From a virus: a stretch of DNA of 62,107 bases. Positions 1-62,107 of this stretch are shown here, piece after piece (position 1 is the stretch's first letter; each line of letters opens with the position of its first letter). The DNA lies in the IMG/VR virus record IMGVR_UViG_3300044832_000020, positions 1 through 62,107 of that record. One strand, given 5' to 3'. The translations under genes and the position numbers were made by a program. The notes below the pieces were generated by a model. The model saw only the letters and a list, made by a program, of their open reading frames with translations, was not told the DNA's origin and did not search any database.

Positions 1-23
1 AAGGCTGTAGCAGACCCACCAGA
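1..23. repeat. 23-bp direct terminal repeat, identical to 62085..62107
   Basis: aaggctgtagcagacccaccaga read at both window ends. Confidence 0.95.
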
Positions 24-2750
24 ACCACCAGACCCACCACTTTTGGGCCTTGCGGCCTCGATTTGCCACAATCTTTCATGAGCGCGACGCTCGCCGGCAT
101 TTCTTACCGTGAGCTGCCCGGCCCATCGACCGTTCCGATTACGTAGCCACATGCCCAGCGATTTGCTGACGACACCCACGCCGGCCGTCGATCGGTTGAC
201 CTTCTCGGCCAGCTCACCCGGCAGCGCGGTGACCGGGATCGGGCGGTCGGGTGCCCACAGGGAAGCGTCCAGCATGATGCTGGTGTTGACTTTGCTGAGC
301 AGCTCCTTCACCGACCAGGGCTCGGCCCCGAACACGCCGTAGATCGCTTCGAGGAACTCCCCCCAGTCGTCATCCTCGACGCCGGCAGGCTGCTGTACCG
401 AGTCGACGTGACCGAACGTCCCTGGCACACCCGCATGCATGAGCACACCCGACACGGTCTCTACCCAGCGCGCATAGCCATCGCTGCCCCGCTGCCGGTC
501 AACCGGTCGACCCGCCACCACCCAGGCACGGATAAGAACCAGCAGCGCGTGCAACAGCTCGCCACGGTGCTCGGTCGCCCAGCTTTCAAGGTCGCGGATC
601 GCGAACCCGGTCCGCGTTTCCGGGTTCGGCACGCCCGGGTCGATCGTCACCCACAGTGTTCGCCGGGCCAGGTCGCCGCCCAGAGAAAGGTTGTTGCCGG
701 TGATGATCCACAGGCGGTCGTTGGGGATCCCGATCCACTCGGTCGCCCCCAGCGGCCGGTCGCCCCAGGTCGCCGACGTCAGCAGGCCCGCCAGCGTCGA
801 GCTGCGCAACACACCCGACACGTTGTCGAAGTGGATTATCGGCCCGGTCGTCACCGTCAGCATGCTGGTTATCTGCTTGCGTAGCTCGGCCTCGTCCTCT
901 GGCACCTCCGCCCGGAACACGCCGCCGTGGATGATGCGGGCAATCGTGGCCAGCAAGGTCTTGCCGCTACCTGGCTGCGGGGACGAGATCGCGCCCAGCT
1001 TGTAGGGAGGTGGCGCCAACGTGCGGAGCAGCGGGGTCAGCAGCAAGCCGAAGTAGTTGGCCCGGTCGTGGTCGCTGACGAACCCGAACTCGCGCACCAT
1101 CTCGTCCAGCAACTTGACCGCGCGCTCCACGTCGCCGGTGCTCGGCTCGTCCGGCACCTCTGGCACATCGAACCCCGGCTCGGGCAGATACAGCAGCTCG
1201 GTCGCGACGTCGTAGCCGGGCTCGCGGACCAGCGAGCCATCCGGCCGGAAGACAGGGCTGTGGATAACACCCCGCAGCCGGCGTAGGTTCGGCAGCATGT
1301 CGGGCACGTCGGTCGCCACCCGGGCCGCGTCCGGTGGGAACATCGCCGACACGGCCGTCCAGGTGCTGCCGCGCTTCACCATCTTGTGACAGTCGAACGT
1401 GTACTGGACCCGGCTCGCCAGGTCGGATTTCTTGACCACCCGGACCTGCGCGGGGCCGTCCTCAGCCTTGGCGTCGTCGGACAGTGGCACGTAGCCCTCG
1501 TCGCCCTCACGCGGCGTGTGGACGATCTCGGTTCCCCGGGCGAACATCCCCGCCAGCGGGCCGGTGCCGACGTTGAGACGCAACCACTCGGCCATATCGG
1601 CCGGGTTGCCCACGTCGAGCGGGGGCTTGTCGGGTGGCCCCGACGGCGGTGGCTGGGGAGCCGCTGGACCCTGCCCACTACCGCCGCCGGACCCGTCCGG
1701 AGCACCCAGCGGTGGCACCCCGGAAAGTGTGAGCCTATCGCGCGGCGGCAACGGTGAACCGTAGTTGTCGTGTCGCAGCGCTGAGGCCGCAGCCGAGAGA
1801 TCCCCGCCGTGGCTGAGCAGCGCGTAGGCCGCGAATTTGCTGTAAGGCTTCTCGGTCTCGAACTCGGTCGACGTCGAGAACACGTACAGCCGGTCGACAC
1901 CGTCCGACGCGGTACCCGTCGTCGCGGACACGCCGTGTTCCTTGCCGGGCCGCGTCCAGGCGGCGCCGGTGCCGGCGAAGTTCTTCCGGGTCCGGTGCCA
2001 GCCCGCCGGGCCGAGAATGTCATCCCACTCAGCGCGCAGATTGAAGTCGTCACCGGGGCGTAGCTCACCGTCGACCGGCGCGCTCGTTGAGCCGTGGCTG
2101 ACGTACGGGTCAGCAGCCGGCATCGCGTCGAGCATGTTGGCGATCGCGTAGAGCAGGTCGCGCTCATCACCGGTGATGGTAGGGATAGTGACCGGTCCGC
2201 CGGCGAGCAGTTTCCACGACAGCCCGGTCTCGTGGGTGCGCCCACCGGACGGGGCGGTGATCACGAAGCCGCCCTCGCCGCGCGTCTCGACCAGCACCTT
2301 GACCCGGTCGGCCGGGTTGATCGCCAGCTCCTCGTCGGTGGCGGGCCGCCGGGCCAGCTTGGTGTTGCGGTGCGCGCCGTCGCTGACCCGGTACAGGAAG
2401 TGCAGCCCGCCGGACGGGGACTGCTCGACGTAGCCGGCGCAGAGCCGTGCCCACAGGCCGGCCGCGTCGTGGTTCGTGAAGGCATTGGCGAGGTCGGCGG
2501 TCAGGCCGATCGCGCGGCCCTCCAGCTCGAACATCTCCAGCCCGCGACTGACCGCGCCGCAGACCAGGCCGAACCCGTCGAACCGAGGACCCATCGGGGT
2601 CTCGCCGAACCAGTACTCCAGTTGCTCGTCGGCGGGTAGATCGGTCTGGTACTGCTCCCACCGGACAGCGGGCGCCTTGCTGCCGTCGACCCGGGCAGGG
2701 ATGACACAGCAGTCAGCGGCGGCGAACGCGCGCGCGGCGTCGAGTAGCAA
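1..2750 (-). CDS. bifunctional primase-polymerase (AEP/Prim-Pol) fused to a P-loop SF3/D5-like helicase; the 3-prime end leaves the window and continues in frame at 62084..61895 if the ends are joined
   Basis: The minus frame is open from 2918 to 1; it is missing from the ORF track because it is unterminated. My translation gives VLVETRGEGGFVITAPS (AEP motif) and SSPQPGSGKTLLAT (Walker A). TTG 2750 is preceded by GGAG. GTG 2918 is possible, but third-position GC is only about 60 percent in between. Confidence 0.8.
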   Translation of the reverse strand, partial: MLLDAARAFAAADCCVIPARVDGSKAPAVRWEQYQTDLPADEQLEYWFGETPMGPRFDGFGLVCGAVSRGLEMFELEGRAIGLTADLANAFTNHDAAGLWARLCAGYVEQSPSGGLHFLYRVSDGAHRNTKLARRPATDEELAINPADRVKVLVETRGEGGFVITAPSGGRTHETGLSWKLLAGGPVTIPTITGDERDLLYAIANMLDAMPAADPYVSHGSTSAPVDGELRPGDDFNLRAEWDDILGPAGWHRTRKNFAGTGAAWTRPGKEHGVSATTGTASDGVDRLYVFSTSTEFETEKPYSKFAAYALLSHGGDLSAAASALRHDNYGSPLPPRDRLTLSGVPPLGAPDGSGGGSGQGPAAPQPPPSGPPDKPPLDVGNPADMAEWLRLNVGTGPLAGMFARGTEIVHTPREGDEGYVPLSDDAKAEDGPAQVRVVKKSDLASRVQYTFDCHKMVKRGSTWTAVSAMFPPDAARVATDVPDMLPNLRRLRGVIHSPVFRPDGSLVREPGYDVATELLYLPEPGFDVPEVPDEPSTGDVERAVKLLDEMVREFGFVSDHDRANYFGLLLTPLLRTLAPPPYKLGAISSPQPGSGKTLLATIARIIHGGVFRAEVPEDEAELRKQITSMLTVTTGPIIHFDNVSGVLRSSTLAGLLTSATWGDRPLGATEWIGIPNDRLWIITGNNLSLGGDLARRTLWVTIDPGVPNPETRTGFAIRDLESWATEHRGELLHALLVLIRAWVVAGRPVDRQRGSDGYARWVETVSGVLMHAGVPGTFGHVDSVQQPAGVEDDDWGEFLEAIYGVFGAEPWSVKELLSKVNTSIMLDASLWAPDRPIPVTALPGELAEKVNRSTAGVGVVSKSLGMWLRNRNGRWAGQLTVRNAGERRAHERLWQIEAARPKSGGSGGSGGSATA
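11..39. repeat. arm of a 29-bp perfect inverted repeat (partner 61988..62016), built from three 9-bp units
   Basis: cagacccaccagaaccaccagacccacca is the exact reverse complement of 61988..62016. Confidence 0.95.
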
Positions 2751-2780
2751 CGGCTCCGCTTCCTCTCGATCAGGGATGGG

Positions 2781-2810
2781 GCCGTCACCGGTGACGTTCT
2801 GCCGGGTCGG
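2781..2810. promoter_or_regulatory. copy 4 of the quasi-palindromic motif GCCGTCACCGGTG-N8-10-CCGGGTCGG
   Basis: gccgtcaccggtgacgttctgccgggtcgg lies 31 nt upstream of the primase start, in a low-GC3 spacer. Confidence 0.7.
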
Positions 2811-2814
2811 GGAT

Positions 2815-2840
2815 CTCCCTGCATCTATTCGTGCAGGGGG
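2815..2840. promoter_or_regulatory. hairpin (about 9-bp stem, 8-nt AT-rich loop) upstream of the primase gene
   Basis: ctccctgca tctattcg tgcaggggg read directly. Confidence 0.5.
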
Positions 2841-2927
2841 ACTCGTGGACCAGCGGTGTGCGTCAAGCAGTGACGGTAGGGCGGGTGTTGCCGGGTTTCC
2901 GACGTCAGCCCGTGTCACCTCCCCCGC

Positions 2928-3119
2928 TCATCGGGTCCTGCGGATCTTGAGGACCAGCCCCGGGTCGTCAGTCTTCGCACCGATCACCCGCGACCGGACC
3001 AGCTCGTACTGGCAGCCCTCGACGTCTTCCAGCAGGATCTCGGCCGTGTGGGTCGGCAGGTCGTTGATGGCCTGCTGTAGTTGCTCGATCAGTAGCAGGT
3101 TCTCCGCCGGCGTGCTCAC
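2928..3119 (-). CDS. hypothetical protein (63 aa)
   Basis: Track ORF with a G/C-rich third position. The GTG start overlaps the upstream stop (GTGA). Confidence 0.6.
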   Translation of the reverse strand: MSTPAENLLLIEQLQQAINDLPTHTAEILLEDVEGCQYELVRSRVIGAKTDDPGLVLKIRRTR

Positions 3120-3430
3120 TGCTGGAACTCCCCGATGACGCGATAGCCGCCCTGGCCTTCGAGGTTGCCGATCCGGTACATGCCGCGCACCTCGAACTCC
3201 ACATCGGGCTCGATCTCGACCTGCGGGTTATCGGGGGTCGGGCCGGCGGGCAGCATCCATTCGATGTGCCCTTCCCAGGAATCCCCGACGGCGATCCGCC
3301 CGCGAATGTCATCCAGGTAGGTCAGGAACTGGGCCGTGGTCATCGGCACCGGGACCTGGCGCATCGGCACCGGGTGCGGGTCGTGTTTGGGTCGCTTGTT
3401 CGGTTCGGCCTTCCACTTCTCAGTAGGCAT
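3116..3430 (-). CDS. hypothetical protein (104 aa)
   Basis: Internal ATG 3430 of track ORF 3116..3586. The upstream part of that ORF is P/R-rich and overlaps the neighbouring gene. Confidence 0.55.
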   Translation of the reverse strand: MPTEKWKAEPNKRPKHDPHPVPMRQVPVPMTTAQFLTYLDDIRGRIAVGDSWEGHIEWMLPAGPTPDNPQVEIEPDVEFEVRGMYRIGNLEGQGGYRVIGEFQQ

Positions 3431-3719
3431 CGCCGGCCGCCTTCCTGGCCTCATAGGAACGGTCGGCCCGGTCCCACTCGGCCTGTAGCTCGGGGCTGGT
3501 GGGTGGGTGCTCGATCGGCCGGGGTGCCAGCCATTCGGCTCGGATCTCGGCCAGCAGCGGCAGTAGAACGTCGGCGATCCGGTCACGCTCGCTGGCCAGC
3601 AGCATCGATGTACTGGCGCTCGGGGTGGTGGTCCGGAAAATGACGTTCACCACTCGCGCGTCGTACAGCAGGTTGTCGATCCGCCGGCGGTCGATCAGCT
3701 CCTGCGGGGTGTCAGTCAT
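3420..3719 (-). CDS. hypothetical protein (99 aa)
   Basis: Start MTDTPQELI at 3719, in ATGA overlap with the 3716 stop. Confidence 0.6.
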   Translation of the reverse strand: MTDTPQELIDRRRIDNLLYDARVVNVIFRTTTPSASTSMLLASERDRIADVLLPLLAEIRAEWLAPRPIEHPPTSPELQAEWDRADRSYEARKAAGDAY

Positions 3720-3922
3720 TTGCTCTCTCTCGCTTCCAGTGATCGGGGCAGCTCCTCGACGTAGGCGGCTTTGGTGCGCCACCGGTGCCCGTCGAGCGTG
3801 CAGGTCACCTCGGAGTAGTCGGACCTAGTACGGCGGTACCCGTTAAAGGCTGAGTAGTTCGCCCTGTAGACCGTGACCCGCCAGGACGATCGGTGATCCT
3901 TGCGCTTGCAGCCGCTAGTCAT
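3716..3922 (-). CDS. hypothetical basic protein (68 aa)
   Basis: Internal ATG 3922 of track ORF 3716..3991; 8-nt overlap with the upstream gene. Confidence 0.5.
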   Translation of the reverse strand: MTSGCKRKDHRSSWRVTVYRANYSAFNGYRRTRSDYSEVTCTLDGHRWRTKAAYVEELPRSLEARESK

Positions 3923-4208
3923 CGTCGTCGTACCGCATGCCGGGGATCCCTGTCCGGCCGTCCTCGGTCTTGACGACCTTGCTCTCAGCAACTAGCGGGA
4001 TGACGATCGTGTGGATCATCACCTCGTTGTGTTCGACCAGGTAGTCGCCGTTGTCGTCGGTCGCGATGACCTCCGCCGTGATGGCGTTGGCGTGGAACAC
4101 CAGCGACCGGATGTGGTCGAGCTGCACCAGGCCCAGCTCGGCCAGCAGCGCGTCGCGCTTCGCCTGGGTGATCGATTGCGGGATGCCCGCCAGATCTGTG
4201 TCTCGCAT
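3915..4208 (-). CDS. hypothetical protein (97 aa, acidic DDDD C-terminus)
   Basis: Track ORF in a GC3-rich frame. Confidence 0.65.
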   Translation of the reverse strand: MRDTDLAGIPQSITQAKRDALLAELGLVQLDHIRSLVFHANAITAEVIATDDNGDYLVEHNEVMIHTIVIPLVAESKVVKTEDGRTGIPGMRYDDDD

Positions 4209-4280
4209 GTTCTCCCTTTCCCAGTAAGGGGTGACGCGCCCAGTCCCCTCAGAGCAACGCGCGCCACCCCGGTTCTGTGG

Positions 4281-4781
4281 TCAGCCGCCCCCGCCGGCCG
4301 GCTTGGCGGGCAGCGTGCCGCCGCCCCGGATCTCGTCCGGGGTAGGTCTTGCACCCGCAGAGCGGTTGAACGACAACTCCTCGCCCTGCTGCTCGGGCAA
4401 CACGTTGTCCTCGTACGCCAGATCCGGCGGCACCGGGGACTCGTGATCAGGCGGGAGCACCCGGGCTTCGCCCTTGGCGGCCTCAATGATCTCGGCCAGC
4501 ACCTCGGGCGCGACGTCAGCGGCAGCCGGTACCGGGTCGGGCTCGTCATCGGCGGGCAGGTCGAACGTGACCACGATCTGCCGCGTCGACGTCTGGAACT
4601 TCACCAGCGCCGCGTTCCTGATCAGGCCACTGGCGACCGCGCGCCGCTGGTGGTCGGTCAGGTTCACCCCGCCGAAGTTGAACGGGCCACCCACCCCGGC
4701 CAGGATCCGGCTGAGCAGTGCGTCCGCCAGGAACACATCGAACGCGCTCGATCGCCCGCTGGAGGATGCCTTGGCGGGCAT
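4281..4781 (-). CDS. hypothetical protein (166 aa)
   Basis: Track ORF in a GC3-rich frame; 1-nt overlap with the upstream stop. Confidence 0.6.
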   Translation of the reverse strand: MPAKASSSGRSSAFDVFLADALLSRILAGVGGPFNFGGVNLTDHQRRAVASGLIRNAALVKFQTSTRQIVVTFDLPADDEPDPVPAAADVAPEVLAEIIEAAKGEARVLPPDHESPVPPDLAYEDNVLPEQQGEELSFNRSAGARPTPDEIRGGGTLPAKPAGGGG

Positions 4782-5743
4782 CAGCCGACGACCTTCGACT
4801 GCCAGTCAGGCCCGTAGACGCTGGCCGGGTCGATGTTGATGGCTTGCAGGCCAGCGATCTGCTGGGCGGTCGGCGGCGTCGGCTGGCCGCCATTCTGAGC
4901 GGCCTGGGGCTGCTGGCCTTGCTGGGGTGCAGCCATCGTGGTCGGGCCGCCCTGACCCTGCGCCGGTGACGGGCCAGGGTTGCCCTGCTGCGCGGGGTTC
5001 CACTGCTGGTTGCTCGCCGGCGGCTGCGACTGCTGAGCCGACTGCGGCACCGCCCACGGGTCGTTGGTGGGAGCACCCGCCCACGGGTTCGCCTGCTGCT
5101 GCTGCTGTGACTGCGAGCCCCAGGCCCCGTTGTCGACCGGCTGCGACAACGTCTCCTGCTGCCCCGCCCACGGGTCGGCCGGCGGTTCCTGCTGCGCCCA
5201 CTGCGGGCCGGCGCCACCGCTCTGCCAGTCGCTCTGCCGCTGGCCCTGCTGCTGGCCCTGCGCCGGCGCCTGCTGCACCTTCGGCGGCTGATCCAGCTCC
5301 ATCGCCGGCGCCTTGTAGATCGCGCTGTAGAGCTTTGTTGCTGACAGCCCCCTCTGGGCCGGTGGCTTCTCACCGGTGAACGCCAGACCGAGGTAACCGC
5401 CGTACTGCAGGGCCGTCGACCCGTTCGTGGCCAGCTTCACCGCGCCGATCACGGCAGCCATCCGCGACTGGGATTCCGGCTTCTTGCTGCCGGTCAACGG
5501 GACGGTCCGCTTGCCGTCGTCGGTGGGGCTGTCGCGTAGCTCGGTCTGCAGGGTGACGATACTCATCATCTTGGGGTCGCCGTTCGGCCACGTCGACGGC
5601 TGCCCTGCGGTCGCCGTGCCCTCCATGTCGGTCTGCTGGCGGTCGACCAGATCGATCACCATTCCATACACTTTGTCGCCGATCCGGTCGAAGGGAAAGC
5701 TGTTGCCCTCTCCCCCTAGGTCCCAACTAGTCATTGGGGTCAC
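4781..5743 (-). CDS. hypothetical protein with a long Q/P/G-rich low-complexity C-terminal half (320 aa)
   Basis: Track ORF with a globular N-terminal part of about 150 aa, then QQ/PW/GQ-rich repeats. The competing overlapping ORFs are R-rich antisense or offset artefacts. Confidence 0.65.
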   Translation of the reverse strand: MTPMTSWDLGGEGNSFPFDRIGDKVYGMVIDLVDRQQTDMEGTATAGQPSTWPNGDPKMMSIVTLQTELRDSPTDDGKRTVPLTGSKKPESQSRMAAVIGAVKLATNGSTALQYGGYLGLAFTGEKPPAQRGLSATKLYSAIYKAPAMELDQPPKVQQAPAQGQQQGQRQSDWQSGGAGPQWAQQEPPADPWAGQQETLSQPVDNGAWGSQSQQQQQANPWAGAPTNDPWAVPQSAQQSQPPASNQQWNPAQQGNPGPSPAQGQGGPTTMAAPQQGQQPQAAQNGGQPTPPTAQQIAGLQAINIDPASVYGPDWQSKVVG

Positions 5744-6009
5744 TGCCTTTCTGTGGTGGGTGTGTTAGCTCGGTTGGCGCGGATCGCGTCGAGGACCGCG
5801 CGCCGCTCGGTCTCGATCTTGCGCAGGTCGAGGCCGAAGAAATCGGCCATGAGTTGCTCGCGCGATCGACCGGGATCAGGTTCCAGAACCAGGTTCTGCT
5901 CATCAAATAGCCAGTCGAGGAAGCGCTGGACGGTGTTGGTCTCCCCGGTGGCGATGAGTGCCGCCTGCTTGTCCAGCTCGGGGGTGGGCGGGTACTTGGT
6001 CACCGGCAC
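5740..6009 (-). CDS. hypothetical protein (89 aa)
   Basis: Track ORF with ATGA-type overlap downstream. Confidence 0.6.
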   Translation of the reverse strand: MPVTKYPPTPELDKQAALIATGETNTVQRFLDWLFDEQNLVLEPDPGRSREQLMADFFGLDLRKIETERRAVLDAIRANRANTPTTERQ

Positions 6010-6131
6010 GAGAGCGACCGCCCGCCGCTGATCAGTAACGCGATCAGGACGCCAGCGATCGCGCCGACCAGGATGGCGCCGGCGACGAACACCAGCCCGT
6101 TGCGAAAGATCGTGCGAGCGATGGGGGTCAT
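6000..6131 (-). CDS. small single-pass membrane protein (43 aa)
   Basis: Own translation: MTPIARTIFRNGLVFVAGAILVGAIAGVLIALLISGGRSLSCR. ATGA overlap with the 6128 stop. Below the track cutoff. Confidence 0.4.
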   Translation of the reverse strand: MTPIARTIFRNGLVFVAGAILVGAIAGVLIALLISGGRSLSCR

Positions 6132-6325
6132 CGGCTCATCACCTGATCTTGCGTACGGAACGCATCGCTACCGCCGCCGGCGAAGGTGACATGGACGAAC
6201 TTCGCCGGCGACGTCACGTTGAGCACACTGGTCAGCGTGAGCCAGTTGCCTTCCTTGTCGCGCACCTCCATGCCCTCCTTGAGATTGAAAGCCATCCGGT
6301 ATTTCTCGGGCCGTTTCAACTTCAC
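6128..6325 (-). CDS. hypothetical protein (65 aa)
   Basis: GTG 6325 overlaps the stop of the nuclease gene (GTGA). Confidence 0.5.
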   Translation of the reverse strand: MKLKRPEKYRMAFNLKEGMEVRDKEGNWLTLTSVLNVTSPAKFVHVTFAGGGSDAFRTQDQVMSR

Positions 6326-7164
6326 TGCTTGCCTTCCAGGGTTAGAGCCGGCTTCGGCAGGGACCGCTCGGCGTGACCGGGACAGCCTTCGAGGGGGTTC
6401 GTTGAATCCGGCGTGTAGTAGTCGCACCTGTAGCAGTACGCATCAGCGGTGGGCAGCAACGTCAGCGCCTTGCGGCCGAGCGCCGACGTCGCGGCGTGAA
6501 TCGCGTTGACCCGCGCCAGCGCGTCGAGCGCCACCTGTTCGTCGTAGGGCTCGAACCAGATATGAGCCTTGTCCAGCTCATCGTTCCTTGGCAGGAAGGC
6601 GATCATGACGGTGTCGACCGGCAGCCCGTGGTGACGCGACCAGCCGCGACCGTACAAGTGGGCTTGCGACCGGTACTGCGACCCTGGCCCGGATGCCCGG
6701 TAGCTCTTGAGCGGGGCCGGGCCGACGATCTTCCAGTCGACCACGGTGGCTGTCACTCGGTCGTAGAGATCGCATGACCCGTCGATCTCGTCCGGGCCGA
6801 CCTGACCGACGTTGCCGACCTTGGTTTCGACGTACCAGCGTTCATCGCCGGGTGACACCTTCGAGCTGTAGGCCAGGTTGTGCCGGTCGAAAATGTTGCC
6901 CAGCTCGGTGTGAACGCACGTCCCGATGAAGGGCTTCCAGGGAACCCCTTGGTGGGTGTTGAACTCAGGGGCATCCAGCAACTTGTATCCGAGCCGGCGC
7001 GGGCAGGGATGCCCGATCTCGCTGGGTCCGATCAGTCGCTGCTGGCTGCGTGGCTGGTTCTCGATCGCGGTGCCGATGATGCCGAGCAGTTCCCTGCCGA
7101 GCACGGCGGGATTCCCGCCGCGCTGCATCAGCTTCGGCGGCAGCGTGCTCGGCGCCCAGGTCAC
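6322..7164 (-). CDS. PD-(D/E)XK nuclease, Cas4/RecB-like with a C-terminal Cys cluster (280 aa)
   Basis: GSCDLYDRVTATVVDWKIVG matches the D..D/ExK motif. C-terminal CYRCDYY...CPG. GTG 7164 overlaps the upstream stop. Confidence 0.6.
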   Translation of the reverse strand: MTWAPSTLPPKLMQRGGNPAVLGRELLGIIGTAIENQPRSQQRLIGPSEIGHPCPRRLGYKLLDAPEFNTHQGVPWKPFIGTCVHTELGNIFDRHNLAYSSKVSPGDERWYVETKVGNVGQVGPDEIDGSCDLYDRVTATVVDWKIVGPAPLKSYRASGPGSQYRSQAHLYGRGWSRHHGLPVDTVMIAFLPRNDELDKAHIWFEPYDEQVALDALARVNAIHAATSALGRKALTLLPTADAYCYRCDYYTPDSTNPLEGCPGHAERSLPKPALTLEGKQ

Positions 7165-7442
7165 CAGATCCTCTCTTCCCAGTTGACGCCGTTGGTGGCC
7201 GGCTCGTATTCGCCTTGCAGGGCATGGATCGGGCAGCGCTTGGCGTACTGGCGGGCCAGGTGCGGGCACCCGAGCATCACGCAGGGATGCGTCTCGCAAT
7301 CGTCCTCGTTATCGTTGGGCGCCGGCTTGCCGGCGAGCACCCGTTCCCGGGTCTCCTCCCACCACTGCAGCATCACGCCTTCCAGGTAACCGCCGTCGCC
7401 GATGGGCCAGCCGAGCCGGTCGTAATCCGGTAGCCGGGGCAT
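7161..7442 (-). CDS. hypothetical Cys/His-rich protein (93 aa)
   Basis: Internal ATG 7442 of the track ORF (MPRLPDYDRLGW...), containing C..HPC..GCPH...CPIH. Confidence 0.55.
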   Translation of the reverse strand: MPRLPDYDRLGWPIGDGGYLEGVMLQWWEETRERVLAGKPAPNDNEDDCETHPCVMLGCPHLARQYAKRCPIHALQGEYEPATNGVNWEERIW

Positions 7443-7918
7443 CAGAACAGCTCTTTCGGCGGCTCGGGTGGCCGCAGGTCGGGCGGGTCGAGCGGCATCG
7501 GCGGCTCGCGCCACGGCGGGATCGGGTCGGGGGTCTTGCGCACCCACGGCAGTCGCAGCGTCGTTGACTCGCGGTCAAGGCTGGCCATCACGTAGCCGTC
7601 TTCGAGGACCCCGCAGAGCGCCAGCGCGATCAGCGCCTTTTTCAGGTGCTGCCACTGGATCGGCTTGTCGGTCTCGACATACAGGTGGCTGTGACCCGGC
7701 GTCGAGGACGGCACCAGCCACGCCGGCACGTCGAGATCGAGCAGGAGATAGTGCCCCTCGTCGCCGTTGATCTGCGAGCTGGCCGCCTGCGCCTCATCGA
7801 GATCCCGGGTTGGGGCACGCCGGCTGTCTTGGTCGTAGCTCTGCCAGGCGACGTTGCCATACAGGTCCAATTCCTGCAGCAGCTCGATCAGCCTGGGCGG
7901 TACGTTGTCGCGGATCAT
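7442..7918 (-). CDS. hypothetical protein (158 aa)
   Basis: Track ORF in a GC3-rich frame. Confidence 0.6.
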   Translation of the reverse strand: MIRDNVPPRLIELLQELDLYGNVAWQSYDQDSRRAPTRDLDEAQAASSQINGDEGHYLLLDLDVPAWLVPSSTPGHSHLYVETDKPIQWQHLKKALIALALCGVLEDGYVMASLDRESTTLRLPWVRKTPDPIPPWREPPMPLDPPDLRPPEPPKELF

Positions 7919-8076
7919 GTTCCCGCCGTTTCGTTCCTGATCGCCGTTTCGAGCGCGGTAGCGAGAGCGCAGACAGCATCAATCGGGGTAATGCCTGCCC
8001 CGTCGTAGTTGCCGTCATCAGTGGTGGCGAACCAGCGGATAGGACTGCGCTCGTTCGGGTCGTATTCGAGTTTCAC
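7915..8076 (-). CDS. hypothetical protein (53 aa)
   Basis: Own translation: VKLEYDPNERSPIRWFATTDDGNYDG... GTGA overlap upstream and ATGA overlap downstream. Confidence 0.4.
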   Translation of the reverse strand: MKLEYDPNERSPIRWFATTDDGNYDGAGITPIDAVCALATALETAIRNETAGT

Positions 8077-8333
8077 CCGTCGACCTCTTGACTGCCGATG
8101 GGTGACACGGCGAGCGCGTGGATGGCCAGGTAGAACGCCCGCCAGGTGATCTCGGCGACCACGGCCCGGCCGTCGTCAAGGTGAATCGCCAGCGCCACGG
8201 ACGCCTTGCCTTCCAGGGTTCCGTTGGGTAGCAGGCCAACCCGGGTGACCGCGCCGTGCAGCGTCTCGGCGATCGGCGGGAGACCCTCCCACGGTGCCCG
8301 GTCGAGGTCGGGCGTGATCTGTAGGTGGGTCAC
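8073..8333 (-). CDS. hypothetical protein (86 aa)
   Basis: Track ORF with ATGA overlap with 8330. Confidence 0.6.
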   Translation of the reverse strand: MTHLQITPDLDRAPWEGLPPIAETLHGAVTRVGLLPNGTLEGKASVALAIHLDDGRAVVAEITWRAFYLAIHALAVSPIGSQEVDG

Positions 8334-8605
8334 TTCGGGTTCGCCACCACAACCGCGTTCGGGCTGACAGCGGTCAGCCGCGACTCATCGCCGCCGGCCA
8401 GCTTGAGCGCTGCCAGCCAGGCCGGGTTGTCCTCGTTGCGAGTGACCGGGGCGGCGGGCTTGGCGGCAACGGCCTTGCGCACCTTCCGGGTAACGGGCTT
8501 CGAGGTCTTGCGCGCGGCAGTCTTCCGAGTCGTGACTGCCTTTGCGCGGGAGATCTTTGCCGGCTTCACAACCGGCTTGACGTCAGTGCTGGTGAGGGGT
8601 GTCAT
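8330..8605 (-). CDS. basic A/K/P/T-rich protein, possibly histone-like DNA binding (91 aa)
   Basis: ATG 8605 preceded by GGAGGA. Sequence KPVVKPAKISRAKAVTTRKTAARKTSKPVTRKVRK. Confidence 0.5.
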   Translation of the reverse strand: MTPLTSTDVKPVVKPAKISRAKAVTTRKTAARKTSKPVTRKVRKAVAAKPAAPVTRNEDNPAWLAALKLAGGDESRLTAVSPNAVVVANPK

Positions 8606-9059
8606 TGCGCGATCCTCCAAGAGGCTCGATGGTGGGGAACACGTCCGACATGCTGGCGAACATGTGATTACAAGAGACGCACCACACCGGGGGCGGGAGC
8701 GCCAGTTGGATGGTGAGGCAGCGGGTGCAGGCGAGCAGGGGTTCCGGCTTGTAGTCGCAGCACTTGGCGCGCCACATGATCCACTCGGCCGGCCTGTCAT
8801 CGCAGCCCTGGCAGCGGATATCCCACTCGGGCTCTGTTGTCTCGGGCAACGATGTGGGTTCGACCTCGATCGACGGGATCGGCGTGGGCGGCGCGTCGAT
8901 GACCGGAGCGGGCATCAGTCCGAGGATCTCGATCAGCTCGCGGGTCGAAGCGACGTCGCCGGTGATATCGGCGATCGTCAGCCGGGCGTGGTGCAAGTAC
9001 GCCTCGGGCAGATCCGGGTCACCGTGAAAGTGGTTGTCGAGGTTGATCTCGCCGCTCAT
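8583..9059 (-). CDS. hypothetical Cys-rich protein (158 aa)
   Basis: Track ORF with several CxxC-like pairs in the C-terminal half. Confidence 0.6.
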   Translation of the reverse strand: MSGEINLDNHFHGDPDLPEAYLHHARLTIADITGDVASTRELIEILGLMPAPVIDAPPTPIPSIEVEPTSLPETTEPEWDIRCQGCDDRPAEWIMWRAKCCDYKPEPLLACTRCLTIQLALPPPVWCVSCNHMFASMSDVFPTIEPLGGSRNDTPHQH

Positions 9060-9358
9060 GACGCGACCCGGGTAGCGGCCCGGCGGATCATGGCCAGCAC
9101 CTCGTCATCAGTCCGGCCGGGCGCGTCGTTCCAGGTGGTGATGTTGACCTTGCCGATCTCGTGCTGCAGGGCCTTGATCATCGTCCTGACCCGGGGCACC
9201 TCGGTGTCTTTGACGACCTCGCAGATCGCCATCAGCAGGCGGACTCTCCCGTCCTCGGCGACCAGCCGATTCTGGCAGCGACCCCGCGCCTGCAGTACGT
9301 CGGCGACGGCGAGGAGCTGGCCTTGCAGGGTTGAGGTTTCGGTCATTACGTCACTCAT
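9056..9358 (-). CDS. hypothetical protein (100 aa)
   Basis: Track ORF with ATGA overlaps at both ends. Confidence 0.6.
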   Translation of the reverse strand: MSDVMTETSTLQGQLLAVADVLQARGRCQNRLVAEDGRVRLLMAICEVVKDTEVPRVRTMIKALQHEIGKVNITTWNDAPGRTDDEVLAMIRRAATRVAS

Positions 9359-9585
9359 GCGACAGGGAACCCTTCTTCATCGTGGGGACGCACCGCGTCG
9401 TGCCAGTCGAGCGCAACGGTGCGGTTGGCGGCCTCGACGGTGATGGCGACCTGCGCGGCAGCGAAGTGCGCTTGCGCCAGGCCGACCAGCGCCATGGCGG
9501 CCGAGTGGGCGACTGACGCGGTGCCCATGGCTTCGGCTCTGGCCAGCAGTCGCTCACCGGCCAGGTAGTGCTCTGCGCCATTCAT
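9355..9585 (-). CDS. hypothetical protein (76 aa)
   Basis: ATG 9585 (MNGAEHYL) in ATGA overlap with the 9582 stop. Confidence 0.5.
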   Translation of the reverse strand: MNGAEHYLAGERLLARAEAMGTASVAHSAAMALVGLAQAHFAAAQVAITVEAANRTVALDWHDAVRPHDEEGFPVA

Positions 9586-9845
9586 CGGCAGGACCACTCT
9601 CGCCAGTAGTAGACGGGCTTCTCGGACGTGTGATCACACTCGGCGACCCAGGCGGTGCGGCACGCTGCACAGATCCATAGCCGGTGCGTGAACCGACGGA
9701 GCCGACGCTTCGGCCGGTCGAGACAGAAGTGACAGCTCGTTGGGTCGTCCATCCGAGGATTGGGGTAGCTCGGCTCGGCCCAGTTGTCGCTGTAGCCGGG
9801 GATCTCGGGACCGCGCCAGCGACGCGGCGGGTAAATGCCCATCAC
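9582..9845 (-). CDS. zinc-ribbon-like protein (87 aa)
   Basis: CHFC...CAAC motifs; track ORF. Confidence 0.55.
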   Translation of the reverse strand: MMGIYPPRRWRGPEIPGYSDNWAEPSYPNPRMDDPTSCHFCLDRPKRRLRRFTHRLWICAACRTAWVAECDHTSEKPVYYWREWSCR

Positions 9846-10075
9846 TCCATCTCCGTGCAGGACTCGTGGATGTAGTCGCCGTAAGCGGTGCGGCAGATCG
9901 GGTCGCCCTCGTACATGGGTTCACCGCAGTCGTCACACTCGGAGTCGAACCGGGCCATGAAGCGGGCCACGATCTGGCTGGCCGGGCGTAGATCTCTGTG
10001 CGCCTTGAAAGGCTTCGGCCGGCAGTAGTCGCAGTCGGTGGCCTTCATCTCGTGAACGCATCCGACGTCGCTCAT
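9842..10075 (-). CDS. Cys-rich small protein (77 aa)
   Basis: ATG 10075 (MSDVGCVHEM...) with CDYC...CDDC...C motifs; ATGA overlap. Confidence 0.55.
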   Translation of the reverse strand: MSDVGCVHEMKATDCDYCRPKPFKAHRDLRPASQIVARFMARFDSECDDCGEPMYEGDPICRTAYGDYIHESCTEME

Positions 10076-10809
10076 CGTCGCGGCCACCGATCCGGGTACA
10101 GCATCCGCATCGCCTCGGACCGGGTTCGCATCTGCACGCCGGCCGCCTTGAGGGTGTAGGTGATCGCAGCAGGCGTGACGTCGTACTGGCCGCCTAGCGA
10201 GGTGGCGGATTCGCCCATCTTGTAGCGGTGGACGATTTCGTCCCGCTGCTGCTGGGTCAGGTGAGCGCCAAGCGCGCCCCTGAGCGGTCGGGATCCGTTC
10301 CGCATGCAATCACGCACAGGACACCCTGCGGAGCCGGCAGCGTCGTGCTGGTGACGTGTGGCAGTGCGTAGACCTTCCTTGTCGTCCACGTAATCCTCGT
10401 CCGGGGAAAAGGTGTGGCCGCTCGGGGTGGTCAGCACGTCCGGGCTCGCGGTGAGCGGTTCGTCGGGTGGGCGCAGTGCCGCCCAGTCGAGGCCGGTCGG
10501 GATCGGCTTGTCGCGTTTCCGGTAGACCACGCTCGTTGGCAGTCCCCGGTCCCAGTCGCCGCCGCCCACGTACATGCCAGAGCCGCCGGCGGACAGCTTG
10601 AGATCCGTGGTGCGATGCGCGACCGGCCTGACCGTGTTCGGTTCGCCGGCGGTGTTGAACCCGGCATCGTTGAGCCGCGAGCGAAGCTGGCTGATCGTGC
10701 AGTGGTACTTCACCGACAGCCCGTCCAGGGTGGCGCGATTCTTGCGGATGCCAGCGGCCAGCTCGCAGCCGCTAGGTAGGTCGTTGCGTCGGTTGCTTAC
10801 GAACGTCAT
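10072..10809 (-). CDS. putative DNA-binding protein with HTH-like N- and C-terminal segments (245 aa)
   Basis: Track ORF. C-terminal QQQRDEIVHRYKMGESATSLGGQYDVTPAAITYTLK resembles a sigma-r4/resolvase-type HTH. Confidence 0.55.
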   Translation of the reverse strand: MTFVSNRRNDLPSGCELAAGIRKNRATLDGLSVKYHCTISQLRSRLNDAGFNTAGEPNTVRPVAHRTTDLKLSAGGSGMYVGGGDWDRGLPTSVVYRKRDKPIPTGLDWAALRPPDEPLTASPDVLTTPSGHTFSPDEDYVDDKEGLRTATRHQHDAAGSAGCPVRDCMRNGSRPLRGALGAHLTQQQRDEIVHRYKMGESATSLGGQYDVTPAAITYTLKAAGVQMRTRSEAMRMLYPDRWPRR

Positions 10810-11207
10810 GGCTTGACCTCCACGGTGACGTCGACTGCGAGCCCTGCGCCGGTCGTGCAGTGGTGCAGCGTGTCCGGCTTGTAGGGGATCGGGGACCCGT
10901 TGTGGATCTCATGCTTGTCAGGCGGCGGCACGTTGGTCGGTAGCGTGATCCGGGCCACCAGCGCCTTGCAGTCGCCGCAATGGAACACGTAGAGCGCCGC
11001 CATGGTCGGCCAGGCTTTCAACGCCCGGTGCTCGGCTCGCGCCAGCGCGGCCCAGTAGACAGCGAGCGCGAACCAGAGCAACAGCTCCCAGCTCCCGTAG
11101 GCGAGCGCCGAGTTGAGCAGGAATACCACCGTCATGACGACGTACCAGTCCCGCAGGTTGCGTCTCGGATTCGGCGCCGCCGTCAGCTTGAGATTGGGCC
11201 GCTTCAT
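10806..11207 (-). CDS. membrane protein (133 aa)
   Basis: ATG 11207 (MKRPNLKL...), two hydrophobic helices, C-terminal CGDC; ATGA overlap. Confidence 0.55.
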   Translation of the reverse strand: MKRPNLKLTAAPNPRRNLRDWYVVMTVVFLLNSALAYGSWELLLWFALAVYWAALARAEHRALKAWPTMAALYVFHCGDCKALVARITLPTNVPPPDKHEIHNGSPIPYKPDTLHHCTTGAGLAVDVTVEVKP

Positions 11208-11479
11208 CGGTCCTGCTTGAAGTCGGCCGGCGTGGGCGTCTCGCCAGGAACGAACGGGAGGACGGCGATCGTGGTCGCCTCGGCGGCCAGGATCTTCTCG
11301 ACGTCGAGCACGCCATAGGCCAAGCCGAGCCGGGTCACATTCGCCGTCGCGTCGTACTCGGCGGCGGTGACGGTCAACCACTCGCCGAGCATGTTCGGAC
11401 CCATGTGCTGACCGATCGCGTCGCGGGTACGGTCGCCCTTGTAGTTGAGCCACTGTTGTGGCAGTAGGCGTGATCCCAT
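11204..11479 (-). CDS. hypothetical protein (91 aa)
   Basis: ATG 11479 (MGSRLLPQQW...), 1-nt overlap with the upstream stop. Confidence 0.55.
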   Translation of the reverse strand: MGSRLLPQQWLNYKGDRTRDAIGQHMGPNMLGEWLTVTAAEYDATANVTRLGLAYGVLDVEKILAAEATTIAVLPFVPGETPTPADFKQDR

Positions 11480-11829
11480 CAGCCGACCTGCACCTTGTGA
11501 TTGGGCGAAACTTTCATGCACTGCGCGTAGAGGTCTGGCGGCAAAACCAGCTTGGCTTTCTTCGCACTGAGCGCCGTCTCGGAACACGCGGCGACCAGGG
11601 CTGGATTGATTGCTGTGAGCACCGGTTCCGCCGTCGCCGGGTCGAACCGGCGATTGGGTGACACGGTCACCGGGACGTCGCCGACGTCGTAGTGGCCGAT
11701 GCCGAGCTGGCGGAACTTCGCCTTGATCAGCTCTTGTTCTTCGGTGGCGGCGTCGATGATGGCGCCCAGTTGCTGATGGCGCTTGACCAGCTCGATGCGC
11801 TCGACCTCGATGGGCAGTAGCTCGCTCAT
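11479..11829 (-). CDS. hypothetical protein (116 aa)
   Basis: Track ORF in a GC3-rich frame. Confidence 0.6.
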   Translation of the reverse strand: MSELLPIEVERIELVKRHQQLGAIIDAATEEQELIKAKFRQLGIGHYDVGDVPVTVSPNRRFDPATAEPVLTAINPALVAACSETALSAKKAKLVLPPDLYAQCMKVSPNHKVQVG

Positions 11830-11969
11830 TGGTGCTCACCGCGCCGGTGGTGCAGCGCCGCGCGAGCCCTGGCCAGGTAGCCTTTCCAGTCCTCGACGTG
11901 CTGGTGCCAGTGCGTGTCGGGGTGTGGGGCCTCGTCGGTAACGGCGTCCACGTTCTCGTCGTCGCTCAT
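11826..11969 (-). CDS. hypothetical His-rich mini-protein (47 aa)
   Basis: Own codon-by-codon translation: MSDDENVDAVTDEAPHPDTHWHQHVEDWKGYLARARAALHHRRGEHQ. ATGA overlaps at both ends. Confidence 0.4.
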   Translation of the reverse strand: MSDDENVDAVTDEAPHPDTHWHQHVEDWKGYLARARAALHHRRGEHQ

Positions 11970-12148
11970 CGGTAATACCTCCCTGTGGGTGGGTTTTCGG
12001 GGAAGGGGTAGAGCAGATCGAGGTAGCGATCAATCAGGCGCAGATCCGGGTGTCTGGCGATCTGCTTGGCTATGTCGTCGCTGCTGCAGCCGTACAAGAT
12101 CCAGTGGACCCGGCTCGGCAGGTTGCGCCACTCGGACAAGCTGATCAC
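11966..12148 (-). CDS. hypothetical protein (60 aa)
   Basis: Track ORF with ATGA overlap. Confidence 0.5.
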   Translation of the reverse strand: MISLSEWRNLPSRVHWILYGCSSDDIAKQIARHPDLRLIDRYLDLLYPFPENPPTGRYYR

Positions 12149-12456
12149 CCTTCCCCCGTTCGAGCCGGCGCCTCGGTGCCCGAACCGCTGCAGGGGATCC
12201 GGCGCCCGCCGACCGTGAAGTGGTCATGGTCGCGGAAGCGCTCGATACCGACCGCGTCGCGGGTGACGCCGATTTTCTTGTTGCTGCCTTGCGGGCCGCA
12301 GCACTGCGGGCACGGGGCGGTGCGGATCGAGCGGGTGATCTGCCGCTTTTCGAGCTTGCGCTCGCCACTGCTCGGCGGCTTGATCTTGAAGGGCAACGGG
12401 TCTTGCTGGATCGCCGGGTGTCGGCGAGCGATCTTGTCGCGGTCCGGGTCGCTCAT
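12145..12456 (-). CDS. hypothetical protein with CPQCC motif (103 aa)
   Basis: Internal ATG 12456 of track ORF 12145..13035. The upstream 190 codons are an R/P-rich artefact that overlaps real genes. Confidence 0.5.
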   Translation of the reverse strand: MSDPDRDKIARRHPAIQQDPLPFKIKPPSSGERKLEKRQITRSIRTAPCPQCCGPQGSNKKIGVTRDAVGIERFRDHDHFTVGGRRIPCSGSGTEAPARTGEG

Positions 12457-12599
12457 CGTCTCGGCACCGTCCTTACCAGCAGCACGGCGCCGGCCATGCC
12501 GAGCGAGAGCAGCGCGGTAATCCGGTCGTCGGCCAGCACCAAGATGATGAAGCCGGCGAACAACAAACAACACGCCGCGTACTGCTGGCCCTCGGTCAT
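12453..12599 (-). CDS. small membrane protein (48 aa)
   Basis: ATG 12599 (MTEGQQYAACCLLFAGFIILVLADD...); ATGA overlap. Confidence 0.4.
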   Translation of the reverse strand: MTEGQQYAACCLLFAGFIILVLADDRITALLSLGMAGAVLLVRTVPRR

Positions 12600-12778
12600 C
12601 GCCGGCGCGCCCTCTCGTGCTGGTCGCGGTAGTGGTCGAACTCGCGGCGCGCGCCGCCACACTCGCAATCGGTCCACATGTGTGTCTGCTGACGCGGGCA
12701 GGTCGCGTCACACCAGGGCTCGGCCAGCGCATGCCGGGTGGATAGCTCGCGCTCCCGTCGTACGACGTCACGAAACAT
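12596..12778 (-). CDS. hypothetical Cys-containing protein (60 aa)
   Basis: Track ORF. Confidence 0.45.
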   Translation of the reverse strand: MFRDVVRRERELSTRHALAEPWCDATCPRQQTHMWTDCECGGARREFDHYRDQHERARRR

Positions 12779-13238
12779 TGCTGCCGCCGCCCCGGTGTTT
12801 CCCGCCGGCGTCGCGCCGAGCGCGGAACTTGGCGAGCTGCAGTGACAGCTCGATCTGGCGTTCGGGGCGCAGCTTCCACCAGCGACCCGGCTTCAGATCC
12901 CTGGCCGGGTTGACGTATGGCACGTTGGTGCTCGACGCGCGCAGGTCGCGCGGCCAGGTACGGACCTTGCCGGTGTCGCGGTCGCGATCGTGCCGCAGGT
13001 CGCGCGCCGGCTTGCCGGTGTGCTGGTGGATCCACAGCGGCTCGGGCCGCCGAACGTTGCGCATAGCAACAGTCACCCCGTGGCCGCCGCCTTCAGGCTC
13101 GGACTGCGCGGCCAGCTTGCGTCGCTCGGTCGTCCGCTTCTGGGCGGCAGCGAGACGGTCCTGGAACCAGTCCTGGAACACGCTCGCGCGGGCCGCCTTC
13201 TCGGCGTTGACTTCGGTCCGACGCCTTACCTTCTTCAT
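12768..13238 (-). CDS. hypothetical basic protein (156 aa)
   Basis: Track ORF; I checked that third positions are almost all G/C. Confidence 0.6.
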   Translation of the reverse strand: MKKVRRRTEVNAEKAARASVFQDWFQDRLAAAQKRTTERRKLAAQSEPEGGGHGVTVAMRNVRRPEPLWIHQHTGKPARDLRHDRDRDTGKVRTWPRDLRASSTNVPYVNPARDLKPGRWWKLRPERQIELSLQLAKFRARRDAGGKHRGGGSNVS

Positions 13239-13450
13239 CGTTCCTCCGGGTGGTTAACGAGATAGCGGGCGTACGCGGTTCTCGCGATGTGGTCCTGTAG
13301 CAGATCGAGCGCCTCGGACATTCGGCCATGCGTCAGCAAAAATTCGATCGTGGTCAGAAAGGCCGGGTCGCTGTCCTGCCGGGCAAGCCAGTCGGCCGCC
13401 GTCATCACCCCGAGGGAGATGGCGAGGTTGCCGACCGGCTTGCTGGACAT
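13235..13450 (-). CDS. hypothetical protein (71 aa)
   Basis: Track ORF with ATGA overlap. Confidence 0.55.
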   Translation of the reverse strand: MSSKPVGNLAISLGVMTAADWLARQDSDPAFLTTIEFLLTHGRMSEALDLLQDHIARTAYARYLVNHPEER

Positions 13451-13545
13451 GGCGCTATTTCGCCTTCTTCCAGGAGGGGAACTGGGGTGGAGCCGGGTGG
13501 CGCCGGGGGCTTGGGGGTTGCCGGCCCGGCGTCACCCGGGGTACT

Positions 13546-13782
13546 TCAGGCCGAGCGATCCAGGGGGTCGGTCTCGGCCGTGGGTGCGGTGTGCGTGCGG
13601 CGCTCGATCAGCGCCAGCAGGTCGGACTCGCGGATCCGAGCACGCCGGAACTTCGGGGTGCCGACGTCAACGAACGGGATCTCGCCGCTGCGGATCCACC
13701 TATCAACGACGTCATGGGAAACACCGAGCCGCTCGCCGGCTTGCTTCGGCGTGTAGAGCCGGGTTTCCGTTTCCGCAGTCAT
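13546..13782 (-). CDS. excisionase-family HTH protein (Xis, Cro-like or Cox-like early regulator)
   Basis: LYTPKQAGERLGVSHDVVDRWIRSGEIPFVDVG fits the excisionase/MerR-type winged HTH. It is the first gene of the leftward operon, divergent from the repressor. Confidence 0.7.
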   Translation of the reverse strand: MTAETETRLYTPKQAGERLGVSHDVVDRWIRSGEIPFVDVGTPKFRRARIRESDLLALIERRTHTAPTAETDPLDRSA

Positions 13783-13985
13783 TCGGTAACTCCCTTACGT
13801 GAGATCGCGTCAATCCGCAGCACGCTGCGTCGATCGGTTGCTGACCGACGGTACGCGCGGTTGGTGGATCTGACAAGCGCTTGGCCGATCTTGCTGCTGC
13901 AGGCGGTTGCAATCTGCGTCAGACATGACAAGATCGGATTACGCGCTATAACGCGCTATGACTCAGAAAGGGGCAGTAACGTGCC
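13783..13985. promoter_or_regulatory. divergent genetic-switch region
   Basis: A lower-GC 203-bp spacer between divergent HTH genes. It holds tandem ACGCGCTA boxes at 13941 and 13951, and a 9-bp inverted repeat ccgatcttg/caagatcgg at 13885..13893 and 13929..13937. Confidence 0.65.
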
Positions 13986-14312
13986 ATGATTGACGTCATG
14001 ACGGATGAAACCGGGCGACGATGGATCGCTGAGCTGGTGCAGTACGAGGTGAGCCGGCTAGGACTCACCCGCACGCGGATGCGAAAACAGTGGGGCAGCG
14101 TCGTCAGTCCCGCGACGGTTGACCGGGTACGTCGAGGCGAGGTGGTCGGCGACAGCTACCTGGCCGCGATCGGCGACCTGCTCGGGATGCCGCGTGGCTT
14201 CCTGACCTACGTCGGGGAGGGCGACGTCGCCCGGATCAAGACGTCGGGCGCCGACCCGGACCTGATCCGCTGGGTGCTCGATCTGCTCGACGCCGAAAGC
14301 GCGGCGGGCTGA
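13986..14312 (+). CDS. putative immunity repressor (XRE-like HTH, 108 aa)
   Basis: Sits upstream of the integrase and is divergent from the early operon. HTH-like segment SPATVDRVRRGE. Confidence 0.55.
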   Translation: MIDVMTDETGRRWIAELVQYEVSRLGLTRTRMRKQWGSVVSPATVDRVRRGEVVGDSYLAAIGDLLGMPRGFLTYVGEGDVARIKTSGADPDLIRWVLDLLDAESAAG

Positions 14313-14316
14313 GATC

Positions 14317-14586
14317 TTGACGGGCCGTACGCATCTAACGACTATGAGCGGCATGACCCCCACCGCGAAAGTCCTTACCGCCGCAGGATTCGGAGGGCTG
14401 GGGCTGGACCTCGGCTTCTCGCTGCTCTGTTACCGGCTGCTGATCCGCCGCGAGCACGCCGACACATCATCCTTCGACCGGGGGTACGACGCCGGCTATG
14501 ACGACCGCACCCGCGAGCTGGACCCATCACCACGCCCGGCAACGAAGCCCTGCCGGGTGATCCCGCTGCACCCGAAAACGAGCTGA
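14317..14586 (+). CDS. small membrane protein (start uncertain: TTG 14317 or ATG 14344)
   Basis: Track ORF with hydrophobic segment VLTAAGFGGLGLDLGFSLLCYRLL. Confidence 0.45.
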   Translation: MTGRTHLTTMSGMTPTAKVLTAAGFGGLGLDLGFSLLCYRLLIRREHADTSSFDRGYDAGYDDRTRELDPSPRPATKPCRVIPLHPKTS

Positions 14587-14590
14587 TCAC

Positions 14591-15772
14591 ATGGTGTCGT
14601 TCCGACGTCTCCCGGCCAGCCGGCAGAACCCGGCTGGCCGGTGGCAGGCGACTGTCGTTCTACCGATCAAGATGCCCAGCGGGAAGTCCAAGCGCGTCAC
14701 CCGGACCCACATCCTGAAAGGCGTCCTGCGCGACTGGGGCCGCGAGCTGGAGGCACGGATCGCCGCCGGCGAGTGGCACGATCCTCGCGGTGCCGAGATC
14801 ACGCTCGATCAATGGCGCGTGACCTGGCTGACCGGCCGGGTCGCGGCGTCGGCGACGCTGGCGAAGGATCAGAGCCACTGGCGCAATCACGTCCAGCCCA
14901 AGTGGGGCGGCTACCCGCTCGCCGAGATCACCCGCACCCGGCTGCATGTCTGGGTCCGGGAGATGATCGACGCCGGACTGGGGGCCTGGACGATCGCCGG
15001 CTCGGTCGCGCACTTGTCGAGCATGCTCGCCGGCGCGGTCGAGGACAAACGTTTACCAGCGAACCCGGCTGCCGGAATCAAACTGCCGCGCGCCGACCCG
15101 AAGCCGGTTTTTTACTGGACCCGGGACGAGGCGAGCGCGCTGCTGCTGGGGCTCGGCGGTGATGATGCGCTGCTGGCGGATATCGGGCTGCACACCGGGT
15201 TGCGGATCGGCGAGCTACTGGGACTGCGCCGGCGGTACGTCGACACCGAGGCCGGGCTGATCCATGTCGTCGGCGTCCAGACGCGGAAGGGGTGGCGCGA
15301 GTACCCGAAATCCCGCAAGAGCCGGCGGCCGGTGCCGGTGCCGGCGCACCTACGCGGCCAGCTCACCGACCGCGTCGACCTGCTCGGCCCGGACGATTAC
15401 GTGTTCACCCCGGATGGCGTCCATGCGTGGGATGACCGCAACTTCGCCCGCCGGGTGTTCGACCCGGCGGTGGCGGCGGCCGGGATCCGGCGCGGCACCG
15501 CTCACGACATGCGCCACACCGCCGCGAGCTGGCTGGCGCAAGGCGGCATGGACCCCGCCAAACTGCAGGCCCTGCTCGGGCACGAGAACTACAAGACGAC
15601 CCAGCAGTACGCCCACCTGGAGCCGGATGCGTTCGATGACGCGCAGGCGATCTGGGCGGCCCGGCCGGTGGATGTGCGTCGAGCGCCCCTTGACGCTGTA
15701 ACGGGTTACAGGGGTGATCGCGTACAGACAGATACCCACGATCTCCCCGAGCCGGGAGGTGAGCACCGGTGA
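14591..15772 (+). CDS. int: tyrosine integrase
   Basis: GLRIGELLGL (Arg), HDMRHTAASW (HxxR) and LLGHENYKTTQQYAHL (His and Tyr) match the tyrosine recombinase catalytic signature. Confidence 0.9.
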   Translation: MVSFRRLPASRQNPAGRWQATVVLPIKMPSGKSKRVTRTHILKGVLRDWGRELEARIAAGEWHDPRGAEITLDQWRVTWLTGRVAASATLAKDQSHWRNHVQPKWGGYPLAEITRTRLHVWVREMIDAGLGAWTIAGSVAHLSSMLAGAVEDKRLPANPAAGIKLPRADPKPVFYWTRDEASALLLGLGGDDALLADIGLHTGLRIGELLGLRRRYVDTEAGLIHVVGVQTRKGWREYPKSRKSRRPVPVPAHLRGQLTDRVDLLGPDDYVFTPDGVHAWDDRNFARRVFDPAVAAAGIRRGTAHDMRHTAASWLAQGGMDPAKLQALLGHENYKTTQQYAHLEPDAFDDAQAIWAARPVDVRRAPLDAVTGYRGDRVQTDTHDLPEPGGEHR

Positions 15773-15820
15773 CGGCCCGTGATGTACCGTCGTAACAATA
15801 GAGGCGAAAGGATTGTGACG

Positions 15821-16120
15821 ATGGCGAAGAAGGGCAGCACCCGCCCGCACCGTGTCGAGTACACCTGGACCGGCACGGGCATCAAGAGTACGGAGACGTT
15901 CGAGACCACCGAGCGCGCGGCGGATTTCATGCGGGAGATGGCCGAGCGCGCGACACGAAACGGGTCAGGTTTGGAACTTCGCCGGCTGCTGCGAATCGCC
16001 GCCGCCGGCGGGGGTAGCCGATTTCTCACGCAAGAGACCAAGACGATCGAGGCCGATGCCGCCACCGCCGCCCGGTGGCAGGCCGAGCGGTTCCCGCGCG
16101 GCTATGACGAACGCGACTAA
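15821..16120 (+). CDS. hypothetical protein (99 aa) between int and attP
   Basis: ATG 15821 follows the 20-nt leader agaggcgaaaggattgtgac, which contains an SD. Confidence 0.55.
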   Translation: MAKKGSTRPHRVEYTWTGTGIKSTETFETTERAADFMREMAERATRNGSGLELRRLLRIAAAGGGSRFLTQETKTIEADAATAARWQAERFPRGYDERD

Positions 16121-16148
16121 ACATCAGAGGCGAAAGGATTGTGACACG

Positions 16149-16478
16149 ATGACTACCGACTGGTCAGACACAGGAAGCGGTGGCGGCTACCAACAGCCGA
16201 CCGCTGCTGAGCACTTCGCGTGGGCACGCGCTCGCGCAATGGAGTACGTCGAGCGGAACGAGGCAGGCAACGCGATGGCGTCGTTCGTGCAGGATCTGGG
16301 GACCCACGAGGGAACTCGCGAGATCCTGCACGCCGACCTGTTGGGGTTGTTCGCCGGCGAGATCTTGATGCACGGCGCGCGTGGCGCTCGCAGCTTCATC
16401 GAGGGGCTGGCCGGGCCGCCGGCCGACGTGCCGTGGCATGACATGCGCACACCCAGCGAGGTGGCCGAGGAGCGCTGA
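16149..16478 (+). CDS. hypothetical protein (109 aa) between int and attP
   Basis: ATG 16149 follows an identical 20-nt leader (16126..16145). Confidence 0.55.
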   Translation: MTTDWSDTGSGGGYQQPTAAEHFAWARARAMEYVERNEAGNAMASFVQDLGTHEGTREILHADLLGLFAGEILMHGARGARSFIEGLAGPPADVPWHDMRTPSEVAEER

Positions 16479-16522
16479 CCTCCCAGCTCCGTCCGCATGG
16501 CGTCCGCACGGACGCAGAAAAC

Positions 16523-16553
16523 GAGCCCCTCCCGCTGGCAGCGGGAGGGGCTC
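16523..16553 (+). terminator. 13-bp perfect stem-loop terminator after the lysogeny operon
   Basis: gagcccctcccgc tggca gcgggaggggctc read directly. Confidence 0.7.
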
Positions 16554-16582
16554 AATCGTGCTCTGACCTGCGGTTATACCTC

Positions 16583-16631
16583 GGTGGAGCTTAGGGGATT
16601 CGAACCCCTGACCTCTTCCATGCCATGGAAG
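16583..16631 (-). other. tRNA 3-prime fragment (anticodon arm, GGC anticodon, Ala-like, through T arm and acceptor 3-prime strand); likely attP core
   Basis: Reverse complement reads cttcc atggcat ggaag aggtc agggg ttcgaat cccct aagctcc a cc. No D arm or 5-prime acceptor strand lies upstream. Confidence 0.65.
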
Positions 16632-16837
16632 CGAAAGGCCCTGGTCAGTAAGGGGTTTGCGGCTCTGACCTGCGGTTATATAACGCGGTAATACGCGCTA
16701 AAACGCAACAGAATGCCGGGTCCGTCCGCACGGCGTCCGCACGGAATAGGGGCCACAGGCTACGATCGCAAACGAGATCTCGCCGCCGGCGACCACGGGG
16801 GCCACCGGCGGCGAGATCTTATCGGGGGATCTTCAGA

Positions 16838-17017
16838 CTACCGGCGCCGACGTCGCGAGATCAGCAACACGCCGACCGCCACCGCCGGGATCGCCAGCAG
16901 CAGCGGGCAGCTCTTACCCTTCGCCGGCGGTTTGCCGCCGGCGCCGAGCCAGTCGATCAGTGCGTCGTCCTGGTCCTCGTCCCGTGGCTTGAACCACGGC
17001 TCATGCTTCGCCATCAT
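16838..17017 (-). CDS. tail-anchored small membrane protein (59 aa)
   Basis: MMAKHEPWFKPRDEDQDD...CPLLLAIPAVAVGVLLISRRRRR. GGAGG lies upstream of the ATG pair at 17017/17014. Confidence 0.5.
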   Translation of the reverse strand: MMAKHEPWFKPRDEDQDDALIDWLGAGGKPPAKGKSCPLLLAIPAVAVGVLLISRRRRR

Positions 17018-17063
17018 CGCCTCCGCTGACCAGCGTAACGTCAATGGCGTCTTGACAGTGAAG

Positions 17064-17225
17064 TTACGGCAAGACCTTCTGCCACGCCTGGATCATGAAC
17101 ACGGCAAAGCAGAGCGCCAGGCCGAGTGCGATCCAGTTGATCCGTGCCACCACGCCGAACGCTGCCAGCACGAAACAGATCACGCCGAGCAGGAACAGGA
17201 AGGCGAACAAAACCAAGAGTCCCAT
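17064..17225 (-). CDS. small two-helix membrane protein (53 aa)
   Basis: Own translation: MGLLVLFAFLFLLGVICFVLAAFGVVARINWIALGLALCFAVFMIQAWQKVLP. Strong SD gaggaggtgagtccgATG. Below the track cutoff. Confidence 0.55.
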   Translation of the reverse strand: MGLLVLFAFLFLLGVICFVLAAFGVVARINWIALGLALCFAVFMIQAWQKVLP

Positions 17226-17342
17226 CGGACTCACCTCCTCTCACAGTGCGTGTGGGCCACGCCAGGTCATCGCCTGCCGGGTCAGGACCAGTGCCCGCGT
17301 GTGATGCGTTGCCCTCGCGGGTCGGACGCGGCAGATCGTCAC

Positions 17343-17693
17343 CTAGACGAGGTCTTCGAGGATGCGGACGGCGATGTACCCGTTGTTGGGGAACGTCTGC
17401 TTGCGCCCACCCGGCCACGTTGCCTCATACTCGATCAGCAGGACGCCGGCGGTCGCGGTCTCGCCGGTCTGCCAGGTGTGTTTGATGACCGCTTTGGTGT
17501 GGTCGGACGGGTTGACGGTGATCACCATGTTGCCGCCGGTGTCGATGAACGCCGGCGTGACCACATCGCGCATCCGGGCGATCATCCGCCAGGAGCTGAC
17601 CGTCGTCAGGTCCGCGACCCCAGACCCGTCGGCGACGTCGGCGTACAGCGCCGGTTCGAGGTCGTTGCGCTTCGGACCCATCACCGTTGCCAC
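17343..17693 (-). CDS. tail-associated protein, BppU-N/Ig-like pattern (116 aa)
   Basis: The pattern ADLTTVSSWRMIARM...AVIKHTWQTGETATAGVLLIEYEATWPGGRKQTFP resembles baseplate upper protein N-domains. Last gene of the late operon. Confidence 0.45.
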   Translation of the reverse strand: MATVMGPKRNDLEPALYADVADGSGVADLTTVSSWRMIARMRDVVTPAFIDTGGNMVITVNPSDHTKAVIKHTWQTGETATAGVLLIEYEATWPGGRKQTFPNNGYIAVRILEDLV

Positions 17694-17695
17694 GG

Positions 17696-18079
17696 TCAGA
17701 CCAATTCCCCAGCGAGCCAGATCCGCAACCCCGGGTAATTCGACAGGCCCGTATATGTGCTCGGCACGCCGAAGTAGTCAGCCGCTCCCATGGTGACGGT
17801 GATGACGCCGTTGGACCCCCCGAAAACTGATGAAGGTCCATTCTTGAGTGAAGCCAGGTTCACCTGATTTCCCGGCCCCACGGCTGCCTCGAAGTCGCCG
17901 CCGTTGCCTCCGTAGGCCCAGGTTCCCGAGAGGCTGATACTCACCGCGTAATACGCAAAGCTGCTGAGGTGGATATCGGTGATGGTGAACGTCTTGCTGG
18001 CCGAGCTGGGGATGGTGAAGTTGTAGACGTTGCCAACGTTTCCGGTGATGAGCGGTAGCGCGAGCGTGATGACCGACAT
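17696..18079 (-). CDS. hypothetical fibre-associated protein (127 aa)
   Basis: Track ORF in a GC3-rich frame. Confidence 0.55.
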   Translation of the reverse strand: MSVITLALPLITGNVGNVYNFTIPSSASKTFTITDIHLSSFAYYAVSISLSGTWAYGGNGGDFEAAVGPGNQVNLASLKNGPSSVFGGSNGVITVTMGAADYFGVPSTYTGLSNYPGLRIWLAGELV

Positions 18080-18082
18080 TTT

Positions 18083-19012
18083 TTAGCCTCCTTGGTTGGG
18101 GATGAGCTGATACGTGTACTGGATGGAGTCGCCCGAGTTGACGTTGATCGCCGTAAACACCCGGTGGTCCCAGATCACCGGCCGGAATACGAGCGTGTCA
18201 GCGGCGACCGGGGCGGTGCCGGCAGCACCGGTCGCGGTCAAATACCAGGCGCCGACCGTTGCGACAGAGTTGCCTGCAGCATCGTTCGACAACACCAGGC
18301 CCCAGGAGACGCGGGTGACGTTCGTATTGTCGAGGATGGTATTGGCCTGCCCCTGCACCGTTGTCGATGACGCGGTGAGAGCACCGGTGACCGTACCGCT
18401 GGTGGCGCCGCCGGCGGTGAACGGCGATTTGGTCGCGTCCGTGAGCCCCGTGCCGCCGAGCGTTCCCAGGTTCCCGAACAAGCCCCACTCGGTGACAGCC
18501 TCGGTGCCGGTGTAGCTGATCGTGGCGACCGACTGATATTTCTGGGTGCCGGTGGTGCCGGTCCCGGCCGTCGTCGCCTGCACTAGCGATTGCGCACCGG
18601 TCACCCGAGTCTGACCGCCGAACGCGGACGGCGTTTGCAGCTTGATATCCGTGACCGCCGCCGCCGTGGTACCGGTCCCGGAGGCATGCGTGTTCGCGAG
18701 TCGGATGATGTTGATCGCGCCGGCGGATGGCGCCGGCCAGGCGAAGTCATTGGCCAGCGACAACACGCCGGCATCAGTGACCAGCCCGGAACCCAGCTCG
18801 CGGACGTCGATGATCTTGCCATCGCCGTCACGATGGATTGCCTGCAGCGTGCTGGAGAAATACTCACGCGCGAGCAGACCTCCCTCACCCTGATCGCGCG
18901 TGAAGCTGACCCGTCCGAGCCCGGGAATCCGGAGCGACCGTACCGGCTTCCTCTGTGGTGCGCGGATGACTCGCGTGCTGAGCTGTCCGCCCATCCCTAC
19001 CGATCCTTGCAT
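18083..19012 (-). CDS. putative tail fibre/receptor-binding protein (309 aa)
   Basis: Track ORF with a T/G/A-rich beta-type composition; SD gggaaggaa upstream. Confidence 0.55.
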   Translation of the reverse strand: MQGSVGMGGQLSTRVIRAPQRKPVRSLRIPGLGRVSFTRDQGEGGLLAREYFSSTLQAIHRDGDGKIIDVRELGSGLVTDAGVLSLANDFAWPAPSAGAINIIRLANTHASGTGTTAAAVTDIKLQTPSAFGGQTRVTGAQSLVQATTAGTGTTGTQKYQSVATISYTGTEAVTEWGLFGNLGTLGGTGLTDATKSPFTAGGATSGTVTGALTASSTTVQGQANTILDNTNVTRVSWGLVLSNDAAGNSVATVGAWYLTATGAAGTAPVAADTLVFRPVIWDHRVFTAINVNSGDSIQYTYQLIPNQGG

Positions 19013-19038
19013 GGTGGTTCCTTCCCTGGTTGGGCGAA

Positions 19039-22017
19039 CTACTCGCCGTCGCCGCTGGTCGACGTCGGCCGATCCGAGGCGTCGTTTTCGGTTGGCCGGG
19101 CTGCCCCCGTGGACGGCCCGCCGGCAACATCACCCGGGCTTGAACTGCTGCGGGCGCTGCCGCTGGAGGCAACGTTACGGATCGCCGCGAGCGCCTTCCG
19201 GGCTGCGACATAGGACGCGGCGCTGATCGTGGTCAGGACACCAGCGAACGGCAGCGAGGCGACGATCCGCTTGCTGATCCGCCGGGTCTGGCTGCTGGTG
19301 AATGACAGGCCGGCCGAGATCGCGTGACCAGTCCTGCGGGTCTGCGAGCTGGTGAATCCGACCGTGGCGGATAGCGCCTTGAACACGAGCCGGGTCGCCG
19401 ACAGCGAGCCGGTGAACCCAACAGTCGCGTTGAGCGCCTTGGTGAAGAGGTGAACCGCGACCGTGGCCAGGTTGCCGGTGGACCCGAGTGTCGCGCTGAG
19501 CCCCTTCGAGATCCGGCGCGCCTGGCTGGACGTGAACGACACCGTCGCAGCGAGCTGCTTACCGATCAGCCGGGTCTGCGAGCTGGTGAATCCCAGCCCG
19601 CCGGCGCCGAGCTGCTTGGCGACCCGGCGAGTCTGCGAGCTGGTGAATCCGACGGTCGCGCCGGCCACGATCTTGGCGACCCGGCGAGTCTGCGAGCTGG
19701 TGAATCCGAGGGTCGCGTTGAGCGCCTGCGTGAAGACATGCACGGCACTGGTTGCCAGGCTGCCGGTGAACCCCACAGTCGCGTTGAGCGCCTGGGTGTA
19801 GTGATGCACTGCGAGCGCCGACATGGAGCCGGTAAACGACAACGTCGCGCTGATCCCTTTGGCGACCAGGCGGGCCTGCGAGCTGGTGAACCCGACAGTT
19901 GCCGAGATCCCCTTGGCGACCCGGCGAGTCTGCGAGCTGGTGAACCCGACAGCCGCCGCCATGGCCACCTTGGCGATCGCCCGGGTCTGGCTGCTGGTAA
20001 ACCCCACAGAGCCGGCGAGCCCCTTGACAACACGCCGGCTCTGCGAGCTAGTGAACCCGAGCGTCGCACTGAGCGCCTGGGCGAAAAGGTGGGCGCTGGT
20101 CCGGCTGCCGGTGAACGACAGTGTGGCCGAGATCCCCTTGGCGACGCTCCGGGCCTGCGAGCTGGTCCAGCCGATCGTCGCGCCGGCCACGGTCTTGGCG
20201 GTCCGCCGGGTCTGCGAGCTGGTGAACGACACGGAGCCGGCGCCGAGCTGCTTGGAGGTCCGTAGAGTCTGGCTGCTGGTGAACGACAAGGTCGCGTTGA
20301 GCGCCTGGGTGAAGAGGGTCCCGCCGTGGGTGAGGAACGTAGCGATCGAGCCGGTAAAGCTGAGCGTCGCGTTGATCAGCTTGCTGGTCAGGAAAGCATC
20401 GCTGGACGTGAACGACAGGATGGCGCCGGGCAGCGTCTTGCGGGTCTGGATCGTCAACGGGTCAGAGCCGGACGGGATCAAGTACAGCAGGCCCATGGCC
20501 GCGTGCGAGGCAGCTTGCCCGGTCGCGGTATACGTGTGGCCGGCCTGGGTCACAGCGCCATTGGAGTCGGCGACCTCGATCCCCACGAACGGCGTCCCGG
20601 TGTAAACGGCGTCGACCCGCTCGACCAGTGCCGCGTCGGGCGTGAAGGCGACGGCCGACGTCGTACCGCGAGCACCGAACAGGCCCACGGCCCACCGGTT
20701 GGTGCCGGTCGGGGTCGCCGTCGCCGTGGCGTAGGTCGTGATCGAGCCGGCGCTCCGGGTCGCCCAGGTCAGATTCTCGAACGGGACAGTGGTGTCCACG
20801 CCCGGCCACGAGATCGGCACCCACTGGTTCTTGGTGGAAAACGTCCAGTTGGTCGCGTCGGTGATCGTAACCGTGGTGTCGGTCGACTGCTTGACCTTCC
20901 AGAAGGCGACCATCCGGCAAGATGCCACACCGGTCGCGCCCTCGAACGTCTGGCCGGCATTGGTCCAGCCAGCCGGCGCAGTGATGTTGCCCAGCTCGGC
21001 GTCACCGAGGAAGCCGAAGATCCAGCAGACCTGCCCGTTGGTCGCGCCCGAGACGTCGACCGTGGTGGACGTGCCGGCGGTGCCGGCGACGTTGCCCCCG
21101 ACAGCGGTCCCCACCCACGGGGCGCTGATGCTGCTGCCGGTGCTGGCGAACCCGAGAGTCGCGCTGAGCGGCTGGGTGTAAGCCTGGATGGCGTAGCGAT
21201 CCCCGAGCGTGACCTGGCTGGCCAGGGCCATCGGGGTCGGTGGCAGGAGTGACGAGAATCCGAGGGGCAGAGCCGGCGCGAGTCGATCGACTGCTGCACC
21301 GCCGGCGCCTGCTGGCATGAACTCGACCAGCGCCATGGAGCCGGGGCTGGTTATATTGCAGGTAACTCCCAGAGTGGTCGCGCCCGGGGAGGATGTGAGC
21401 GCTGTCTGCTTGAAAGCGCCCGTCGCGGTCCCATCACCGGGACCATTGTCCCATTGGGCCAATACCGTGCTGGCAGCAGCAGCGGTGAAGGTCGCCGAAC
21501 TAAAGCTGGTGGTGCTCTCATCGACAATGCCAGCAACGTACGAGCCCACAGCCGTCGTGGTGATCGAGGTGGTGTAGGCGTTTGTGGAGGCTTTGCTCAC
21601 AGGCACCGTGGCGCCGGTCGGGGTGGTCATGTCGACCCCGGTCAGCGTCTTGATGTAGATGAACTGGTCGAACCCTCCGGTGGCGTCGACAACCCGAACC
21701 GAGATACTCCCGGGAGCGGAGACGAACTTCCGGTAGGCCACCGTCGAGCACCCGTTGTTAGTTCCCGAGCCGAGCCCCTCCACCTTCGTCCAGGTGGTGG
21801 CGTTGGCGTCGGACGAGTCGGTGACAGTCAGCGCGCTAGGGCTGGAATCCCACCCGAGCGAGGTCATGCAGACCACCACGCTGTTTGCCGGCGGGCTGAA
21901 TGCTCCGGTGGTAAGGGTTCCGGAGGCGCCCGGCATAAGGAGAGGGTTGGTGCCAGACGGGGTGCCGGTACCGGTCCCCGTCGTGGTCGGTGCAGCGGCA
22001 TCCTCAACGATCGCCAT
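19039..22017 (-). CDS. large repeat-containing fibre-like protein (992 aa)
   Basis: N-terminal duplicated beta-sandwich-like regions, then about 25-30 tandem units of the type GFTSSQTRRVAKxxxAxV and FTGSxxxxAVHxFTQALNATxG. SD gggagggg upstream. Confidence 0.75.
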   Translation of the reverse strand: MAIVEDAAAPTTTGTGTGTPSGTNPLLMPGASGTLTTGAFSPPANSVVVCMTSLGWDSSPSALTVTDSSDANATTWTKVEGLGSGTNNGCSTVAYRKFVSAPGSISVRVVDATGGFDQFIYIKTLTGVDMTTPTGATVPVSKASTNAYTTSITTTAVGSYVAGIVDESTTSFSSATFTAAAASTVLAQWDNGPGDGTATGAFKQTALTSSPGATTLGVTCNITSPGSMALVEFMPAGAGGAAVDRLAPALPLGFSSLLPPTPMALASQVTLGDRYAIQAYTQPLSATLGFASTGSSISAPWVGTAVGGNVAGTAGTSTTVDVSGATNGQVCWIFGFLGDAELGNITAPAGWTNAGQTFEGATGVASCRMVAFWKVKQSTDTTVTITDATNWTFSTKNQWVPISWPGVDTTVPFENLTWATRSAGSITTYATATATPTGTNRWAVGLFGARGTTSAVAFTPDAALVERVDAVYTGTPFVGIEVADSNGAVTQAGHTYTATGQAASHAAMGLLYLIPSGSDPLTIQTRKTLPGAILSFTSSDAFLTSKLINATLSFTGSIATFLTHGGTLFTQALNATLSFTSSQTLRTSKQLGAGSVSFTSSQTRRTAKTVAGATIGWTSSQARSVAKGISATLSFTGSRTSAHLFAQALSATLGFTSSQSRRVVKGLAGSVGFTSSQTRAIAKVAMAAAVGFTSSQTRRVAKGISATVGFTSSQARLVAKGISATLSFTGSMSALAVHHYTQALNATVGFTGSLATSAVHVFTQALNATLGFTSSQTRRVAKIVAGATVGFTSSQTRRVAKQLGAGGLGFTSSQTRLIGKQLAATVSFTSSQARRISKGLSATLGSTGNLATVAVHLFTKALNATVGFTGSLSATRLVFKALSATVGFTSSQTRRTGHAISAGLSFTSSQTRRISKRIVASLPFAGVLTTISAASYVAARKALAAIRNVASSGSARSSSSPGDVAGGPSTGAARPTENDASDRPTSTSGDGE
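19230..20470 (-). repeat. in-frame tandem coding repeats (about 51 and 66 nt units)
   Basis: Recurring ctgcgagctggtgaa / ctggctgctggtgaa blocks on the plus strand. Confidence 0.8.
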
Positions 22018-22050
22018 GCCGTGCCCCTCCCTTCAGCAGTGAGGGAAGGG

Positions 22051-22614
22051 TTAGATCTGGGTCAACTCTTCGACCGAAAACCCGTGCAGGACAACGATGT
22101 TAGACGCCGACTGCGCCGAGAAGGCGGCATTTAGCGTGAACACTGAGGCGACCGTGGTGTCAATGCCGACCGTGGCAATCGCGATCTGCGGAAGACACTG
22201 GATGGTCACCGTGCCGGTCACGCTGGTGGTGTTGTAGGTCAGGTGCCCGTGAGTTACCGCCAGGCCGGCCGCCACCAACCCCGTGTCTCGGACGACCGTC
22301 AGGGTCTCCCACTTCCACGGCAGGGTGGTCACGGTTGAGGTGGCGATTGCGTTTGACGTGCAGAGCGTCGTGGCCGCAAGAGTCAGGCTAAAGGTCAAGG
22401 TCGGCGTGCCGGTACTGCTAAAGGTGCCGAACGCGGTCGTCTTGAGCATCGTGCCGGTCTTGAGATAGTTGGCCGGGATGACCAGCGGTGGATTCAGCGG
22501 CGCGACGTTGCCCTTGTAGATATCCACGGCGGTCGCAGCGGCACCGTTGTTCGTGGTCGACACGGCCAGCAGTGGCTCGGACAGCTCATTCGCGTAGCTC
22601 TGGCGCAGTGGCAT
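22051..22614 (-). CDS. hypothetical structural protein (187 aa)
   Basis: Track ORF; SD aaaggga upstream. Confidence 0.55.
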   Translation of the reverse strand: MPLRQSYANELSEPLLAVSTTNNGAAATAVDIYKGNVAPLNPPLVIPANYLKTGTMLKTTAFGTFSSTGTPTLTFSLTLAATTLCTSNAIATSTVTTLPWKWETLTVVRDTGLVAAGLAVTHGHLTYNTTSVTGTVTIQCLPQIAIATVGIDTTVASVFTLNAAFSAQSASNIVVLHGFSVEELTQI

Positions 22615-22625
22615 GGAATCCCTTT

Positions 22626-23255
22626 CTAGGGCCGGGTGGCGATGAGGATGGAGACAGCCACGGCCACGGTCGCCACGATAACGCTGGCCAGCAGATACAT
22701 GCTGTTGATTGCGGTCCGGGAACGGTTCCGCTCATCGCTGACGCCCATCCGCTGAGCCTCGATCGCCGCGAGCCGTTCCTTGTTGGCGTCGATCTTGTCA
22801 GCCAGCGCGTCGGTCTGGGTTTTCACCAGCTCGGCCAGCTTGGCGATCGTCTCTGCCGTGCTGGTCTCTGACTTGCTGATGGCCAGCGTGTTGGACTGGT
22901 TCTGCTGCGCCGCGATTTCCTTCTGGGCCGCGAACGCCGCATCGACCGCGATCTTGTTGTCCCGGCTCTCGCGCTCGGAGCGGGTGTCGCGTTCCTTGAA
23001 CTGCAGGGCGATGGAGTCAAACTTCTCTTCCATCAGCTCGCGGACGTTCCCGATCGCGACCTGGACGACGGTCGGCGTCCGGTTCACGGTCTCGTTGAGC
23101 ACCACGGTGGCCCGGTCAATGCCGTTGAGTCGCTCTTTCAGGATATCTAGCTGGCCGTCGACGTAGTCACGTTCGGCGATGCGTTCACGGTCGCGGGCGG
23201 CGGCGTCGATCGCTCCCTGCAGTGGCTCGGACGGTTCACGCTCATCATTAGGCAT
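22626..23255 (-). CDS. coiled-coil protein with C-terminal transmembrane anchor (209 aa); possible lysis accessory
   Basis: Long charged heptad-like region, then MYLLASVIVATVAVAVSILIA. 8-nt overlap with the nuclease gene. Confidence 0.55.
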   Translation of the reverse strand: MPNDEREPSEPLQGAIDAAARDRERIAERDYVDGQLDILKERLNGIDRATVVLNETVNRTPTVVQVAIGNVRELMEEKFDSIALQFKERDTRSERESRDNKIAVDAAFAAQKEIAAQQNQSNTLAISKSETSTAETIAKLAELVKTQTDALADKIDANKERLAAIEAQRMGVSDERNRSRTAINSMYLLASVIVATVAVAVSILIATRP

Positions 23256-23667
23256 TGCCCCCAGCCCCTATTCGCTTGCCGCCGTCGTACGGCTTGGCCT
23301 GGCCGGACGCCAGTAGCGCCTCGTTGATGTTGACCGGGTCGACGCCCAGCCCGCCCGGCTTGATGATCGTGCCGAGATACCGCCCATATTTCTCGGTGTG
23401 ATCCTTCTCGGTCCGTAGGATGACGACCGTGCCGACCGGCAGCGCGGCGGCCAGCCAGGCGCGAACATCCTTGCCGGCTTGCGTCGACAGCTCGGGTGCG
23501 TCCAGCCCGTTGAGCCGGATCGACATGTCGTGGTGAATGTCGAACCCGAGATCGACCCGGAGCCAGAGGGTGTCGCCATCGTGGACAGGGTCGATCTCGG
23601 TCACCTTCGGGCCGGCGGGCGTCATCGTGATCTGGGTCCGGACCACCACCGCCTGGTATTCGTACAT
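23248..23667 (-). CDS. staphylococcal-nuclease-like thermonuclease (139 aa)
   Basis: DGDTLWLRV, IRLNGLDAPE, EKYGRYLG and NINEALLASGQAKPY match SNase motifs. ATG 23667 overlaps the holin stop. Confidence 0.7.
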   Translation of the reverse strand: MYEYQAVVVRTQITMTPAGPKVTEIDPVHDGDTLWLRVDLGFDIHHDMSIRLNGLDAPELSTQAGKDVRAWLAAALPVGTVVILRTEKDHTEKYGRYLGTIIKPGGLGVDPVNINEALLASGQAKPYDGGKRIGAGGNA

Positions 23668-23972
23668 CAGACGACCGGCGGCGGCGCGGCCTTGGTGACG
23701 TCGACGGCGTGACCTTCCTTGGTGGCGCCTGGCGCTGCGGGGCCGGCGACCAGCTTGCCGGACGGGAGCACCCGGGCCGCCACGGCGGCGAACGGTGTCA
23801 CCACGCCGTTGACGTAGACGCCCCAGCCGACCGTGATCGTTGCGACCAGCAAGGATGCGAGCCCGGACACCCACGGCGGAACGGTGTCGATGAACGCGGT
23901 GCCGGCGACGAACACGTTCGCGCCGGCCAGGACGCTGGCCATCACGAGGACTGGCTTTGATTGAGTAGCCAT
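23667..23972 (-). CDS. holin-like membrane protein (101 aa)
   Basis: MATQSKPVLVMASVLAGANVFVAGTAF...LASLLVATITVGWGVYV gives two TM helices, directly after the endolysin genes. Confidence 0.55.
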   Translation of the reverse strand: MATQSKPVLVMASVLAGANVFVAGTAFIDTVPPWVSGLASLLVATITVGWGVYVNGVVTPFAAVAARVLPSGKLVAGPAAPGATKEGHAVDVTKAAPPPVV

Positions 23973-23983
23973 CGGTGCAACCC

Positions 23984-24496
23984 CTATCTGGTACATGTGA
24001 TCCCCGCCGGCACTGTGCCGGTCAGATATTTGAGTGCCGCCTTGAACGAGTCGCAGCGGTAACCGTCCTCGACGCCGGGCGGGTAGCCGATCGCGCCGTT
24101 GACCTTGCCCATCTGCAGGGCGTCGGCGAACGGGTTGATATGGCGGGCAACGGTCCAGTACCACTTGGCGATCTTCGCGCTCCAGTCGAGCGACAGCGCC
24201 AGGTCTGGACTCCCCTGCAGGTCGATGCCGAGGAACGTGCCAGCCGCGCGGTAGTTGTCTACGCCGGTGAGCTGGATGTAACCACGGCCGGCGTAGGTGG
24301 CTGTGCTGGAGTGCTGGTGGATGTTGTAGAGGAACGCGGACTCATGCGCGAGCGTGGCCAGGAACGCGGCGATGCGGCGCGGCGTGATGATCCCGGCGGC
24401 GACCATCTGCGCGTTCAAGCTGGGTAGCCCCTGGCTGACGATCGCGTCGTTCCCTACCCGGCCAGGGAACATGGCGTGCAGATCGGCCAGGGTCAC
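23984..24496 (-). CDS. endolysin, glycoside hydrolase family 19 (chitinase-like) domain (170 aa)
   Basis: AAFLATLAHESAFLYNIHQH...YAGRGYIQLTGVDNY is a GH19-type signature. GTG 24496 overlaps the amidase stop (GTGA). Confidence 0.65.
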   Translation of the reverse strand: MTLADLHAMFPGRVGNDAIVSQGLPSLNAQMVAAGIITPRRIAAFLATLAHESAFLYNIHQHSSTATYAGRGYIQLTGVDNYRAAGTFLGIDLQGSPDLALSLDWSAKIAKWYWTVARHINPFADALQMGKVNGAIGYPPGVEDGYRCDSFKAALKYLTGTVPAGITCTR

Positions 24497-25377
24497 ACTT
24501 TTGGGGGCACCACCGGTGGCGGGGTGACGACGGGCACGAGCGCCTGGACTGCCGCCGTGAGGGTCGCGAGATCGGCCCGGATCGCGGTCACCGCATCCTG
24601 GGTCTGCGACCAGCGCTGGCCGGCCAGGGCGTCGCGCGTGTCGGTCCGGGCGTCGAGCGCGCCGAGTGCCGTGGTGAGATCGGCGACCTTGAGCTGAATG
24701 TCGTTGGTGTCGTTCTGCAGGGCGGCGTACCGCATGCCTTCGGCGCCGGCGGTCGCCTCGTAGCCGGCCATCGCGGTAAGGATCTGCTGGACTTCTGCTG
24801 CTGACATGGGTTGGTCTCCCGCCGTTCCGTTGATGATGTTGGCTTCGTTGTGGACCATCGCGATGAACGCGACCCACGGGAAGTATGGCCCCGGGTCCCA
24901 ATGGGTCGACTGGCCGAACGCCAGCGAGACCTCGTTGTGACCGCAGATCCCGTGTTTGCCGGCGCGCAGGTCAGCGACTGACAGCCGCACGATCGGCACC
25001 CCGTACTGGATGGCTTTCTGGGCCACCAGCTTGGCGGTGATCTTCATCATGGCGACGTGGTTGGGCAGGATCCAGTGACCTTTGCCCTGGTTCGCCAGTG
25101 AACACTCCATCTCGATCCCGATCGAGTGCGGGTTCGGCGGCGCGTGCCAGCAGACGACGTTGTCGCGAGCGCACTGGATCGCCTTGCCCGGGTCGGTGAT
25201 GTAGTGCGCCGACCCGCCGGCGGCAGCGGTCTGGAAGTACTTCGCGGTGCCGGTCGCGTTCCCGCCGTCGGTGCCGACGGTGCAGTGGATGACGATCCGG
25301 GTCAGCGGCAGGTTGCCGGTCCCCGAGCTGTGAGCGACCGGGCCGTAATACGGCAGGGTCGGCGGTGTGTACGCCAT
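24493..25377 (-). CDS. endolysin, N-acetylmuramoyl-L-alanine amidase (PGRP/Amidase_2) with coiled C-terminal part
   Basis: IVIHCTVG...SAHYITD...WHAPPNPHSIGIEMEC...ICGHNEV...THWDPG. ATG 25377 with GGAGG 9 nt upstream. Confidence 0.75.
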   Translation of the reverse strand: MAYTPPTLPYYGPVAHSSGTGNLPLTRIVIHCTVGTDGGNATGTAKYFQTAAAGGSAHYITDPGKAIQCARDNVVCWHAPPNPHSIGIEMECSLANQGKGHWILPNHVAMMKITAKLVAQKAIQYGVPIVRLSVADLRAGKHGICGHNEVSLAFGQSTHWDPGPYFPWVAFIAMVHNEANIINGTAGDQPMSAAEVQQILTAMAGYEATAGAEGMRYAALQNDTNDIQLKVADLTTALGALDARTDTRDALAGQRWSQTQDAVTAIRADLATLTAAVQALVPVVTPPPVVPPKV

Positions 25378-25396
25378 TCTGAGCGCCTCCAAGGGT

Positions 25397-25479
25397 GGGT
25401 AGATGCGATGACACGCGAGCAGTACTGCCGACCCGGGAGGGGCTTCACCGGTGACGGGCCAGCCTGCGCTGGGGGTTAC
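25397..25479. repeat. about 83-nt intergenic element, copy A (about 90 percent identical to 26398..26482)
   Basis: Aligned by eye. It starts at the stop codon of the upstream minus-strand gene and contains the motif at 25425..25459. Confidence 0.85.
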
Positions 25480-25907
25480 TTGCCGCCTTTGAGGATGCTG
25501 ATCTCAGCGTTGGCGTGTGACAGATCCAGACCGCACCGGGTCAGGAGCCGGTTGAGCTTCACGTTTTCCTTGCGGAACTCTTCGATCACCGCATTGGAGT
25601 TTTCCTGGGCGTCCGCCAGCGCTTTGATGTGAGCGCGCTGCATCTCTGCCATGTCGGCGGTCCGCTTGCTGATCTCGCTATCGAGGTTGGCGCGGAGTTT
25701 ATCGACCTCATCAAAGGCTCGTTTTAGCTCGACCTCCAACCGGAGAACCTGGTTGTTCGCGGCGGTGACGACTACCGAGTCAGACTCGGTATTGGTCTTC
25801 CGGAGATCACTCTTCTTGAAGGCCAGTCGGATGATGAGTTGTACGCTGCCGCCTCCCAGTAGGACGGCGAAAACCTGCAGGAGGAACCGTGTGGTGGCGT
25901 CATTCAT
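25476..25907 (-). CDS. N-terminally anchored coiled-coil protein (143 aa)
   Basis: ATG 25907 (MNDATTRFLLQVFAVLLGGGSVQLII...), 8-nt overlap with the upstream gene. Confidence 0.55.
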   Translation of the reverse strand: MNDATTRFLLQVFAVLLGGGSVQLIIRLAFKKSDLRKTNTESDSVVVTAANNQVLRLEVELKRAFDEVDKLRANLDSEISKRTADMAEMQRAHIKALADAQENSNAVIEEFRKENVKLNRLLTRCGLDLSHANAEISILKGGK

Positions 25908-26358
25908 CGGTCCCCCGATCCCCCAGATCGTGGTGCTCCATCGCGCTGAGCTTCGCCGCCTCGTACAGGATCCGCGAGCGGTACCAGCAGGCCAGGGTGT
26001 AGGCCAGCGCGAACGACCCGGACACAATGCCGCCGACGCCCAAGCCGATGTAGCAGCACACCGCGTAGAACACCAGACCGAACGCCATGAGCTGGAGGCC
26101 GACGTACTCCCACAGCCATGAACCCCGGGCGATCCCGAACAAGGTGGTGGCGCCGGCGATCGCGAGCAAGCCTCCCCAAAGATGCGGGACCGGCTCGCCT
26201 TCGAGGACGTTGCTGATCGCCTTAGACACTTCACTGCCAAGAACGGCTGCAGTGATGCCGACCGGGATCAGAGCGAGCGCCAGGAACAGGGAGAACGGGG
26301 TGGCAGATAATCGCGCCTGCCACCGCAGGAGCCACAGCTTCCGTTTCATGATGACCAA
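25900..26358 (-). CDS. polytopic membrane protein (152 aa), holin-like candidate
   Basis: Track ORF with four hydrophobic helices. Confidence 0.55.
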   Translation of the reverse strand: MVIMKRKLWLLRWQARLSATPFSLFLALALIPVGITAAVLGSEVSKAISNVLEGEPVPHLWGGLLAIAGATTLFGIARGSWLWEYVGLQLMAFGLVFYAVCCYIGLGVGGIVSGSFALAYTLACWYRSRILYEAAKLSAMEHHDLGDRGTDE

Positions 26359-26397
26359 TTTCCTCTACCCCCAATGACGTTCTGGTGGATCAGGAAT

Positions 26398-26482
26398 GGG
26401 TGGTGATGCGATCACACGCGAGCCGTACTGCCGACCCGGGAGGGCTTCACCGGTGACGGGCCAGCCTGTGCTGGCGGGTTTA
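26398..26482. repeat. about 85-nt intergenic element, copy B
   Basis: See copy A. Contains the motif at 26428..26461. Confidence 0.85.
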
Positions 26483-26845
26483 CGAGTCGAGCAGATCGCT
26501 CGCGACCAGTAGCCGGATGACGGCTTGCATCTGGCGGGTCAACTTCGGCACTTGCGCGATGTGGTCCGCGTTCGTGGCGGTGCCGGCAACGATCAGCGCC
26601 AGATAGGTGGCGTTGTTCGCGTAGGCGATGCGAGCCTGGGCCAGGATCGCGGCGCGGTTGATCGAGCGCGTGTCGTTGACGATCGTGGCGGCGGCCTGCG
26701 CGCTCTCGGCGTCAGCCTGCTGGTTCTCGGCGTCATCGAACGGGCGCGAGACCACCACCGCGCCGTTCTCGGTGCGGGTGTAGATCCGGGCGTCGGTGTC
26801 CCATTGTTCAAGCGTGGTTGAATCCTGGCGGACGATGATCGGCAT
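26480..26845 (-). CDS. hypothetical tail-module protein (121 aa)
   Basis: Track ORF. Confidence 0.55.
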   Translation of the reverse strand: MPIIVRQDSTTLEQWDTDARIYTRTENGAVVVSRPFDDAENQQADAESAQAAATIVNDTRSINRAAILAQARIAYANNATYLALIVAGTATNADHIAQVPKLTRQMQAVIRLLVASDLLDS

Positions 26846-26848
26846 TTG

Positions 26849-27607
26849 TCAGGCCATCATCGTCATCACGAAGCAATACCCGGGCGCGCCGGCGCCGCCG
26901 GCGACAGCGGCGTTGCTGTTGGTGAGGCCGCCACTGCCGCCGCCGCCGTAGTTTTGGCCGGTGAGACCGACGCCACCGACCGACGCGGCCGGCGAGTCGG
27001 CGCCCCAGCCCATGTTGGAATCGCCGCCCATGCCGCAGTCGGCGACGAAGCCGTTGCCGCCACCGTTGGTCACGCGACCGCGCGAGCCGTCCTTACCTTC
27101 GAGGTTGAGGTGCCCGCCGGACCCGATCCCGCCGGTGCCGCCCGTGTTGATCGACAGCGTCGTGGCGACCATGCCCTGCCCGCCGGTGCCGCCGGTCGCG
27201 TTGCAGAATGCCCCGAACGAGGTGGTGCCGCCGGTGCCGCCGGCGTTGTTACCAGCCGCCCCAGCAGTGCCGCCCGAGCCGATCGTGACCGCCACGGATG
27301 ATCCGATCGTCGCGGCGTTGAGCCACATCTCCGAGTAGCCGCCGCCGGCGCCGCCCGCACCGATCGAGCACTGACCAGCGGTGGTGAGTGCAGCGCCGCC
27401 ACCGCCACCGCCGGCACCACACAGGCAAATCTTCGAGACGATCGCGCCGGCGGGCCTGGTCCAGCTCGCCGACCCGGCGAATACCTGGATATCGATGTTG
27501 CCCATCAGCAGCCCATCGACGCCGGTCCCCAACGTCTGTAGGTGTTCCCAGATCCGGGTATGCCCGGTCTGGTCCGGGTAAACGATCCCCTTGGGTGTAG
27601 TGGGCAT
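26849..27607 (-). CDS. glycine-rich minor tail/fibre protein (252 aa)
   Basis: GAGGGGGG, GGAGGG and GGTGG runs, typical of actinophage glycine-rich minor tail proteins. Confidence 0.65.
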   Translation of the reverse strand: MPTTPKGIVYPDQTGHTRIWEHLQTLGTGVDGLLMGNIDIQVFAGSASWTRPAGAIVSKICLCGAGGGGGGAALTTAGQCSIGAGGAGGGYSEMWLNAATIGSSVAVTIGSGGTAGAAGNNAGGTGGTTSFGAFCNATGGTGGQGMVATTLSINTGGTGGIGSGGHLNLEGKDGSRGRVTNGGGNGFVADCGMGGDSNMGWGADSPAASVGGVGLTGQNYGGGGSGGLTNSNAAVAGGAGAPGYCFVMTMMA

Positions 27608-27608
27608 G

Positions 27609-28451
27609 TCAGCGCCTCCAGTACAGCGTCAGGGTCCAGGCGGCCGAGTAGGTCCCGATGCCGCTGAAAACCATGTATGGGTCGTCGGCCGAGATGAAGG
27701 TGGCGATCCCGCCCCGGGTACCGTCCACCAGCGCCTGCCCCCAGGCGATCGGGAGGTCGAACACAATCTCGTCATCGATCTCGATCGAGGGGCCGGACGT
27801 CGTCTCGTTGAGCGTGGGCGCGCCGCCCGGCCGAGCAGTCTGGGTGATGAGCCGCAGGGTCGGCGTCCGAGCCGAGTAGCTCCCGCCGTTCCGTCGTCGG
27901 ATCACGACCGTCGCCTTGGTGACCGTTGCCCCCGTCAACGACTGAGCCGTGGTCCCGTAGAACGCACACCCGGTCTGGATGCCATAGCTGGAGCCGCTCG
28001 ATCTCCCCTGCCAGGTGTAGTTGGTCGCGCTGGCCGGGCCTTGGTCCGTGCGCCAGGTCCCACTGCGATACGTCGCGGTCTGGGTGGCCGACACCACTAG
28101 CGTCCCGGTCGTATAGGCCGGCTTCGGTGCCGGTGCCGGGTCCGAGACCGGTGGCACCTTCCCGCCGATGACCGGTGGCGGGAGCGGTGGCGGGATCGCC
28201 GGCGGCGGCGCCAGGATCCCGATCACGAATCGCTGCGACCCGTTGCGTGCGATCAGCAGGTTATCGCCGACGAGAATGTTGAGCCCGAGCGTGATCCGAA
28301 CGGTGGACTGGACGCCACCAATGTCTACGAGAACCGACGTGGTCGTTCCGAACGGCGGGCCACCGTCAGAGGTGGACAGCGCGAAACCGATCATCGTGCC
28401 GAGCGGCGCCAGCGACAGTTTGCTACCGCTGAGATCTACCTCGTCTGCCAT
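27609..28451 (-). CDS. minor tail protein (280 aa)
   Basis: Track ORF in the tail module. Confidence 0.6.
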   Translation of the reverse strand: MADEVDLSGSKLSLAPLGTMIGFALSTSDGGPPFGTTTSVLVDIGGVQSTVRITLGLNILVGDNLLIARNGSQRFVIGILAPPPAIPPPLPPPVIGGKVPPVSDPAPAPKPAYTTGTLVVSATQTATYRSGTWRTDQGPASATNYTWQGRSSGSSYGIQTGCAFYGTTAQSLTGATVTKATVVIRRRNGGSYSARTPTLRLITQTARPGGAPTLNETTSGPSIEIDDEIVFDLPIAWGQALVDGTRGGIATFISADDPYMVFSGIGTYSAAWTLTLYWRR

Positions 28452-29524
28452 CAGATCACCAACTGCATCGTTTGCTCGATCGGGTTATACGGGAGCACCA
28501 TCTGCTCGATCGTCGCCGTGGCCGCCGTGGCGAATTCCAGACCGCTCACGGTGACCGGGTCCCCGATCTGCAGGCCAGGATGCGGGACCATGCGCGCGGT
28601 GATCTTGCGGGTCGCCGTACGACGTTTGCGTTCGAGGATGGTCGCGGCGGCTGCCCGGCATTGCGCCACTGTCGACATGAGCGGCGAGGTGAATTCATAC
28701 GGCACCGGCAACGGGTTGAACGGGCCGCTGATCCGCATCGGGGAGTTTGAGTCGACGTCGGACGCGGTACCGACGATCTGGTTACCTGTTGCGTCCTGGC
28801 CTTTGCAGACGACGATGTTGAACCCGCCATCCCGGGCCGCCAGGCCCTGCCAGCGAATGATGGTCCCGCCCACGCCATCGGTCAGACTCTCGACCGGCGT
28901 CAGCGTGGTGGGCGGTTTCGTGACCACGAGGATGCCGTTTTCATCGACGTGGCCCACGGCCGGCCAGGCGTCCAGCAGCTCGAACAACCCGCCGAGCCGG
29001 TCGGTGTCCCACTGGAACCCGACTGGCACGGAGCGATCGGCCAGGGCGCCGTCGATCGACACGGTCAGCGCCGGCTCGACCAGTCCCCGCAGGGTGGAGA
29101 TGAACGTGCCCGTCGGCTCGAAGGGAGCCACGAATTTGGCTTCATCGATCAGCGCCAGCAGCCCGGATGCGTTGACGGTAACGGTGTCCTGATCGAGCTG
29201 GGAGCCGGTGACGAGGAACCAGCCGCGCTGGATCCACTCGGTGCCGAAGCCGGTCTGGACGCCGAACGAGACTCGCAGTCGCTGCCCGTACGCGGCGAGC
29301 GGGTGATCCGGCGCGAGCGGGTCCCAACTGGAGCCGCGATCGGTGCGCGGGACCTGCAGTGTCACGCTCTCGGGGATCGAGGACGAACGGTCGAGGGTTT
29401 CGCTGCCGGTGTTGACCGGCACGTCGCTGCTGAGCAACTGGGCGCCGAGCCAGGACTCGACCCGCATCTGCATCGTGTAACTGCGCTTCACCATCGCCAG
29501 CGCGTCGCTCGACAGGGTGAGCAT
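28451..29524 (-). CDS. minor tail protein (357 aa)
   Basis: ATG 29524 (MLTLSSDALAMVK...), 1-nt overlap with the upstream stop. The N-terminal extension in the track ORF is R-rich. Confidence 0.6.
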   Translation of the reverse strand: MLTLSSDALAMVKRSYTMQMRVESWLGAQLLSSDVPVNTGSETLDRSSSIPESVTLQVPRTDRGSSWDPLAPDHPLAAYGQRLRVSFGVQTGFGTEWIQRGWFLVTGSQLDQDTVTVNASGLLALIDEAKFVAPFEPTGTFISTLRGLVEPALTVSIDGALADRSVPVGFQWDTDRLGGLFELLDAWPAVGHVDENGILVVTKPPTTLTPVESLTDGVGGTIIRWQGLAARDGGFNIVVCKGQDATGNQIVGTASDVDSNSPMRISGPFNPLPVPYEFTSPLMSTVAQCRAAAATILERKRRTATRKITARMVPHPGLQIGDPVTVSGLEFATAATATIEQMVLPYNPIEQTMQLVI

Positions 29525-30348
29525 CAGAAATTCGCCTGGGCGATGACCAGCAAGGTGGCGTAGCTGTTGCGGATATCGTTGAGCGTGCCGGACGAGTAGG
29601 CGGTGTTGATATCCAGCAGCGTGAAGCCGCGCGCCTCCAGGTTCGCCGGCCAGGGCTCGGTCTCTTGTACGTCGAGCGTCCACCAGCGAACCGGCCCCCA
29701 CCACTGACGGTCGTCGGAGTCGGTCAGGACGGCCAGGTAGGCAGCGAAGCCGGCGAGGTTGAACTCCTCCCGCACGAGGACGACGCCTGACGTCGCCGTG
29801 TCAAGCAGTGCGTCCATTGCATCGCCATCGTTCGCGGTGTCGGTACGCAGGCGCAGGGTCGACGCCGGCGCCATGCGTGGCCCGGACACCACCACGGCCC
29901 GCCCGCCGACGTTGAACGTCGTGGCGTCGCGGATGCTCTTGTGTTCGGGCCAGGTCTCGGCGCCGACCATGGCGCCGGTCGCGGTGATCGCGTCGCTGAT
30001 GACGTACCGGGCGCCGAGCGTGACCGTCAGCGGATCCGAGTATGCCTCGGAGACGATGCCGAGACTGTCGGTCACCACTGCCACGTAGTTGTAAGCGACC
30101 CCGAACGGCTGCTCGCCATCGACCCGGACGACCGTGTCCACGCCGACCGTGTTGAGGTTGATTGCCCCGCGCAAGGGGAACCGGTTGGTGCCGATCTGCC
30201 GGTAGACGGTCACGGTGGCGATGCCGTCAGCGACCAGCCCGGCCAGGGTGATCAGCACGCGGGGCGGGAACACGGGCTGAATCAAGGTGGCGATCGCCGA
30301 CCCGCCGTAGAGGCTGGCGCCATAGAGCCCGGAGCCGTAGTTGCTCAC
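29524..30348 (-). CDS. minor tail protein, distal-tail (Dit)-like by position (274 aa)
   Basis: Track ORF, second gene after the tape measure. Confidence 0.55.
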   Translation of the reverse strand: MSNYGSGLYGASLYGGSAIATLIQPVFPPRVLITLAGLVADGIATVTVYRQIGTNRFPLRGAINLNTVGVDTVVRVDGEQPFGVAYNYVAVVTDSLGIVSEAYSDPLTVTLGARYVISDAITATGAMVGAETWPEHKSIRDATTFNVGGRAVVVSGPRMAPASTLRLRTDTANDGDAMDALLDTATSGVVLVREEFNLAGFAAYLAVLTDSDDRQWWGPVRWWTLDVQETEPWPANLEARGFTLLDINTAYSSGTLNDIRNSYATLLVIAQANF

Positions 30349-30351
30349 GAG

Positions 30352-30891
30352 TCACGCCACCTGACGTGCGAGCATCCAGGAACCGAGGAGGATGTTGCTG
30401 GCGGTCGCGTTGCCGGTGCCTTGCGCCACTTGCATCTTGAACACGCCGGTATTGGTCGACATGATCAGCAGCCCGGTGCCCTCGACGCGGCTGGTGGTAC
30501 CGACAGCGATCGTGCCGTGGAGCACGTTAGTGCCGATCAGCGGGGCGTCCTGATCGGTTGACGCGGTAATGATGGTCGTGGCGGCGACGTCGAGACCGAG
30601 CGAAGACCACGTCATGGTCGCGCCGGTCGGCCCGACGAAGGAATACCGGAAGTCAGCGGCGGCCAGCCCGTCGGTGCGAAGCGACCACTGCACCAGGTAG
30701 ACCGAGCTGACCACCGTCATCGACAGTGAGAGCGCGTTGTCGTCAACCAGCGTGACCGCCGGCAGTGCCTGGCTGGCCGTCTTGCGGGCAAACAGGTCGT
30801 ACGTGTTGAGCTGGGTCAGTGCCGTGTTGAGGGTCGAGCCCCAGGTGTTGCTGGAGCCGCCGACCGTGGGGAGTGCCAGACCAATGGCCAT
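30352..30891 (-). CDS. minor tail protein (179 aa)
   Basis: ATG 30891 (MAIGLALPTVGGSSNTWGSTLNTAL...), 4 nt after the tape measure stop. Confidence 0.55.
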   Translation of the reverse strand: MAIGLALPTVGGSSNTWGSTLNTALTQLNTYDLFARKTASQALPAVTLVDDNALSLSMTVVSSVYLVQWSLRTDGLAAADFRYSFVGPTGATMTWSSLGLDVAATTIITASTDQDAPLIGTNVLHGTIAVGTTSRVEGTGLLIMSTNTGVFKMQVAQGTGNATASNILLGSWMLARQVA

Positions 30892-30895
30892 GGGT

Positions 30896-33796
30896 CTATC
30901 GCCTTCCGCGTTTGAGGCTTCGAGCCTGCGCACCGTCGAGCGCGCCGGCACGGACGTCGATCAGCCCGGTCAGCTTGCCCTCGTTGAGATTGACGTCGAC
31001 CCGTGAGACGGAGGACGCGATCGCGGCCAGGTCATCCGGGTGGAGACGTCGCGAACCGCCGCCCATCATCGCGAGCTGGGCCTGATTGAACACCGCTTCC
31101 GGCTTGCTGGTCTCGTTGTAGCCCAGCTTGCCGGGCATCAGCCAGCCGCCATCCTTGTAACCGCCGGGCCGGTCCCAGCCACGCGGCGCGACACCGTACC
31201 GCGCGTTGGCGTACTTGATCGCCGCGTAGATATTGGCGAACGGGTCGAGGATGCCGCGCGACCGGTACGGGCCGGCGTAGGCGTTGAACGTGCCCGGGAT
31301 GGTCTGCATCAACCCCTGGGACGGGTGGCCGGCGCGAGCGTTGGAGTCGGTCAGGTTGATCGCGTTGGGATTGCCCCCGCTCTCCTGATTCATGCGACGA
31401 AGCAACGAGTTGATCCAGATCGCCGGGGCACCGGCCGCCTGTAGCGCCTGCAAGGCAACAGCGCGCCAGCGCGCCACGCCAGAGCCGCCGGCGGTGGGCA
31501 GACTGTTGCTACCGATGCCGCCGATGATGCCGCCGATCGCGCTACCAACGGAACTGAGCGCGCTGAGCGCCTTCTTAGGCAGGCTGGCCAGTGAGATCAA
31601 GCCCTTGTTGACGATGCGCCCGAGCGCCGTCGGCATACTGCCGAAGATCTTGCCGATCGCCTTGGCCATGTTCACCGAGCCCAGCCCTTTGAATAGGCCC
31701 ACAGCCAGGGCGCTACCGAGGTTGGCCATCACCTTTGACGGCGATGCAATGCCGAAGAACTTTCTGACGTTGGCGATGATCGGGTCCACGACCTGCGTCT
31801 TGATCCAGGCGCCGACTCCCTTCATCTTGTTCCAGATCCCGGACAGCAGCCCACCGATGACGCTTTGGCCCATGCTGTAGAGCCACTTGCCGGCGGTGCC
31901 GAACTGACCGACCACGCGGCGTACGACGTTGGTCCAGACCCAGGAGCCGATCGTGCTGGCGATATTCCAGAGGCCGGACCTGAGCCCGATAAGGACTTGC
32001 CGGCCTCGCTGGTACAGCCACGAGCCGGCGGAGACGAACACCCGCCACACGGGCTGGACAACGTACTGGTTCGTCCAGGTGTAGAGGGTGCGAGCGATCG
32101 CCCAGATACCGTTCTTCAGCCCGGTAACGACCTGCGAGCCCCGCTGATACAGCCAGGTGCCGGCCTTGACGAACGCGCGGATATTGGGCTGGATGACCCA
32201 GTTATTCATCCAGGTACCGATGGATTTGGCGACAGCCCAGACGCCGCTGAGGAAGCCGGTCATGAGTTTCCGGCCGTGGATGACCAGCCAGACGCCGGCG
32301 TACAGCCAGGGCGCCACGACCTTGACCACCGGGGCGCGCAGGATCCACGCACCGACACCCTTGGCGACAGCCCAGATCCCGGCCTTGAACCCCTCGAATA
32401 GATCCTGGCCCTTGCGGAGCAGCAGTTTCGCGACGTTGCCGACCTTGGCCGGCAAGCCGACGAAGAAGTTTTTAACGGTGTTCGCCATGCCACCGAAGGT
32501 TTTAACCGTCCAGGTGCTGATCGCCTTCCACTTCCAGATCACCAGCGCGACCAGCGCGGCGATCGCGACCACGACCCAGGCGATCGGTCCCATCGCGATG
32601 ACCCAGGCGACAGCCATCCGGCCGGCCTGGATGATCGACTGCACGCCCATGATTGCCCAGCCGGCCACGATCCTGACCACGGCCCACGAGTGAGCGATGG
32701 CGCCGGTGATCGCGTCGCGCTTGAGTAGCAGCCAGATCGCGGCGGTCTCAGCACCGGAGACGGTGGCGGCCACACCCATGGCGATCAAGTGCGGGATGAA
32801 CACGGCGGCGATCACCAGGCTGGCGATCGCGAGCGGGGTCTTGAACTCCCACAGGAATTTGGCCGCAGCAGACAGCGGCGGCAGCGTCGCCGTGAACGCG
32901 CCGAAGAGATCCCGGATGACGCCGACGAACGCTCCCCCGACACCCTTCCCACTGCGCATCTGGCCGATAAAGGTGTTGATCGTTGTGCCGACCTTGGTCA
33001 GGGTCGGCAGCAGCGCGCCGCCGATGGCCAGCTTGACGCCGAGCATGGTCGCCGCGAACTGCCGCTGCTGGGTCCGGTAGGCGACGATCGCGGACAGAGA
33101 CTTGCCGCTCATCGTGGTGCCGAGCTTGTCTGACTGCGCCTCCAGCGCCCTGATCCCGGCCGAGCCCTTGTTGAGGAACGGGATCATGTCGACCCCGGAC
33201 CGGCCAAAGATCTTCATCGCCAGGGCCGTTTTCTGCACGCCTGGCGGCATGCTCTTGAACCTGTCCGCGATCTTCGGCAACAGCGCGGCCCACGGCAGCA
33301 CCTTGCCGTGGGCGTCCTGGTAGTTGAACCCGAGCAGGGCGACCATCTTGGCGGTGGCCTTGGTGTTGCCCTCGGTGTTCGAGAGCGCCTTACTGCCCAG
33401 CCGCAAGCCCTTGGTCAGGGTGTCGACCGAGATCCCCGACAGCACCGCCGCCTCCCGTAGTCGGCTCATTTGCTCGGCCGTGCCGCCAGCGATGCGCTGC
33501 AGTTTGATGACCTCAATGCCGGTGTCCTGAAAAGTCTGGATCGAAGACTTGGCGATACCGATGGCGCCGAGCACGGAGAACGCGGCGATCGCGGGAGCGA
33601 TCATCCCCTTGATGCCGGAGAACGTGTTGGACAGCCCCTTGTGGATCCGGCCGGTTGACTTGGTGACGTTGCCCTCAGCGCCCTTGATGGACGACCCGAT
33701 CGCTCGGCCGGCCTTGCCTGATTCAGCGCCTGCGGTCTTGAATGCGGGAGACAGTTTGTCGACGCCCAGCAGAGTGAAAACCATCGTGTTGCTCAT
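30896..33796 (-). CDS. tape measure protein with C-terminal lytic transglycosylase (SLT-like) domain
   Basis: 966 aa with central hydrophobic/W-rich repeats. NQESGGNPNAINLTDSNARAGHPSQGLMQTIPGTF is an SLT-type motif. Confidence 0.85.
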   Translation of the reverse strand: MSNTMVFTLLGVDKLSPAFKTAGAESGKAGRAIGSSIKGAEGNVTKSTGRIHKGLSNTFSGIKGMIAPAIAAFSVLGAIGIAKSSIQTFQDTGIEVIKLQRIAGGTAEQMSRLREAAVLSGISVDTLTKGLRLGSKALSNTEGNTKATAKMVALLGFNYQDAHGKVLPWAALLPKIADRFKSMPPGVQKTALAMKIFGRSGVDMIPFLNKGSAGIRALEAQSDKLGTTMSGKSLSAIVAYRTQQRQFAATMLGVKLAIGGALLPTLTKVGTTINTFIGQMRSGKGVGGAFVGVIRDLFGAFTATLPPLSAAAKFLWEFKTPLAIASLVIAAVFIPHLIAMGVAATVSGAETAAIWLLLKRDAITGAIAHSWAVVRIVAGWAIMGVQSIIQAGRMAVAWVIAMGPIAWVVVAIAALVALVIWKWKAISTWTVKTFGGMANTVKNFFVGLPAKVGNVAKLLLRKGQDLFEGFKAGIWAVAKGVGAWILRAPVVKVVAPWLYAGVWLVIHGRKLMTGFLSGVWAVAKSIGTWMNNWVIQPNIRAFVKAGTWLYQRGSQVVTGLKNGIWAIARTLYTWTNQYVVQPVWRVFVSAGSWLYQRGRQVLIGLRSGLWNIASTIGSWVWTNVVRRVVGQFGTAGKWLYSMGQSVIGGLLSGIWNKMKGVGAWIKTQVVDPIIANVRKFFGIASPSKVMANLGSALAVGLFKGLGSVNMAKAIGKIFGSMPTALGRIVNKGLISLASLPKKALSALSSVGSAIGGIIGGIGSNSLPTAGGSGVARWRAVALQALQAAGAPAIWINSLLRRMNQESGGNPNAINLTDSNARAGHPSQGLMQTIPGTFNAYAGPYRSRGILDPFANIYAAIKYANARYGVAPRGWDRPGGYKDGGWLMPGKLGYNETSKPEAVFNQAQLAMMGGGSRRLHPDDLAAIASSVSRVDVNLNEGKLTGLIDVRAGALDGAQARSLKRGRR

Positions 33797-33802
33797 TGCG
33801 GC

Positions 33803-34347
33803 TCACCCTCCCTGTTGCTGCTGTTGTCGTTTCTCCTGCGCCTGGATCTCGTCAACGACCCGGCAGGCTTGATCGAAGAACCGCCACTCGATCTGCTCGG
33901 CGGTCAGGACGGTGAGTCCGAAGTACTTCCAGAGTCCGACGGAGTAGCTGGCGATGGTCCCGTCCAGGTCAGTGTCTGGGGCGGCTCGGCCTCGACGCCC
34001 AAAGAGCCAGGCTTGTCGAGCGCGGGCGACACGTTCCTCTCGGCTTTTCCCACCGGGTCCTTGCCCTGTGCAGCCATCGCCTCATCAACCAGCTTTTGTT
34101 CCTCAGCGCTGAGCACGGTCTCGAAATCCTCGTACTCGCCGTCGACCTGATCCCACTCGGTCGGCCGGCCGGCGCGGGTGAGCATGATCGCCACCATCAT
34201 CGACAGTGCGTCCGGGTCGCCGACGTTGAGCGCCTCGCCGAAATCCATCGGCAGCATGCCCAGCTTTGCCTTGATCAGACGGGCCTCGGCGAGTCGCGGT
34301 TGCCCGTTGAACTCGCCGAGATACTCGCCCTTGAATGAGATTTTCAT
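33803..34347 (-). CDS. tail assembly chaperone G-T fusion, made by a -1 frameshift at 34045..34051
   Basis: The -1 frame stays open from the slippery site to TGA 33803..33805 and reads ...TIASYSVGLWKYFGLTVLTAEQIEWRFFDQ... Confidence 0.65.
33904..34347 (-). CDS. tail assembly chaperone G (zero-frame product)
   Basis: ATG 34347 (MKISFKGEYLGEF...), directly upstream of the tape measure. Confidence 0.65.
   Translation of the reverse strand: MKISFKGEYLGEFNGQPRLAEARLIKAKLGMLPMDFGEALNVGDPDALSMMVAIMLTRAGRPTEWDQVDGEYEDFETVLSAEEQKLVDEAMAAQGKDPVGKAERNVSPALDKPGSLGVEAEPPQTLTWTGPSPATPSDSGSTSDSPS
34045..34051 (-). promoter_or_regulatory. slippery heptamer G_GGA_AAA
   Basis: Plus strand ttttccc. The zero-frame phase checks out (GGA starts at 34050). 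Confidence 0.7.
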
Positions 34348-34481
34348 GTGGTGGGGTTTCCTTCTGGTGGTGGGAAACGCCAGAGCACGCACCACCCTGG
34401 CCAGGACAGCGCCTGCCTGGTCGGTACGCGCTCTCGCGTGTGATTGCTTGCGTACGGGTGCTCGACGCGGCAGATCGACGC

Positions 34482-34949
34482 CTAGAGCCTCTGGCCGAGC
34501 CTGCTCTGCAGGTCTGCCAGCGCGGTGGCGATCTCGCGCCGCGCTTCCTTCTCGTTTTCCTTCATCGGGACCGAGAACCAGCCGGCCTTGACTGGCTGCG
34601 TGACCCAGCGGTCCGGGTGGCCGTACACCGGGTGTCGGACGCGGCCCTTGTCGATGCCGTGGATGTTGGCCGTTCCCTTGGCGATGAGCTGCAGGGACGG
34701 GTCACCTTTGCCGGTGGTCCGGTTGCGGGTCGTGAACCGTGACGCCGCGACTCGCTTGGCCAGGCCGCCACGGTGCGGCAGGATCAGCAGTGCTCGTGCT
34801 CTGGCCTCCGCCTTGGGTTTCTTGGTGGCCCGGTTGAGCGCCTTATACAGCTCGCGCTTGACTTCCTTGTCGCCGGTTTCCTTGAGCCGCTTGGACAGCT
34901 TCGCGAGCTGCTCGGCCCCGACGATCTTGAGCGGGGCGAATCCCGCCAT
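34482..34949 (-). CDS. HK97 gp10-like tail/neck component (155 aa)
   Basis: Track ORF. LKETGDKEVKRELYKALNRA...LPHRGGLAKRV resembles the gp10 family. Assignment is tentative. Confidence 0.45.
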   Translation of the reverse strand: MAGFAPLKIVGAEQLAKLSKRLKETGDKEVKRELYKALNRATKKPKAEARARALLILPHRGGLAKRVAASRFTTRNRTTGKGDPSLQLIAKGTANIHGIDKGRVRHPVYGHPDRWVTQPVKAGWFSVPMKENEKEARREIATALADLQSRLGQRL

Positions 34950-35024
34950 GTTTGCTCCTCCCTCGGTGGGCGCGTAACGTCGAGAGCGTCACGCCATCTA
35001 TGTTTCCCGAAAGGAAGTTCCACC

Positions 35025-35582
35025 ATGAACGCACGAACCGTAGCGACGCTCTCAGCGCTCGCCGTCCTGACACTGGCCGGCTGCGGGACAGCGCCGGCCC
35101 CGAATGGCTCACCGCCGCCGAGCGCGCCACGGCAGTCGCAGCCGCAGTCGACGCCGTCACAGTCCCCCGCAGAATCCCCGCGCGGCTCCGAAGCCTGGAC
35201 GACCAAGACAGCCGGCCAGATCGTGGAGGCGATGCGACCGAGCATCCCGCAGGTCACGAAAGTAACTGTCTGGACCGAAGCCACCGACGAAAATAACCTG
35301 CTCGGCCGGCCGTTCCAATACACCAGCGCCGCGTCGATGGCTGACAAGCGAGTCCCCGCCGGCCAAACCGGCGTCGACGCCGGCGCCACCGTCGAGGTGT
35401 TCCTCACTGACTACGACGCCCAGAACCGCGCCGACTACATCGCCGGTTTCAAGCAGGGCGGGCTTCTGGGCACCGAGTACCAGACAGTGGCCGGCAATGC
35501 GCTGTTGCGCGTTACCGGCACCCTGACGCCGACCGCCAGCAGGGCGTACGTCGCTGCTTTCGCAGCGGCCCTGACGCACTAG
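35025..35582 (+). CDS. secreted lipoprotein (185 aa), opposite-strand moron inside the tail module
   Basis: MNARTVATLSALAVLTLAGCG gives a signal peptide plus an LAGC lipobox. SD gaaaggaag lies upstream. It is the only plus-strand gene within 28 kb of minus-strand late genes. Confidence 0.75.
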   Translation: MNARTVATLSALAVLTLAGCGTAPAPNGSPPPSAPRQSQPQSTPSQSPAESPRGSEAWTTKTAGQIVEAMRPSIPQVTKVTVWTEATDENNLLGRPFQYTSAASMADKRVPAGQTGVDAGATVEVFLTDYDAQNRADYIAGFKQGGLLGTEYQTVAGNALLRVTGTLTPTASRAYVAAFAAALTH

Positions 35583-36073
35583 GCCGGGACCGCGATGTTT
35601 TCTGCCGGCGTCGCGGTGACCGAGAAGCTGACCTGCACAAGGCCGGCGGAGTCATCGACCGCGACCGGCTTGCCGACCGAGCGGATACGGGTCCGGAAAC
35701 AGTCCATCTTCGCGCCGGTCACGTCGCCGCCGTAGAGGATCAGGACGACCCAGGTCGAGCCGCGCGCCAGTACGCCCCGGACGTCCACGCCGTTGTCGTC
35801 GGCGTACATGTCGACCGTGTTATCGCTGGCCATCGAGGTCGCGCCGGGGATCGTTGACGTAAAGATGGTCCCCAGGTCCGGGGTGTCGGTCTGAGCGCTG
35901 GTGATCAGCCAGCCCGAGATCGCCGCGACCTCGGGTGACAGGTCGGTGCCTGCGGTCATCTCGGCCCGGGTCGGCGCGGTCAGCACTGTGACCGTTGGGC
36001 ATACGTAGATTTTGGTTTTGCCCCGGGCGAAATACCGATCGCTCGCGACGATGGGGGTAGCGGGTGTGCCCAT
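35579..36073 (-). CDS. major tail (tube) protein (164 aa)
   Basis: Size and position upstream of the chaperones; T/V/G-rich beta composition. Confidence 0.6.
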   Translation of the reverse strand: MGTPATPIVASDRYFARGKTKIYVCPTVTVLTAPTRAEMTAGTDLSPEVAAISGWLITSAQTDTPDLGTIFTSTIPGATSMASDNTVDMYADDNGVDVRGVLARGSTWVVLILYGGDVTGAKMDCFRTRIRSVGKPVAVDDSAGLVQVSFSVTATPAENIAVPA

Positions 36074-36079
36074 GTTCTC

Positions 36080-36382
36080 TTACTCCTCTGTCTTCGCGGC
36101 GCGAGTACGAGCCTTGCGCTTAGGTGCGGCATCATCGGCGGGCGCGTCATCATCCGGCGCGTCATCGGTGGGTTCGTTGTCGGCGGACTCGCTGGCCGGC
36201 TCGGACTCGCTGACCGGCTCGGGTTCCAGCAGCTCGCCGTCCGCGCCGCGCGCCGGCGGCTCGATCTCGGCCCAGCCCGATGCGCCCAACTGCCGCAGCG
36301 CGGACCGTGGCATCCAGGTGTCGGGTAGCCCCTCGTGCCGGACGAGAGCCATCTCCATGACCTGCTCGGGTTCGCGGATCAT
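36080..36382 (-). CDS. hypothetical acidic protein (100 aa)
   Basis: Track ORF. Confidence 0.55.
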   Translation of the reverse strand: MIREPEQVMEMALVRHEGLPDTWMPRSALRQLGASGWAEIEPPARGADGELLEPEPVSESEPASESADNEPTDDAPDDDAPADDAAPKRKARTRAAKTEE

Positions 36383-36705
36383 GACCGGCCGATCACGTAG
36401 AAGGTCACCGAGGTGTTCGGCGAGAACCCAACCGTCACCAGGCCGGTCACCGGGTCGACGTAGGTCGAGTTGTTCGGGATGTAGACATACTTGTTAGCGC
36501 CGGTCAGGAACGAGACCGTCCGATCCGCCACCGCCAGGTCGCCGGCTACGAGCGGCGGCGTGGTGATCGTGACGGTCACCGTGCCGGCGTTGGCGTTGGT
36601 GATATCGAGGATGACGCCGCCCGGCACCGTGTCGCTGGCTGACGCGGTCCGCTGTGTCGGAATGATCCCCTGCTCGGTGGGGAACTCGGCTGGGTAGTTC
36701 GCCAT
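36379..36705 (-). CDS. hypothetical head-tail joining module protein (108 aa)
   Basis: Track ORF with ATGA overlap. Confidence 0.55.
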   Translation of the reverse strand: MANYPAEFPTEQGIIPTQRTASASDTVPGGVILDITNANAGTVTVTITTPPLVAGDLAVADRTVSFLTGANKYVYIPNNSTYVDPVTGLVTVGFSPNTSVTFYVIGRS

Positions 36706-36720
36706 GGTGGTCTCTCCCTC

Positions 36721-37146
36721 TTACGTGAAGGCTTTGCAGGTAACGACGAAGGCGACGACCGCCCAGGTCCCGTCGGGTGTCTGTGTCTGGTCCAGGTCGA
36801 CCACCCGGAGCTGCGCGTTGGTGACCGCTCCCCCGAGCTTCCGGTCATTGGCCAAGATGACGTTGACGGCGGCGATGACGGCGAACACTCCATCGCGGAT
36901 CGTCTTCATCTCGCCCTCACCGGATCGCTGCCAGGCCAGGCAGTTGATATCGAACGTCTCCATCTCGGCCACCAGGCCGGCGCCGTCGGAGACCGCCTGG
37001 ACCGAGATCTGGTCGGGCGTGTAACCGATGGCGATCCCGACCTCTTCCAGGTTGATGATCGGCGGCCCGTCGATGATCTGCACGTCCGGCAAGGCGGTGG
37101 TGAGCGTCAGCACGAGACGGTCGATCGCGGCCGGGACCTTGCTCAT
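36721..37146 (-). CDS. tail completion/terminator-like protein (141 aa)
   Basis: ATG 37146 (MSKVPAAIDRLVL...) in ATGA overlap. Function assigned by position only. Confidence 0.5.
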   Translation of the reverse strand: MSKVPAAIDRLVLTLTTALPDVQIIDGPPIINLEEVGIAIGYTPDQISVQAVSDGAGLVAEMETFDINCLAWQRSGEGEMKTIRDGVFAVIAAVNVILANDRKLGGAVTNAQLRVVDLDQTQTPDGTWAVVAFVVTCKAFT

Positions 37147-37691
37147 GCGATGACCACCCGGCGCTTGCCAAGCAGCTCCAGCGCGCGACGTGGCACGGCG
37201 TACGACATGCCAGCCGGCACGGCGGTCTCTTCGGGCCGGGTCGTGCCGGGGATCTTCGGCGGCAGCGGTCGCTGCGTCTTCCACAGGTGCGCGATGATGA
37301 TGAGCGTGGCCAGCCGCACATTCTGCGACACGACCGTCAGGCCGGCTGTGTAGGTGACCTTGAACGGTCCCCAGTAGAACGGGAAGCCGTTGTTCCGGTA
37401 GACGATCCCTGTGTCCGGGTCGAACATCAGGGTCGTCACGTCGTACGTCATCCCGAACCCGTTCGGGAACCAGCGATCCACGGCGGCCAGCGACAGCACC
37501 GGCGGGTGAAACAGGACAAGCCGATCTCCACCCGCATGCTTCTCCACGTACGTCCTGGGGAGCACGGGACCGATGTACTGCTCGACAACCGTCGTAGCGG
37601 CTTCGAGGTAGTCCATCAGCTCGGCGTCAGCAGTCGACCTGGAAATGTCCAGGTGCTGCTTGACGTCGTCAAGGGTTACGAGATCGACCAT
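37143..37691 (-). CDS. head-tail connector/adaptor (gp6-like N-terminus, 182 aa)
   Basis: MVDLVTLDDVKQHLDISRSTADAELMDYLEAATTVVEQYIG is a typical head-tail connector N-terminus. Confidence 0.65.
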   Translation of the reverse strand: MVDLVTLDDVKQHLDISRSTADAELMDYLEAATTVVEQYIGPVLPRTYVEKHAGGDRLVLFHPPVLSLAAVDRWFPNGFGMTYDVTTLMFDPDTGIVYRNNGFPFYWGPFKVTYTAGLTVVSQNVRLATLIIIAHLWKTQRPLPPKIPGTTRPEETAVPAGMSYAVPRRALELLGKRRVVIA

Positions 37692-37787
37692 GACTCACCT
37701 AGTGAGGCGCTGGCGGGCTGGGCGGGCTGGGCTGTTGCGGTGGCGTCGGCGGTGCCGGCGGCCTCTCGTCAGGGCAGTTTCTCGTGA

Positions 37788-38141
37788 TCATTTTGCAGCC
37801 GCTTTCTTGGCGGCAGGCGCCGCCGTCTTGTGCGCCTCGGCCGTCTTGGCGGCGGGCTTCTCCGCCGGCTTCTCAGCCGGCTTGGGCTCTGGCTTCGCCT
37901 CAGCCTTGGCGGCAGGCTCCGCCGTCTTGCGCGCGTCAGCTCGGCCGGTGTCGCGCGTCCGGCTCGACGTGTCCTCGCTGACCTCGTACTGGACGGTGAT
38001 CGGCTCGAACAACTGCGGATACAGATCCAGCAGCTCATGCCCGGCGCGAACGCGGGTCACGCCTGCGGTAAGCAAGGTCGGTACGCCGTCGATCATCGCC
38101 ATGGCGTTTTCCTTGCAAATGTAGATATCGCCCTTTGCCAT
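37788..38141 (-). CDS. hypothetical head-module protein with A/K/P/E-rich tail (117 aa)
   Basis: Track ORF with C-terminal AEPAAKAEAKPEPKPAEKPAEKPAAK. Confidence 0.55.
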   Translation of the reverse strand: MAKGDIYICKENAMAMIDGVPTLLTAGVTRVRAGHELLDLYPQLFEPITVQYEVSEDTSSRTRDTGRADARKTAEPAAKAEAKPEPKPAEKPAEKPAAKTAEAHKTAAPAAKKAAAK

Positions 38142-38156
38142 GGTTGAAAACCTCTC

Positions 38157-38660
38157 TTATCGCAGCGGGGCGGGCATGGCCGTCGCCACACGGCGGTCGT
38201 CGCTGCGTAGCAGGTAGGACACCGAAACGATCTGCGTGGCGGCCGTGCTGGCAATGTTGAGACTGATCCAGCCCGTCGTAGAGGACAGCGCCTCCGACGG
38301 AACGGGGATCGCGATCAACATCTGGTTGACCGCGTTACCGGTCAGCGTGATGGTGGCAGCGTTCGTCTGGGACACAGCGGTCCAGACCTCGGAGCCAAGC
38401 AGGGACGGGGCTCCGGTCTTGGTGTAATAGTTGCTGATCGCAACGAGGTTGGTCGACGTGCCGGCGGCTGACAGCGTGTGCTGTTGGAGGGTCAGTACCG
38501 GGTCCTGGGTCGTCGTGCCGACGCCCTTGTTGACCAGGATCGTCACGTTCTCGACGCCCTGCATGTTCAAACGCTTGCCGGTAACGGCGCCGGAAAGCAG
38601 GTCCACGGGGGCCGAACCGATCGAGATATCGATGACTTCGCCGATTCCTATACCTGACAT
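38157..38660 (-). CDS. hypothetical head-associated protein (167 aa)
   Basis: ATG 38660 (MSGIGIGEVIDIS...) with SD aaggaaag. Confidence 0.55.
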   Translation of the reverse strand: MSGIGIGEVIDISIGSAPVDLLSGAVTGKRLNMQGVENVTILVNKGVGTTTQDPVLTLQQHTLSAAGTSTNLVAISNYYTKTGAPSLLGSEVWTAVSQTNAATITLTGNAVNQMLIAIPVPSEALSSTTGWISLNIASTAATQIVSVSYLLRSDDRRVATAMPAPLR

Positions 38661-38730
38661 GACACTTTCCTTTACTGGGTTGGTGATCCAGGATCGGGGC
38701 GGCTCGCGATGAGCCACCCCGATCGTCCGG

Positions 38731-41178
38731 TCAGGAGGTCCGCTGCAGAACCTGGAAGGCGGCGTCGGCCAGGATCTTCGAGTTGTTGCGCCAGATCGCG
38801 TAGAGCCCGCGCTGGCCGGTCGGCATGCCGAGACCGGGAGCAGCAGCGACGTTGAAGATCTGCGGGATCAGCTCGACGCTCATGCCGAGCCGGTCCACGA
38901 TCAGGAACTGGGAGAAGTCCCCGAAGATCATCCAGCGGTCGCCGACGTTGCCGGGGCCGGTGAGCATCGCCGACGCCTCGTAGGCCGGGTAACCCAGCAG
39001 CTCCGGGGGCTGCCCGAATCCAACGCGCTGCCAGAGCGCCGAGCCGCCGGTGGTGTCGAGCTGTCGGAGCAGGTTGTAGGTGCTCTTGTTGGCCAGGAAG
39101 GTGGCGCCCGGCCGGAAGCGCGGGTTCAACCCGGACTCCAGCGAGTAGACGTTGGCCATCAGCACCAGGGCGCCGGCGGTGCCGACGTTCTGCGAGCTGT
39201 TGAGCGTCTTGACCACACCGTTGGGCTGCACGCCGATGCCGGTGCCGTTGAGGAAGGAGGTTCCCTCTTCCACGTTCTTGGCGTCAGCCAGCAGACGGAA
39301 CATCTCCGACTGCAGGCCGGTCCAGTCCTGGTCGACCTCGTACGAGAAGGGCACGAAGCCCTGGACGCGAGTCGGGGTCAGGGTCGGCTGTGCCAGGGCC
39401 GGCGAGTTGTCGGTGGCCGCTGCGGCTTCAGCAGCACGGCTGACCGTGATGCCGGCTGAGGTGACGCCCTGCCACTGCTGGCCGGTGATCGTCTCGATGC
39501 GGGCGACCTGACGGATCGGGCTGAGCACGGCGGTCGAGGTGAGGATCACCGTCGGGTCGAGGGTGAACGGCACCGCGAACGCGCCGGACGCGCCGGCACC
39601 CATCGCCAGGGCGCGTTGTTCCTCGCTGGTCAGCGTGTTGGTGCTGAGCGCCAGGCACGCCTTGCCGAACGCGCGCTGATAGGTCGGCGAGCCGGTGACG
39701 ATGATCCGCCGGGCGAACGTGCCCTGCTCATCGTCAACGAAGTCCAGCAGGTACTGGATCCGGTCGGCGGCCTCAGAGTGCTTGACGCCCCGGCCAGGGA
39801 ATCGGGTCTGCTCAACGATCCGCAGAGCAGCGTCCCGCATCAGCGACGGGACCTCGTCAATGCTGCGGGCCTGCTGCCGGATCGCGGCCAGGTCGTAGAT
39901 GTTGTCCGGGCGGCGAACGACGTTCGGCACCTGCGGGGTGACCTGCTCGCCGGCCTGGCGGGCAGCCATGTCAGCAAGGCGGGCCTTGCGGCGCTGGTCA
40001 GCGGCAATCGCCGTCTCGTTGCCGTCGAACTCGGTGTTAAGCGAGTCCCACTCGGTCTGGGTCTCACCCGGCAGGGTGGCCCCGTTGAATTCGTTGTCGA
40101 TCTCCTGCAGGCGTACGCGGATCTCCGACTGGCGAGCTTCGCGCTCCTCCGAGGTCAGAGGGTCGAGGTCAGGCATGGGGGTTGGTCCTTCCGGGCGCGG
40201 TGACGACGAATCGACCCGGGCTGCACGCGCAGGGGGTCGCTTGATTGCCTCGGAGTGCCGTTCGGCCGGTGCGTCCTCGGAGTGCTCGGTGAGCGAGTCC
40301 AGGCTCGACGCCGGGGTCGGCGGGTCGTCGGATACTGCGACGGCAACAGGGGCGGTGATGGTCGCGGGCTCGGGTTCCGAGGTGCGAAGCGTCACCGTTT
40401 CGATGGTGCCGGTGGCGCCGGCGGCGGCGTCGGGGATCGCGGGTTCGGCAGATACCGGAGTGCGAATCTCTTTCGTGCGCGCTAGCGCCTGGTCATAGAG
40501 TACCGGGTCGCGCCGGCGAAGGCGCTCATAGAAATCGTCGGTGCTGGACCGGAGGCTACCGGCCGAGCGCAGACCGGCGTCAGCAGCCGGGTTGGCGGGG
40601 AACGCGGTCGGCCCGAACTCGATCAGCCGAACCTCCCGGATGGTGCGCTGCGGGAGATCAGTCCACTTGTCATTGCCCGGGTCCTCCCAGGTGTCGGCTT
40701 CCGGGTCCTCGACCCAGTCATCGGCCATCACGTTGAACCGGAACGACTGCCCGTAGGCGCCAGCGCGGAGACCGCTCACGATGATCTGCGGCACGCCCTC
40801 GAACAACGGCACCTCGGCGTACGGGCCGGTGGCGTCTTCCTGCAGCATTTCGGGCAGGCCCAGCGGCCGGTCGCCCATCCCCGGGTCGAACCCGTGATCG
40901 AGCAGCACGCGCACCGGCGACTGGTTCGAGCGGTTGTTGATCGTCCGCTTGAACGCGCCTGGCGCGATCCGCTCGATGAACTTGCCCTCCCAGAATGAGT
41001 TGATCTCGTACCAGTCGTTGAACGTGGAGAAATGCCCCGTCATGGTGCCGGGGCTGTTGTCCGGGTTCGCGTCGGCGACAGCAGCCCGCAGCTCGGCCAC
41101 CAGTGCGGCGTCGCGGCAGACCTCGATACCGTCGAGCCTGGCCGGCGGCGAGTCGCGGAAAGTCGGGATAGCGGTCAT
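38731..41178 (-). CDS. prohead protease / scaffold-like linker / HK97-fold major capsid protein fusion (815 aa)
   Basis: N-terminus GKFIERIAPGAFKRT...LLDHG...GQSFRF resembles an HK97-family prohead protease. The middle is an acidic coiled linker. The C-terminal 300 aa resemble an HK97-type capsid. Confidence 0.75.
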   Translation of the reverse strand: MTAIPTFRDSPPARLDGIEVCRDAALVAELRAAVADANPDNSPGTMTGHFSTFNDWYEINSFWEGKFIERIAPGAFKRTINNRSNQSPVRVLLDHGFDPGMGDRPLGLPEMLQEDATGPYAEVPLFEGVPQIIVSGLRAGAYGQSFRFNVMADDWVEDPEADTWEDPGNDKWTDLPQRTIREVRLIEFGPTAFPANPAADAGLRSAGSLRSSTDDFYERLRRRDPVLYDQALARTKEIRTPVSAEPAIPDAAAGATGTIETVTLRTSEPEPATITAPVAVAVSDDPPTPASSLDSLTEHSEDAPAERHSEAIKRPPARAARVDSSSPRPEGPTPMPDLDPLTSEEREARQSEIRVRLQEIDNEFNGATLPGETQTEWDSLNTEFDGNETAIAADQRRKARLADMAARQAGEQVTPQVPNVVRRPDNIYDLAAIRQQARSIDEVPSLMRDAALRIVEQTRFPGRGVKHSEAADRIQYLLDFVDDEQGTFARRIIVTGSPTYQRAFGKACLALSTNTLTSEEQRALAMGAGASGAFAVPFTLDPTVILTSTAVLSPIRQVARIETITGQQWQGVTSAGITVSRAAEAAAATDNSPALAQPTLTPTRVQGFVPFSYEVDQDWTGLQSEMFRLLADAKNVEEGTSFLNGTGIGVQPNGVVKTLNSSQNVGTAGALVLMANVYSLESGLNPRFRPGATFLANKSTYNLLRQLDTTGGSALWQRVGFGQPPELLGYPAYEASAMLTGPGNVGDRWMIFGDFSQFLIVDRLGMSVELIPQIFNVAAAPGLGMPTGQRGLYAIWRNNSKILADAAFQVLQRTS

Positions 41179-42578
41179 GGTTTAGCCCCTCCTACTGGTA
41201 GCTGGGGTGGTTGAGCTGGCCCGGTGGGAGGCGCGACGGGTGGTGCGTTGGGGTCGACGGGTGGCTGGAGCTGCACGCTGGTCAGCCCGGTATGGACCAA
41301 CAGCGTCCAGTCGCTGGCCAGCACGGCTTTGACTGCTGAGTCGGCGGTGAACCCGCCATTGACGAGCTGGGTGATCGTGACCGCCTGCGAGGACTGGATC
41401 ACGGCGGCGTCCTTGGCGTCCTCGCGCAGAAACGGGATCCCGGTCGTGTCGTACCAGAGGTTGGCGCCGTTCGGCGGGAAGAGGATCGGCTCCAGCGACG
41501 CGGCGGCGTTCGACCACAGGTGCTGCATGGTCCCGTCACCGAAGCGACGTCGAGCGGAGGCGAAGTTGCCGGCGTTGAGCGCGCTGCCCTGCAGCCCCTC
41601 GGAGAAGCCGACCCAGCTCGGCGGTACGCCGGCGGCGGCGGCCAGCCGGGATTCGCCCTTGCCCTGGGTGGCGGAGAAGTCCAGCTCTTTGAAGTCCTTG
41701 CCGATGACCTCGACGTCGGCGCCGCCGCCGAGATAGAGGGTCTTGTAGGCGTTCCAGACGCCCTGGTGCTCCTCTTCCATCAGCGATTTGAACTGCCGTA
41801 CCTGGTCGATCGTCATGGACGGGTCGAACTTGATCGACAGGTTGGGGGTAGCGGCGTTCTGCATGAACTTCCGCTTGTGCAGAACCATGCCGTCATCAGC
41901 GGCGGCTTCGGCGATCACCGGGGTGATCCAGCTCATCCCGAGAAAGTTGTTGTTCGGGTCGGGGATCGGCGCGTAGTGCGCGACCTCGTTGGGCAGCAGG
42001 AAGACTGCCCGATCGGTCTCCCTCTTGTTGCCGCCCGCCCAGTAGATGTAGCCAGCCACCTCGACGTCGCCGGCTTCGCTCGGGTGATCCTCGTCCTCTT
42101 GCGAGCCCATGACGATCGTCACCCACTCGGGGCGTAGCCGGTTGAGTCGGTCGACCTTGGTCGGGCCGAGACCGCGCCGAACGCGCCGGGTGTAGGAGTT
42201 GCCGGCCTGGCTGACGTCGACCTCCATCCGGGCCAGTAGATCGCCAGTGACGCCGCCGGCCCAGGGCCGTTCGAGGATCCCCAGCTCGGGACTGCCGAAC
42301 AGGTCGGTGGGCCGGCCGCTCCTGAACCGGGTCCACTGGAAGCGCGCCTGGCTGAAAACCTGCATCCGGGCCATGACGAGCGCGAACACCGGCCCGTTGG
42401 AGTGGTACGCCTGCGAGCTGGTCCGGATGATCGACTCTTCATCCTGGTTGCCCCAGGTCGTGTTGAGCAGCGGGTACGAGCTGCCCGCAAACGAGAACAT
42501 GTCGACCCAGTCCTGGAACCCCAGAGAAGGGTCGGTCCGTCCCTCGGTGCGGCCGATCAGTGATTCCCAGACCTTCAT
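41175..42578 (-). CDS. portal protein (HK97-family-like, 467 aa)
   Basis: Size and position between terminase and protease-capsid; ATGA overlaps. Confidence 0.75.
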   Translation of the reverse strand: MKVWESLIGRTEGRTDPSLGFQDWVDMFSFAGSSYPLLNTTWGNQDEESIIRTSSQAYHSNGPVFALVMARMQVFSQARFQWTRFRSGRPTDLFGSPELGILERPWAGGVTGDLLARMEVDVSQAGNSYTRRVRRGLGPTKVDRLNRLRPEWVTIVMGSQEDEDHPSEAGDVEVAGYIYWAGGNKRETDRAVFLLPNEVAHYAPIPDPNNNFLGMSWITPVIAEAAADDGMVLHKRKFMQNAATPNLSIKFDPSMTIDQVRQFKSLMEEEHQGVWNAYKTLYLGGGADVEVIGKDFKELDFSATQGKGESRLAAAAGVPPSWVGFSEGLQGSALNAGNFASARRRFGDGTMQHLWSNAAASLEPILFPPNGANLWYDTTGIPFLREDAKDAAVIQSSQAVTITQLVNGGFTADSAVKAVLASDWTLLVHTGLTSVQLQPPVDPNAPPVAPPTGPAQPPQLPVGGAKP

Positions 42579-42739
42579 GGGCGCTTCACCGGCCTAGTGG
42601 CGCGTTCGAGCGAGCCGATGCCGGCGGCGCCGAGCAGTAGGCCGGCCACGATGAACCCGGCCCAGTACGCGAGCAGACCCGCACCGATGACGAGACACGC
42701 GGCAGCGCAGAGCAACAGCACGAGCGCGTACCAAGTCAT
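42575..42739 (-). CDS. small two-helix membrane protein (54 aa) between terminase and portal
   Basis: MTWYALVLLLCAAACLVIGAGLLAYWAGFIVAGLLLGAAGIGSL. Start overlaps the TerL stop (TAATG) and its stop overlaps the portal start (ATGA). Confidence 0.5.
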   Translation of the reverse strand: MTWYALVLLLCAAACLVIGAGLLAYWAGFIVAGLLLGAAGIGSLERATRPVKRP

Positions 42740-44424
42740 TAGCCCTCCCCGTAGATGAAGAACGGATCCTTCGGTGGTTCTTCGGCTTCCAGCACGGCCA
42801 GGCGCCCGTCGATCGACATAAGCAGCGTCACCATGCCGTCGATCCGCTTCCCGGTCTTGCCGCGATCCGGCTTCACCGGTCGTACCCGGTCGCCGTCGTC
42901 GCGGGGTGATTTCGCCTCCAAGCTGTCCGCCATCCATGTCGAGACGGGGTTGCCGCCGTGGGCCAGCTCCTGGGATTTGAGTAGCCGGGAAAGTTCCTTC
43001 ATCGGCAGCGTCATGCGGTCGAACGTCGTGGCGGACTCATTCATCTCCAGCCCGGTCCGTTTCTGGATCTCTTGCCGGACGGGCTCGCCGGACCACCGGT
43101 CGTAGACGATGCCGGCGATCGAGTAGCGCGCGTGGTCGATCTCGATCGCCGAATAGATCAGGTCGTAATCGATCGTGTTGCCATCGGTCAGGGTGACCCA
43201 GCCGGCGTCGCACCACAGCGAGAACTTGCCGGCGGTGTGTTTGTCGAGCAGTGGCACGACCGACTCGGGTGCCCAGTACCGCCAGATCACGGTGCCGTCC
43301 TCGAACAACAGCGACCACGCGGTCAGGTCCAGCTTGGACGAGAGGTCGAGACCGGCCCAGCACTTGCGCCCTTCGAGCTGAGGGGCGAGCCAGTCGGGCT
43401 CGGGCGCGATGCCGAGATCGCCGATGTTGTCGTTCCACTCGGCGATCGACAACCAGCGGGTCGTCTGCTGCACCCATTGGCTGAGCCGGAACTGCCGGAA
43501 CTTGTTCTCTTTGGTCCGGTCGTTCTTGGCTTCGACCGCTTCCTCCCGCAGTACCTGCAGGGACAGGAAGTCACCGAGCGCCGGGTTGCCCAGCTTCCAG
43601 TTGCGTTCGTTCCACGGGTCCGCGTCGGCCGGGACGTTGCGGATGTAAACGAACGTGTGGGGGTTCCGGCTCGGGTCCTCAGCGATCCGGATCATCTCGT
43701 CGTGCTCGGCCTTGGCGAACGATGAATCGTCGTCGCCGGGCGTCGTGACGCCGACCATGAGCGGCTGGGTGCGAGCGCCGAAGCCGGTTCGCAGCGCTGA
43801 CCAGAGATCCCCGTTCGGCTGGGTGATGACCTCATCGAACGCGATCCCGTGCGGGTTCTGTCCGAGGTTGCCGGATGCGTCGGCGGCGATCACTTGATAG
43901 AACGACCCGGTTCGTTCGTCCACGATCCGCTTGCCTTGCTTGTAGATCGTCAACCGCTGAGACAGGATCGGCGACAGCTCCACCATCCGGCGCGCGACCT
44001 CGTAAACGATCGACGCTTGGTCCCTGTCTTTGGCGCACCCGTACAGCTCGGCGCCCTCTTCGCCGTCGGCGACCAGCAGAAACAGCATGATGCCGGCGAG
44101 CAGCTCGGATTTCCCGTTCTTGCGGCCCAGCTCGATCCACGCGATCCGGTACCGGCGGACGTACGTCTCCGACTCGGGGTCCCAGCGGATCGTCCCGAAC
44201 AACGGCGCGACGATATCCCGTTTCTGCCACAACGCCAGCGCGAACGCTTTCCGCGCCCACCTGGCCTTGGTGTGGACGAGCACTTCGGCGAAGAACTTGA
44301 CGACATGCGTGACGCGCGGCGCGCAGTGATGATCGCCGACCTTGCGACATGTCGTCCCGTCGAGCGCGTAGCCGCAAGGCGGTAGGCGCCGCTGTACCGC
44401 CTTCGAGGGGGTTCTAGTTGTCAT
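42739..44424 (-). CDS. terL: terminase large subunit
   Basis: 561 aa. LGRKNGKSELLAGI (Walker A-like), FDEV (Walker B-like) and a C-terminal nuclease-type region. Confidence 0.8.
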   Translation of the reverse strand: MTTRTPSKAVQRRLPPCGYALDGTTCRKVGDHHCAPRVTHVVKFFAEVLVHTKARWARKAFALALWQKRDIVAPLFGTIRWDPESETYVRRYRIAWIELGRKNGKSELLAGIMLFLLVADGEEGAELYGCAKDRDQASIVYEVARRMVELSPILSQRLTIYKQGKRIVDERTGSFYQVIAADASGNLGQNPHGIAFDEVITQPNGDLWSALRTGFGARTQPLMVGVTTPGDDDSSFAKAEHDEMIRIAEDPSRNPHTFVYIRNVPADADPWNERNWKLGNPALGDFLSLQVLREEAVEAKNDRTKENKFRQFRLSQWVQQTTRWLSIAEWNDNIGDLGIAPEPDWLAPQLEGRKCWAGLDLSSKLDLTAWSLLFEDGTVIWRYWAPESVVPLLDKHTAGKFSLWCDAGWVTLTDGNTIDYDLIYSAIEIDHARYSIAGIVYDRWSGEPVRQEIQKRTGLEMNESATTFDRMTLPMKELSRLLKSQELAHGGNPVSTWMADSLEAKSPRDDGDRVRPVKPDRGKTGKRIDGMVTLLMSIDGRLAVLEAEEPPKDPFFIYGEG

Positions 44425-44481
44425 CGCACACGCCCTGACGTGCGGACCCGGCAGGCGCTCACCGGCGACTGCTGGCGCGGG

Positions 44482-44949
44482 TCAGGACAGCAGTCGTGCG
44501 GCGCCGGCACCATGGCCCTTGCCGCCGCCCATGTGAATGTCGGAACGCCCGGACGGGGTCAGCCCGAACTCGCGCGCGTAGACCCGGATCGTGGCGGCGG
44601 CGTCGCGCTGCACCTGGACGGCGGGGTTGCGGACGGCGACCTGCCCGGTGCGCGCGTTGACCGTGACGAGCACGTTGGATTTCGCGAGCAGCCGGGATGC
44701 CTTGCGGTGGATCACCACGGCCTCGCAGTAGCAGACGAGTGCGTCACGGTCGGCGGGGCTGGCCAGCTTCATCGCGACGAGCTGGGTCAGGGTGTAGTCC
44801 CAGACGGCGCGCACTTCGGGGCTCATCTCCGCCGGCGGCTCGGGCTGCCCTTCGGGCGCGTCGGGTTCGTCGGTGTTGATCCGATCTTTCCGGTCGCCCT
44901 TCAGGATTCGCAGGTTGGTGGGTGCGCCTTTCGGTCCTCGTGCGCCCAT
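44482..44949 (-). CDS. terS: terminase small subunit (P27-family-like)
   Basis: MGARGPKGAPTNLRILKGDRKDRIN...AVWDYTL...VRNPAVQV...REFGLTPSGR resembles the P27 small terminase family. Confidence 0.7.
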   Translation of the reverse strand: MGARGPKGAPTNLRILKGDRKDRINTDEPDAPEGQPEPPAEMSPEVRAVWDYTLTQLVAMKLASPADRDALVCYCEAVVIHRKASRLLAKSNVLVTVNARTGQVAVRNPAVQVQRDAAATIRVYAREFGLTPSGRSDIHMGGGKGHGAGAARLLS

Positions 44950-44976
44950 GACTGCTCCCTCTCGTAGTTGTTCTGA

Positions 44977-45009
44977 GCCGTCACCGGTGCGGTTCTACCG
45001 GGTCGGCAG
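44977..45009. promoter_or_regulatory. copy 3 of the quasi-palindromic motif, 28 nt upstream of terS
   Basis: gccgtcaccggtgcggttctaccgggtcggcag. Confidence 0.7.
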
Positions 45010-45102
45010 ATCGAGGCGACACGTTCTATCGCAGGCGTGCCCCGACGCGGTAGAAACGTCAGGGGCCAGTTGACACTCTTGTTTACAGGGAGCCACGGTC
45101 CG

Positions 45103-45215
45103 TCACCCAAAATAGTTGCTTACTTCAGTGGTCGGGGGCTTGTTTTCTCTGGGCGGGCGCGTAACTTGAGTGGTGTAGTGCCCCGCAAGTTCAACCCCCA
45201 CCCGAGGAGCCCGCC
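45103..45215 (+). promoter_or_regulatory. promoter/operator/leader cassette, copy 1
   Basis: tcacccaaaatagttgc ... cttgtttt N16-17 taactt ... ggtgtagtgccccgcaagtt ... ggag ... ATG. Confidence 0.7.
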
Positions 45216-45401
45216 ATGAACGCAACCCAGACACTCGCAGCCCAGCTCGCATCGCTCGCTGTCCTGCTCCCGGTCCTGGTGTGGTCCGGCCGGGCGTACG
45301 TCAAAGCTGTCTACGCCCCGCACCCGGACACCGACCCCACGTACCAGTGGGACGTCGAGCTGACCGCCGATGGCCGCTTCCTCGTCCACCCCGTCTCATG
45401 A
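45216..45401 (+). CDS. small membrane protein (61 aa)
   Basis: Track ORF, first gene after cassette 1. Confidence 0.55.
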   Translation: MNATQTLAAQLASLAVLLPVLVWSGRAYVKAVYAPHPDTDPTYQWDVELTADGRFLVHPVS

Positions 45402-45601
45402 CCGCCACGATCGCGGCCCGCGATCTCGCCAAGGCGAGCACCGCCGACCTCATCGCGCAGTACGACAAAGCGGTCAGCAGCAACGCTGGCCGCTACACCA
45501 ACACGTCACCCCGCCAGACGCGGATCAACCTGATCGTTGATCTGCTCGCCGGCCGCGCCGACAAAGACGACGCCCTGGCGATCGAGTGGCTCGCATCATG
45601 A
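45398..45601 (+). CDS. hypothetical protein (67 aa)
   Basis: ATG 45398 in ATGA overlap (MTATIAARDLAK...). Confidence 0.5.
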   Translation: MTATIAARDLAKASTADLIAQYDKAVSSNAGRYTNTSPRQTRINLIVDLLAGRADKDDALAIEWLAS

Positions 45602-45771
45602 ACACCCGCTGGCCCGTCGTCGCGCGACACATCGACCGCGTCACTTGCGACCACGTCGAGTGCCACGCGCTGCGGGCTCTCGCACAGGAGGCCCACCGCC
45701 TCCACCGGTACGACCTCGTCAACACGGCTGAGCGCGAGCTGAGCCGCTGTCCAGAAAGGACTGACTCATGA
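45598..45771 (+). CDS. hypothetical protein (57 aa)
   Basis: ATG 45598 in ATGA overlap (MNTRWPVVARH...). Confidence 0.45.
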   Translation: MNTRWPVVARHIDRVTCDHVECHALRALAQEAHRLHRYDLVNTAERELSRCPERTDS

Positions 45772-46025
45772 ACAACCCCGCCGACCTTTTCTGCGCCGAA
45801 TGCGGCGCGCCCGCCACCCAGCGCGTGACCGTGCTGGTCGACGTCAACGGCGACCCCGACGCGGCCCGGCTCGACTCGCAGTCTTACTGCACTCTGCACG
45901 CGGCGACCGTCACCGAGGAACTTGCCCACGGCAACCCTCCGAACGCCGAGCTGGTCTCTGTGCTCGCGATCACCGAGGCGTGGTTGGCGCACCGAGAGGT
46001 CTGTGACAACTGTCGCAACCTGTGA
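45768..46025 (+). CDS. zinc-ribbon-like protein (85 aa)
   Basis: CAEC...C..H...CDNC; track ORF. Confidence 0.55.
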   Translation: MNNPADLFCAECGAPATQRVTVLVDVNGDPDAARLDSQSYCTLHAATVTEELAHGNPPNAELVSVLAITEAWLAHREVCDNCRNL

Positions 46026-46032
46026 TCTCTCG

Positions 46033-46141
46033 TCACCCAAAATAGTCGCTTACTTTAGTGGCCCAGAGCTTGTCAGGTTTCTCGGACGCGCGTAACTTCA
46101 GAGTCAGTAAGCCCCGCAAGTTACCAGCTAGGGAGACCGAG
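46033..46141 (+). promoter_or_regulatory. promoter/operator/leader cassette, copy 2
   Basis: -35 TTGTCA, 17 nt, -10 TAACTT; same flanking boxes. Confidence 0.7.
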
Positions 46142-46483
46142 ATGAACACCACCACCGCCGCCAGCTTCACCGCCACCATCGTGTTCTGCGACTACAGCCA
46201 GAACCAGCAGTCCACCGTCTCCCGCGAATTCACCGACTACGCCAAGGCGATCCAGTGGATCAACATCCAGAAGTTCCAGGTGACCGAAGACCTGCTGAGC
46301 GCGACGATCGTTCCCACCCCCGCCGCCCCGACCGCCCTGCAGATCACGCTTGCTGAGCTGCAGGCCGAAGAGTCCGCTCGCGAGTTGGACAGCATGCTGG
46401 CCCGCGACTGGACCCAGCCCGAGACGCCCGCCGAGTGGGCCGAGCGCCTCAACCGCAAGCTAGCCCGGGGCGTCCGCCCCTGA
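46142..46483 (+). CDS. hypothetical protein (113 aa)
   Basis: ATG 46142 directly after cassette 2. Confidence 0.55.
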   Translation: MNTTTAASFTATIVFCDYSQNQQSTVSREFTDYAKAIQWINIQKFQVTEDLLSATIVPTPAAPTALQITLAELQAEESARELDSMLARDWTQPETPAEWAERLNRKLARGVRP

Positions 46484-46517
46484 TCTCCCACCGGGGGCGG
46501 GTGAAACCGCCCCCAAC

Positions 46518-46590
46518 GGGTCTATAGCTCAATGGCAGAGCAGGCCATCTATATGCGCTTGGCGCCGGTTCGATTCCGGCTAGATCCACC
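46518..46590 (+). tRNA. tRNA-like gene (73 nt) with canonical acceptor, D and T arms but an irregular anticodon arm; identity unresolved (loop tctatat)
   Basis: gggtcta ta gctc aatggca gagc a ggcca tctatat gcgct tggc gccgg ttcgatt ccggc tagatcc a. Only 3 of 5 anticodon-stem pairs form. Confidence 0.55.
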
Positions 46591-46624
46591 GAGACCGCCA
46601 ACCGGGCGGTCAGAAGGGAAAGTC

Positions 46625-47095
46625 ATGACAGGCACGACCCTGCGCACTCGCACTCACCAACAGCGAATCGAGCAGATCCGCCGACTGGTCGCTGAGCATC
46701 ACGTCCCCGTGACCGGCCAGAACCTGCACGAAGATTTCGTCCTCGACAACATCGCCAGCGTGCTCGGCGGCGGCGAGGCTACGATCTCCCACCCCCACTA
46801 CGTCGCATGCCTGGAATACCTGGCCCGCCGGCCGATCTACCGCGCCGATCGTTCGTCGCTAACGACAGTGTCGAATCTGATCCTGCGGATCCGCCGCGAG
46901 CATGACAAGGCATTCAGCTACGACGCCGGCTATGACGGCGGCGAGTTCTCTGGCCCAGCTCATCAGCGAGCTGAGACCCGGGAGATCGAGGTCGCGGTGG
47001 CCAGCAACGGCTGGACCTGGCAAGCGCTAGAGGATGAGCTACGCGCCCGCACGACTGCGCGCTGGGCTCACTACGTACTGATGGGCTGGTTCTGA
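46625..47095 (+). CDS. hypothetical protein (156 aa)
   Basis: ATG 46625 with SD gaaggga. Confidence 0.55.
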   Translation: MTGTTLRTRTHQQRIEQIRRLVAEHHVPVTGQNLHEDFVLDNIASVLGGGEATISHPHYVACLEYLARRPIYRADRSSLTTVSNLILRIRREHDKAFSYDAGYDGGEFSGPAHQRAETREIEVAVASNGWTWQALEDELRARTTARWAHYVLMGWF

Positions 47096-47292
47096 TGGCT
47101 GAGAGCGAGCCCCTGTGGGGCCTGTTGTTCGACGGTAAGGAACTGGCCGCCGCTGGCCCGATGGTCATGACGCGCCACAGCGACGCGCCCGCCGATTACA
47201 GCATGATGATCCGCCGCGACGGCGAGACCATCACCCTGCCCGGGTCGTTCCGGCTGCGCTTCATCGCGACCGAGATCCCGTCTCTCAACTAG
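47095..47292 (+). CDS. hypothetical protein (65 aa)
   Basis: Track ORF with start/stop overlap. Confidence 0.5.
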   Translation: MAESEPLWGLLFDGKELAAAGPMVMTRHSDAPADYSMMIRRDGETITLPGSFRLRFIATEIPSLN

Positions 47293-47304
47293 GAGGAACC
47301 AACC

Positions 47305-47673
47305 ATGTCCGAAGTCACCTTCGCCGACGTCCTCACGTACGTCGCCACAACCGCAACCTTCGATGAGATCAAGGCGCTGTTTGCCGCCGGCAACGCGCGG
47401 GGCAAAGCGCTCCATGCTGCTGACGCCGCCGTCACTGCCGGGCTGCTGAAAGCCGGCGACCGGGTCGAGCTGGCCGGCGTCCGGCCCGCGTACCTCAACG
47501 GGCTCACCGGGACGTTCGTTCGTCTGGACACCGCGAATCGTGCTCGCACGACCGCCAAGCAGCGCGCCACGGTCAAGCTGGATGAGGCAAGCGCCTTCAA
47601 GGCTGGCCGCTACGTGAACGGCAGTCGCGAGATCGCCGGGATCCCCGTCAGCGCTCTCAAGATCGTCGCCTGA
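47305..47673 (+). CDS. hypothetical protein (122 aa)
   Basis: Track ORF; SD aggagg upstream. Confidence 0.6.
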   Translation: MSEVTFADVLTYVATTATFDEIKALFAAGNARGKALHAADAAVTAGLLKAGDRVELAGVRPAYLNGLTGTFVRLDTANRARTTAKQRATVKLDEASAFKAGRYVNGSREIAGIPVSALKIVA

Positions 47674-47769
47674 CACGCGCCCGCGTGACTCTTCATGTGT
47701 CTGTGTGCCCAGCGGGTCAGGACCCGGCAGATCGTCGCCGGTGACTCGGCCCGTCTGGGCGACGGATCG

Positions 47770-47876
47770 TCACCCGAAATAGTTGCTCCCGGTTCGCGCC
47801 CAGCCCTTGTTTCCCCGCCGGGCGCGCGTAACTTGAGAGGTGTAGTACCCCGCAAGTTTACTCAGAGGAGACCGAG
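47770..47876 (+). promoter_or_regulatory. promoter/operator/leader cassette, copy 3
   Basis: As copy 1; dyad AACTTG N17 CAAGTT intact. Confidence 0.7.
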
Positions 47877-48263
47877 ATGACCACCACCCCGACCGCCGTC
47901 CTCACCGCCTACTTCCACTCGGGGTTTGGCGAGAGCAGCCCGATCTTCGCCGACCTCAAAGTCGAATTCGGCACCGACGAAACCGCCGCCCGCGAGCTGG
48001 CCGCGAAACTCCCCAAGAGCTACGGGGCCAGCGTTCACACCGTCGGCCGCTACTCCGGTGGGACCAGCACCTACTACCTCGCAGTCCACGCCAACCTGTT
48101 CCCGACCGAGGGCAACGACCGCAACGAAACCGGCATCCGCCGCCTCATCAACGCCGAGCGCAAGCTCACCGCGCTGGGCGTCGAGATCGCCTTCGGCAAC
48201 CCCGCCGACCGCACGATCAACGCCTACCGCACCCGCGAGCAGTTCAACGCCGCGATCGCCTGA
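47877..48263 (+). CDS. hypothetical protein (128 aa)
   Basis: Track ORF after cassette 3. Confidence 0.6.
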   Translation: MTTTPTAVLTAYFHSGFGESSPIFADLKVEFGTDETAARELAAKLPKSYGASVHTVGRYSGGTSTYYLAVHANLFPTEGNDRNETGIRRLINAERKLTALGVEIAFGNPADRTINAYRTREQFNAAIA

Positions 48264-48315
48264 CCTGAGCGGGCGGGTCTCCCCCGAGACTCGCCCAACT
48301 GAGGGCCACGATCCA

Positions 48316-48424
48316 TCACCCAAAATAGTTGCCGCGATCAAGCGCCCAGCCCTTGTTTTCCCGCTGGGGGCGCGTAACTTAAGAGGTGTAGTACCCCGCA
48401 AGTTCAACCCCAAGGGAGCCGATC
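48316..48424 (+). promoter_or_regulatory. promoter/operator/leader cassette, copy 4
   Basis: -35 ttgttt 48353..48358 and -10 taactt 48375..48380. Confidence 0.7.
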
Positions 48425-48649
48425 ATGATCACTCGCACCGTCGCCACCGTCGTCGCCACCCCGGCCACCGAACTCCAGTTCGCCGTCGAGGGCTTCACCA
48501 CCGAACTCGCCACCGACCTGCTCCCCCTGCTCGTTGCGTCAGCGCAAGTTGACGGCACCGACGTCAGCGAAGCCCGCGAGTCGTTCCTCTCCACCCTGCG
48601 CGACGCGCTGACCACCGCCCACCAGCTCTCCCACGAATTCGACAACTGA
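48425..48649 (+). CDS. hypothetical protein (74 aa)
   Basis: Track ORF after cassette 4. Confidence 0.55.
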   Translation: MITRTVATVVATPATELQFAVEGFTTELATDLLPLLVASAQVDGTDVSEARESFLSTLRDALTTAHQLSHEFDN

Positions 48650-48736
48650 CCAGACAGCAGTTGAGCGAGTCCGCCCCGACTCGCTGAATCGGTTGCCTGA
48701 CCACCCCGGCCAGACCCGAACCCCGAAAGGAAAGTC

Positions 48737-49753
48737 ATGTCGCACCAGCTAGAACGCAACGGCACCGAGGTCGCCTTTGTCGACAACCGGAACGATGCTT
48801 GGCACCAGCTCAACAACCTGCCGGCCGAGTATCAGGGCAAGAAAATCAGCGCGGAGGTAGCGCTGGAGGCCGGCCACCTCGCCGACTGGAACGTCCGCAA
48901 GGTTCCCGCGTATGCCCTGCTCGACGGCGGCGAGTACGTCGCGATGCCCGGTCAATTCGCCACCGTTCGCGACAACCCCTGGACGCCAGGCCAAGTCGAT
49001 CTGCTCGGCAGTGTCGGCAGCGCCTACGTGCCCGTCCAGAACGAAAGCAACATCGACGTCCTGAATGCCGTTATCGATGAGACGGGCGCCACGATCGAGA
49101 CCGCCGGCTCGCTGCGCGACGGCAAGAACGTGTTCGTCACGATGAAACTCCCCGACACGATGAGCGTGGGCGGCGTCGACAAGGTCGATCTCTACATCGC
49201 CGGTCTCAACAGCCACGATGGGACGTCCGCGTACAACATCCTCGTCTCGCCGGTCCGCGTCGTCTGCGCCAACACCCAGAGCTATGCGCTCCGCAACTTC
49301 GAGGCGAAACACCCGATCCGCCACACATCCAGCGCGACCAAGAAAATCGAGCTGGTCCGCCAGTCGCTCGGGCTCGCGTTCAAGTACGCCGAGGAGCTGC
49401 AGGTCGAGGCAGACAAGATGATCGACACCGCGCAGACCGAGGCCCAGTTCCTGGAGATCGTCAACCAGATCTGGACCCCCGACGACGAGCCCAGCAAGCG
49501 GGCCGTCACCGTCGCTGCCGAGCGCACCGCAAAGCTGGTCGACCTGTTCTCAGTCGCCCCCACCCAGGCGAACATCAGGGGCACCCGCTGGGCCGGTCTG
49601 CAGGCAGTCACCGAGTACATGGACCATTTCGCGCCCGTCCACAGTGGCCAGCGCGACGAAGCCACCCAGCGCGCCGAGCGCGTCCTGGTCGGCTCCACCG
49701 CCGCCAGCAAGTCGACCCGCCAAAAGGCGTTCGACCTCTTCTCCGTCAACTGA
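48737..49753 (+). CDS. DUF932-family phage/plasmid protein (338 aa)
   Basis: NDAWHQL...VPVQNE...GKNVFVTMKLP...LNSHDGTSAY...VRVVCANT fits the DUF932/TIGR03299 pattern. Confidence 0.65.
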   Translation: MSHQLERNGTEVAFVDNRNDAWHQLNNLPAEYQGKKISAEVALEAGHLADWNVRKVPAYALLDGGEYVAMPGQFATVRDNPWTPGQVDLLGSVGSAYVPVQNESNIDVLNAVIDETGATIETAGSLRDGKNVFVTMKLPDTMSVGGVDKVDLYIAGLNSHDGTSAYNILVSPVRVVCANTQSYALRNFEAKHPIRHTSSATKKIELVRQSLGLAFKYAEELQVEADKMIDTAQTEAQFLEIVNQIWTPDDEPSKRAVTVAAERTAKLVDLFSVAPTQANIRGTRWAGLQAVTEYMDHFAPVHSGQRDEATQRAERVLVGSTAASKSTRQKAFDLFSVN

Positions 49754-49829
49754 CCGAAAGCGGATCACCCCCGCCCCACCAGGCAGGGGTGATCCGGCAC
49801 CACCCCACCAACCCCGAAAGGAACACGTC

Positions 49830-50255
49830 ATGAACGACACATCCAACCCGACTGTCTGGGTCTCGATCGCCGAGCTACAGGCCGCCGTGTATGAGGTCGA
49901 GGCCGGTCGCAACGGCGACGTCAACGATCTCGTGAGGCTGCGCCACGCGCTGAATCTGGCGCTGGCCCGCTGGCCCGAAGTCAACCCCTACCCGCCCGTC
50001 TGGCACGTCGCACAGGCTCACGTTGACGATCACAGCCGGCCCGAAGTGCTGCTGCACCTTGAGCACTGCCCGCACTTCTACACCGACGCGGAGCGGGCTG
50101 CTGAAAGCATCCGAGACCCCGACGTCCGCCAGACGACCGCTGGGGAACGCGCGCTCACACTCGACGGCGCCGGCCGTACATGGCGCCACTGTCAGCACTG
50201 CGACGCGAAAGCCGCGAAGGGCGAATCCTGGCCGGATTGGAACGCGGCATCGTGA
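49830..50255 (+). CDS. hypothetical protein (141 aa)
   Basis: ATG 49830 (MNDTSNPTVWV...), in frame within the track ORF. Confidence 0.55.
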   Translation: MNDTSNPTVWVSIAELQAAVYEVEAGRNGDVNDLVRLRHALNLALARWPEVNPYPPVWHVAQAHVDDHSRPEVLLHLEHCPHFYTDAERAAESIRDPDVRQTTAGERALTLDGAGRTWRHCQHCDAKAAKGESWPDWNAAS

Positions 50256-50497
50256 TCACCGTCGGGATCGTCGGCGACTACAACAACGACCATCACTATG
50301 AGCGCACCGTCGCGGTCGCCGGCCCCACCGCTGAGGAACGCAACGATCTCGGCGAGTGGTGGTGGGACGTTGTGTATCCCGAGACAGGTGACAACCAGAC
50401 AGAGCGGGGCGTCGAGGGCATACACACATGCACGATCCTCGCTGCCGACCCGCCAGACAACGACCTCGTGGGCGTCACGTACGACCTAGGCGGCTGA
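50252..50497 (+). CDS. hypothetical protein (81 aa)
   Basis: GTG 50252 in GTGA overlap. Confidence 0.5.
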   Translation: MITVGIVGDYNNDHHYERTVAVAGPTAEERNDLGEWWWDVVYPETGDNQTERGVEGIHTCTILAADPPDNDLVGVTYDLGG

Positions 50498-50500
50498 GCA

Positions 50501-50701
50501 GTGAGAATCACCGAGGCCCGGAAGCGCGCGACCGCCACGGGGCGGCACGGGTACTTCCGGGCCAGCGCCACCGAGATGTATGCGCGTTGCCCGGAGTGCC
50601 GGGTCAACGTCACCACGACCGTGTTCGCCTGGGCGAGCGAATCCGAAAAGTCCAAGGCCCGTAAGCAGTCAATGATCGAGCACCTGATGGAGGAGCACTG
50701 A
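50501..50701 (+). CDS. hypothetical protein with CPEC motif (66 aa)
   Basis: Track ORF. Confidence 0.5.
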   Translation: MRITEARKRATATGRHGYFRASATEMYARCPECRVNVTTTVFAWASESEKSKARKQSMIEHLMEEH

Positions 50702-51054
50702 TGATGAGCACCGCAATCGACACGAGACAAGCGCCCCTGTGGGTACGGACAGCGAGGCGCCCATGGAAGCCGCCGCGACTGTCGCCCGACGGGAAGCCGT
50801 TCGAGCCGGAAGGGTTCCACCCGGGCGCGACAGTGACATGGCGGCAGCTCGTTGCCGGCGACTGGGCCGAGCGTTCCGGGCAAGTCTGGTCGGACGGCTG
50901 GCTGCCCAAATCAGTCTGGGTGATCCCCTTCGAGCCACTCGCCGGCGAGCACGCGGTGCTCGTGCAGCAAGAGCGGTACGGCCGATACGAACGCAGCACC
51001 TGGGGCGACGACAACGCCGCCACATTCAAGGCGAACACCGAGAGGAACCACTGA
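50701..51054 (+). CDS. hypothetical protein (117 aa)
   Basis: Track ORF. Confidence 0.55.
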   Translation: MMSTAIDTRQAPLWVRTARRPWKPPRLSPDGKPFEPEGFHPGATVTWRQLVAGDWAERSGQVWSDGWLPKSVWVIPFEPLAGEHAVLVQQERYGRYERSTWGDDNAATFKANTERNH

Positions 51055-51055
51055 C

Positions 51056-51302
51056 ATGTCCGCTGATCGCACGTCGACGTTCAACCACCCGTACCAATTG
51101 CGGGGCCGGCAGTTCAAGACGCGCACCTACAAGACCGAGGCCGCCATGGATGCGGCTGCGGCCAAGGCACTCGCCGACAGCTACTGGCCCAACACCGGCT
51201 GGCCGGTGGCTGCGCGGGCTGCGGGAATTCCAGCCGAAGGGGATGCCCCACGACTGGTACGAGATCAAGACGTACTACCCGGAAGCCGAGAGGGTGTGGT
51301 GA
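51056..51302 (+). pseudogene. small gene whose coding signal switches +1 frame near the GGG at 51223..51225 (indel, pseudogene or recoding)
   Basis: The frame of ATG 51056 is GC3-rich until about 51222. From there the +1 frame is GC3-rich (EFQPKGMPHDWYEIKTYYPEAERVW) and stops at 51300..51302. Confidence 0.45.
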
Positions 51303-51304
51303 CG

Positions 51305-51844
51305 ATGAACCAGCGCGAGCAACTACTGGCCGCGTATAACGCATGGCAGATCGAGCGGGCCTCGCTGTCCGAGCGCGAGAACAACCAGAGGGACCCGGAC
51401 GGCCCGGTCAGCTCGGACGAGTGGCACGCCAGCGACGACGCGGGGATCGACCTGCTGCACAGCTTCGCGGCGTTCGATTGGAACGTCTTGCCGGCCGAGC
51501 GCCCCGATCACTGGGCCGAGGACAGGGAGTTTCCCGTCGCCGACTGGCGAGCCGAGGTCGCCGATGACAACACCCGCCAGAGCTACGTCGACTGGGTAGC
51601 GAGCCAGCGGGGTGAGCTGGCTGACAACGTCCTGGCCGAGCCGGCGCCGTTACCGCCGAACTGGCAGGTAGCAGATCTGCATGACCCGGACTCACCGGAT
51701 CTGGCCGACAACATCCTGGCCGTGAGCGACGACGTCGACCCGTTCGCCTACGCCGAACACACCGAGGACGCGAACGCGGGTAGCGACGATGACCAAGCAG
51801 AGCCATACGCCAGCGATGAGCCGATCGAGGGCGGTTATCGGTGA
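51305..51844 (+). CDS. hypothetical acidic protein (179 aa)
   Basis: ATG 51305 (MNQREQLLAAYNAW...); GC3 recovers here. Confidence 0.55.
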   Translation: MNQREQLLAAYNAWQIERASLSERENNQRDPDGPVSSDEWHASDDAGIDLLHSFAAFDWNVLPAERPDHWAEDREFPVADWRAEVADDNTRQSYVDWVASQRGELADNVLAEPAPLPPNWQVADLHDPDSPDLADNILAVSDDVDPFAYAEHTEDANAGSDDDQAEPYASDEPIEGGYR

Positions 51845-51876
51845 ACGCGACCCCGTCACGGGTTAACGTGGGAGGT

Positions 51877-52152
51877 ATGACTACTCCCACGTTTCTCCCG
51901 CTACGGGAAATCGCTGAGCTGATCGGCGTCGAGTACCGCACGATCCGCAACTACCACCAAATGGCTGAGCGCCGGCGCCGCGAGAGCGAGTCGAGCGGCG
52001 TCGACGTCACGCGACCCGGCGATTTCCCGAAACCCGATGACACATTCAGTCGGACGCCCGTCTGGAAGGTCTCGACGGTACGCGCCTGGGAGAAGCGCCG
52101 GCCCGGTCGCGGCGTGGGTGGCGGCCGGCCACCTAAGAAAGATGCTGGCTGA
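51877..52152 (+). CDS. AlpA/excisionase-type HTH protein (91 aa)
   Basis: ATG 51877 after gggaggt. LPLREIAELIGVEYRTIRNY...DFPKPD...TPVWKVSTVRAWEKRR. Confidence 0.6.
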   Translation: MTTPTFLPLREIAELIGVEYRTIRNYHQMAERRRRESESSGVDVTRPGDFPKPDDTFSRTPVWKVSTVRAWEKRRPGRGVGGGRPPKKDAG

Positions 52153-52234
52153 CACCGCCTGACCCCTACCGGGTCCGATCGAGCGCCCTAAGCAGTCACT
52201 AGCGCTCGATACCCACCGAAAACCCACTGTCAAC

Positions 52235-52305
52235 GGGCTCTTGACACCGCCAGAGGCATGCGCGAATCTTAGAGGGCAACACACCCACCAAGTTAGGAGC
52301 CCGCC
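52235..52305 (+). promoter_or_regulatory. diverged fifth copy of the promoter/leader cassette
   Basis: cttgaca ... gcgcgaatctt ... caagtt aggagcccgcc ATG. The last 15 nt are nearly identical to copy 1. Confidence 0.5.
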
Positions 52306-52590
52306 ATGAGCCGCAAGCTAGGTCCCGTCGAAACCCCCGAGTATGGCGCGATGGTGCGTCGCATGGTCCGCGCGTACGGCAAGCGCGTTGGCAACGCCGA
52401 CGACGTCGACCTGAGCCAAATGCTCGCCCTGCGCGATGAGGTCGAGGCAGCGATTGCCACCGCCGTGACCCTGCAGCGCACCGAGTGGAACCGCTCATGG
52501 GCCGAGATCGGCCGTGGGCTCGGCATCACCCGCCAAGCAGCCCAGCAGCGTTACGGGCGCACCCAGAACGAAGAGGAGCAGGCATCGTGA
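52306..52590 (+). CDS. small HTH DNA-binding protein (94 aa)
   Basis: C-terminal WAEIGRGLGITRQAAQQRYGR is a sigma-r4/Hin-like HTH. Confidence 0.55.
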   Translation: MSRKLGPVETPEYGAMVRRMVRAYGKRVGNADDVDLSQMLALRDEVEAAIATAVTLQRTEWNRSWAEIGRGLGITRQAAQQRYGRTQNEEEQAS

Positions 52591-52763
52591 CCGACTGCAC
52601 CGGCAGCGGGCGACCGTGGGGCTCGGGGACGGGCGCCCCGATCTGCCCCGTCTGCCACCGAGGACCCAACGCACTACAGACCAAGCGGCCCGTGCGCCGC
52701 AAAGGCCACTGGTCCGGCATCGTGCCGGCCCACGAACACAGGGAAGGATCGCTGAGGAAATGA
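52587..52763 (+). CDS. hypothetical protein with CPVC motif (58 aa)
   Basis: GTG 52587 in GTGA overlap. Confidence 0.4.
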   Translation: MTDCTGSGRPWGSGTGAPICPVCHRGPNALQTKRPVRRKGHWSGIVPAHEHREGSLRK

Positions 52764-52987
52764 ACGACACAGTGAACTGCCTGGGCTACGCCGGCGGCGC
52801 CTGCTCGGGTCCCATCGAATACCGCATGCCGCTATCTGGCACTGGGGAATCGTTCCCGCGCTGCGACAAACACTGGGCCGCGCGCCTCGAACTGGAGCAG
52901 GAACTGCGCGAGCGCTACCCGGCGACGCCACCGGCCGACTGGTCCCCGCTCGACGCCGGCGAGCACTGGAATGAAGAGGACTACTGA
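52760..52987 (+). CDS. hypothetical protein (75 aa)
   Basis: ATG 52760 in ATGA overlap. Confidence 0.5.
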   Translation: MNDTVNCLGYAGGACSGPIEYRMPLSGTGESFPRCDKHWAARLELEQELRERYPATPPADWSPLDAGEHWNEEDY

Positions 52988-52988
52988 G

Positions 52989-53177
52989 ATGAGGGCATAT
53001 CCGATGTGGCCAGGGGTCCCGGCCGCCGGCCACGTCACATCAGGCGGCGCCTGGCACCCGGGCGCAATCAGCTCGTGCAGCAAGTGCGACCGCCACGACT
53101 ACGAGCCGGGCGACGTCACGCACCCGATGCACACCGACCCCAACTGCCGGCACTGCGGAGAGGCGAAACACTCATGA
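52989..53177 (+). CDS. Cys/His-rich mini-protein (62 aa)
   Basis: ATG 52989; CSKC...H...CRHC. Confidence 0.45.
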   Translation: MRAYPMWPGVPAAGHVTSGGAWHPGAISSCSKCDRHDYEPGDVTHPMHTDPNCRHCGEAKHS

Positions 53178-53392
53178 GCTACGAACTCGGCAACGCCGTC
53201 GCCCGCGTCGTCGCAGAACACACCGGCCTGGAAGAGGGCTCGATCGTCGGGCTGCACATCACCGGCGATCTGGTCTGGGTCGTTTACGGCGTTCGCACCG
53301 GCCCCGGCCCCGAAGACATTCAGCGACGCACCCGAGCACTTGACCCCGTCACTGGCGCCACCGTCAGCGACGATTTTGGAGAGATGACATGA
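53174..53392 (+). CDS. hypothetical protein (72 aa)
   Basis: ATG 53174 in ATGA overlap. Confidence 0.5.
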   Translation: MSYELGNAVARVVAEHTGLEEGSIVGLHITGDLVWVVYGVRTGPGPEDIQRRTRALDPVTGATVSDDFGEMT

Positions 53393-53709
53393 GCGACTGG
53401 CACGAAAACCCACCACCACGGCACCGCGTACCGATCCCGGTCGAGACCCTCGAACACGTCGACGGCGTGCAGTGGCTCGACGCGCCGGTGCCGCCCCGCC
53501 AGCATGACTGCTGGGCGCAGACCAAGGCATTCGACGTGTTCGGCATGTTGATCGCCGAGCGCTGCGCCTGTGGTGCAATCCGACTGTGCGACAACCCGTA
53601 TCGCGAGCACCCGTGGCTCGAACGGAACTCGCGCGACGACGCCGAGCGACGTCATACCCCACCGCGCGGCCGGCTCGCCGCCTGGCTGTCCCGGCGGAGC
53701 CGGCGATGA
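53389..53709 (+). CDS. hypothetical protein (106 aa)
   Basis: Track ORF. Confidence 0.55.
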   Translation: MSDWHENPPPRHRVPIPVETLEHVDGVQWLDAPVPPRQHDCWAQTKAFDVFGMLIAERCACGAIRLCDNPYREHPWLERNSRDDAERRHTPPRGRLAAWLSRRSRR

Positions 53710-53933
53710 GAGCCAAGCTGGAGCGAGATTTCGACGGCGGCGCCATCGTCATCACGACCCGGCGCCGCTGGTATCGAGCCGGCGCCTGGTTCGGCATTGC
53801 GCCCGGTCACCACAAGGGACTGTGGCACACACCCGGCCGAGTGCATGGCTGGAATCTGCGGGTCGGGTCGCTGCACAAGTGCCTCACTCTGCTCGGTCAC
53901 ACGCGGCCCCGCGATGACAGGTATGACCGATGA
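53706..53933 (+). CDS. hypothetical protein (75 aa)
   Basis: ATG 53706 in ATGA overlap. Confidence 0.45.
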   Translation: MRAKLERDFDGGAIVITTRRRWYRAGAWFGIAPGHHKGLWHTPGRVHGWNLRVGSLHKCLTLLGHTRPRDDRYDR

Positions 53934-54319
53934 TGCCGCCCGAAGAACTGCGCGTGCTGACCGTGCGCCAGCCCCACGCCAGCGCGATCGTGCTCGGGCA
54001 CAAAGACGTCGAGAACCGCACATGGCAATGCCCGGTGCGTAGCGTCATCGCCATCCATGCCGGCAAGTCGCCCAGCGAGATCGCGCTGGCCATGCCGCTG
54101 CTGCTGCCCGACCCGCTACCGACCGGCGCCATCATCGGCGTGGTTCGCGTCGCCGACTGCCTGCCCGGCACGTCGACCAGCCCGTGGGCGATCCCCGGGC
54201 ACTGGCACTGGGTGCTCGCCGACCCCCGGCTACTGAAAGTGCCGGTCGCCTTCACGGGGCGCCAGGCCCTCATCCACGCACCGGCCGACGTCGCTCGCGC
54301 CGTGCTGGACCAGCTTTGA
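53930..54319 (+). CDS. ASCH-domain (PUA-like) protein (129 aa)
   Basis: LTVRQPHASAIVLGHKDVENRTW...IAIHAG fits the ASCH N-terminal pattern. Confidence 0.6.
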   Translation: MMPPEELRVLTVRQPHASAIVLGHKDVENRTWQCPVRSVIAIHAGKSPSEIALAMPLLLPDPLPTGAIIGVVRVADCLPGTSTSPWAIPGHWHWVLADPRLLKVPVAFTGRQALIHAPADVARAVLDQL

Positions 54320-54345
54320 CGGGAACCCGCTCCCTTTGCGTGCCC

Positions 54346-54373
54346 GACGCTCCCCTCCCTGGAGGGGAGCGTC
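54346..54373. terminator. bidirectional stem-loop at the convergence of the plus block and the early minus operon
   Basis: gacgctcccctcc ct ggaggggagcgtc read directly. Confidence 0.7.
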
Positions 54374-54394
54374 TCCCCTGTGTGTTCGTATCTG

Positions 54395-55522
54395 TCAGCC
54401 TTCCGACGCGGCAGGGGGCAACGTCGAGCGTCCCAGCGGCACGTACTCGAACGACCTCACCGAGAGCCGGCGGGGGCTGAGGTTCCCGCGTCGCAGACTG
54501 GAGCGGGTTGTCGTCATCAACTGCCGAAGGTTCTTCGACGTCGAGCGCCAGCGCGGCGAGCGGGTGCAGTAGGCGATCACCGCCGGGTGCGCCACCACGT
54601 ACCGATAGCGGAACCCCTGATCGGCCAGGCGCTCCCCGACCCAGTCATTCATCCGCATGCCCAGACCGAGGCCCTGGAAGTCAGGCAGCACCACCAGCCG
54701 GTGCGCCATCTTGATCGTGCTCGTGTGCGGGTGCTGGAAATGCTTGTAGGCCGTGAACGCCACCAGCCGGCCGTCGATCCAGCCGCCGTAGCACGTCGCC
54801 GAACTGATCAGCTCGGCGCTCAAATAGTGATGACGGCGGAACATCTGCCAGGCAGCTTTGCCCACCGGGGCAATGGCAAGCTCGACTGGAGGGTGGGGTT
54901 GAACCGACCTCCAGTTGAATTCGCCGGTCGCCAGATCCAGCACCCAATCGGGCTGCAGCCAGTCGTGAACGTCGTAATGGCACGTCACCGCGACGAACCG
55001 CTGGCCGTTGCGGCGGACCGTTTTCTGCAGGGCATGCGAGGCGACCTGCGCGACCTGGCGATCCACGACCGAGGTGAACTCGTCCACGACCGTGACGCCG
55101 TCGACCGGCTCGGACAGCAGGCGCGCCATGTCGGCGCGGAACTGCTCGCCGTTGCTCAACGTCCGGTACGGCCGGCACCAGCTCGGCGGTGAGGACAGCC
55201 CCACGGCGGACAGCGCGCCGGTCACGTCTTTGATGCCCATCTGCTCGGGGAAGCCGTCAACGATCGCGGAATCCGCCGGCCAGGGCTTCATCTCGCGCAT
55301 CTGCTCGGGCCAGCGCTCCCGGGCGATGGTCGTCTTGCCCGATCCGGACGGGCCGACGATCATGCCGACCTGCCACGGTTGCGCATCGAGCGGCAGCGAC
55401 ACGTCCCAACTGAGGTCGGCCCGGTCAGCCAGCGGCACATCGAACATCGCCGAGAGCTGCAGCACCCGGCCGGATCGCTGCACCGGCGTGGAGACTGAGA
55501 CCTTGACCCGGTCGCCGCTCAT
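54395..55522 (-). CDS. ABC-type ATPase fused to a GNAT-like acyltransferase domain (375 aa)
   Basis: GPSGSGKTT (Walker A), LSNGEQFRA (signature), VVDEFTS (Walker B). The C-terminal RRHHYL...RLVVLPDFQGLGLG is a GNAT-like CoA-binding loop. Confidence 0.6.
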   Translation of the reverse strand: MSGDRVKVSVSTPVQRSGRVLQLSAMFDVPLADRADLSWDVSLPLDAQPWQVGMIVGPSGSGKTTIARERWPEQMREMKPWPADSAIVDGFPEQMGIKDVTGALSAVGLSSPPSWCRPYRTLSNGEQFRADMARLLSEPVDGVTVVDEFTSVVDRQVAQVASHALQKTVRRNGQRFVAVTCHYDVHDWLQPDWVLDLATGEFNWRSVQPHPPVELAIAPVGKAAWQMFRRHHYLSAELISSATCYGGWIDGRLVAFTAYKHFQHPHTSTIKMAHRLVVLPDFQGLGLGMRMNDWVGERLADQGFRYRYVVAHPAVIAYCTRSPRWRSTSKNLRQLMTTTRSSLRRGNLSPRRLSVRSFEYVPLGRSTLPPAASEG

Positions 55523-55824
55523 GTCCCCACCTTCAGGTCGGTACCGTCCCAGACGAACTCGCCGGCCTCGCCGACCGGGAAGTGAGCCCTGCAGCCGACG
55601 CAGAACGTCCCGCCATAGAAGGACGGATCGCGGGCGTACGTCTCGGCGATCGCCCGGCCCATCGTCGTGACCGTGCCACATGGCAAGTGCCGGTATCGGG
55701 TGCGGACAGGTCGCACGAAACCCTTGGCGCGCTCGTCGTCCGACAGCACCAGATATTTCTCCTGCATGCCGTCCGGCTCGATCTTGCGCAGGCCCGGATC
55801 GTTGCGATCGTCTGTCGTGCTCAC
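55519..55824 (-). CDS. hypothetical protein with C...CVGC motif (101 aa)
   Basis: GTG 55824 in GTGA overlap; ATGA overlap downstream. Confidence 0.5.
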   Translation of the reverse strand: MSTTDDRNDPGLRKIEPDGMQEKYLVLSDDERAKGFVRPVRTRYRHLPCGTVTTMGRAIAETYARDPSFYGGTFCVGCRAHFPVGEAGEFVWDGTDLKVGT

Positions 55825-55919
55825 ACTGCCCACCAGCCCCCGATGGATCCGACCATGACGACGATCACGCCGGCCAGGAATCCGAGCAGCCCGAAGTACG
55901 CCTCGTCCCAGCCCTTCAT
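55821..55919 (-). CDS. 32-aa transmembrane mini-protein
   Basis: MKGWDEAYFGLLGFLAGVIVVMVGSIGGWWAV; overlaps at both ends. Confidence 0.35.
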   Translation of the reverse strand: MKGWDEAYFGLLGFLAGVIVVMVGSIGGWWAV

Positions 55920-56581
55920 GCGAACGTGACGGCGTCGCCGTCGCCGTCGACCAGCTTGGCGAGATCGTCCCAGCTCAACTTGAACCGGCCCTTCACTCCC
56001 CAGCCGGCGCCCCACGAATTGGTGCCGAGCACGTACTTGCCTTTGACGTTGACGCCATTCAGCTCGACCTCATGGCCGCCGACCTCAGCGCCGGTCGCGT
56101 GGATGAAACCGGCCGGATCGGTGAACATCATGCCATTGAGCCAGCGAACGCCGATCCCCACCGGGCCGACGTGCGAGATCGTGTCGATGATCTGCTGATG
56201 GCCGAAACACCAGCGGTAGCCGGTGATCAGGTTCACGGACAGCAGGTACTTGCAGGCGCCGAGCGCGGAGGTGCCGTCGTAGTTGGCGCCGGGCCACTCG
56301 TCAAAGTCCTGTGCGTGCCGGTAGATATCCAGCGCATTGAGGCCGGCGCGCTGAGCCGGCGACAGGTGAGCCGTGAACGGGGTCGTTGTCAGTAGCCCCT
56401 TCATTGTTTGCCCAACGCAACTACTGGTCTGACCCTGATCGAATGGCGCCGGCCGGCGCCAGGTCCGGTTGCGCAGGGGCTGATCGGTCGCCAGCGTGAC
56501 CGGGTAGTCCCGTGAGCGGGGGTCGTGCTGGATCACCGACCGGCCCATGTAGCTCGGGGAAACAATCTGGATGCTGGTCAT
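55916..56581 (-). CDS. papain-like (C1 family) cysteine peptidase (221 aa)
   Basis: DQGQTSSCVGQ (Gln/Cys), GGHEVEL (His) and GTNSWGAGWGVKGRF (Asn-Ser-Trp) match the papain catalytic signature. Confidence 0.65.
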   Translation of the reverse strand: MTSIQIVSPSYMGRSVIQHDPRSRDYPVTLATDQPLRNRTWRRPAPFDQGQTSSCVGQTMKGLLTTTPFTAHLSPAQRAGLNALDIYRHAQDFDEWPGANYDGTSALGACKYLLSVNLITGYRWCFGHQQIIDTISHVGPVGIGVRWLNGMMFTDPAGFIHATGAEVGGHEVELNGVNVKGKYVLGTNSWGAGWGVKGRFKLSWDDLAKLVDGDGDAVTFA

Positions 56582-56781
56582 CGTGCGCCGCCCTTCCAGC
56601 CGGTGTCGTTGACCGGCATGCCGTGCGAGTCGAGCAGCCGGGGCCAGCCGGGCTGTTCCGGGCCGTCAATGTTCGAGTAGAGCCGCTTGGTCCGGCGCGC
56701 CCCGCAACTGCACTGGTAGTAGGCGTGAAGGTCGGCCTGCCAATTGGGGTCGCTGTGGAAATGCGGCCAGCGCCACCTCAT
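56578..56781 (-). CDS. hypothetical protein (67 aa)
   Basis: Track ORF with ATGA overlaps. Confidence 0.5.
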   Translation of the reverse strand: MRWRWPHFHSDPNWQADLHAYYQCSCGARRTKRLYSNIDGPEQPGWPRLLDSHGMPVNDTGWKGGAR

Positions 56782-57374
56782 CGGACCATCGCCCGGACGT
56801 CGAGCCCTTCCGCGTCGAGCTTCTCCAAGAGATCGAGCTGTTGCGCCTCATCCCGGCAAGTGATGATCACACCCCAGACCGGGTCCTCCTCGTCGTCGCC
56901 GCCCTCGTCCACGGACTGATCCCCGACCAGCTTGGCGAGATCCTCCTCGCTGTAGCCGGTCGCGGTGAGATCGTCCATGCCGCCGAGCATTTCGGCCAGC
57001 ATCTCCGGGTCCCGCTTCGCCAGCTCGGCGATGCGATTGTCGGCAGCAACGATCCCGACCGCCTCTTCCTGGTCGACGTCGATCAGCGTCCGGGCGATAT
57101 CCGGCCAGCCTTCCTGCCGGGCCGCCTGCCAGGTGTGGTTGCCGGCCAGGATCTCATTCGGCCGGCCAGTCAACGTGCCGATGTTGACCGTGATCGGCTT
57201 GTACTGGCCGAACCGGCGCAGGCTCCGCCGGATCAACGCGACGTCGCCCACGTTCGGGTTGCCCTTGAACTGACGCAGCTCCTCGATCGGCACCACCAGC
57301 TCGGCGAGCTGGGTATGGATCCGTGGCCGGGTCTCGGACGCCTCGGTCACCTCGGTCGCCTTCCGCGCGTTCAC
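56778..57374 (-). CDS. ParB N-terminal-domain (ParB-like nuclease/NTPase fold) protein (198 aa)
   Basis: VPIEELRQFKGNPN...LIRRSLRRFGQYKPITV...ILAGNHTWQAA fits the ParBc motif pattern. Confidence 0.55.
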   Translation of the reverse strand: MNARKATEVTEASETRPRIHTQLAELVVPIEELRQFKGNPNVGDVALIRRSLRRFGQYKPITVNIGTLTGRPNEILAGNHTWQAARQEGWPDIARTLIDVDQEEAVGIVAADNRIAELAKRDPEMLAEMLGGMDDLTATGYSEEDLAKLVGDQSVDEGGDDEEDPVWGVIITCRDEAQQLDLLEKLDAEGLDVRAMVR

Positions 57375-57721
57375 GGGTGCGCCGGCTTGTCGCTCGGTTC
57401 GAGCCGGGCCGCCTGACAGGTCGTGCAGGTCGCCGGGTCATGCTCGCTGACCGGCGCCGCCGGCAGATAGCCGCCCTTGGCTCGATCAGCCGCGATCTGC
57501 TCGGCCATGCCGGGGACCTTCGCCAGCTCAATGTCACCGGCGAACGCGAACGCCAGGATGCCGACCTTCTCGAACGACTCAGCCATGGCGTCGAGCGCCT
57601 GCCGGCTCGCCGCCGCCAGGTCACTACCGACGTTGCCGATCAGCAGCACGTCACCCGGCTTGATCAGTACGACGCGCGTCCCGCCCTGGCTGGGACGGCG
57701 GGTCGATGGGAGCGGGCTCAC
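57371..57721 (-). CDS. hypothetical protein (116 aa)
   Basis: GTG 57721 in GTGA overlap. Confidence 0.5.
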   Translation of the reverse strand: MSPLPSTRRPSQGGTRVVLIKPGDVLLIGNVGSDLAAASRQALDAMAESFEKVGILAFAFAGDIELAKVPGMAEQIAADRAKGGYLPAAPVSEHDPATCTTCQAARLEPSDKPAHP

Positions 57722-57960
57722 GACTCGCTCCGCTCGGGCCAGTGCCAGGTGCCGGCGGCTCGCCACTCCTCGTCGTTCTCCACGGCTCGGTCGTAGCGCT
57801 GGCCGGACACGCCGATGGTCGGGTTGAACACGACCACCCCGACGACGTCGCTGCCGTCCGCCTCCACGATGATCGCAGCCCGGCAGTCACCGCCGGCAGG
57901 TAGCTGCCCCGGGTTGCCGCGACTCACGTAATGCACGATCCGACCAACGCTCGGCTTCAT
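57718..57960 (-). CDS. hypothetical small beta-rich protein (80 aa)
   Basis: Track ORF. Confidence 0.55.
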   Translation of the reverse strand: MKPSVGRIVHYVSRGNPGQLPAGGDCRAAIIVEADGSDVVGVVVFNPTIGVSGQRYDRAVENDEEWRAAGTWHWPERSES

Positions 57961-58172
57961 TTCTTCCTCGTCTCGGTGATCGGGATCACGATCTGCCGCG
58001 TGACCGCCGCGCCGGCTTTCGGGTCGGCGACCGTGGCGATCACGCGCTTGTCCGCGACGTGCAGCGACAACACATCGGGCGGGTTGAGCCCGAGCGCGCG
58101 GCAGAACTGCTTGATCTCGAACACCGAGATCTCGTAACCCTTGGTGGGTGTGGGTCGTACAGCGACAGCCAT
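57957..58172 (-). CDS. hypothetical protein (71 aa)
   Basis: Track ORF. Confidence 0.55.
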   Translation of the reverse strand: MAVAVRPTPTKGYEISVFEIKQFCRALGLNPPDVLSLHVADKRVIATVADPKAGAAVTRQIVIPITETRKK

Positions 58173-58376
58173 GGTGGTGGCCCTTTCCAGGGTAGGTGAC
58201 TCTCAGTTACTCGAAATCGGGAAACGTGTCGGGCGGTGTTTACTGCTGAGAGGGGTCATAGCGGCGCGTCTCGGTGGATCCGTCCGGACCCCCACCCCCC
58301 GCTACCCGCAGCGACCTGCCAGGTCGGGCCGGTCGGCGTGCGCTGGGGTTCAGGGCAGCGCTTCCGACCCGGCAGA

Positions 58377-58706
58377 TCACTGCCGACCTCGGGTATTGCG
58401 GTTCTCGTTCTCGTGTTCGGGTCCTTTGTAGATTCGGGGATCGGCCGGATCGTGACCGAGATCCCACGCTTGACCGGGCTCGATCAGCTCGTCGCATCGC
58501 CAGCAGTGCGCGAGACCTGCTGCGACCTGCTCGGCTACCTGTGCGCGCAGTCGCTGATGCGGCGTGCCGTAGCCACGCTGACTGGTGGTGCCTTTGCGCG
58601 CTGCACACACACCACACCGCTGACCCACTGGGTGCTTGGTCGTGCAGCGGGGGCAGATCGTGAGCGGGCGTGTGGGCATGGGACTCAGCGCAGGTAGCGG
58701 CCACAT
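58377..58706 (-). CDS. HNH endonuclease (start 58706 or ATG 58679)
   Basis: CPRC...RC..C...RGYG..H.RLR...CWRC...WDLGHD...GPEH resembles a phage HNH. Confidence 0.7.
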   Translation of the reverse strand: MWPLPALSPMPTRPLTICPRCTTKHPVGQRCGVCAARKGTTSQRGYGTPHQRLRAQVAEQVAAGLAHCWRCDELIEPGQAWDLGHDPADPRIYKGPEHENENRNTRGRQ

Positions 58707-59293
58707 GAGGGCCAGGGTGAGGCGCCACGCTGGGCGTACAGGGCTTTGGCCCTGGCGAGCTGCTCGGATGCTGAGGCCGCTGCCGGGTCACCGCTACCGC
58801 CGACGCTGCGCCAGGTGCGGGTGTCGAACTGGAACAGCCCCCGATAGGTGCCTGATGGGTTGACTGCCCGGGGGTTGCCACCGCTCTCGCAGCGGGCGAC
58901 CTGTGCCCATGCGCCTGACAGTGTGACGCGGCTACTGGTACGTGATGGCCGGGTGGTGCGTGACCGGGTGGTGCGTGACCGGGTGGCCGGGTGGTAGGCC
59001 CGTGCTGCCGGTGTCGGTGGGTAGTAGCGGCGCTCGATCGAGCTGACGCCGGTGAGGTCGAGGTGTTGACCGATGAGGATCAGGTCAGGGTTGGCGAGGT
59101 GGTTGGTGATGGCCAACAGGTGCCAGTCGACACCTCGTGCGGCGCCCAGCCCGGACAGTGTGTCGCCCGGCTTGACGGTGTAGGCATCAGCGCTGATGGC
59201 GCCGGCTACTGCGAGACCGGTGCCTAGGAGGGTTGCGAGTAGAGCTCTGACCGCATAGCGCGAGCGAGGCTTGGCATGACGGGCATGAGACAT
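58685..59293 (-). CDS. secreted LysM + Rpf-like (resuscitation-promoting-factor-type transglycosylase) protein (202 aa)
   Basis: Signal peptide ALLATLLGTGLAVAGAISA. LysM YTVKPGDTLSGL...ILIGQHLDL. Rpf-type domain WAQVARCESGGNPRAVNPSGTYRGLFQFDTRTW...WPSCG. Confidence 0.7.
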   Translation of the reverse strand: MSHARHAKPRSRYAVRALLATLLGTGLAVAGAISADAYTVKPGDTLSGLGAARGVDWHLLAITNHLANPDLILIGQHLDLTGVSSIERRYYPPTPAARAYHPATRSRTTRSRTTRPSRTSSRVTLSGAWAQVARCESGGNPRAVNPSGTYRGLFQFDTRTWRSVGGSGDPAAASASEQLARAKALYAQRGASPWPSCGRYLR

Positions 59294-59393
59294 GGGTGGG
59301 TCAGCTCCTCTGAGCTGCTAGGTCAATGGCGTTGCACGCGCGCCGCATCTGGCGGTGCTCGCTGGTTCTGCTTGGCCCAAAGGGTTCTCCTGA

Positions 59394-59897
59394 TCAGATA
59401 CGTGGTGGGTGCAGGCGTGGCATGTACGGATAGCCGCCCAGGCGCCCGACGGTGCTGTAGGGCCAGTCGCTGGTCCACTCGTTGACCTCGTCAACGATGA
59501 CGTGGTTGAGGTGCCACCCACCGAACCCGGCCACGGTCAGGTCGGTGTGCGCTGTGACCTGCTCTCGGATCTCTTCAGTGCTGAGCGGCCCTACCGCTGA
59601 GGCGGGCAGTGGGTGCCAGGTCCGACCCCCGTCGTACGAGACAGCGGGCATGGCGCTACCACGGTGCTGGACGATGGCATCGCGCTCGGCCCGCGCCTGC
59701 ACCTCGCGCTCGATCGCGTGAAGATCCACCAGCATCGACAACGCCTTGACCTGAGCGGGGTCATCAGCGCAGGCGGGACACAGCAGGCGCGATGCGCCGG
59801 GTAGCCCGGTGCCGGCGTATTCGGAGGCGACGTGCAGCCCACAGGCCGAGCACCATTGCCGGGGATCGATCATCTCTGGGTGCGGGTGAGCGGTCAT
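59394..59897 (-). CDS. hypothetical protein with CSAC...CPAC motifs (167 aa)
   Basis: ATG 59897 with SD gggggag 8 nt upstream. Confidence 0.55.
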   Translation of the reverse strand: MTAHPHPEMIDPRQWCSACGLHVASEYAGTGLPGASRLLCPACADDPAQVKALSMLVDLHAIEREVQARAERDAIVQHRGSAMPAVSYDGGRTWHPLPASAVGPLSTEEIREQVTAHTDLTVAGFGGWHLNHVIVDEVNEWTSDWPYSTVGRLGGYPYMPRLHPPRI

Positions 59898-59960
59898 CTC
59901 TTCACACTCCCCCTTGAAAAAGGGCGCACTGGTACGGGTCAAAAACTACCACTCCCGGTC

Positions 59961-61043
59961 TCACGCGGTGTCAACCTGCCTCTCAGCGGCTCGGGCGCGG
60001 ATATCGACCAGGCTGTAAACGACCCGTCCGGTCTCCGGATCCCGGCGCTTGCGGATCTCTTCCTTGGACGCCCAGCCCTGGATACTGCCCCTCGGTACGC
60101 CGGTCAGGCGGGTGCAGTCGGCTTGGGTGCGCCAGTCGGCGTGCTCGTCGTAGCTGGCTTTGACGGCGAGCATGTATTCGCCGGCGGTGTAGCGGCGCTT
60201 GCACCGGGGGCAGCGCCACCCGGTGGTGGGGTCGGGATCGAGCAGTCCGCCTTGGTCGCAGTCGGCGTGCTCGTCGCCCAGCTCGGGATAGCTCGCCAGG
60301 ATGCGGACCCAGCCGGCGAAGCGCAGTCCGGCCTTCTCGGCTTCGGCGACGTGCCGGCAGTGGACGGGATCGCGGTATTCCCGGATCAGGGTCGCGTTGC
60401 ACTGGAAACAGGCGACCCCTTCGGCGGGATAGTCGCCGGCGTGCAGCAGCTCCTCCAGGTAGCGCCGCATGCCGGCGACGTCGCCGGCGAACACGCCGAA
60501 CCCGGGGTGATGCGCGGCGGCCCAGCCAAGGTTGGCGTTGAGGTAGGCGTACGCGAGCCGGATGGTGCGATCGGCGCGGTAGTGCCGCCGGTCGCGCGGG
60601 TAGGGCTGGCCGAGCGCGTTGCGCCAGGTCTCCTCCCACCAACTGAGCAGATAGCTGGGCGGCATCGGGTCGCCGGGGTTGGTGGTGCCGTCGTCGCTGA
60701 GCCCTTCGCTGCCACGGGCCAGCATCACGATCGCGTCCCCGCCGGGGATCGGGTCGGCGGCCACGAGGTGGCTCCACCGGGCGGCGTTGATCGAGTGATC
60801 GGGCAGCAACGCCACCAGGTCGAGGCCGGCCAGGAGATCCCGCCGGGCCTGGCCGAGACAGTCGACACAGGTCCCGTACTCGGTCAGGTCGAGGTGGATG
60901 GCGCACACCGAGCAGTGCCGTTTGTCGCACGGCGCACACCCGAAACAGTCGGTGCCATGCCGGTCAGGCAACGGGTCGAGGTGCTGCTGCAGGGTGACGA
61001 CGATCCGGCGGGCGTCGGCGGTGAGGAAGTGGCGGCATGTCAT
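59961..61043 (-). CDS. hypothetical Cys-rich protein with HTH-like C-terminus (360 aa)
   Basis: Track ORF in a GC3-rich frame. The 455-aa plus-strand ORF 59832..61199 is its antisense artefact. Confidence 0.6.
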   Translation of the reverse strand: MTCRHFLTADARRIVVTLQQHLDPLPDRHGTDCFGCAPCDKRHCSVCAIHLDLTEYGTCVDCLGQARRDLLAGLDLVALLPDHSINAARWSHLVAADPIPGGDAIVMLARGSEGLSDDGTTNPGDPMPPSYLLSWWEETWRNALGQPYPRDRRHYRADRTIRLAYAYLNANLGWAAAHHPGFGVFAGDVAGMRRYLEELLHAGDYPAEGVACFQCNATLIREYRDPVHCRHVAEAEKAGLRFAGWVRILASYPELGDEHADCDQGGLLDPDPTTGWRCPRCKRRYTAGEYMLAVKASYDEHADWRTQADCTRLTGVPRGSIQGWASKEEIRKRRDPETGRVVYSLVDIRARAAERQVDTA

Positions 61044-61444
61044 GAGAACCCCCCGGCGGCGGCGATCGCGGTTATCGCGATGATGACGGTCGCGATGACA
61101 CCGAGGATCAGCCAGAGCGCGACCCGGCTGGCGTCGAAATCGGGCCGCTGCTGGTACGGGTCCATCAGGCGAGGCTTCGGCCGGTACAGCGCGGCATAGG
61201 CGCCCTCGCTGGCGCTGCCCGGCACGCTGACGAGATCGCCTTCACGGTTCGCGACGACGGCGCAGTGCGGGTTGCCGTCACGGCGCCACCTCTTGCCGGC
61301 GCCTGCTTGGTCGAGCGACCAGATCTGCCAGCAGCGGTCGCACTGCCACTTGGTGCCGACGACCCTGCCCTGGAGATCAAGATCGCCGGCGGGCGGCTGG
61401 CAGTCGTGCAGCGGGGTGGGCGTATAAACGATCCGGCCGGTCAT
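61040..61444 (-). CDS. C-terminally membrane-anchored protein (134 aa)
   Basis: ATG 61444 with SD gaggag. C-terminal VALWLILGVIATVIIAITAIAAAGG. Confidence 0.55.
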   Translation of the reverse strand: MTGRIVYTPTPLHDCQPPAGDLDLQGRVVGTKWQCDRCWQIWSLDQAGAGKRWRRDGNPHCAVVANREGDLVSVPGSASEGAYAALYRPKPRLMDPYQQRPDFDASRVALWLILGVIATVIIAITAIAAAGGFS

Positions 61445-61463
61445 GGTGACTCCTCGTGTTCTT

Positions 61464-61898
61464 TTAAAAGGGTGGGTCGCCGCTGTAGTCGCCAACTTTC
61501 GGCGCGGCGTGGACGGTCTGGATCGAGGGCAGCGGGAGCACCCAGCAGGCATGCTCGGCAACGACGTCGTACGGCGGGAGTCGACCTGGCCGGCGGGGAG
61601 TGCCGGCAGGGTGGCCACGGATCTCGAAATGGCCGCGCTGGTCGAGCTGCAGGAACCCGGCGGTCCAGCGCAGGCAGTACGTGCGGCGCCCCAGGATCAG
61701 CGCTGCCGCTTCCCCGCGCGAGCTGAGTGGGTTCGTATCGCAGACGGCTTCACCAGCGATCAGGTCAGCGTCAAGGCCAACGATGACGCGGTGGTTGCAC
61801 TTGCGACAGCGCCGGACCCTGGCGTGCCGGGTGACGCCGTCGACGTCCCAGAGCCCGGAGGCTTCGAGGTGTTTCTGGAGCCAGGTGGGGATGGTCAC
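61464..61898 (-). CDS. hypothetical protein (144 aa)
   Basis: Track ORF. Its GTG overlaps a TGA that terminates the frame continuing the primase ORF across the junction. Confidence 0.6.
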   Translation of the reverse strand: MTIPTWLQKHLEASGLWDVDGVTRHARVRRCRKCNHRVIVGLDADLIAGEAVCDTNPLSSRGEAAALILGRRTYCLRWTAGFLQLDQRGHFEIRGHPAGTPRRPGRLPPYDVVAEHACWVLPLPSIQTVHAAPKVGDYSGDPPF

Positions 61899-62107
61899 GG
61901 CGCCTCACCTCGCGCTCGCTGCAGGCATGGATCACACCAGAGCGAGTTGGGGGCGGCGGGCGCTGCCTGGCAGGCCGCACAGGGCGATGGTGGGTCTGGT
62001 GGTTCTGGTGGGTCTGTCCCAACGCTATTCACGGGAACACGTATACGTCCCATATCGTGAGACGAGGTATCGATCTGAGCTAATAAGGCTGTAGCAGACC
62101 CACCAGA
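61895..62107 (-). CDS. C-terminal tail of the primase-helicase ORF (only if the ends are joined): DPPEPPDPP linker plus CxxC...CxxC zinc-ribbon
   Basis: The frame phase matches after removing one 23-bp copy. There is no stop until TGA 61895..61897. Sequence PCAACQAAPAAPNSLWCDPCLQRARGEAP is GC3-rich. Confidence 0.55.
   Translation of the reverse strand, partial: SGGSATALLAQIDTSSHDMGRIRVPVNSVGTDPPEPPDPPSPCAACQAAPAAPNSLWCDPCLQRARGEAP
61988..62016. repeat. arm of the 29-bp perfect inverted repeat (partner 11..39); encodes GGSGGSGGS on the minus strand at the partner arm
   Basis: tggtgggtctggtggttctggtgggtctg read directly. Confidence 0.95.

Follow-up and report, generated by a model that had tools for sequence, protein, structure and literature searches.

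The window, by which we mean the whole stretch of 62,107 nucleotides that was analysed, is the GC-rich (66%) genome of a temperate phage in its unintegrated form, and it carries the same short direct repeat, or box, phased at 10 bp, at two loci: the intergenic region of the lysis-lysogeny switch and attP. The recurrence of the boxes at these two loci is real and not a product of chance. As the best reading, it suggests an actinophage protein that would act, in the manner of Cox and Apl, both as an excisionase and as a regulator of the switch, in this case between back-to-back promoters. We consider it rather probable that the boxes are the binding sites of a 78-aa HTH_17 protein, encoded at the start of the leftward early operon, in the role of recombination directionality factor. 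The protein that binds the boxes, the positions of the promoters and the direction of the regulatory effect are all inferred from the sequence. The features on which the argument is built are collected in Table 1.

Table 1. Features of the switch, the attP region and the genes considered here (positions in the window).
Feature	Position	Strand	Details
78-aa HTH_17 gene	13546..13782	-	Xis/MerR-like winged helix; first gene of the leftward early operon
Intergenic switch	13783..13985		203 bp
Predicted early promoter P_L	13848..13876	-	TTGTCA-17-TACCGT
24-bp palindrome	13867..13890	.	GATCTGACAAGCGCTTGGCCGATC; covers the -35 of P_L
Switch boxes	13941..13968	+	ACGCGCTA 13941-13948; ACGCGCTA 13951-13958; weak ACTCAGAA at 13961; 10-bp phasing
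108-aa repressor-like gene	13986..14312	+	First gene of the rightward operon, which ends with int
80-aa gene	14344..14586	+	
Tyrosine integrase (int)	14591..15772	+	N-terminal arm-binding-type region; Pfam Phage_integrase 1.3e-22
Two small genes	15821..16120 and 16149..16478	+	
Arm-type repeats A	16483..16512	+	CGTCCGCATGG CGTCCGCACGG; int-proximal arm
Hairpin	16523..16553	.	Perfect 15-bp stem; terminator for the tRNA 3' end and the rightward operon
B, 19-bp repeat	16560..16578	+	GCTCTGACCTGCGGTTATA; flanks the core
attP core	16583..16633	-	51 nt, an exact match to the 3' part of Kribbella tRNA-Ala(GGC)
B'	16662..16680	+	Identical to B; adjoins the boxes on their left
attP boxes	16683..16720	+	ACGCGGTA 16683-16690; ACGCGCTA 16693-16700; ACGCAACA 16703-16710; possible fourth ATGCCGGG 16713
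Arm-type repeats A'	16716..16745	+	CGTCCGCACGG twice; int-distal arm
Leftward late genes	from 16838	-	
Second HTH gene, 91 aa	51877..52152		PHROG 597 'DNA binding protein', 9e-21

The box stretch reads TACGCGCTATAACGCGCTATGACTCAG at the switch and ATAACGCGGTAATACGCGCTAAAACGCAACAG in attP. All boxes lie on the + strand with a spacing of exactly 10 bp, the third box is the weak one at both loci (13961 and 16703), and the switch array ends 18 nt 5' of the ATG of the repressor-like gene. The spacers between the boxes differ between the two loci (TA/TG at the switch versus AT/AA in attP), which argues that the boxes are a repeated motif and not a duplicated or copied segment. An earlier note on this DNA had reported the boxes at 13941 and 13951 in the divergent region and their recurrence at 16683, 16693 and, weakly, 16703, in each case with 10-bp phasing, and had found no further exact copy; we could confirm these positions and the phasing, and the exact 8-mer ACGCGCTA indeed has three copies in the 62 kb, every one of them at the switch or in attP.

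Taken as a single word, the 8-mer does not reach significance by its count (1.67 copies expected; at least three in 24 of 100 shuffles), and the same is true of the longest exact word common to the switch and attP regions, which is 9 nt long (89 of 300 shuffles). Listing every 8-mer common to the switch and the downstream regions was too noisy to be used. As the statistic of the longest shared word is insensitive and the 9-mer of the window was not significant by it, we substituted a test of the tandem unit ACGCGCTA-N2-ACGCGCTA, that is ACGCGCTANNACGCGCTA, against 100 dinucleotide-preserving shuffles. With at most one mismatch this unit is found in the whole window at 13941 and 16683 only, and none of the 100 shuffles contained any match; with at most three mismatches the whole window gives three matches only, at 13941, 16683 and the overlapping 16693. 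Two other readings of the box itself were rejected. A palindromic reading, based on its self-complementary CGCG, fits less well than the direct-repeat register (7/10 versus 9/10) and is disfavoured by the related contig L162, the boxes of which retain ACGC..CTA yet lose the self-complementary CGCG. The boxes are not convincing as -10 elements either, having no TANNNT inside them, and the consensus scan yields no promoter.

The second box set had been assigned by the earlier note to an attP region, and this attP proved to be a genuine one, spanning 16483..16745, with arm repeats, a tRNA core and the boxes on one arm. In the window it shows the features of a lambda-type attP, that is, arm repeats on both arms and a core corresponding to the host target. 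The repeats A and A' are tandem 11-mers (CGTCCGCAYGG) present on both arms, 233 bp apart, and B and B' bracket the core, beside which CTGACCWGC is kept in related attPs. The part of tRNA-Ala(GGC) covered by the core runs from the anticodon stem to ...CCACC; an exact 46-mer of it was found in 108 genome stretches, the majority of which are from Kribbella, ARAGORN called a tRNA-Ala(ggc) in locus L183, and homologues of the integrase adjoin tRNA genes in prophages. Rfam gave for the tRNA fragment a weak and partial match to the tmRNA clan, and it was the exact matching to Kribbella tRNA-Ala that settled its identity. The phage host is a soil actinobacterium, probably Kribbella. Boxes are present in just one of the arms, where they fall between B' and A', at the side of the core that corresponds to the tRNA 5' end. 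Since the sites of Xis, Cox and Apl lie on one att arm, between the core and the arm-type sites (PMC7498355), the attP boxes are in the usual position of excisionase sites.

At the switch, the lytic and lysogenic genes are divergent, and P_L points away from the repressor gene; leftward of the 78-aa gene there are many small genes. A consensus promoter scanner found no promoter in the window. Using a looser pattern (TTGNNN, 16-19 nt, TANNNT), we obtained a sole match in the 203-bp intergenic region, the one at 13848-13876, and exactly one match, always leftward and in a similar place, was present in each of ten switches (the window and nine related ones); we take this match as the putative leftward early promoter P_L. 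Neither the consensus scanner nor the looser pattern gave a rightward promoter, so that placing the boxes over the lysogenic promoter is a guess from position. The switch boxes immediately precede the ribosome-binding site of the 108-aa gene, at 65-90 bp upstream of the P_L -35, and they are thus apparently placed to affect rightward transcription. The palindrome over the -35 of P_L, to which an additional half-site (CAAGATCGG at 13929-13937) can be added, is unrelated in sequence to the boxes. It is likely to be the operator of the 108-aa repressor-like protein, which would therefore have a plausible operator of its own, separate from the boxes.

The 78-aa protein matches Pfam HTH_17 (47.1 bits, 2.8e-12, for a cut-off of 27) and PHROG 66, described as 'excisionase and transcriptional regulator', and its gene starts 0.8 kb upstream of int and faces the repressor-int operon. 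The view that 13546..13782 is an excisionase-family HTH gene and the first of the leftward operon, already put forward in the earlier note, is borne out by these two matches and by the conserved leftward promoter; among the next ten leftward genes, none has a recognisable DNA-binding domain. Compared with the PDB, the profile of the 78-aa family retrieved BldC (1.6e-5), Pukovnik Xis (4e-4) and P2 Cox (4lhf; E about 2.3e-3 over 35 residues). The AF2 model of the protein (pLDDT 79) consists of two helices and a beta wing. It matches BldC and Pukovnik Xis with a target-normalised TM (TMt) of 0.76-0.86 and an rmsd of 1.2-1.8 A (for Pukovnik Xis, 4j2n, 1.2-1.6 A over 50 residues), the excisionase RdfS with a TMt of 0.63-0.66 and P2 Cox, by Foldseek, with a TMt of 0.57 and an rmsd of 2.6. 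According to this model, BldC and Pukovnik Xis are the nearer neighbours of the protein and P2 Cox is a more distant one, all three being proteins that bind head-to-tail direct repeats or have the build for it. Cooperative binding to direct repeats has been described for BldC, Pukovnik Xis, Apl and D29 Gp36, and arrays of three to five such units, set head to tail every 10 bp, are characteristic of proteins of the Xis/BldC type (PMC7498355, PMC12266134).

We then looked at phages carrying the same module. A blastn search of positions 13400-17100 against INPHARED returned the tRNA-like piece only and no annotated relative, and a search of the viral contig collection with the single Int protein found no relative. 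Scanning metagenomes with an Int alignment gave mostly distant Int proteins, the close ones being reached through exact-protein look-ups; the contigs with the same module were gathered by such look-ups together with collection scans. Synteny between the HTH_17 gene and the switch is kept in all lineages, including L162, L163, L168, L169 and L176, and phased boxes precede the repressor-like gene, at the same spot, in L168, L162, L163 and L164-166. Boxes of the window type are present at the switches of L168 (CACGCGCTAA, GACGCGCTGC and AGTGCGCTGT), L162 (ACGCTCTA, ACGCACTG and CCGCGCTA) and L163 (ACGCACTA). These three contigs stop before attP, and the attP set of the window type thus comes from the window alone.

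The sharing of boxes between switch and attP recurs, with lineage-specific sequences, in two other lineages. The first is L169, the contig of which holds both loci and has boxes of the type TGCGTCA. Its attP is composed of the same parts in the same order, with an identical A-to-A' spacing of 233 bp, and between B' and A' it reads TTGCGTCATG TTGCATCATG. Allowing two mismatches at most, TGCGTCA-N3-TGCGTCA has four matches in L169, three at the switch and one in attP, for 0.04 expected. In the third lineage (L164, L165, L166 and L176), tandem TGTGTCA is found at the switch and in attP only. The exact sequence shared by the two loci is 16 nt long in L164 and 15 nt in L165, and only 8-9 nt in L166; at the one box position that differs between L164 and L165 (A versus C), each phage has the same base at both loci. 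The attP of this group is inverted relative to int, the order of its parts with respect to the tRNA fragment being unchanged. The orientation of the boxes is conserved, following the repressor gene at the switch and antiparallel to the tRNA in attP, and it holds despite this inversion. Such a conserved orientation in a common frame indicates that the box belongs to attP and not to a flanking gene. Altogether, nine related attPs have phased boxes at the corresponding place, with tandem 11-mers on both arms throughout, and in 10/10 attPs the boxes are on one arm only. Two further loci should be mentioned: L173, which has the same repressor family and two HTH_17 genes, gave no clear switch/attP sharing, and L115 was rejected as support because its switch-shared motifs are in a promoter-like module downstream of int and not in a recognisable attP.

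A natural contrast is provided by L087, L119, L082 and L100, which are more distant by their Int but have intact attPs built on the same plan. The position and orientation of the phased boxes in their attPs are also the same, with sequences such as TGTCCA and TGGGTCC, and their lytic operon opens with an XRE-type gene, the Xis-like gene following in second place or further down. In these four phages the tandem boxes are confined to attP, with none at the switch. This pattern indicates that attP boxes go with the Xis/Int system in general, and, among the phages compared, boxes are present at the switch only where an Xis-like gene heads the lytic operon and there is no Cro-type gene. The four phages are also without the family of the 108-aa repressor (rep108), and the contrast consequently has two sides: the attP boxes are independent of rep108, and the comparison is silent on which protein binds the boxes at the switch.

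Binding by the 78-aa protein is favoured on four grounds: the head-to-tail 10-bp arrays fit the documented binding mode of its fold class, the attP boxes are where an excisionase would bind, the palindrome offers the repressor another candidate operator in a better place, and the arm-type repeats already account for Int. The box type also follows the recognition helix of the 78-aa family, VS.D(V/T)(V/I)DR going with ACGCnCTA boxes (the window, L168, L162 and L163) and VS(R/K)..(V/I)YR with TG(C/T)GTCA or CGTCTCA boxes (L169, L164 and L115). The Cox-type dual role proposed in the earlier note gains support in this way from the gene order, the attP, the recurrence in other lineages and the contrast group. 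Four other explanations were weighed against it.

The one that survives best, although we regard it as unlikely, is that the 108-aa repressor-like protein uses the boxes as its operators, for autoregulation at the switch and, on the attR arm in lysogens, for another function such as blocking excision. This protein has no Pfam or PHROG match. Its AF2 model (pLDDT 88.6) shows an XRE/cI-type HTH with extra C-terminal helices, and the best fold matches are SaPI Stl, ClgR, BldD and the N-terminal domain of lambda cI, with Foldseek probabilities of 0.95-0.99 but E-values of 0.15 or worse. The rep108 family is small (36 proteins); searching the genome collection with the repressor alignment found nothing, and the homologues in L174 and L175, being in a non-phage context, were left out. 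Several observations would agree with the repressor as the binder, as the switch boxes are directly upstream of its gene and switch/attP sharing was seen only in phages carrying rep108. The HTH of the repressor, too, differs between the groups of box type; since both HTH sequences track the box groups, covariation cannot separate the Xis-like protein from the repressor. On the other hand, XRE/cI-type proteins, to which the fold of the 108-aa protein belongs, usually bind palindromes. There is one, 24 bp long and unlike the boxes, at the -35 of P_L, where the repressor must act, and P_L of the window has no tandem boxes. Moreover, phased attP boxes are in the same position in the relatives without rep108, and head-to-tail arrays of three to five units at 10 bp are of the Xis/BldC type (PMC7498355, PMC12266134).

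Slightly less probable still is that another DNA-binding protein of the phage binds both box sets and is the true directionality factor or regulator of the switch, one candidate being the 91-aa HTH protein. The earlier note had listed it as a second excisionase-type HTH gene complicating the assignment. That it is an HTH gene was upheld, and the excisionase type was not: its best family is PHROG 597, its similarity to PHROG 66 amounts to 6.5e-4 only, and the Pfam MerR match is below threshold. This weak similarity to PHROG 66 and to MerR HTH models is what can be said for the 91-aa protein, together with the fact that most related contigs are too short to show its co-occurrence with boxes. Against it, the gene is 35 kb from the lysogeny module, and a scan of the viral contig collection with the protein found no relative, weak matches being present in the fetched loci only; the HTH_17 gene, by contrast, accompanies the switch in every lineage. 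The 91-aa protein is therefore a weaker candidate than the product of 13546..13782.

It is improbable that the boxes are a second class of arm-type sites for Int, with the switch copies serving an autoregulation of Int as in P4. For P4, Int has been reported to autoregulate its own operon. Arm-type sites are likewise short tandem direct repeats, and the switch boxes are upstream of an operon that ends with int, both of which would suit such a role. However, the CGTCCGCAYGG 11-mer, found on both arms and with its spacing kept in L169, is the obvious arm-type site, the confinement of the boxes to one arm in all ten attPs is not in favour of a further class, and the contrast phages, with related integrases and attP boxes, have none at the switch. 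Finally, coincidence between two AT-richer intergenic regions that happen to share a CGCG-containing word, with which the non-significant 8-mer count and 9-nt shared word would be compatible, is very hard to credit given a tandem unit that is unique to the two loci (0/100 shuffles) and a design that L169 and the L164 group repeat with sequences of their own.

If the 78-aa protein is the one that binds the boxes, the following sequence of events can be proposed. Upon induction or infection, P_L would fire and the 78-aa protein would be its first product. Monomers of the protein would then bind head to tail to the 10-bp-phased boxes at two places. On the arm derived from attP, which in the lysogen belongs to the junction far from int, binding between the core and the arm-type Int sites would bend the DNA; on the bent arm, Int could assemble the excisive complex, and integration would be disfavoured. 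At 13941-13968, binding directly ahead of the repressor-like gene's ribosome-binding site would shut off the rightward repressor-int operon. Such a switch-off would correspond to the job of Cro in lambda and of Cox and Apl in P2 and 186.

To our knowledge, the coupling of excision and lysogeny through one protein has so far been known from P2-like phages, P4 and a few Gram-negative elements. Our search of the actinophage literature found no description of such an arrangement. The case that comes nearest is D29 Gp36 (2025), the only actinophage precedent to turn up of an Xis homologue with a regulatory role, and it has no link to attP. We would tentatively propose that, in a clade of Kribbella/Propionibacteriales phages without Cro, an HTH_17 excisionase was recruited as the anti-repressor arm of the switch and that the Cox/Apl logic of P2 and 186 was thereby reinvented with a different winged-helix member and back-to-back promoters. 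As the sister phages retain an XRE-type first gene and have boxes in attP only, the passage from one state to the other, 'cro plus xis' or 'xis only', could be reconstructed and tested. Should the reading be true, the same design would have evolved or persisted in actinobacterial siphophages by means of the HTH_17 Xis family, and the 'excise' genes found at the Cro position in many actinophages may be annotated too narrowly. It would also offer three cognate pairs of box and protein (ACGCGCTA, TGCGTCA and TGTGTCA) with a natural contrast group and precisely predicted sites, and the attP/Int/Xis set for Kribbella tRNA-Ala(GGC) could serve as an integration tool.

Several known systems can be compared with the one proposed here. 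The excisionases of Pukovnik and L5 are of the same Pfam family and fold as the 78-aa protein, their tandem attP sites are likewise between the core and the arm-type sites, and their partner is also a tyrosine integrase targeting a tRNA gene. As far as we know, they are not at the head of a lytic operon and are not known to share sites with an immunity switch; the immunity systems of L5 and Pukovnik are separate ones. Lambda Cro resembles the 78-aa protein in being the product of the first gene of an early operon facing the repressor gene, with a presumed shut-off of repressor synthesis. It differs by its fold and by acting on palindromic operators that it shares with the repressor, whereas the boxes are direct repeats and are also present in attP; the present phages depart from the Cro type further in that their relatives with an XRE-type first gene are without boxes at the switch.

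D29 Gp36 and Streptomyces BldC are Xis/MerR-like winged-helix proteins; their monomers form oligomers along direct repeats, with repression or modulation of transcription as the outcome, and in the case of Gp36, a homologue of Xis, the repeats are GC-rich and the genes repressed are those of the phage (PMC12266134). The 78-aa protein would be of the same kind, BldC being the best structural match of its model at a target-normalised TM of 0.77-0.86. D29 is a lytic phage, unlike the phage described here, and no part in recombination was demonstrated for Gp36; BldC, for its part, regulates development in the cell, and neither of the two couples attP to a lysogeny switch.

Such coupling is the property of 186 Apl, P2/HP1 Cox and P4 Vis, directionality factors that also regulate the lysis-lysogeny switch, and the direct repeats of Cox and Apl, one helical turn apart, are in one att arm and at the switch, 'of similar sequence and arrangement' (PMC7498355; PMC3936717). 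The phage of the window appears to share with them phased direct repeats in one att arm and at the switch, and a repressor with an operator that is its own and different, in our case the candidate palindrome. As in P2 and 186, an excisionase-family gene faces the repressor-int operon, and, as with Cox and Apl, a small HTH/winged-helix DNA-binding protein is encoded at the start of the leftward operon. The differences from P2 and 186 are in the promoters, back-to-back here and face-to-face there, and in the actinobacterial host and siphovirus-like genome layout; 186 has seven boxes between pR and pL, compared with two or three beside the repressor gene here. The 78-aa protein differs from P2 Cox in being of the HTH_17/MerR-like Xis family, to which Cox is only distantly related by profile (E about 2.3e-3) and by fold (TM 0.57). 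What the comparison suggests for the 78-aa protein is thus a Cox/Apl-like way of acting more than a place in the Cox/Apl sequence family.

The leftward and rightward sides of the switch, the intergenic region between the Xis-like gene and the gene for the 108-aa repressor-like protein, differ in promoter content. A search for TTGNNN-N17/18-TANNNT returned one match in each of ten related intergenic switches (13848-13876 (-) in the window, our predicted P_L, and nine others), in every case pointing left and placed about 60 nt upstream of the Xis-like gene, and the same search found no rightward consensus promoter in any of the ten, which is why the promoter serving repressor and integrase (int) may be weak or activator-dependent. 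A 24-bp near-perfect palindrome overlies the -35 of P_L and a third half-site abuts the phased boxes (see the table); together these are likely to be the operator of the repressor-like protein. We also noted a lone box-like 8-mer, ACGCGCGG (13853-13860, two mismatches to the box), which has no phased partner and lies in the spacer of P_L, adjoining its -10; it could be a weak site through which the box-binding protein acts on the lytic promoter too. Homologues of the 108-aa protein (46% identity) also occur outside a phage context, in the loci L174 and L175, where their neighbours are large secreted-protein genes and a gene of the MarR family.

Two related loci fit this arrangement less cleanly. 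L173 has a repressor of the same family as the window but carries two HTH_17 genes (3503-3715 and 4332-4526), with its integrase on the opposite strand and an attP at about 7787-8094. No boxes clearly common to its switch and its attP were seen; the paralogues may divide the switch and excision roles. In L115, a strong promoter-like element, TTGACG-17-TACAGT, lies downstream of int and shares with the switch the motif GTCTCATG(AAGTGT), followed by GACGCTCT boxes that resemble the box preceding the repressor gene. This downstream module, near which no tRNA-like attP core could be recognised, appears to be a duplication of the whole regulatory module.

Between int and attP, both small genes of the window are preceded by a copy of the 26-nt repeat AACA(A/T)(T/C)AGAGGCGAAAGGATTGTGAC, and the same sequence stands ahead of the homologue in the related locus L162; it may represent a common translation-initiation or regulatory element. 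The phage also encodes a tRNA of its own (see the table).

The window attP core (16583-16633) is identical to the 3' 51 nt of tRNA-Ala(GGC), found in L183 at 6205-6280. A 46-mer of this core was found in 108 genome stretches, mostly of Kribbella, the others belonging to further Propionibacteriales and, in a few cases, to unrelated MAGs, and this distribution points to Kribbella or a near relative as the probable host. L164 targets the same tRNA; in L165, L166 and L176 the anticodon loop of the target tRNA is TAC. Regardless of the target tRNA, all related attPs carry beside the core the motif CTGACC(T/A)GC, central to the 19-bp repeat of the window; whether its copies are direct or inverted varies among the phages. 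The repeat resembles the variable-loop/T-stem stretch of the tRNA itself (CTGACCTC) and may be an additional protein site, at which Int or some host factor would bind. Comparison of the attPs indicated that in some lineages the entire site is inverted relative to int with the order of its internal parts kept, so that their prophages would have the box-bearing arm beside int and not at the far end.

Coordinates of features in the window and in related loci
Feature	Locus	Position	Remark
Palindrome GATCTGACAAGCGCTTGGCCGATC, 24 bp, near-perfect	window	13867-13890	over -35 of predicted P_L
Third half-site CAAGATCGG	window	13929-13937	abuts boxes
26-nt repeat	window	15794-15819, 16120-16145	copies 92% identical
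19-bp exact direct repeat GCTCTGACCTGCGGTTATA	window	16560-16578, 16662-16680	either side of tRNA-derived core
tRNA-Ile, anticodon TAT	window	46518-46590	phage-encoded
attP, orientation	window	16483-16745	
attP, orientation	L164	9683-9935	compared with window
attP, orientation	L165	9006-9255	compared with window
attP, orientation	L166	9781-10030	compared with window
attP, orientation	L176	6190-6445	compared with window
attP, orientation	L087	6150-6430	compared with window
Core-flanking motif	L169	3668/3761	
Core-flanking motif	L176	about 6279/6349	
Core-flanking motif	L173	about 7850/7930	
Core-flanking motif	L164	about 9785	
Core-flanking motif	L087	about 6268	
Core-flanking motif	L100	about 6320/6340	
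Regulatory regions compared	L115	3464-3620, 6184-6276

Follow-up and report, generated by a model that had tools for sequence, protein, structure and literature searches.

In Cluster A actinophages, stoperators are repressor sites distributed across intergenic gaps in both genome arms (PMC9283540; PMC4351075). They are 13 bp long and asymmetric, number about 20–30 or more per genome and point in one direction relative to transcription, and they have been proposed to act on transcription elongation or by silencing (PMC9283540, PMC4351075). The repressor-bound stoperator is the only validated precedent for sites spread across the early and late operons of a temperate actinophage (PMC9283540). 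The ESAS elements of Cluster K are imperfect inverted repeats with a variable spacer, located immediately upstream of the SAS and the start codon; their function is unexplained (PMC3203893). They have 17-bp arms, are tied to the 13-bp SAS, run in one direction, accompany non-structural genes only and are cluster-specific (PMC3203893). Cluster O phages, which are not obviously temperate, contain 17-bp dyad repeats (TGTTCGGNNNCCGAACA) with perfect 7-bp arms and a 3-bp spacer in more than 30 copies, one third of them in genes; function is unexplained here too, and orientation to transcription is not meaningful (PMC4351075). In T4-type phages, PeSLs are small intergenic stem-loop cassettes repeated at junctions, where they form direct repeats flanking exchangeable modules; each combines a strong sigma-70 promoter with an effective terminator, and dozens occur per genome (PMC2839356, PMC4122927).

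The repeat family described here was found in the genome of an uncultured actinophage (62,107 bp; the whole analysed stretch is referred to as the window). It is built around a hairpin motif, and its solid copies are designated A, B, C, D, E, F and I. Like the stoperators of Cluster A (L5/Bxb1-type), the motif is short, phage-specific, placed mostly in short gaps of the early and late operons and, among the matches listed, absent from host genomes. Unlike them, it is a 29–30-bp imperfect inverted repeat in seven copies, four sense and three antisense. Conserved inverted repeat operators of the same general idea are reportedly present in Streptomyces phage phiC31. A layout resembling that of ESAS (hairpin followed by a start-associated context) was seen in copies A and B and not in C, D, E, F and I. 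The motif differs from ESAS in its mixed orientation, in the location of B, F, D and C in the structural and lysis operon and in an SD context shared by two copies; the two have no sequence similarity. With the Cluster O dyads it has dispersion and dyad symmetry in common, but its arms are imperfect, its spacer is 8–9 nt and all seven copies are intergenic. As with PeSLs, copies D and C bracket a mosaic gene pair, X1-X2; in the present family, no recombinant junction was seen inside the repeats. Unlike PeSLs, the unit has no sigma-70 promoter. A stem-loop is present and is short, imperfect, of average stability and free of a T-run. Conceptually, the family belongs with the known actinophage repeats (stoperators, SAS/ESAS and Cluster O dyads). 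It is new in that it shares no sequence with them and consists of a long imperfect dyad in a cassette of about 100 nt, in few copies and mixed orientation.

Phage genome

The window ends are an identical 23-bp direct repeat (1–23 = 62085–62107), so that the 62,107-bp contig is circular or complete. Its G+C content is 66%. A nucleotide search of GenBank phages with the whole window gave no match; TerL has 54% identity to TerL of Streptomyces phage Chymera. The genome is that of a temperate siphovirus-type actinophage, uncultured. The temperate lifestyle is deduced from a tyrosine integrase (14591–15772; catalytic-domain match ending at aa 344–364 of 393) and a tRNA-like attP, the core of which is probably the partial tRNA-like sequence at 16585–16641 (minus strand), 0.8 kb from the integrase gene.

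The late operon runs on the minus strand from 44949 down to about 16838. It contains terS (44482–44949, minus; P27/Terminase_4 family), with the inverted copies B and F on either side, terL (42739–44424), portal, fused protease-capsid and tape-measure genes, and the amidase endolysin gene (24493–25377; Amidase_2). In the fused gene (ORF 38731–41178, 815 aa), a prohead protease (Peptidase_S78) is joined to an HK97-type major capsid protein (Phage_capsid). ORF 19039–22017 encodes a 992-aa late protein with internal repeats at 19285–20306 (period 54–57 nt, families D1–D5), which is probably a repetitive fibre or tail protein. X1 (25900–26349, minus) is a polytopic, holin-like membrane protein with several hydrophobic segments; X2 (25476–25907, minus) has an N-terminal TM segment and a coiled coil. 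A long minus-strand block includes the primase-helicase (Prim-Pol, D5_N and DUF5906), whose minus-strand ORF begins at TTG 2750 and crosses coordinate 1; because it spans the window start, it is absent from linear-window ORF lists. The early operon (45216–54319) lies on the plus strand, and a complete tRNA-Ile gene (anticodon TAT; 46518–46590, plus) was found in the early region. The identities that a first-pass annotation had given to the genes next to the motif were confirmed for terS (Terminase_4), endolysin (Amidase_2), primase (Prim-Pol/D5_N/DUF5906) and X1 (membrane protein with multiple hydrophobic segments).

Copies of the motif and their placement

Four copies of the motif had been reported in the first-pass annotation, and all four were recovered where it had placed them, with the same orientations (2784–2810 and 44980–45006, plus; 25428–25455 and 26431–26457, minus). 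The pattern GTCACCGGTG-N6-14-CCGGGTCGG gave 4 matches in the window versus 0.00 expected from 100 dinucleotide-preserving shuffles, with spacers of 8, 8, 9 and 8 nt between the two arms. The motif is not limited to these four: three further solid members were found by mismatch scan, nhmmer profile and covariance model, which brings the genome to at least seven (A, B, C, D, E, F and I), with two further possible relics (G and H). Extra matches in the covariance-model search of the window were sub-threshold and all within genes; those at 10325–10361 (plus) and 1962–1998 (minus), with E about 0.01 on a rough calibration, are either chance matches or decayed copies.

For comparison, copies were aligned in one "forward" sense, CCGACCCGG-N8-CACCGGTGACGG. 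Copy A (core 2782–2810, CCGACCCGG-CAGAACGT-CACCGGTGACGG) reads forward on the minus strand and has the same sense as the primase-helicase gene, 31 nt upstream of TTG 2750; its unit covers about 2772–2870 and has a TTGACG box at 2861–2866. Copy B (core 44978–45006, minus; unit about 44969–45066) is sense to terS, 28 nt upstream of ATG 44949, and its position is kept in related phage contigs. Copies C and D both read forward on the plus strand, which makes them antisense to the late operon. C (core 25428–25457, spacer 9) lies 18 nt past the X2 stop codon and 50 nt ahead of the amidase ATG at 25377; D (core 26431–26459) lies 20 nt past the stop codon of gene 26480–26845 and 81 nt ahead of the X1 ATG at 26349. 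Copy E (core 15747–15775, plus; CCGAGCCGG-GAGGTGAG-CACCGGTGACGG, one mismatch) is sense and overlaps the integrase stop codon (15770–15772), 46 nt ahead of ATG 15822. Its unit (15686–15786) spans the last ~28 integrase codons, beyond the catalytic-domain match.

Copies F and I are diverged. F (core 44443–44471, plus; CGGACCCGG-CAGGCGCT-CACCGGCGACTG; nhmmer E=6e-5) is antisense, occupies the 57-nt terS/terL gap 10 nt past the terS stop codon and was also found in relatives L129 and L004. I (core 47719–47749, plus; AGGACCCGG-CAGATCGT-CGCCGGTGACTCGG; nhmmer E=0.013) is sense and lies 45 nt past the stop codon of early gene 47305–47673, within a longer stem of -43.7 kcal/mol. The possible decayed members are weak: G (17260–17285, minus; CTGACCCGG-CAGGCGAT-GACCTGG) is hairpin-like with E=0.32, and H (34399–34424, minus; CCGACCAGG-CAGGCGCT-GTCCTGG) has E=6.9. 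Exactly 13 nt upstream of the hairpin, C, D, F, G and H have a box ATCACAC (ATCRCAC). G and H lie in an 87-nt intergenic late-operon repeat (17261–17347 and 34400–34486, 74% identity), which opens with CTAGG-GATCTGCCGCG at the preceding gene's stop codon and contains a ATCACACGCG box and a degenerate hairpin. These 87-nt repeats may be old members of the hairpin-motif family.

Placement in rare gaps, claimed earlier for the first four copies, applies to all seven solid copies: each lies in an intergenic gap, and such gaps make up 8% of the genome (chance about 2e-8). Six of the seven are 0–118 nt past a gene end. A, B, E and I are sense to their flanking genes; C, D and F are antisense, 10–20 nt past stop codons of the late operon. 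The proposal that the motif marks module starts does not hold as stated, given three antisense copies after stop codons, E on the integrase stop codon and I 45 nt past an early gene. The wider idea of a dedicated element holds in part. The motif is non-random, intergenic and phage-specific, and a cis-acting role is reasonable, but the modules do not require the element, as relatives without it exist. The SD context common to two copies in the earlier description, CGAGAGGRAGC, is real; it is exact in the primase and terS copies only, near-matches at other sites being at chance level. Both A and B have the order hairpin, 13 nt, CGAGAGGRAGC, start codon.

A repeated unit of about 100 nt

The hairpin motif is the 3' part of a repeated unit of about 100 nt (~80–100 bp). 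In A, B, E, D and every terS-upstream relative, the hairpin is preceded at 48–50 nt by a TTGACG/TGACG box; C and F are without it. The core consists of two short GC helices, CCG/CGG and CCGG/CCGG, with a conserved A.A mismatch and a conserved bulged T. The loop start N-A-G is conserved, loop positions 2–3 (AG) being invariant in 13/13 sequences; the remaining loop positions are variable, as are the flanks. Among copies A–E, the arms differ by 1 base across 21 positions, the unpaired A, T and A included, and loops and flanks differ widely. The 5' part of the D unit, TGACGTTCTGGTGGATC (TGACGTTCTGG...), is closely similar to the unit that precedes terS in relative L127, TGACGTTCTGGCGGGTC, which indicates that whole units were copied, and not the hairpin alone, in inverted orientation. 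D and C are direct repeats sharing ~80 nt at ~92% identity. The family is real: its copies are intergenic, conserved in sequence, present in both orientations and insertion-like in behaviour.

Partial sequences of the core were also considered as the true site and rejected. The right-arm palindrome GTCACCGGTGAC is not retained by L127 and L128, where the copy upstream of terS has CGCTGGCG instead, and the left half of the left palindrome CTGCCG-ACC-CGGCAG is not conserved. The SD-like loop GGAGGTG of C, D and E was rejected too: in C and D it is carried by the non-coding strand.

Other repeats were noted in the same genome. The 5' edge of unit B is a palindrome, CGTCAG-N7-TTGACA (45057–45075), conserved as TGTCAA-N7-TTGACG in all relatives. 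The corresponding second motif, YGTCAR-N7-TTGACA, occurs in three intergenic gaps (17039–17057, 45057–45075 and 52228–52246) and is probably either an operator-like motif in its own right or two -35 elements placed back to back; TTGACA itself occurs 8 times in the genome, 4 of them in gaps. The L218 palindrome TGTCAAGACGCCATTGACG is identical at 19/19 positions to window 17057–17039. In the early region, a plus-strand unit of ~100 nt is present in 3–4 copies (45101–45191, 46031–46122, 47768–47858 and 48314–48404). It has a SigA-like promoter, TTGTTT-N16-TAACTT, overlapped by a dyad AACTTG...CAAGTT, and continues with similar ribosome-binding regions and N-termini (GGAGACCGAGATGA...). These early units are likely repressor-controlled early promoters.

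A candidate recognition site

The core is read here, tentatively and at less than even confidence, as a stoperator- or operator-like site, recognised by a phage-encoded factor that would keep transcription units insulated. A lineage-specific cassette of ~80–100 bp would have been copied to phage gene boundaries in either orientation, and its core would be recognised by a putative phage-encoded, sequence-specific nucleic-acid-binding protein. Once bound, this protein would punctuate transcription by blocking or insulating read-through at sensitive boundaries: ahead of the primase and endolysin genes, around terS and the holin-type genes, past the integrase gene and inside the early operon. Binding of a protein to the core and an effect on transcription are what we infer. 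The invariant loop AG and the conserved arms, unpaired bases included, point to sequence-specific recognition rather than to a generic hairpin. Sense and antisense copies are equally conserved, which a double-stranded DNA site tolerates and an mRNA element recognised by its sequence does not. The hairpin is short, imperfect and of average stability, has no T-run and is unlike the hairpins of other gaps, which argues against an ordinary terminator. The position of copies by replication, packaging and lysis genes of a temperate phage would fit a silencing or insulating role.

Several observations weigh against a recognition site. The core is long (29–30 bp) and its arms are not true mirror images. 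G.U wobbles and A24->G changes (see below) lean to a single-stranded fold of the forward strand rather than a double-stranded DNA site. For a stoperator-like site, the mixed orientation and the number of copies, seven only, are atypical. Gene conversion between copies could keep the arms alike without strong selection. Finally, no binding protein is apparent among the annotated proteins: searches of ~50 non-structural proteins with Pfam and PHROG gave a sole clear DNA-binding domain, in an HTH_17 Xis-like protein (13546–13782), and a weak ParB_N match in the product of 56778–57350, and no candidate regulator beyond these two.

Predicted folding and covariation

A cis-acting RNA hairpin is a possible, though doubtful, alternative to the recognition site. 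The quasi-palindrome, which folds in both orientations, would then serve as a terminator or attenuator (factor-independent or factor-assisted), as a 5'-UTR or 3'-end stabiliser or as an endonuclease processing site in the manner of T7 RNase III sites. The same imperfect stem was indeed predicted from both strands; the T.T mismatch and bulged A pointed out in the first-pass annotation follow from the sequence and were present in the predicted folds. Copies I and F sit inside longer predicted stems, and the position of six of the seven copies just past a gene end is in keeping with such a role. Folding energies are ordinary, however (z-scores -1.2 to +1.7), and there is no U-tract.

Paired cells amounted to 89–94%, versus 27–61% with partners slid; for a set of 13 sequences, made up of the seven in-genome copies, one strain variant and five copies from relatives, the values are 89% and 34–57%. 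Of ten pairs, 4–5 never vary (4 in the 13-sequence set) and only 2 change on both sides. The covariation score observed for the extended structure was reached by 2–3 of 500 shuffles (3 in the 13-sequence set). This lies inside the range of false positives stated for the tool on related sequences, and covariation of the hairpin is weak. The terS-upstream relatives keep pairing through G.U wobbles, and a C5->G change comes with T7->C; in the L218 copy, however, a central pair is broken with no compensation. C-G pairs arise from A24->G changes. Every wobble cell is a G.U pair when the forward strand is read, antisense copy F and the D variant included. The wobbles hint weakly that this strand folds regardless of which way the flanking genes run, and they speak against a hairpin in mRNA, as in antisense copies the forward strand is the non-mRNA strand. 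Nor does a generic hairpin need conserved unpaired bases or a conserved arm sequence across paralogous copies. An RNA hairpin would thus explain the retained pairing, but neither the sequence conservation nor the forward-strand bias in antisense copies. The antiterminator and processing-site roles suggested earlier fit poorly with identical copies in both orientations.

A scan of the copies for terminator-like sites with a U-tract or T-run found none at any copy, and an intrinsic (rho-independent) terminator was rejected for a stem that is short, imperfect, of average stability and without a T-run. Long, perfect and unique GC-rich hairpins were observed in other gaps (4209–4280, 13451–13545, 46484–46520, 48264–48310, 48650–48700, 49754–49829 and 54320–54394, the last between convergent operons). 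These are likely generic terminators. A known RNA family was rejected likewise: searches of Rfam 15 (CRISPR-DR families included) returned nothing overlapping any copy, either at the gathering threshold or at E<=10.

Retention, absence and possible exchange in relatives

Related contigs were drawn from runs ERZ27267894 (L128), SRR30224743 (L127), SRR22207361 (L129) and SRR25547250 (L218). Copy B is kept upstream of terS in all four (TerS 76–91% identical) and in a 96%-identical strain, L004, with drift in the arms of relatives, for example CCGAGCCGG...CGCTGGCGGCGG in L128. The palindrome TGTCAA-N7-TTGACG upstream of the B unit is strongly conserved in relatives, and four phage contigs share a conserved block, GCGATAGAACGTGTC, ahead of terS.

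Other copies behave differently, and a mobile or recombinogenic boundary cassette, comparable to a PeSL, is a rather doubtful reading of them. A unit of ~100 bp would spread to junctions and, as its chief effect in evolution, supply homology for module exchange, with any regulatory effect secondary; this is compatible with a recognition site in the core. Such a cassette would account for the length of the unit, ~100 nt and not 30, and for the match between the 5' part of D and the L127 terS-upstream unit. The primase and lysis copies are missing at the same junctions of relatives. Copy A is absent from the same junction in primase relatives (67–69% aa identity), whose homology to the window begins directly after copy A. 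The X1-X2 pair occurs at 76–86% aa identity in four otherwise unrelated phage contigs, beside different endolysins. There, homology to the window is confined to X1-X2, the exact segment between D and C; C or D units were not found at the same junctions, where gaps measure 4–73 nt. X1-X2 is a mosaic two-gene lysis module between the direct repeats D and C. At the integrase gene, unit E provides the last ~28 codons and the stop codon. In 96–99%-identical strains, C is unchanged save a 1-nt loop deletion, and D has a cluster of 6–7 changes by which it resembles E, with improved forward-strand pairing; the clustering suggests gene conversion between copies.

A mobile cassette explains why the unit is ~100 nt long, why it has been gained and lost between relatives and why it brackets a mosaic module. 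Against it, mosaic junctions of phages occur at gene boundaries anyway, the unit is without a promoter consensus and a transposase is not evident. Among close strains, no pair of empty and filled sites was seen, the copies being present in every variant strain, and among the matches listed the unit is not multi-copy in any sampled host genome. That host scan covered 185,579 species representatives and gave at least 120 matches; those listed were single and scattered over diverse high-GC taxa, in about the number expected by chance. With no multi-copy hosts or arrays among them, a host REP/MITE-type or CRISPR repeat was rejected.

Searches of GenBank phages and plasmids with the window and with single units (near and distant DNA searches) gave nothing, or chance matches of 20–40 nt. 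The motif scan of IMG/VR returned 5 loci, of which L004 alone is the same phage. With the terS-upstream 15-mer GCGATAGAACGTGTC, 71 IMG/VR loci were obtained, unrelated apart from L004. In protein-anchored scans, TerL, amidase, primase and integrase were compared with IMG/VR, and TerL also with JGI metagenomes; only L004, L006, L201, L202 and L211 came back, and none of them contributes a further copy.

Possible strand-specific or transcribed elements

The cassette might also be an element of which one particular strand folds, as single-stranded DNA or as an RNA made on its own. It would be recognised as a hairpin with extrahelical bases and copied between phage gene junctions; we consider this unlikely. 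Stated otherwise, and just as unlikely, the family would be a phage-borne analogue of REP or attC-type elements, or a small-RNA gene family, bracketing modules such as X1-X2. Integron attC sites have R''/R' core boxes (RYYYAAC / GTTRRRY) at the hairpin base. These boxes are absent from all aligned copies.

That the forward unit is a transcription unit of its own, whether as a middle or late promoter that depends on an activator or as a small-RNA gene, appears quite unlikely. This is the closest version of the promoter or activator idea in the first-pass annotation. Its layout would be a TTGACG box, a spacer of ~49 nt and the hairpin, transcribed whatever the direction of the neighbours, and it draws on the constant spacing of the TTGACG/TGACG box in A, B, E, D and all terS-upstream relatives, on the conservation of GCGATAGAACGTGTC in four contigs and on the wobble bias even in antisense copies. 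A and B, moreover, stand directly ahead of the first genes of the replication and packaging blocks. A sigma-70-type promoter was nevertheless contradicted by the scans: the consensus scan was negative, and by inspection no TANNNT -10 hexamer is present in either orientation of any unit, so none stands at a sensible spacing, whereas other parts of the genome do have recognisable, genuine SigA-like promoters. Transcription from C, D and F would send antisense RNA into terS and the lysis genes, and two of these copies, C and F, are without TTGACG. Rfam gave no match, and no terminator follows the hairpin.

It is highly improbable that B and F are terminase recognition sites (pac/cos-type) flanking terS and the other copies incidental, since five other copies lie far from terS, four of them better conserved than F, and the circular assembly is uninformative about ends, even though B and F bracket terS in inverted orientation, both are kept in L129 and the DNA upstream of terS is strongly conserved.

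Significance

Dispersed cluster-specific repeats are common in actinophages and, except for stoperators, mostly unexplained. The hairpin family is a tractable case, with seven copies, clear gain and loss between relatives and an anchor copy upstream of terS in several phages. Repeats of this kind could be regulator sites, RNA signals or recombination substrates, and the family lends itself to asking which. If the copies are not silencing sites, the family is one further lineage-specific repeat of an uncultured phage. If they do silence or insulate around replication, packaging and lysis genes, the stoperator principle would extend beyond Cluster A.

Follow-up and report, generated by a model that had tools for sequence, protein, structure and literature searches.

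Four sites in the genome of an uncultivated temperate actinobacterial phage are probably diverged copies of one expression module, in which a housekeeping-sigma (SigA/sigma-70-type) early promoter would be followed by a short leader devoid of structure and then by a strong ribosome-binding site. The phage is known from metagenomes only; its genome, circularly assembled, complete and encoding an integrase, corresponds to the window, i.e. the whole 62-kb stretch (62,107 nucleotides) analysed here. The modules (c1, c2, c3 and c4, each of approximately 110 bp) are sited in a plus-strand gene block diverging from the terminase genes, and are followed by successive short operons of small accessory genes. 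Thus c1 heads genes 45216-46025, c3 heads gene 47877-48263, and c4 heads 48425-48649 together with a DUF932 gene (48737-49753). From gene position alone, we infer that these operons are expressed early. As reiterated phage promoters are an already-known kind of element, the value of the present case lies in the well-defined anatomy of the modules.

Anatomy of the modules

The components of each module are as follows:

45103..45215, plus strand: c1; block 1 at 45103-45119, -35 TTGTTT at 45140-45145, 16-nt spacer ending GCGCG, -10 TAACTT at 45162-45167, block 4 (CCCCGCAAGTT) at 45181-45191, Shine-Dalgarno sequence (SD) at 45206-45209, ATG at 45216; orthologues in relatives L136, L145, L146 and L147
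46033..46141, plus strand: c2; block 1 at 46033-46049, -35 TTGTCA at 46070-46075, 17-nt spacer, -10 at 46093-46098, block 4 at 46112-46122, SD at 46131-46135, ATG at 46142
47770..47876, plus strand: c3; block 1 at 47770-47786, -35 at 47807-47812, 16-nt spacer, -10 at 47829-47834, block 4 at 47848-47858, SD at 47867-47870, ATG at 47877
48316..48424, plus strand: c4; block 1 at 48316-48332, -35 at 48353-48358, 16-nt spacer, -10 at 48375-48380, block 4 at 48394-48404, SD at 48414-48418, ATG at 48425
47695..47770, plus strand: G+C-rich hairpin region directly before c3 (-50.8 kcal/mol over 47670-47772, z -2.3), without U-tail
48264..48304, plus strand: G+C-rich hairpin in the gap between gene 47877-48263 and c4 (-28.1 kcal/mol, z -3.1), without U-tail

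The preliminary description had presented four nearly identical modules, each before a start codon. The placement is confirmed, as every module has the same orientation, is closed by an ATG and keeps one order of elements (block 1, -35 TTGTnn, spacer ending GCGCG, -10 TAACTT, block 4, SD, ATG). Pairwise identity stands well above background (52.8 +/- 2.6% for random window pairs), but at only 69-82% the copies are not nearly identical. The 17-mer of block 1, TCACCCAAAATAGTTGC, recurs at the start of all four modules with 0-1 mismatch and is absent elsewhere in the genome (4 observed versus 0.01 expected). All four contain exact copies of GCGCGTAACTT and CCCCGCAAGTT; GGTGTAGTACCCC is exact in c3 and c4 only, with one mismatch in c1 and GAGTCAGTAAGCC in its place in c2.

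Spacing is fixed with respect to the promoter. Block 1 starts 37 nt before the start of the -35 in all four modules, and 13 nt separate the -10 from block 4 in these modules, in a fifth promoter (c5, below) and in the copies of relatives L131 and L136. The distance from block 4 to the ATG is not fixed (12 to 25 nt). Block 1, centred near -64, is the only A+T-rich tract of the module, and block 4 lies at approximately +8 to +18 relative to the predicted start. Both blocks are asymmetric, always oriented alike with respect to transcription, and show strict conservation amid varying neighbouring bases; neither was found outside the modules anywhere in the genome, including near the putative repressor gene and its divergent promoter.

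In the mechanism that we favour, RNA polymerase would recognise the pair TTGTnn/TAACTT at a spacing of 16-17 bp, with the conserved GCGCG immediately preceding the -10, and would start approximately 7 nt downstream of the -10. Since blocks 1 and 4 are placed by the promoter and not by the start codon, they would act at transcription initiation or at the RNA 5' end. The action of block 1 would most likely depend on its helical phasing with the polymerase, whether it is an UP-like or bending element or the site of a phage activator, and block 4 would be a shared mark of the early promoters of this lineage, including c5. Neither block could be matched with a candidate binding protein. The -35 hexamers are weak. 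In relative L138, TCACCCAAAAC lies 27 nt from the -35 instead of 37 nt, i.e. exactly 10 bp closer; this single relative, from which the helical-phase argument is drawn, has a poor -10 (TAGGAA).

The hairpins preceding c3 and c4 are possible terminators and could mark transcription-unit boundaries, although termination there is uncertain because U-tails are lacking. No hairpin was detected upstream of c2, which begins 7 nt past the stop of the preceding gene.

A predicted promoter class shared across the genome

The proposed promoter geometry and its reiteration are upheld, every module heading a gene or a short operon. The composite pattern TTGnnn-N11-13-GCGCG-[TA]AnnnT has seven matches in the circular 62-kb genome versus 0.14 expected, all intergenic and correctly oriented toward a gene, two of them being otherwise unrelated to the modules. 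The general pattern TTGnnn-N16-18-TAnnnT is not enriched genome-wide (7 versus 8.5 expected); the GCGCG subset alone is. A scan with the Escherichia coli consensus returned 0 sites because TTGTTT and TAACTT each match it at just three of six positions. The actinobacterial -10 rule is looser (TAnnnT), and the promoter argument leans on it. Two predicted promoters of the same class are:

34952..34980, plus strand: lipoprotein-gene promoter, TTGCTC-17-TAACGT, spacer ending GCGCG
13848-13876, minus strand: leftward promoter by the putative repressor gene ('immunity region'), TTGTCA-17-TACCGT, spacer ending GCGCG

The former lies 44 nt upstream of an ATG opening a lipoprotein-like signal (MNARTVATLSALAVLTLAGC), in a plus-strand gene embedded in the minus-strand structural block. 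A related -10 context had been proposed there (34963-34978) and holds good, TTGCTC-17-TAACGT with its preceding GCGCG belonging to the same class.

The leader

A structured RNA in the conserved leader was considered and rejected: the leaders of all five promoters fold worse than shuffled controls (z +0.95 to +2.46), and an Rfam search returned no family match. More broadly, the leader could act as RNA, be it a structured element, a small RNA or the site of a translational regulator. Block 4 is indeed transcribed, with a constant spacing to the predicted 5' end, and the SD-ATG regions come in two shared types confined to these modules. Such a role is nevertheless very unlikely given the folding and Rfam results, and inverted-repeat scans of the modules revealed no shared stem. 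Moreover, the spacing between block 4 and the SD ranges from 0 nt in c5, where the SD directly follows block 4, to 14 nt in c1, which disfavours a direct role of block 4 in ribosome binding. The leader may hold a single-stranded protein-binding site.

Similarity had also been reported to continue into the downstream coding regions. This is true of c2 and c3 (43 nt, 84%), whose downstream proteins are otherwise unrelated and whose shared stretch is low-complexity ACC/GCC, but it is not convincing for the other modules.

c5 and the candidate operator

The fifth promoter and the copies of a 17-bp palindrome, GTCAA-N7-TTGAC, are located as follows:

52229..52305, plus strand: c5; palindrome GTCAACGGGCTCTTGAC at 52229-52245 overlapping -35 TTGACA at 52241-52246, 18-nt spacer ending GCGCG, AATCTT at 52265-52270, CCCACCAAGTT at 52284-52294, SD, ATG at 52306
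45058..45074: palindrome near c1, GTCAGGGGCCAGTTGAC, one mismatch, 28 nt upstream of block 1; candidate repressor operator
13829-13845, minus strand: degenerate palindrome, GTCGATCGGTTGCTGAC, two mismatches, just downstream of the leftward promoter's -10
17040..17056: perfect palindrome between two minus-strand genes near the lysis region
15678-15694: one-mismatch palindrome inside the 3' end of the integrase gene

The cassette had been described as five-fold, but c5, which heads an HTH gene (52306-52590), is a promoter of a different type, devoid of block 1 and with its own palindrome over the -35. Over its full length, it is 51-54% identical to c1-c4, no better than chance. The likeness is restricted to the 3' part of approximately 65 nt (-35, spacer with GCGCG, AATCTT, N13, CCCACCAAGTT and AGGAGCCCGCCATG), the last 13 nt of AGGAGCCCGCCATG, namely GGAGCCCGCCATG, being identical to c1. 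A c5-like arrangement also exists in L131 (4576-4656), and the HTH gene in L139, a relative without block 1.

One dimeric regulator had further been proposed to switch all five promoters through a dyad, AACTTG-N17-CAAGTT, spanning the -10 and the start site. In its favour, AACTT-N19-AAGTT is exact in c1-c4 with no other exact copy in the genome, the arm centres are 21 bp, i.e. two helical turns, apart, and the arms of copy 1 in L136 match perfectly (8/8; AACTTGAG ... CTCAAGTT). However, the 6-bp arms are present in c1 and c3 only; the shorter form has one mismatch in c5; and the arms fall to 3/8 in c5, show no match in L131 or L138, and only a weakened one in L145 (CGCACGTT). The left arm is merely the -10 hexamer and the right arm block 4; the sixth position is G, C or A on the left and constant on the right. 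Block 4 is kept where the -10 differs (AATCTT in c5; TAGATT and GACATT in L131; TAGGAA in L138), therefore symmetry is not what is conserved. No copy of the dyad lies beside the putative repressor gene or elsewhere in the genome, and an inverted repeat of 5-6 bp inside a 30-bp span carries little weight by itself. Control through this dyad thus seems unlikely.

The 17-bp palindrome is a better operator candidate. It has two perfect copies versus 0.015 expected in the genome, and a perfect copy overlaps the consensus -35 of c5 both here and in L131. The c1 palindrome is conserved at a distance of 28-29 nt in L136, L145 and L147, and palindromes also lie upstream of the c1-like promoters of L146 and, at a greater distance, L138. 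At c2-c4, no copy was found within three mismatches. c5 would be repressible through the palindrome over its -35; since palindromes lie near c1, c5 and the leftward promoter and not near c2-c4, silencing of the latter in a lysogen would probably require either a factor synthesised only once repression has been lifted or a contribution of blocks 1 and 4.

This last option could go further, blocks 1 and/or 4 being asymmetric immunity-repressor sites akin to the operators or 'stoperators' of mycobacteriophage L5, through which all modules would be silenced directly in the lysogen. The asymmetry, single orientation and strict conservation of both blocks would fit, block 4 follows closely on the start, as suits a roadblock, and c2-c4, having no palindromic operator, need another means of silencing. 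We consider this possible but doubtful: neither block occurs outside the modules, notably not near the putative repressor gene and its divergent promoter, the 4-5 sites contrast with the tens of dispersed sites that we associate with L5-type phages, and the palindrome, at the leftward promoter and over the -35 of c5, is the better candidate.

Conservation and recombination

Our preferred reading, a reiterated promoter with its leader, is also consistent with the metagenomic relatives, a comparison that the preliminary description had recommended. Among these, L136 (three copies), L145, L146 and L147 preserve the blocks, L131 and L138 do so in part, and the more distant L139 and L140 wholly lack block 1. 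The c2 orthologue of L136 is 87% identical, versus 62-79% third-codon identity in flanking genes, and c2 is nearer to it than to its own paralogues, indicating that the copies are old. With the c3 module as sole query, blastn returned no match (E <= 10) among 50,697 isolated phage genomes.

The suggestion that the modules are duplication or recombination joints is borne out. In L132/L136, a hybrid module joins a c3-type 5' part to a c4-type 3' part, and gene 47877-48263 is missing; in L145, c1 is a mosaic of c2-type 5' segments and a c1-type ribosome-binding region. The SD-ATG types are also swapped between c5 here and the L131 copy. The copies would thus have been born by duplication and would now serve as homology patches for the gain, loss and exchange of gene modules.

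Mosaic copies, and gene presence or absence bounded by modules, could also be expected of scars of a small mobile element or of recent segmental duplication without any regulatory role. This is extremely improbable: the modules have no terminal inverted repeats or target duplications; conservation is block-wise rather than uniform, orthologous copies exceeding synonymous-site conservation; every copy stands in one orientation exactly before a start codon; two unrelated promoters share the geometry; and the age of the copies, as attested by c2, does not fit recent events.

Comparison with known systems

The closest analogue is the early region of the Streptomyces phage phiC31. The early promoters of phiC31 are not known to resemble ordinary -35/-10 promoters. 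In this region, nine family members of the motif CCGGGTTGCCGACTCCCTTAC (approx. 21-28 nt) are listed, eight lying no more than approximately 45 nt ahead of annotated early-gene starts and one inside gene 12, along with at least 10 copies of a palindrome, CCTACTCACGTGAGTAGG. We take the former to be a family of near-identical early promoters and the latter, the conserved inverted repeat (CIR), to be the repressor operator (Ingham 1993, Wilson 1995). Both are temperate actinobacterial phages and combine a repeated promoter element with a separate palindrome, of 17 bp here. However, the sequences have no similarity, the present modules resemble ordinary -35/-10 promoters and number just four, and the palindrome lies beside c1 and c5 only and not at each promoter. 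Moreover, the modules add an upstream block, a leader block and a ribosome site, for approximately 110 bp in total.

In Gordonia phages CaiB (cluster DR) and Vardy (cluster DJ), several copies of an intergenic motif of 40-50 bp lie directly upstream of start codons, contain promoter-like hexamers and were proposed to regulate short operons (PMC9302106, PMC9671010). These motifs differ in sequence, are uncharacterised, belong to lytic or unclassified phages, and come without described upstream or leader blocks or recombination evidence.

Cluster K mycobacteriophages carry conserved asymmetric sequences (start-associated sequences, SAS/ESAS) at the translation starts of many non-structural genes (PMC3203893). 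The SAS of Cluster K is found at the ribosome site as a 13-mer, in at least 10 copies per genome, and the ESAS consists of 17-bp imperfect inverted repeats 4-13 bp apart; neither the 13-mer array nor the inverted repeats were found here, where blocks are placed by the promoter and not by the start codon. Nonetheless, c1 and c5 carry AGGAGCCC, which overlaps the SAS core GGGATAGGAGCCC.

Mycobacteriophage L5 (Cluster A) has one main early promoter (P-left) and approximately 20-30 dispersed 13-bp repressor sites, and transcription of its early operon leads away from the terminase/cos end. The present phage resembles it in this direction of the early operon and in its short asymmetric conserved sites of one orientation relative to transcription, but differs in that it is the promoter that recurs, and in that blocks 1 and 4 do not occur beyond the modules.

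Genome organization

The window, a whole metagenomic contig, is the circularly closed, complete genome (approximately 62,084 bp) of an uncultivated phage, and not a prophage flanked by host DNA, since its two ends (1-23 and 62085-62107) are joined by an exact 23-bp overlap, AAGGCTGTAGCAGACCCACCAGA. Its G+C content is approximately 66%. Even its nearest isolated relatives are far removed, with 54% identity between its large terminase and that of Streptomyces phage Chymera, and 43-45% between its DUF932 protein and those of Arthrobacter, Rhodococcus and Microbacterium phages. The gene layout is framed by the following features.

13546-13782, minus strand: excisionase-family HTH gene, divergent from 13986-14312
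13986-14312: small HTH-like gene, putative immunity repressor, assigned by position and sequence only
14591-15772: tyrosine integrase
44482-44949, minus strand: small terminase gene, from which the structural genes run downwards on the minus strand
45216 to approximately 54319, plus strand: block of small genes, diverging from the terminase gene

Rhodococcus phage Jace has the same layout, in which the small terminase gene is opposed to genes for DUF932, a MerR-like protein and an HTH protein, yet no module of the kind described here is present in it. Searches of Pfam, PHROGs and NCBIfam gave no function for the module-headed genes, except for the DUF932 and HTH proteins.

The repeated modules are predicted promoters

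Four modules of approximately 110 bp (c1-c4), each ending at an ATG, precede genes of the plus-strand block. Their reiteration is clear: the conserved 17-mer at their 5′ end (block 1) has four plus-strand copies and no other match in the genome, against 0.01 expected, and both GCGCGTAACTT and CCCCGCAAGTT are exact in all four. To call them nearly identical, as the preliminary description did, was an overstatement, as their global pairwise identity is 69-82% (versus 52.8 ± 2.6% for random pairs). The copies are old and conserved block by block. The start of block 1 lies 37 nt from the start of the −35 in every module, and the −10 lies 13 nt from block 4, the conserved leader motif, whereas anything between 12 and 25 nt separates block 4 from the start codon; block 4 is therefore likely to belong to the promoter or RNA 5′ end and not to the ribosome site. 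The stretches between blocks are variable and define two sub-families, c1/c2 and c3/c4. Elsewhere, matches to the block 1 and block 4 patterns are at chance level, so that both are confined to the modules.

A −35-like TTGnnn and a −10-like hexamer (TAnnnT in c1-c4, AATCTT in c5) 16-18 bp apart, upstream of and facing a gene, were found in c1-c4 and in a fifth predicted promoter, c5. The −35/−10 spacers measure 16, 17, 16 and 16 nt in c1-c4 and 18 nt in c5, a variation which promoter function predicts and which simple copying would not give. These predicted promoters satisfy only the looser actinobacterial hexamer rule: a scan of 44400-54400 for the E. coli consensus (at least 4/6 per hexamer, 9/12 overall) returned no site, because TTGTTT and TAACTT each match just three of six positions. 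The pattern TTGnnn-N11-13-GCGCG-[TA]AnnnT was found seven times in the genome (0.14 expected), always in intergenic DNA and facing a start codon.

45103, plus strand: c1
46033, plus strand: c2
47770, plus strand: c3
48316, plus strand: c4
52229-52305, plus strand: c5, before the HTH gene 52306-52590
13848-13876, leftward: promoter in the immunity region, between 13546-13782 and 13986-14312
34952-34980, plus strand: promoter before the lipoprotein-like gene at 35025, whose suspected kinship with the modules is borne out by its membership of this class

Two of the seven members are otherwise unlike the modules, and the −35/GCGCG/−10 arrangement therefore appears to be a promoter class of this phage and not a mere by-product of duplication. 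Likewise, seven of the eight occurrences of GCGCGTWA fall in these regulatory regions, and the only k-mers common to the modules and the immunity region are the GCGCGTA promoter context and the TTGTCA −35. Geometry, orientation and enrichment of the class thus all support the proposal that the modules carry promoters. By eye, a divergent minus-strand promoter using the TATTTT of the block 1 reverse complement lacked a −35, and CRP-like or ECF-sigma-like motifs were absent from the modules. Minus-strand GCGCGTACCGT at 52075 is a chance match inside a gene, with no −35.

The count of five modules does not hold, as c5 is a different promoter: its full-length identity to c1-c4 is no higher than chance, and it aligns only from the −35 onward (TTGACA, an 18-nt spacer ending in GCGCG, AATCTT, N13, CCCACCAAGTT, then GGAGCCCGCCATG as in c1). 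Over residues 35-85, the HTH protein encoded behind c5 weakly resembles (E = 1.5e-4) RelI of PDB 9sdc, which is the antitoxin in RelS-RelI of M. tuberculosis (PMC13284704). A homologue of this gene lies in the first early operon of one related contig (L138) and after a MerR-like gene in another (L139). The equivalent place in Jace is taken by an annotated HTH gene, gp89, to which tblastn gave no match.

Conservation among relatives

Relatives were gathered by protein-anchored searches; they are metagenomic contigs (L-numbers) with the same terminase-divergent layout, and the short contigs L142-L144 contain too little upstream DNA to be informative. Pattern scans of IMG/VR returned nothing but L120, which is a piece of this very phage with almost the same sequence and hence of no use for comparison. 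An exact scan of genome_contigs for the 17-mer gave 119 single, unrelated chance matches and no actinobacterial genome. Against 50,697 isolated phage genomes, neither megablast of the region nor blastn of the c3 module (even at E <= 10) gave a match.

L136 (DUF932 77% identical) has three modules, orthologous to c1, to c2 and to one c3/c4-type copy, and L145, L146 and L147 each hold a c1 orthologue with GCGCGTAACTT and block 4, in which block 1 is progressively diverged (TCGCCCAAAGTAGTCGC, TGGCCCAAAATAGTTAC and CGGCTTAAAGTAGTCAA, respectively). In L131 (70%), TCACCCAAAAT stands 37 nt from a TTGCAG-17-TAGATT promoter, followed by N13 and CCCACCAAGC; in L138 (71%), TCACCCAAAAC and the −35 are 27 nt apart, so that the gap is shorter by exactly one turn of the helix. 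L139 and L140 (62-63%) have a related promoter without block 1. The c2 orthologue pair is 87% identical, versus 62-79% at third codon positions of neighbouring genes, and the module is therefore under constraint.

Taken together, c1-c4 are a real and well-conserved set of what we infer to be reiterated early promoter and translation-initiation modules.

Leaders and intergenic hairpins

All five predicted leaders fold worse than dinucleotide shuffles (z from +0.95 to +2.46; 167-200 of 200 shuffles at least as good), which fits selection for an open translation-initiation region. Over 44800-52500, Rfam gave only a tRNA-Ile (46518-46590) above its gathering score; a sub-threshold antisense match to Plastid-ycf2 (26.1 bits versus a gathering score of 65.7) overlies this tRNA. 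The worse-than-shuffle folding and the lack of an Rfam family argue strongly against a leader acting as a structured cis-regulatory RNA. The tRNA (anticodon TAT) lies within the early block, directly 3′ of the hairpin that follows gene 46142-46483, and would be transcribed from c2.

Strong G+C-rich hairpins occupy the DNA upstream of two modules.

47695-47770: hairpin before c3 (−50.8 kcal/mol, z −2.3)
48264-48304: hairpin before c4 (−28.1 kcal/mol, z −3.1)

Further hairpins follow genes 46142-46483 and 48425-48649, and none precedes c2. Their role as terminators is uncertain because they have no U-tails. One intergenic motif, GAGCGAGTC-CGCCCC-GACTCGCT followed by ..TCGGTTGCCTGACC (48663-48685), recurs after early genes in L138 (2715-2800, 3555-3655), L139 (10282-10380) and L140 (9928-10004, 11020-11117). 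This putatively terminator-like hairpin, without a U-tail, is a second reiterated element of the lineage.

A candidate operator distinct from the proposed dyad

The modules had been proposed to share an operator, the dyad AACTTG-N17-CAAGTT, bound by one regulator. A slightly shorter form, AACTT-N19-AAGTT, is indeed exact in c1-c4, and the arms are perfect (8/8) in the first copy of L136. However, the left arm is the −10 hexamer itself, and the right arm is kept where the −10 differs (c5, both L131 promoters, L138); the symmetry is lost in c5, L131 and L138, it is weakened in L145, and nothing dyad-like lies near the putative repressor gene. We therefore consider it unlikely that this dyad is the operator of the modules, and the mechanism built on it is not supported.

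While checking the dyad, we found a 17-bp palindrome, GTCAA-N7-TTGAC, with two perfect copies in the genome (0.015 expected) and ten at no more than one mismatch (approximately one expected). Copies of interest are the following.

52229-52245: perfect; the right arm is the −35 TTGACA of c5
17040-17056: perfect; between a stop codon and the next SD, minus strand
45058-45074: one mismatch; 28 nt upstream of c1 block 1
15678-15694: one mismatch
13829: two mismatches; closely follows the −10 of the leftward promoter in the immunity region

No copy was found at c2-c4, even at three mismatches. Among relatives, L131 has it across the −35 of its c5-like promoter (4576), whereas in L136, L138, L145, L146 and L147 it lies upstream of the c1-like promoters; its distance to block 1 stays at 28-29 nt in L136, L145 and L147. 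It often stands within a longer TAAC...GTTAC context, and copies were noted at L136 77 and at L138 1131 and 8088, the last abutting an SD.

We regard GTCAA-N7-TTGAC as probably a repressor operator, and as a better candidate for that role than the dyad. Its placement suggests a repressor acting directly on c5 and the leftward operon, and perhaps on c1. The silence of c2-c4 would then have another cause: they may need a factor that is produced only once repression is lifted, or blocks 1 and 4 may be bound. A tandem direct repeat with a 10-bp period (ACGCGCTATA/ACGCGCTATG, 13939-13960) closely precedes the putative repressor gene and overlaps −10-like TATAAC and TATGAC, again preceded by CGCGC; it could be either an autoregulatory site or that gene's own promoter.

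Comparison with known systems

Reiterated phage promoters have long been known. The closest likeness is to phiC31, where, as here, several conserved promoter-type copies stand directly upstream of early genes. The phiC31 early region contains the motif CCGGGTTGCCGACTCCCTTAC, with nine listed family members, eight of which shortly precede the start of an early gene; the palindrome CCTACTCACGTGAGTAGG is present there in 10 or more copies. The motif represents the early promoters of phiC31, and the palindrome the conserved inverted repeats to which its repressor binds. The organization is the same in kind, whereas the motifs differ and the sequences are unrelated. The candidate repressor palindrome of the present phage stands at c5, at 17040, near c1 and at the leftward promoter, and is absent from c2-c4.

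Repeated promoter-like intergenic motifs have also been noted in Gordonia phages CaiB and Vardy. Cluster K phages carry a 13-bp SAS at the ribosome sites of many genes and, just upstream, the ESAS, imperfect 17-bp inverted repeats set 4-13 bp apart. The present modules match neither, as GGAGCCCNNCATG occurs in the window only at c1, c4 (one mismatch) and c5, and such inverted repeats are absent from the modules. Finally, the stoperators of L5 (a short asymmetric site in many copies scattered over transcribed regions, also at the early promoter) are unlike blocks 1 and 4, which are confined to the modules. Accordingly, the modules open no new category, and it is from sequence that we infer their functions.

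They nonetheless offer a compact and precisely bounded predicted promoter for high-G+C actinobacterial phages, made of four separable blocks at fixed distances, of which the relatives supply a natural variant series. Possible uses include the study of helical phasing of an upstream A-tract or activator in actinobacteria, that of the role of GCGCG before the −10, and portable expression parts.

Modules as recombination joints

The suggestion that the modules also serve as recombination joints stands, on the strength of a module-bounded indel and a mosaic copy. In L132 and L136, a single module stands in place of c3, gene 47877-48263 and c4. It matches c3 in its 5′ flank and spacer, and c4 in its 3′ part and coding start. 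Such a hybrid is what would be expected from recombination between c3 and c4, or from the reverse duplication, and the breakpoints lie inside shared sequence, as homologous recombination predicts. In L145, c1 has c2-type internal segments joined to a c1-type ribosome site and gene. The two SD-ATG types, GGAGCCCGCCATG and GGAGACCGAGATGA, are confined to modules, and orthologous promoters show them interchanged. A miniature mobile element was rejected, as the modules have no terminal inverted repeats.

The claim that similarity continues into the coding sequences was upheld in part: c2 and c3 have approximately 30 nt in common there, in front of unrelated proteins, but this stretch is of low complexity and hence only suggestive. 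Genes 46142 and 47877 are not paralogues (BLASTP E = 19). In L131, a c1-like promoter and one small gene are followed directly by DUF932, and in L138 the HTH gene is in the first operon, which makes the block a variable array of modules, each with a predicted promoter at its head. We see in it a clean example of repeated regulatory DNA providing homology for the gain and loss of small accessory genes.

A wider reading, which we think unlikely as a whole, would make of the modules a single-input array of portable 'expression adaptors', where block 1, block 4 or both load a phage factor made only after palindrome-controlled promoters are derepressed, and where orphan genes are captured and shuffled by recombination. 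The palindrome-controlled promoters would be c5 and, next to the putative repressor gene, the leftward promoter; the factor might activate transcription in the class I manner, or be a Q- or AlpA-like antiterminator, loaded close to the promoter, that would take polymerase past the inter-module hairpins; and capture would sometimes be in frame with the first ~10 codons. The weak −35s, the helical phase of block 1 in L138, the fixed position of block 4, the lack of an operator at c2-c4, the hairpins between units, the module-bounded indel and the mosaic copies are all compatible with this adaptor array, which, if real, would resemble a gene-cassette array but be built on promoters.

Other repeated sequences in the genome

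Four further repeats were observed. A 60-nt stretch, 72% identical between 14437-14496 and 46883-46942, encodes a motif (L.IRREH...S.D.GYD.G) common to ORF 14317-14586, just upstream of the integrase, and early gene 46625-47095 (BLASTP E = 6e-06), and may represent a shared domain linking an immunity-adjacent gene with an early gene. A 30-nt repeat (GCCGTCACCGGTG.GGTTCT.CCGGGTCGG, 90% identical) is found at 2781-2810 and at 44977-45006, the latter copy lying between the terminase gene and c1, close to the inverted repeats GGTTCTACCG/CGGTAGAAAC; it may have to do with cos or packaging. Two minus-strand genes, 17343-17693 and 34482-34949, are each followed directly after the stop codon by a copy of an 87-nt repeat (17261-17347 and 34400-34486; 74% identical). 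Lastly, the minus-strand ORF 19039-22017 (992 aa), a large structural gene probably encoding a repetitive tail-fibre-like protein, contains dense families of 54-57-nt periodic repeats at 19273-20400.
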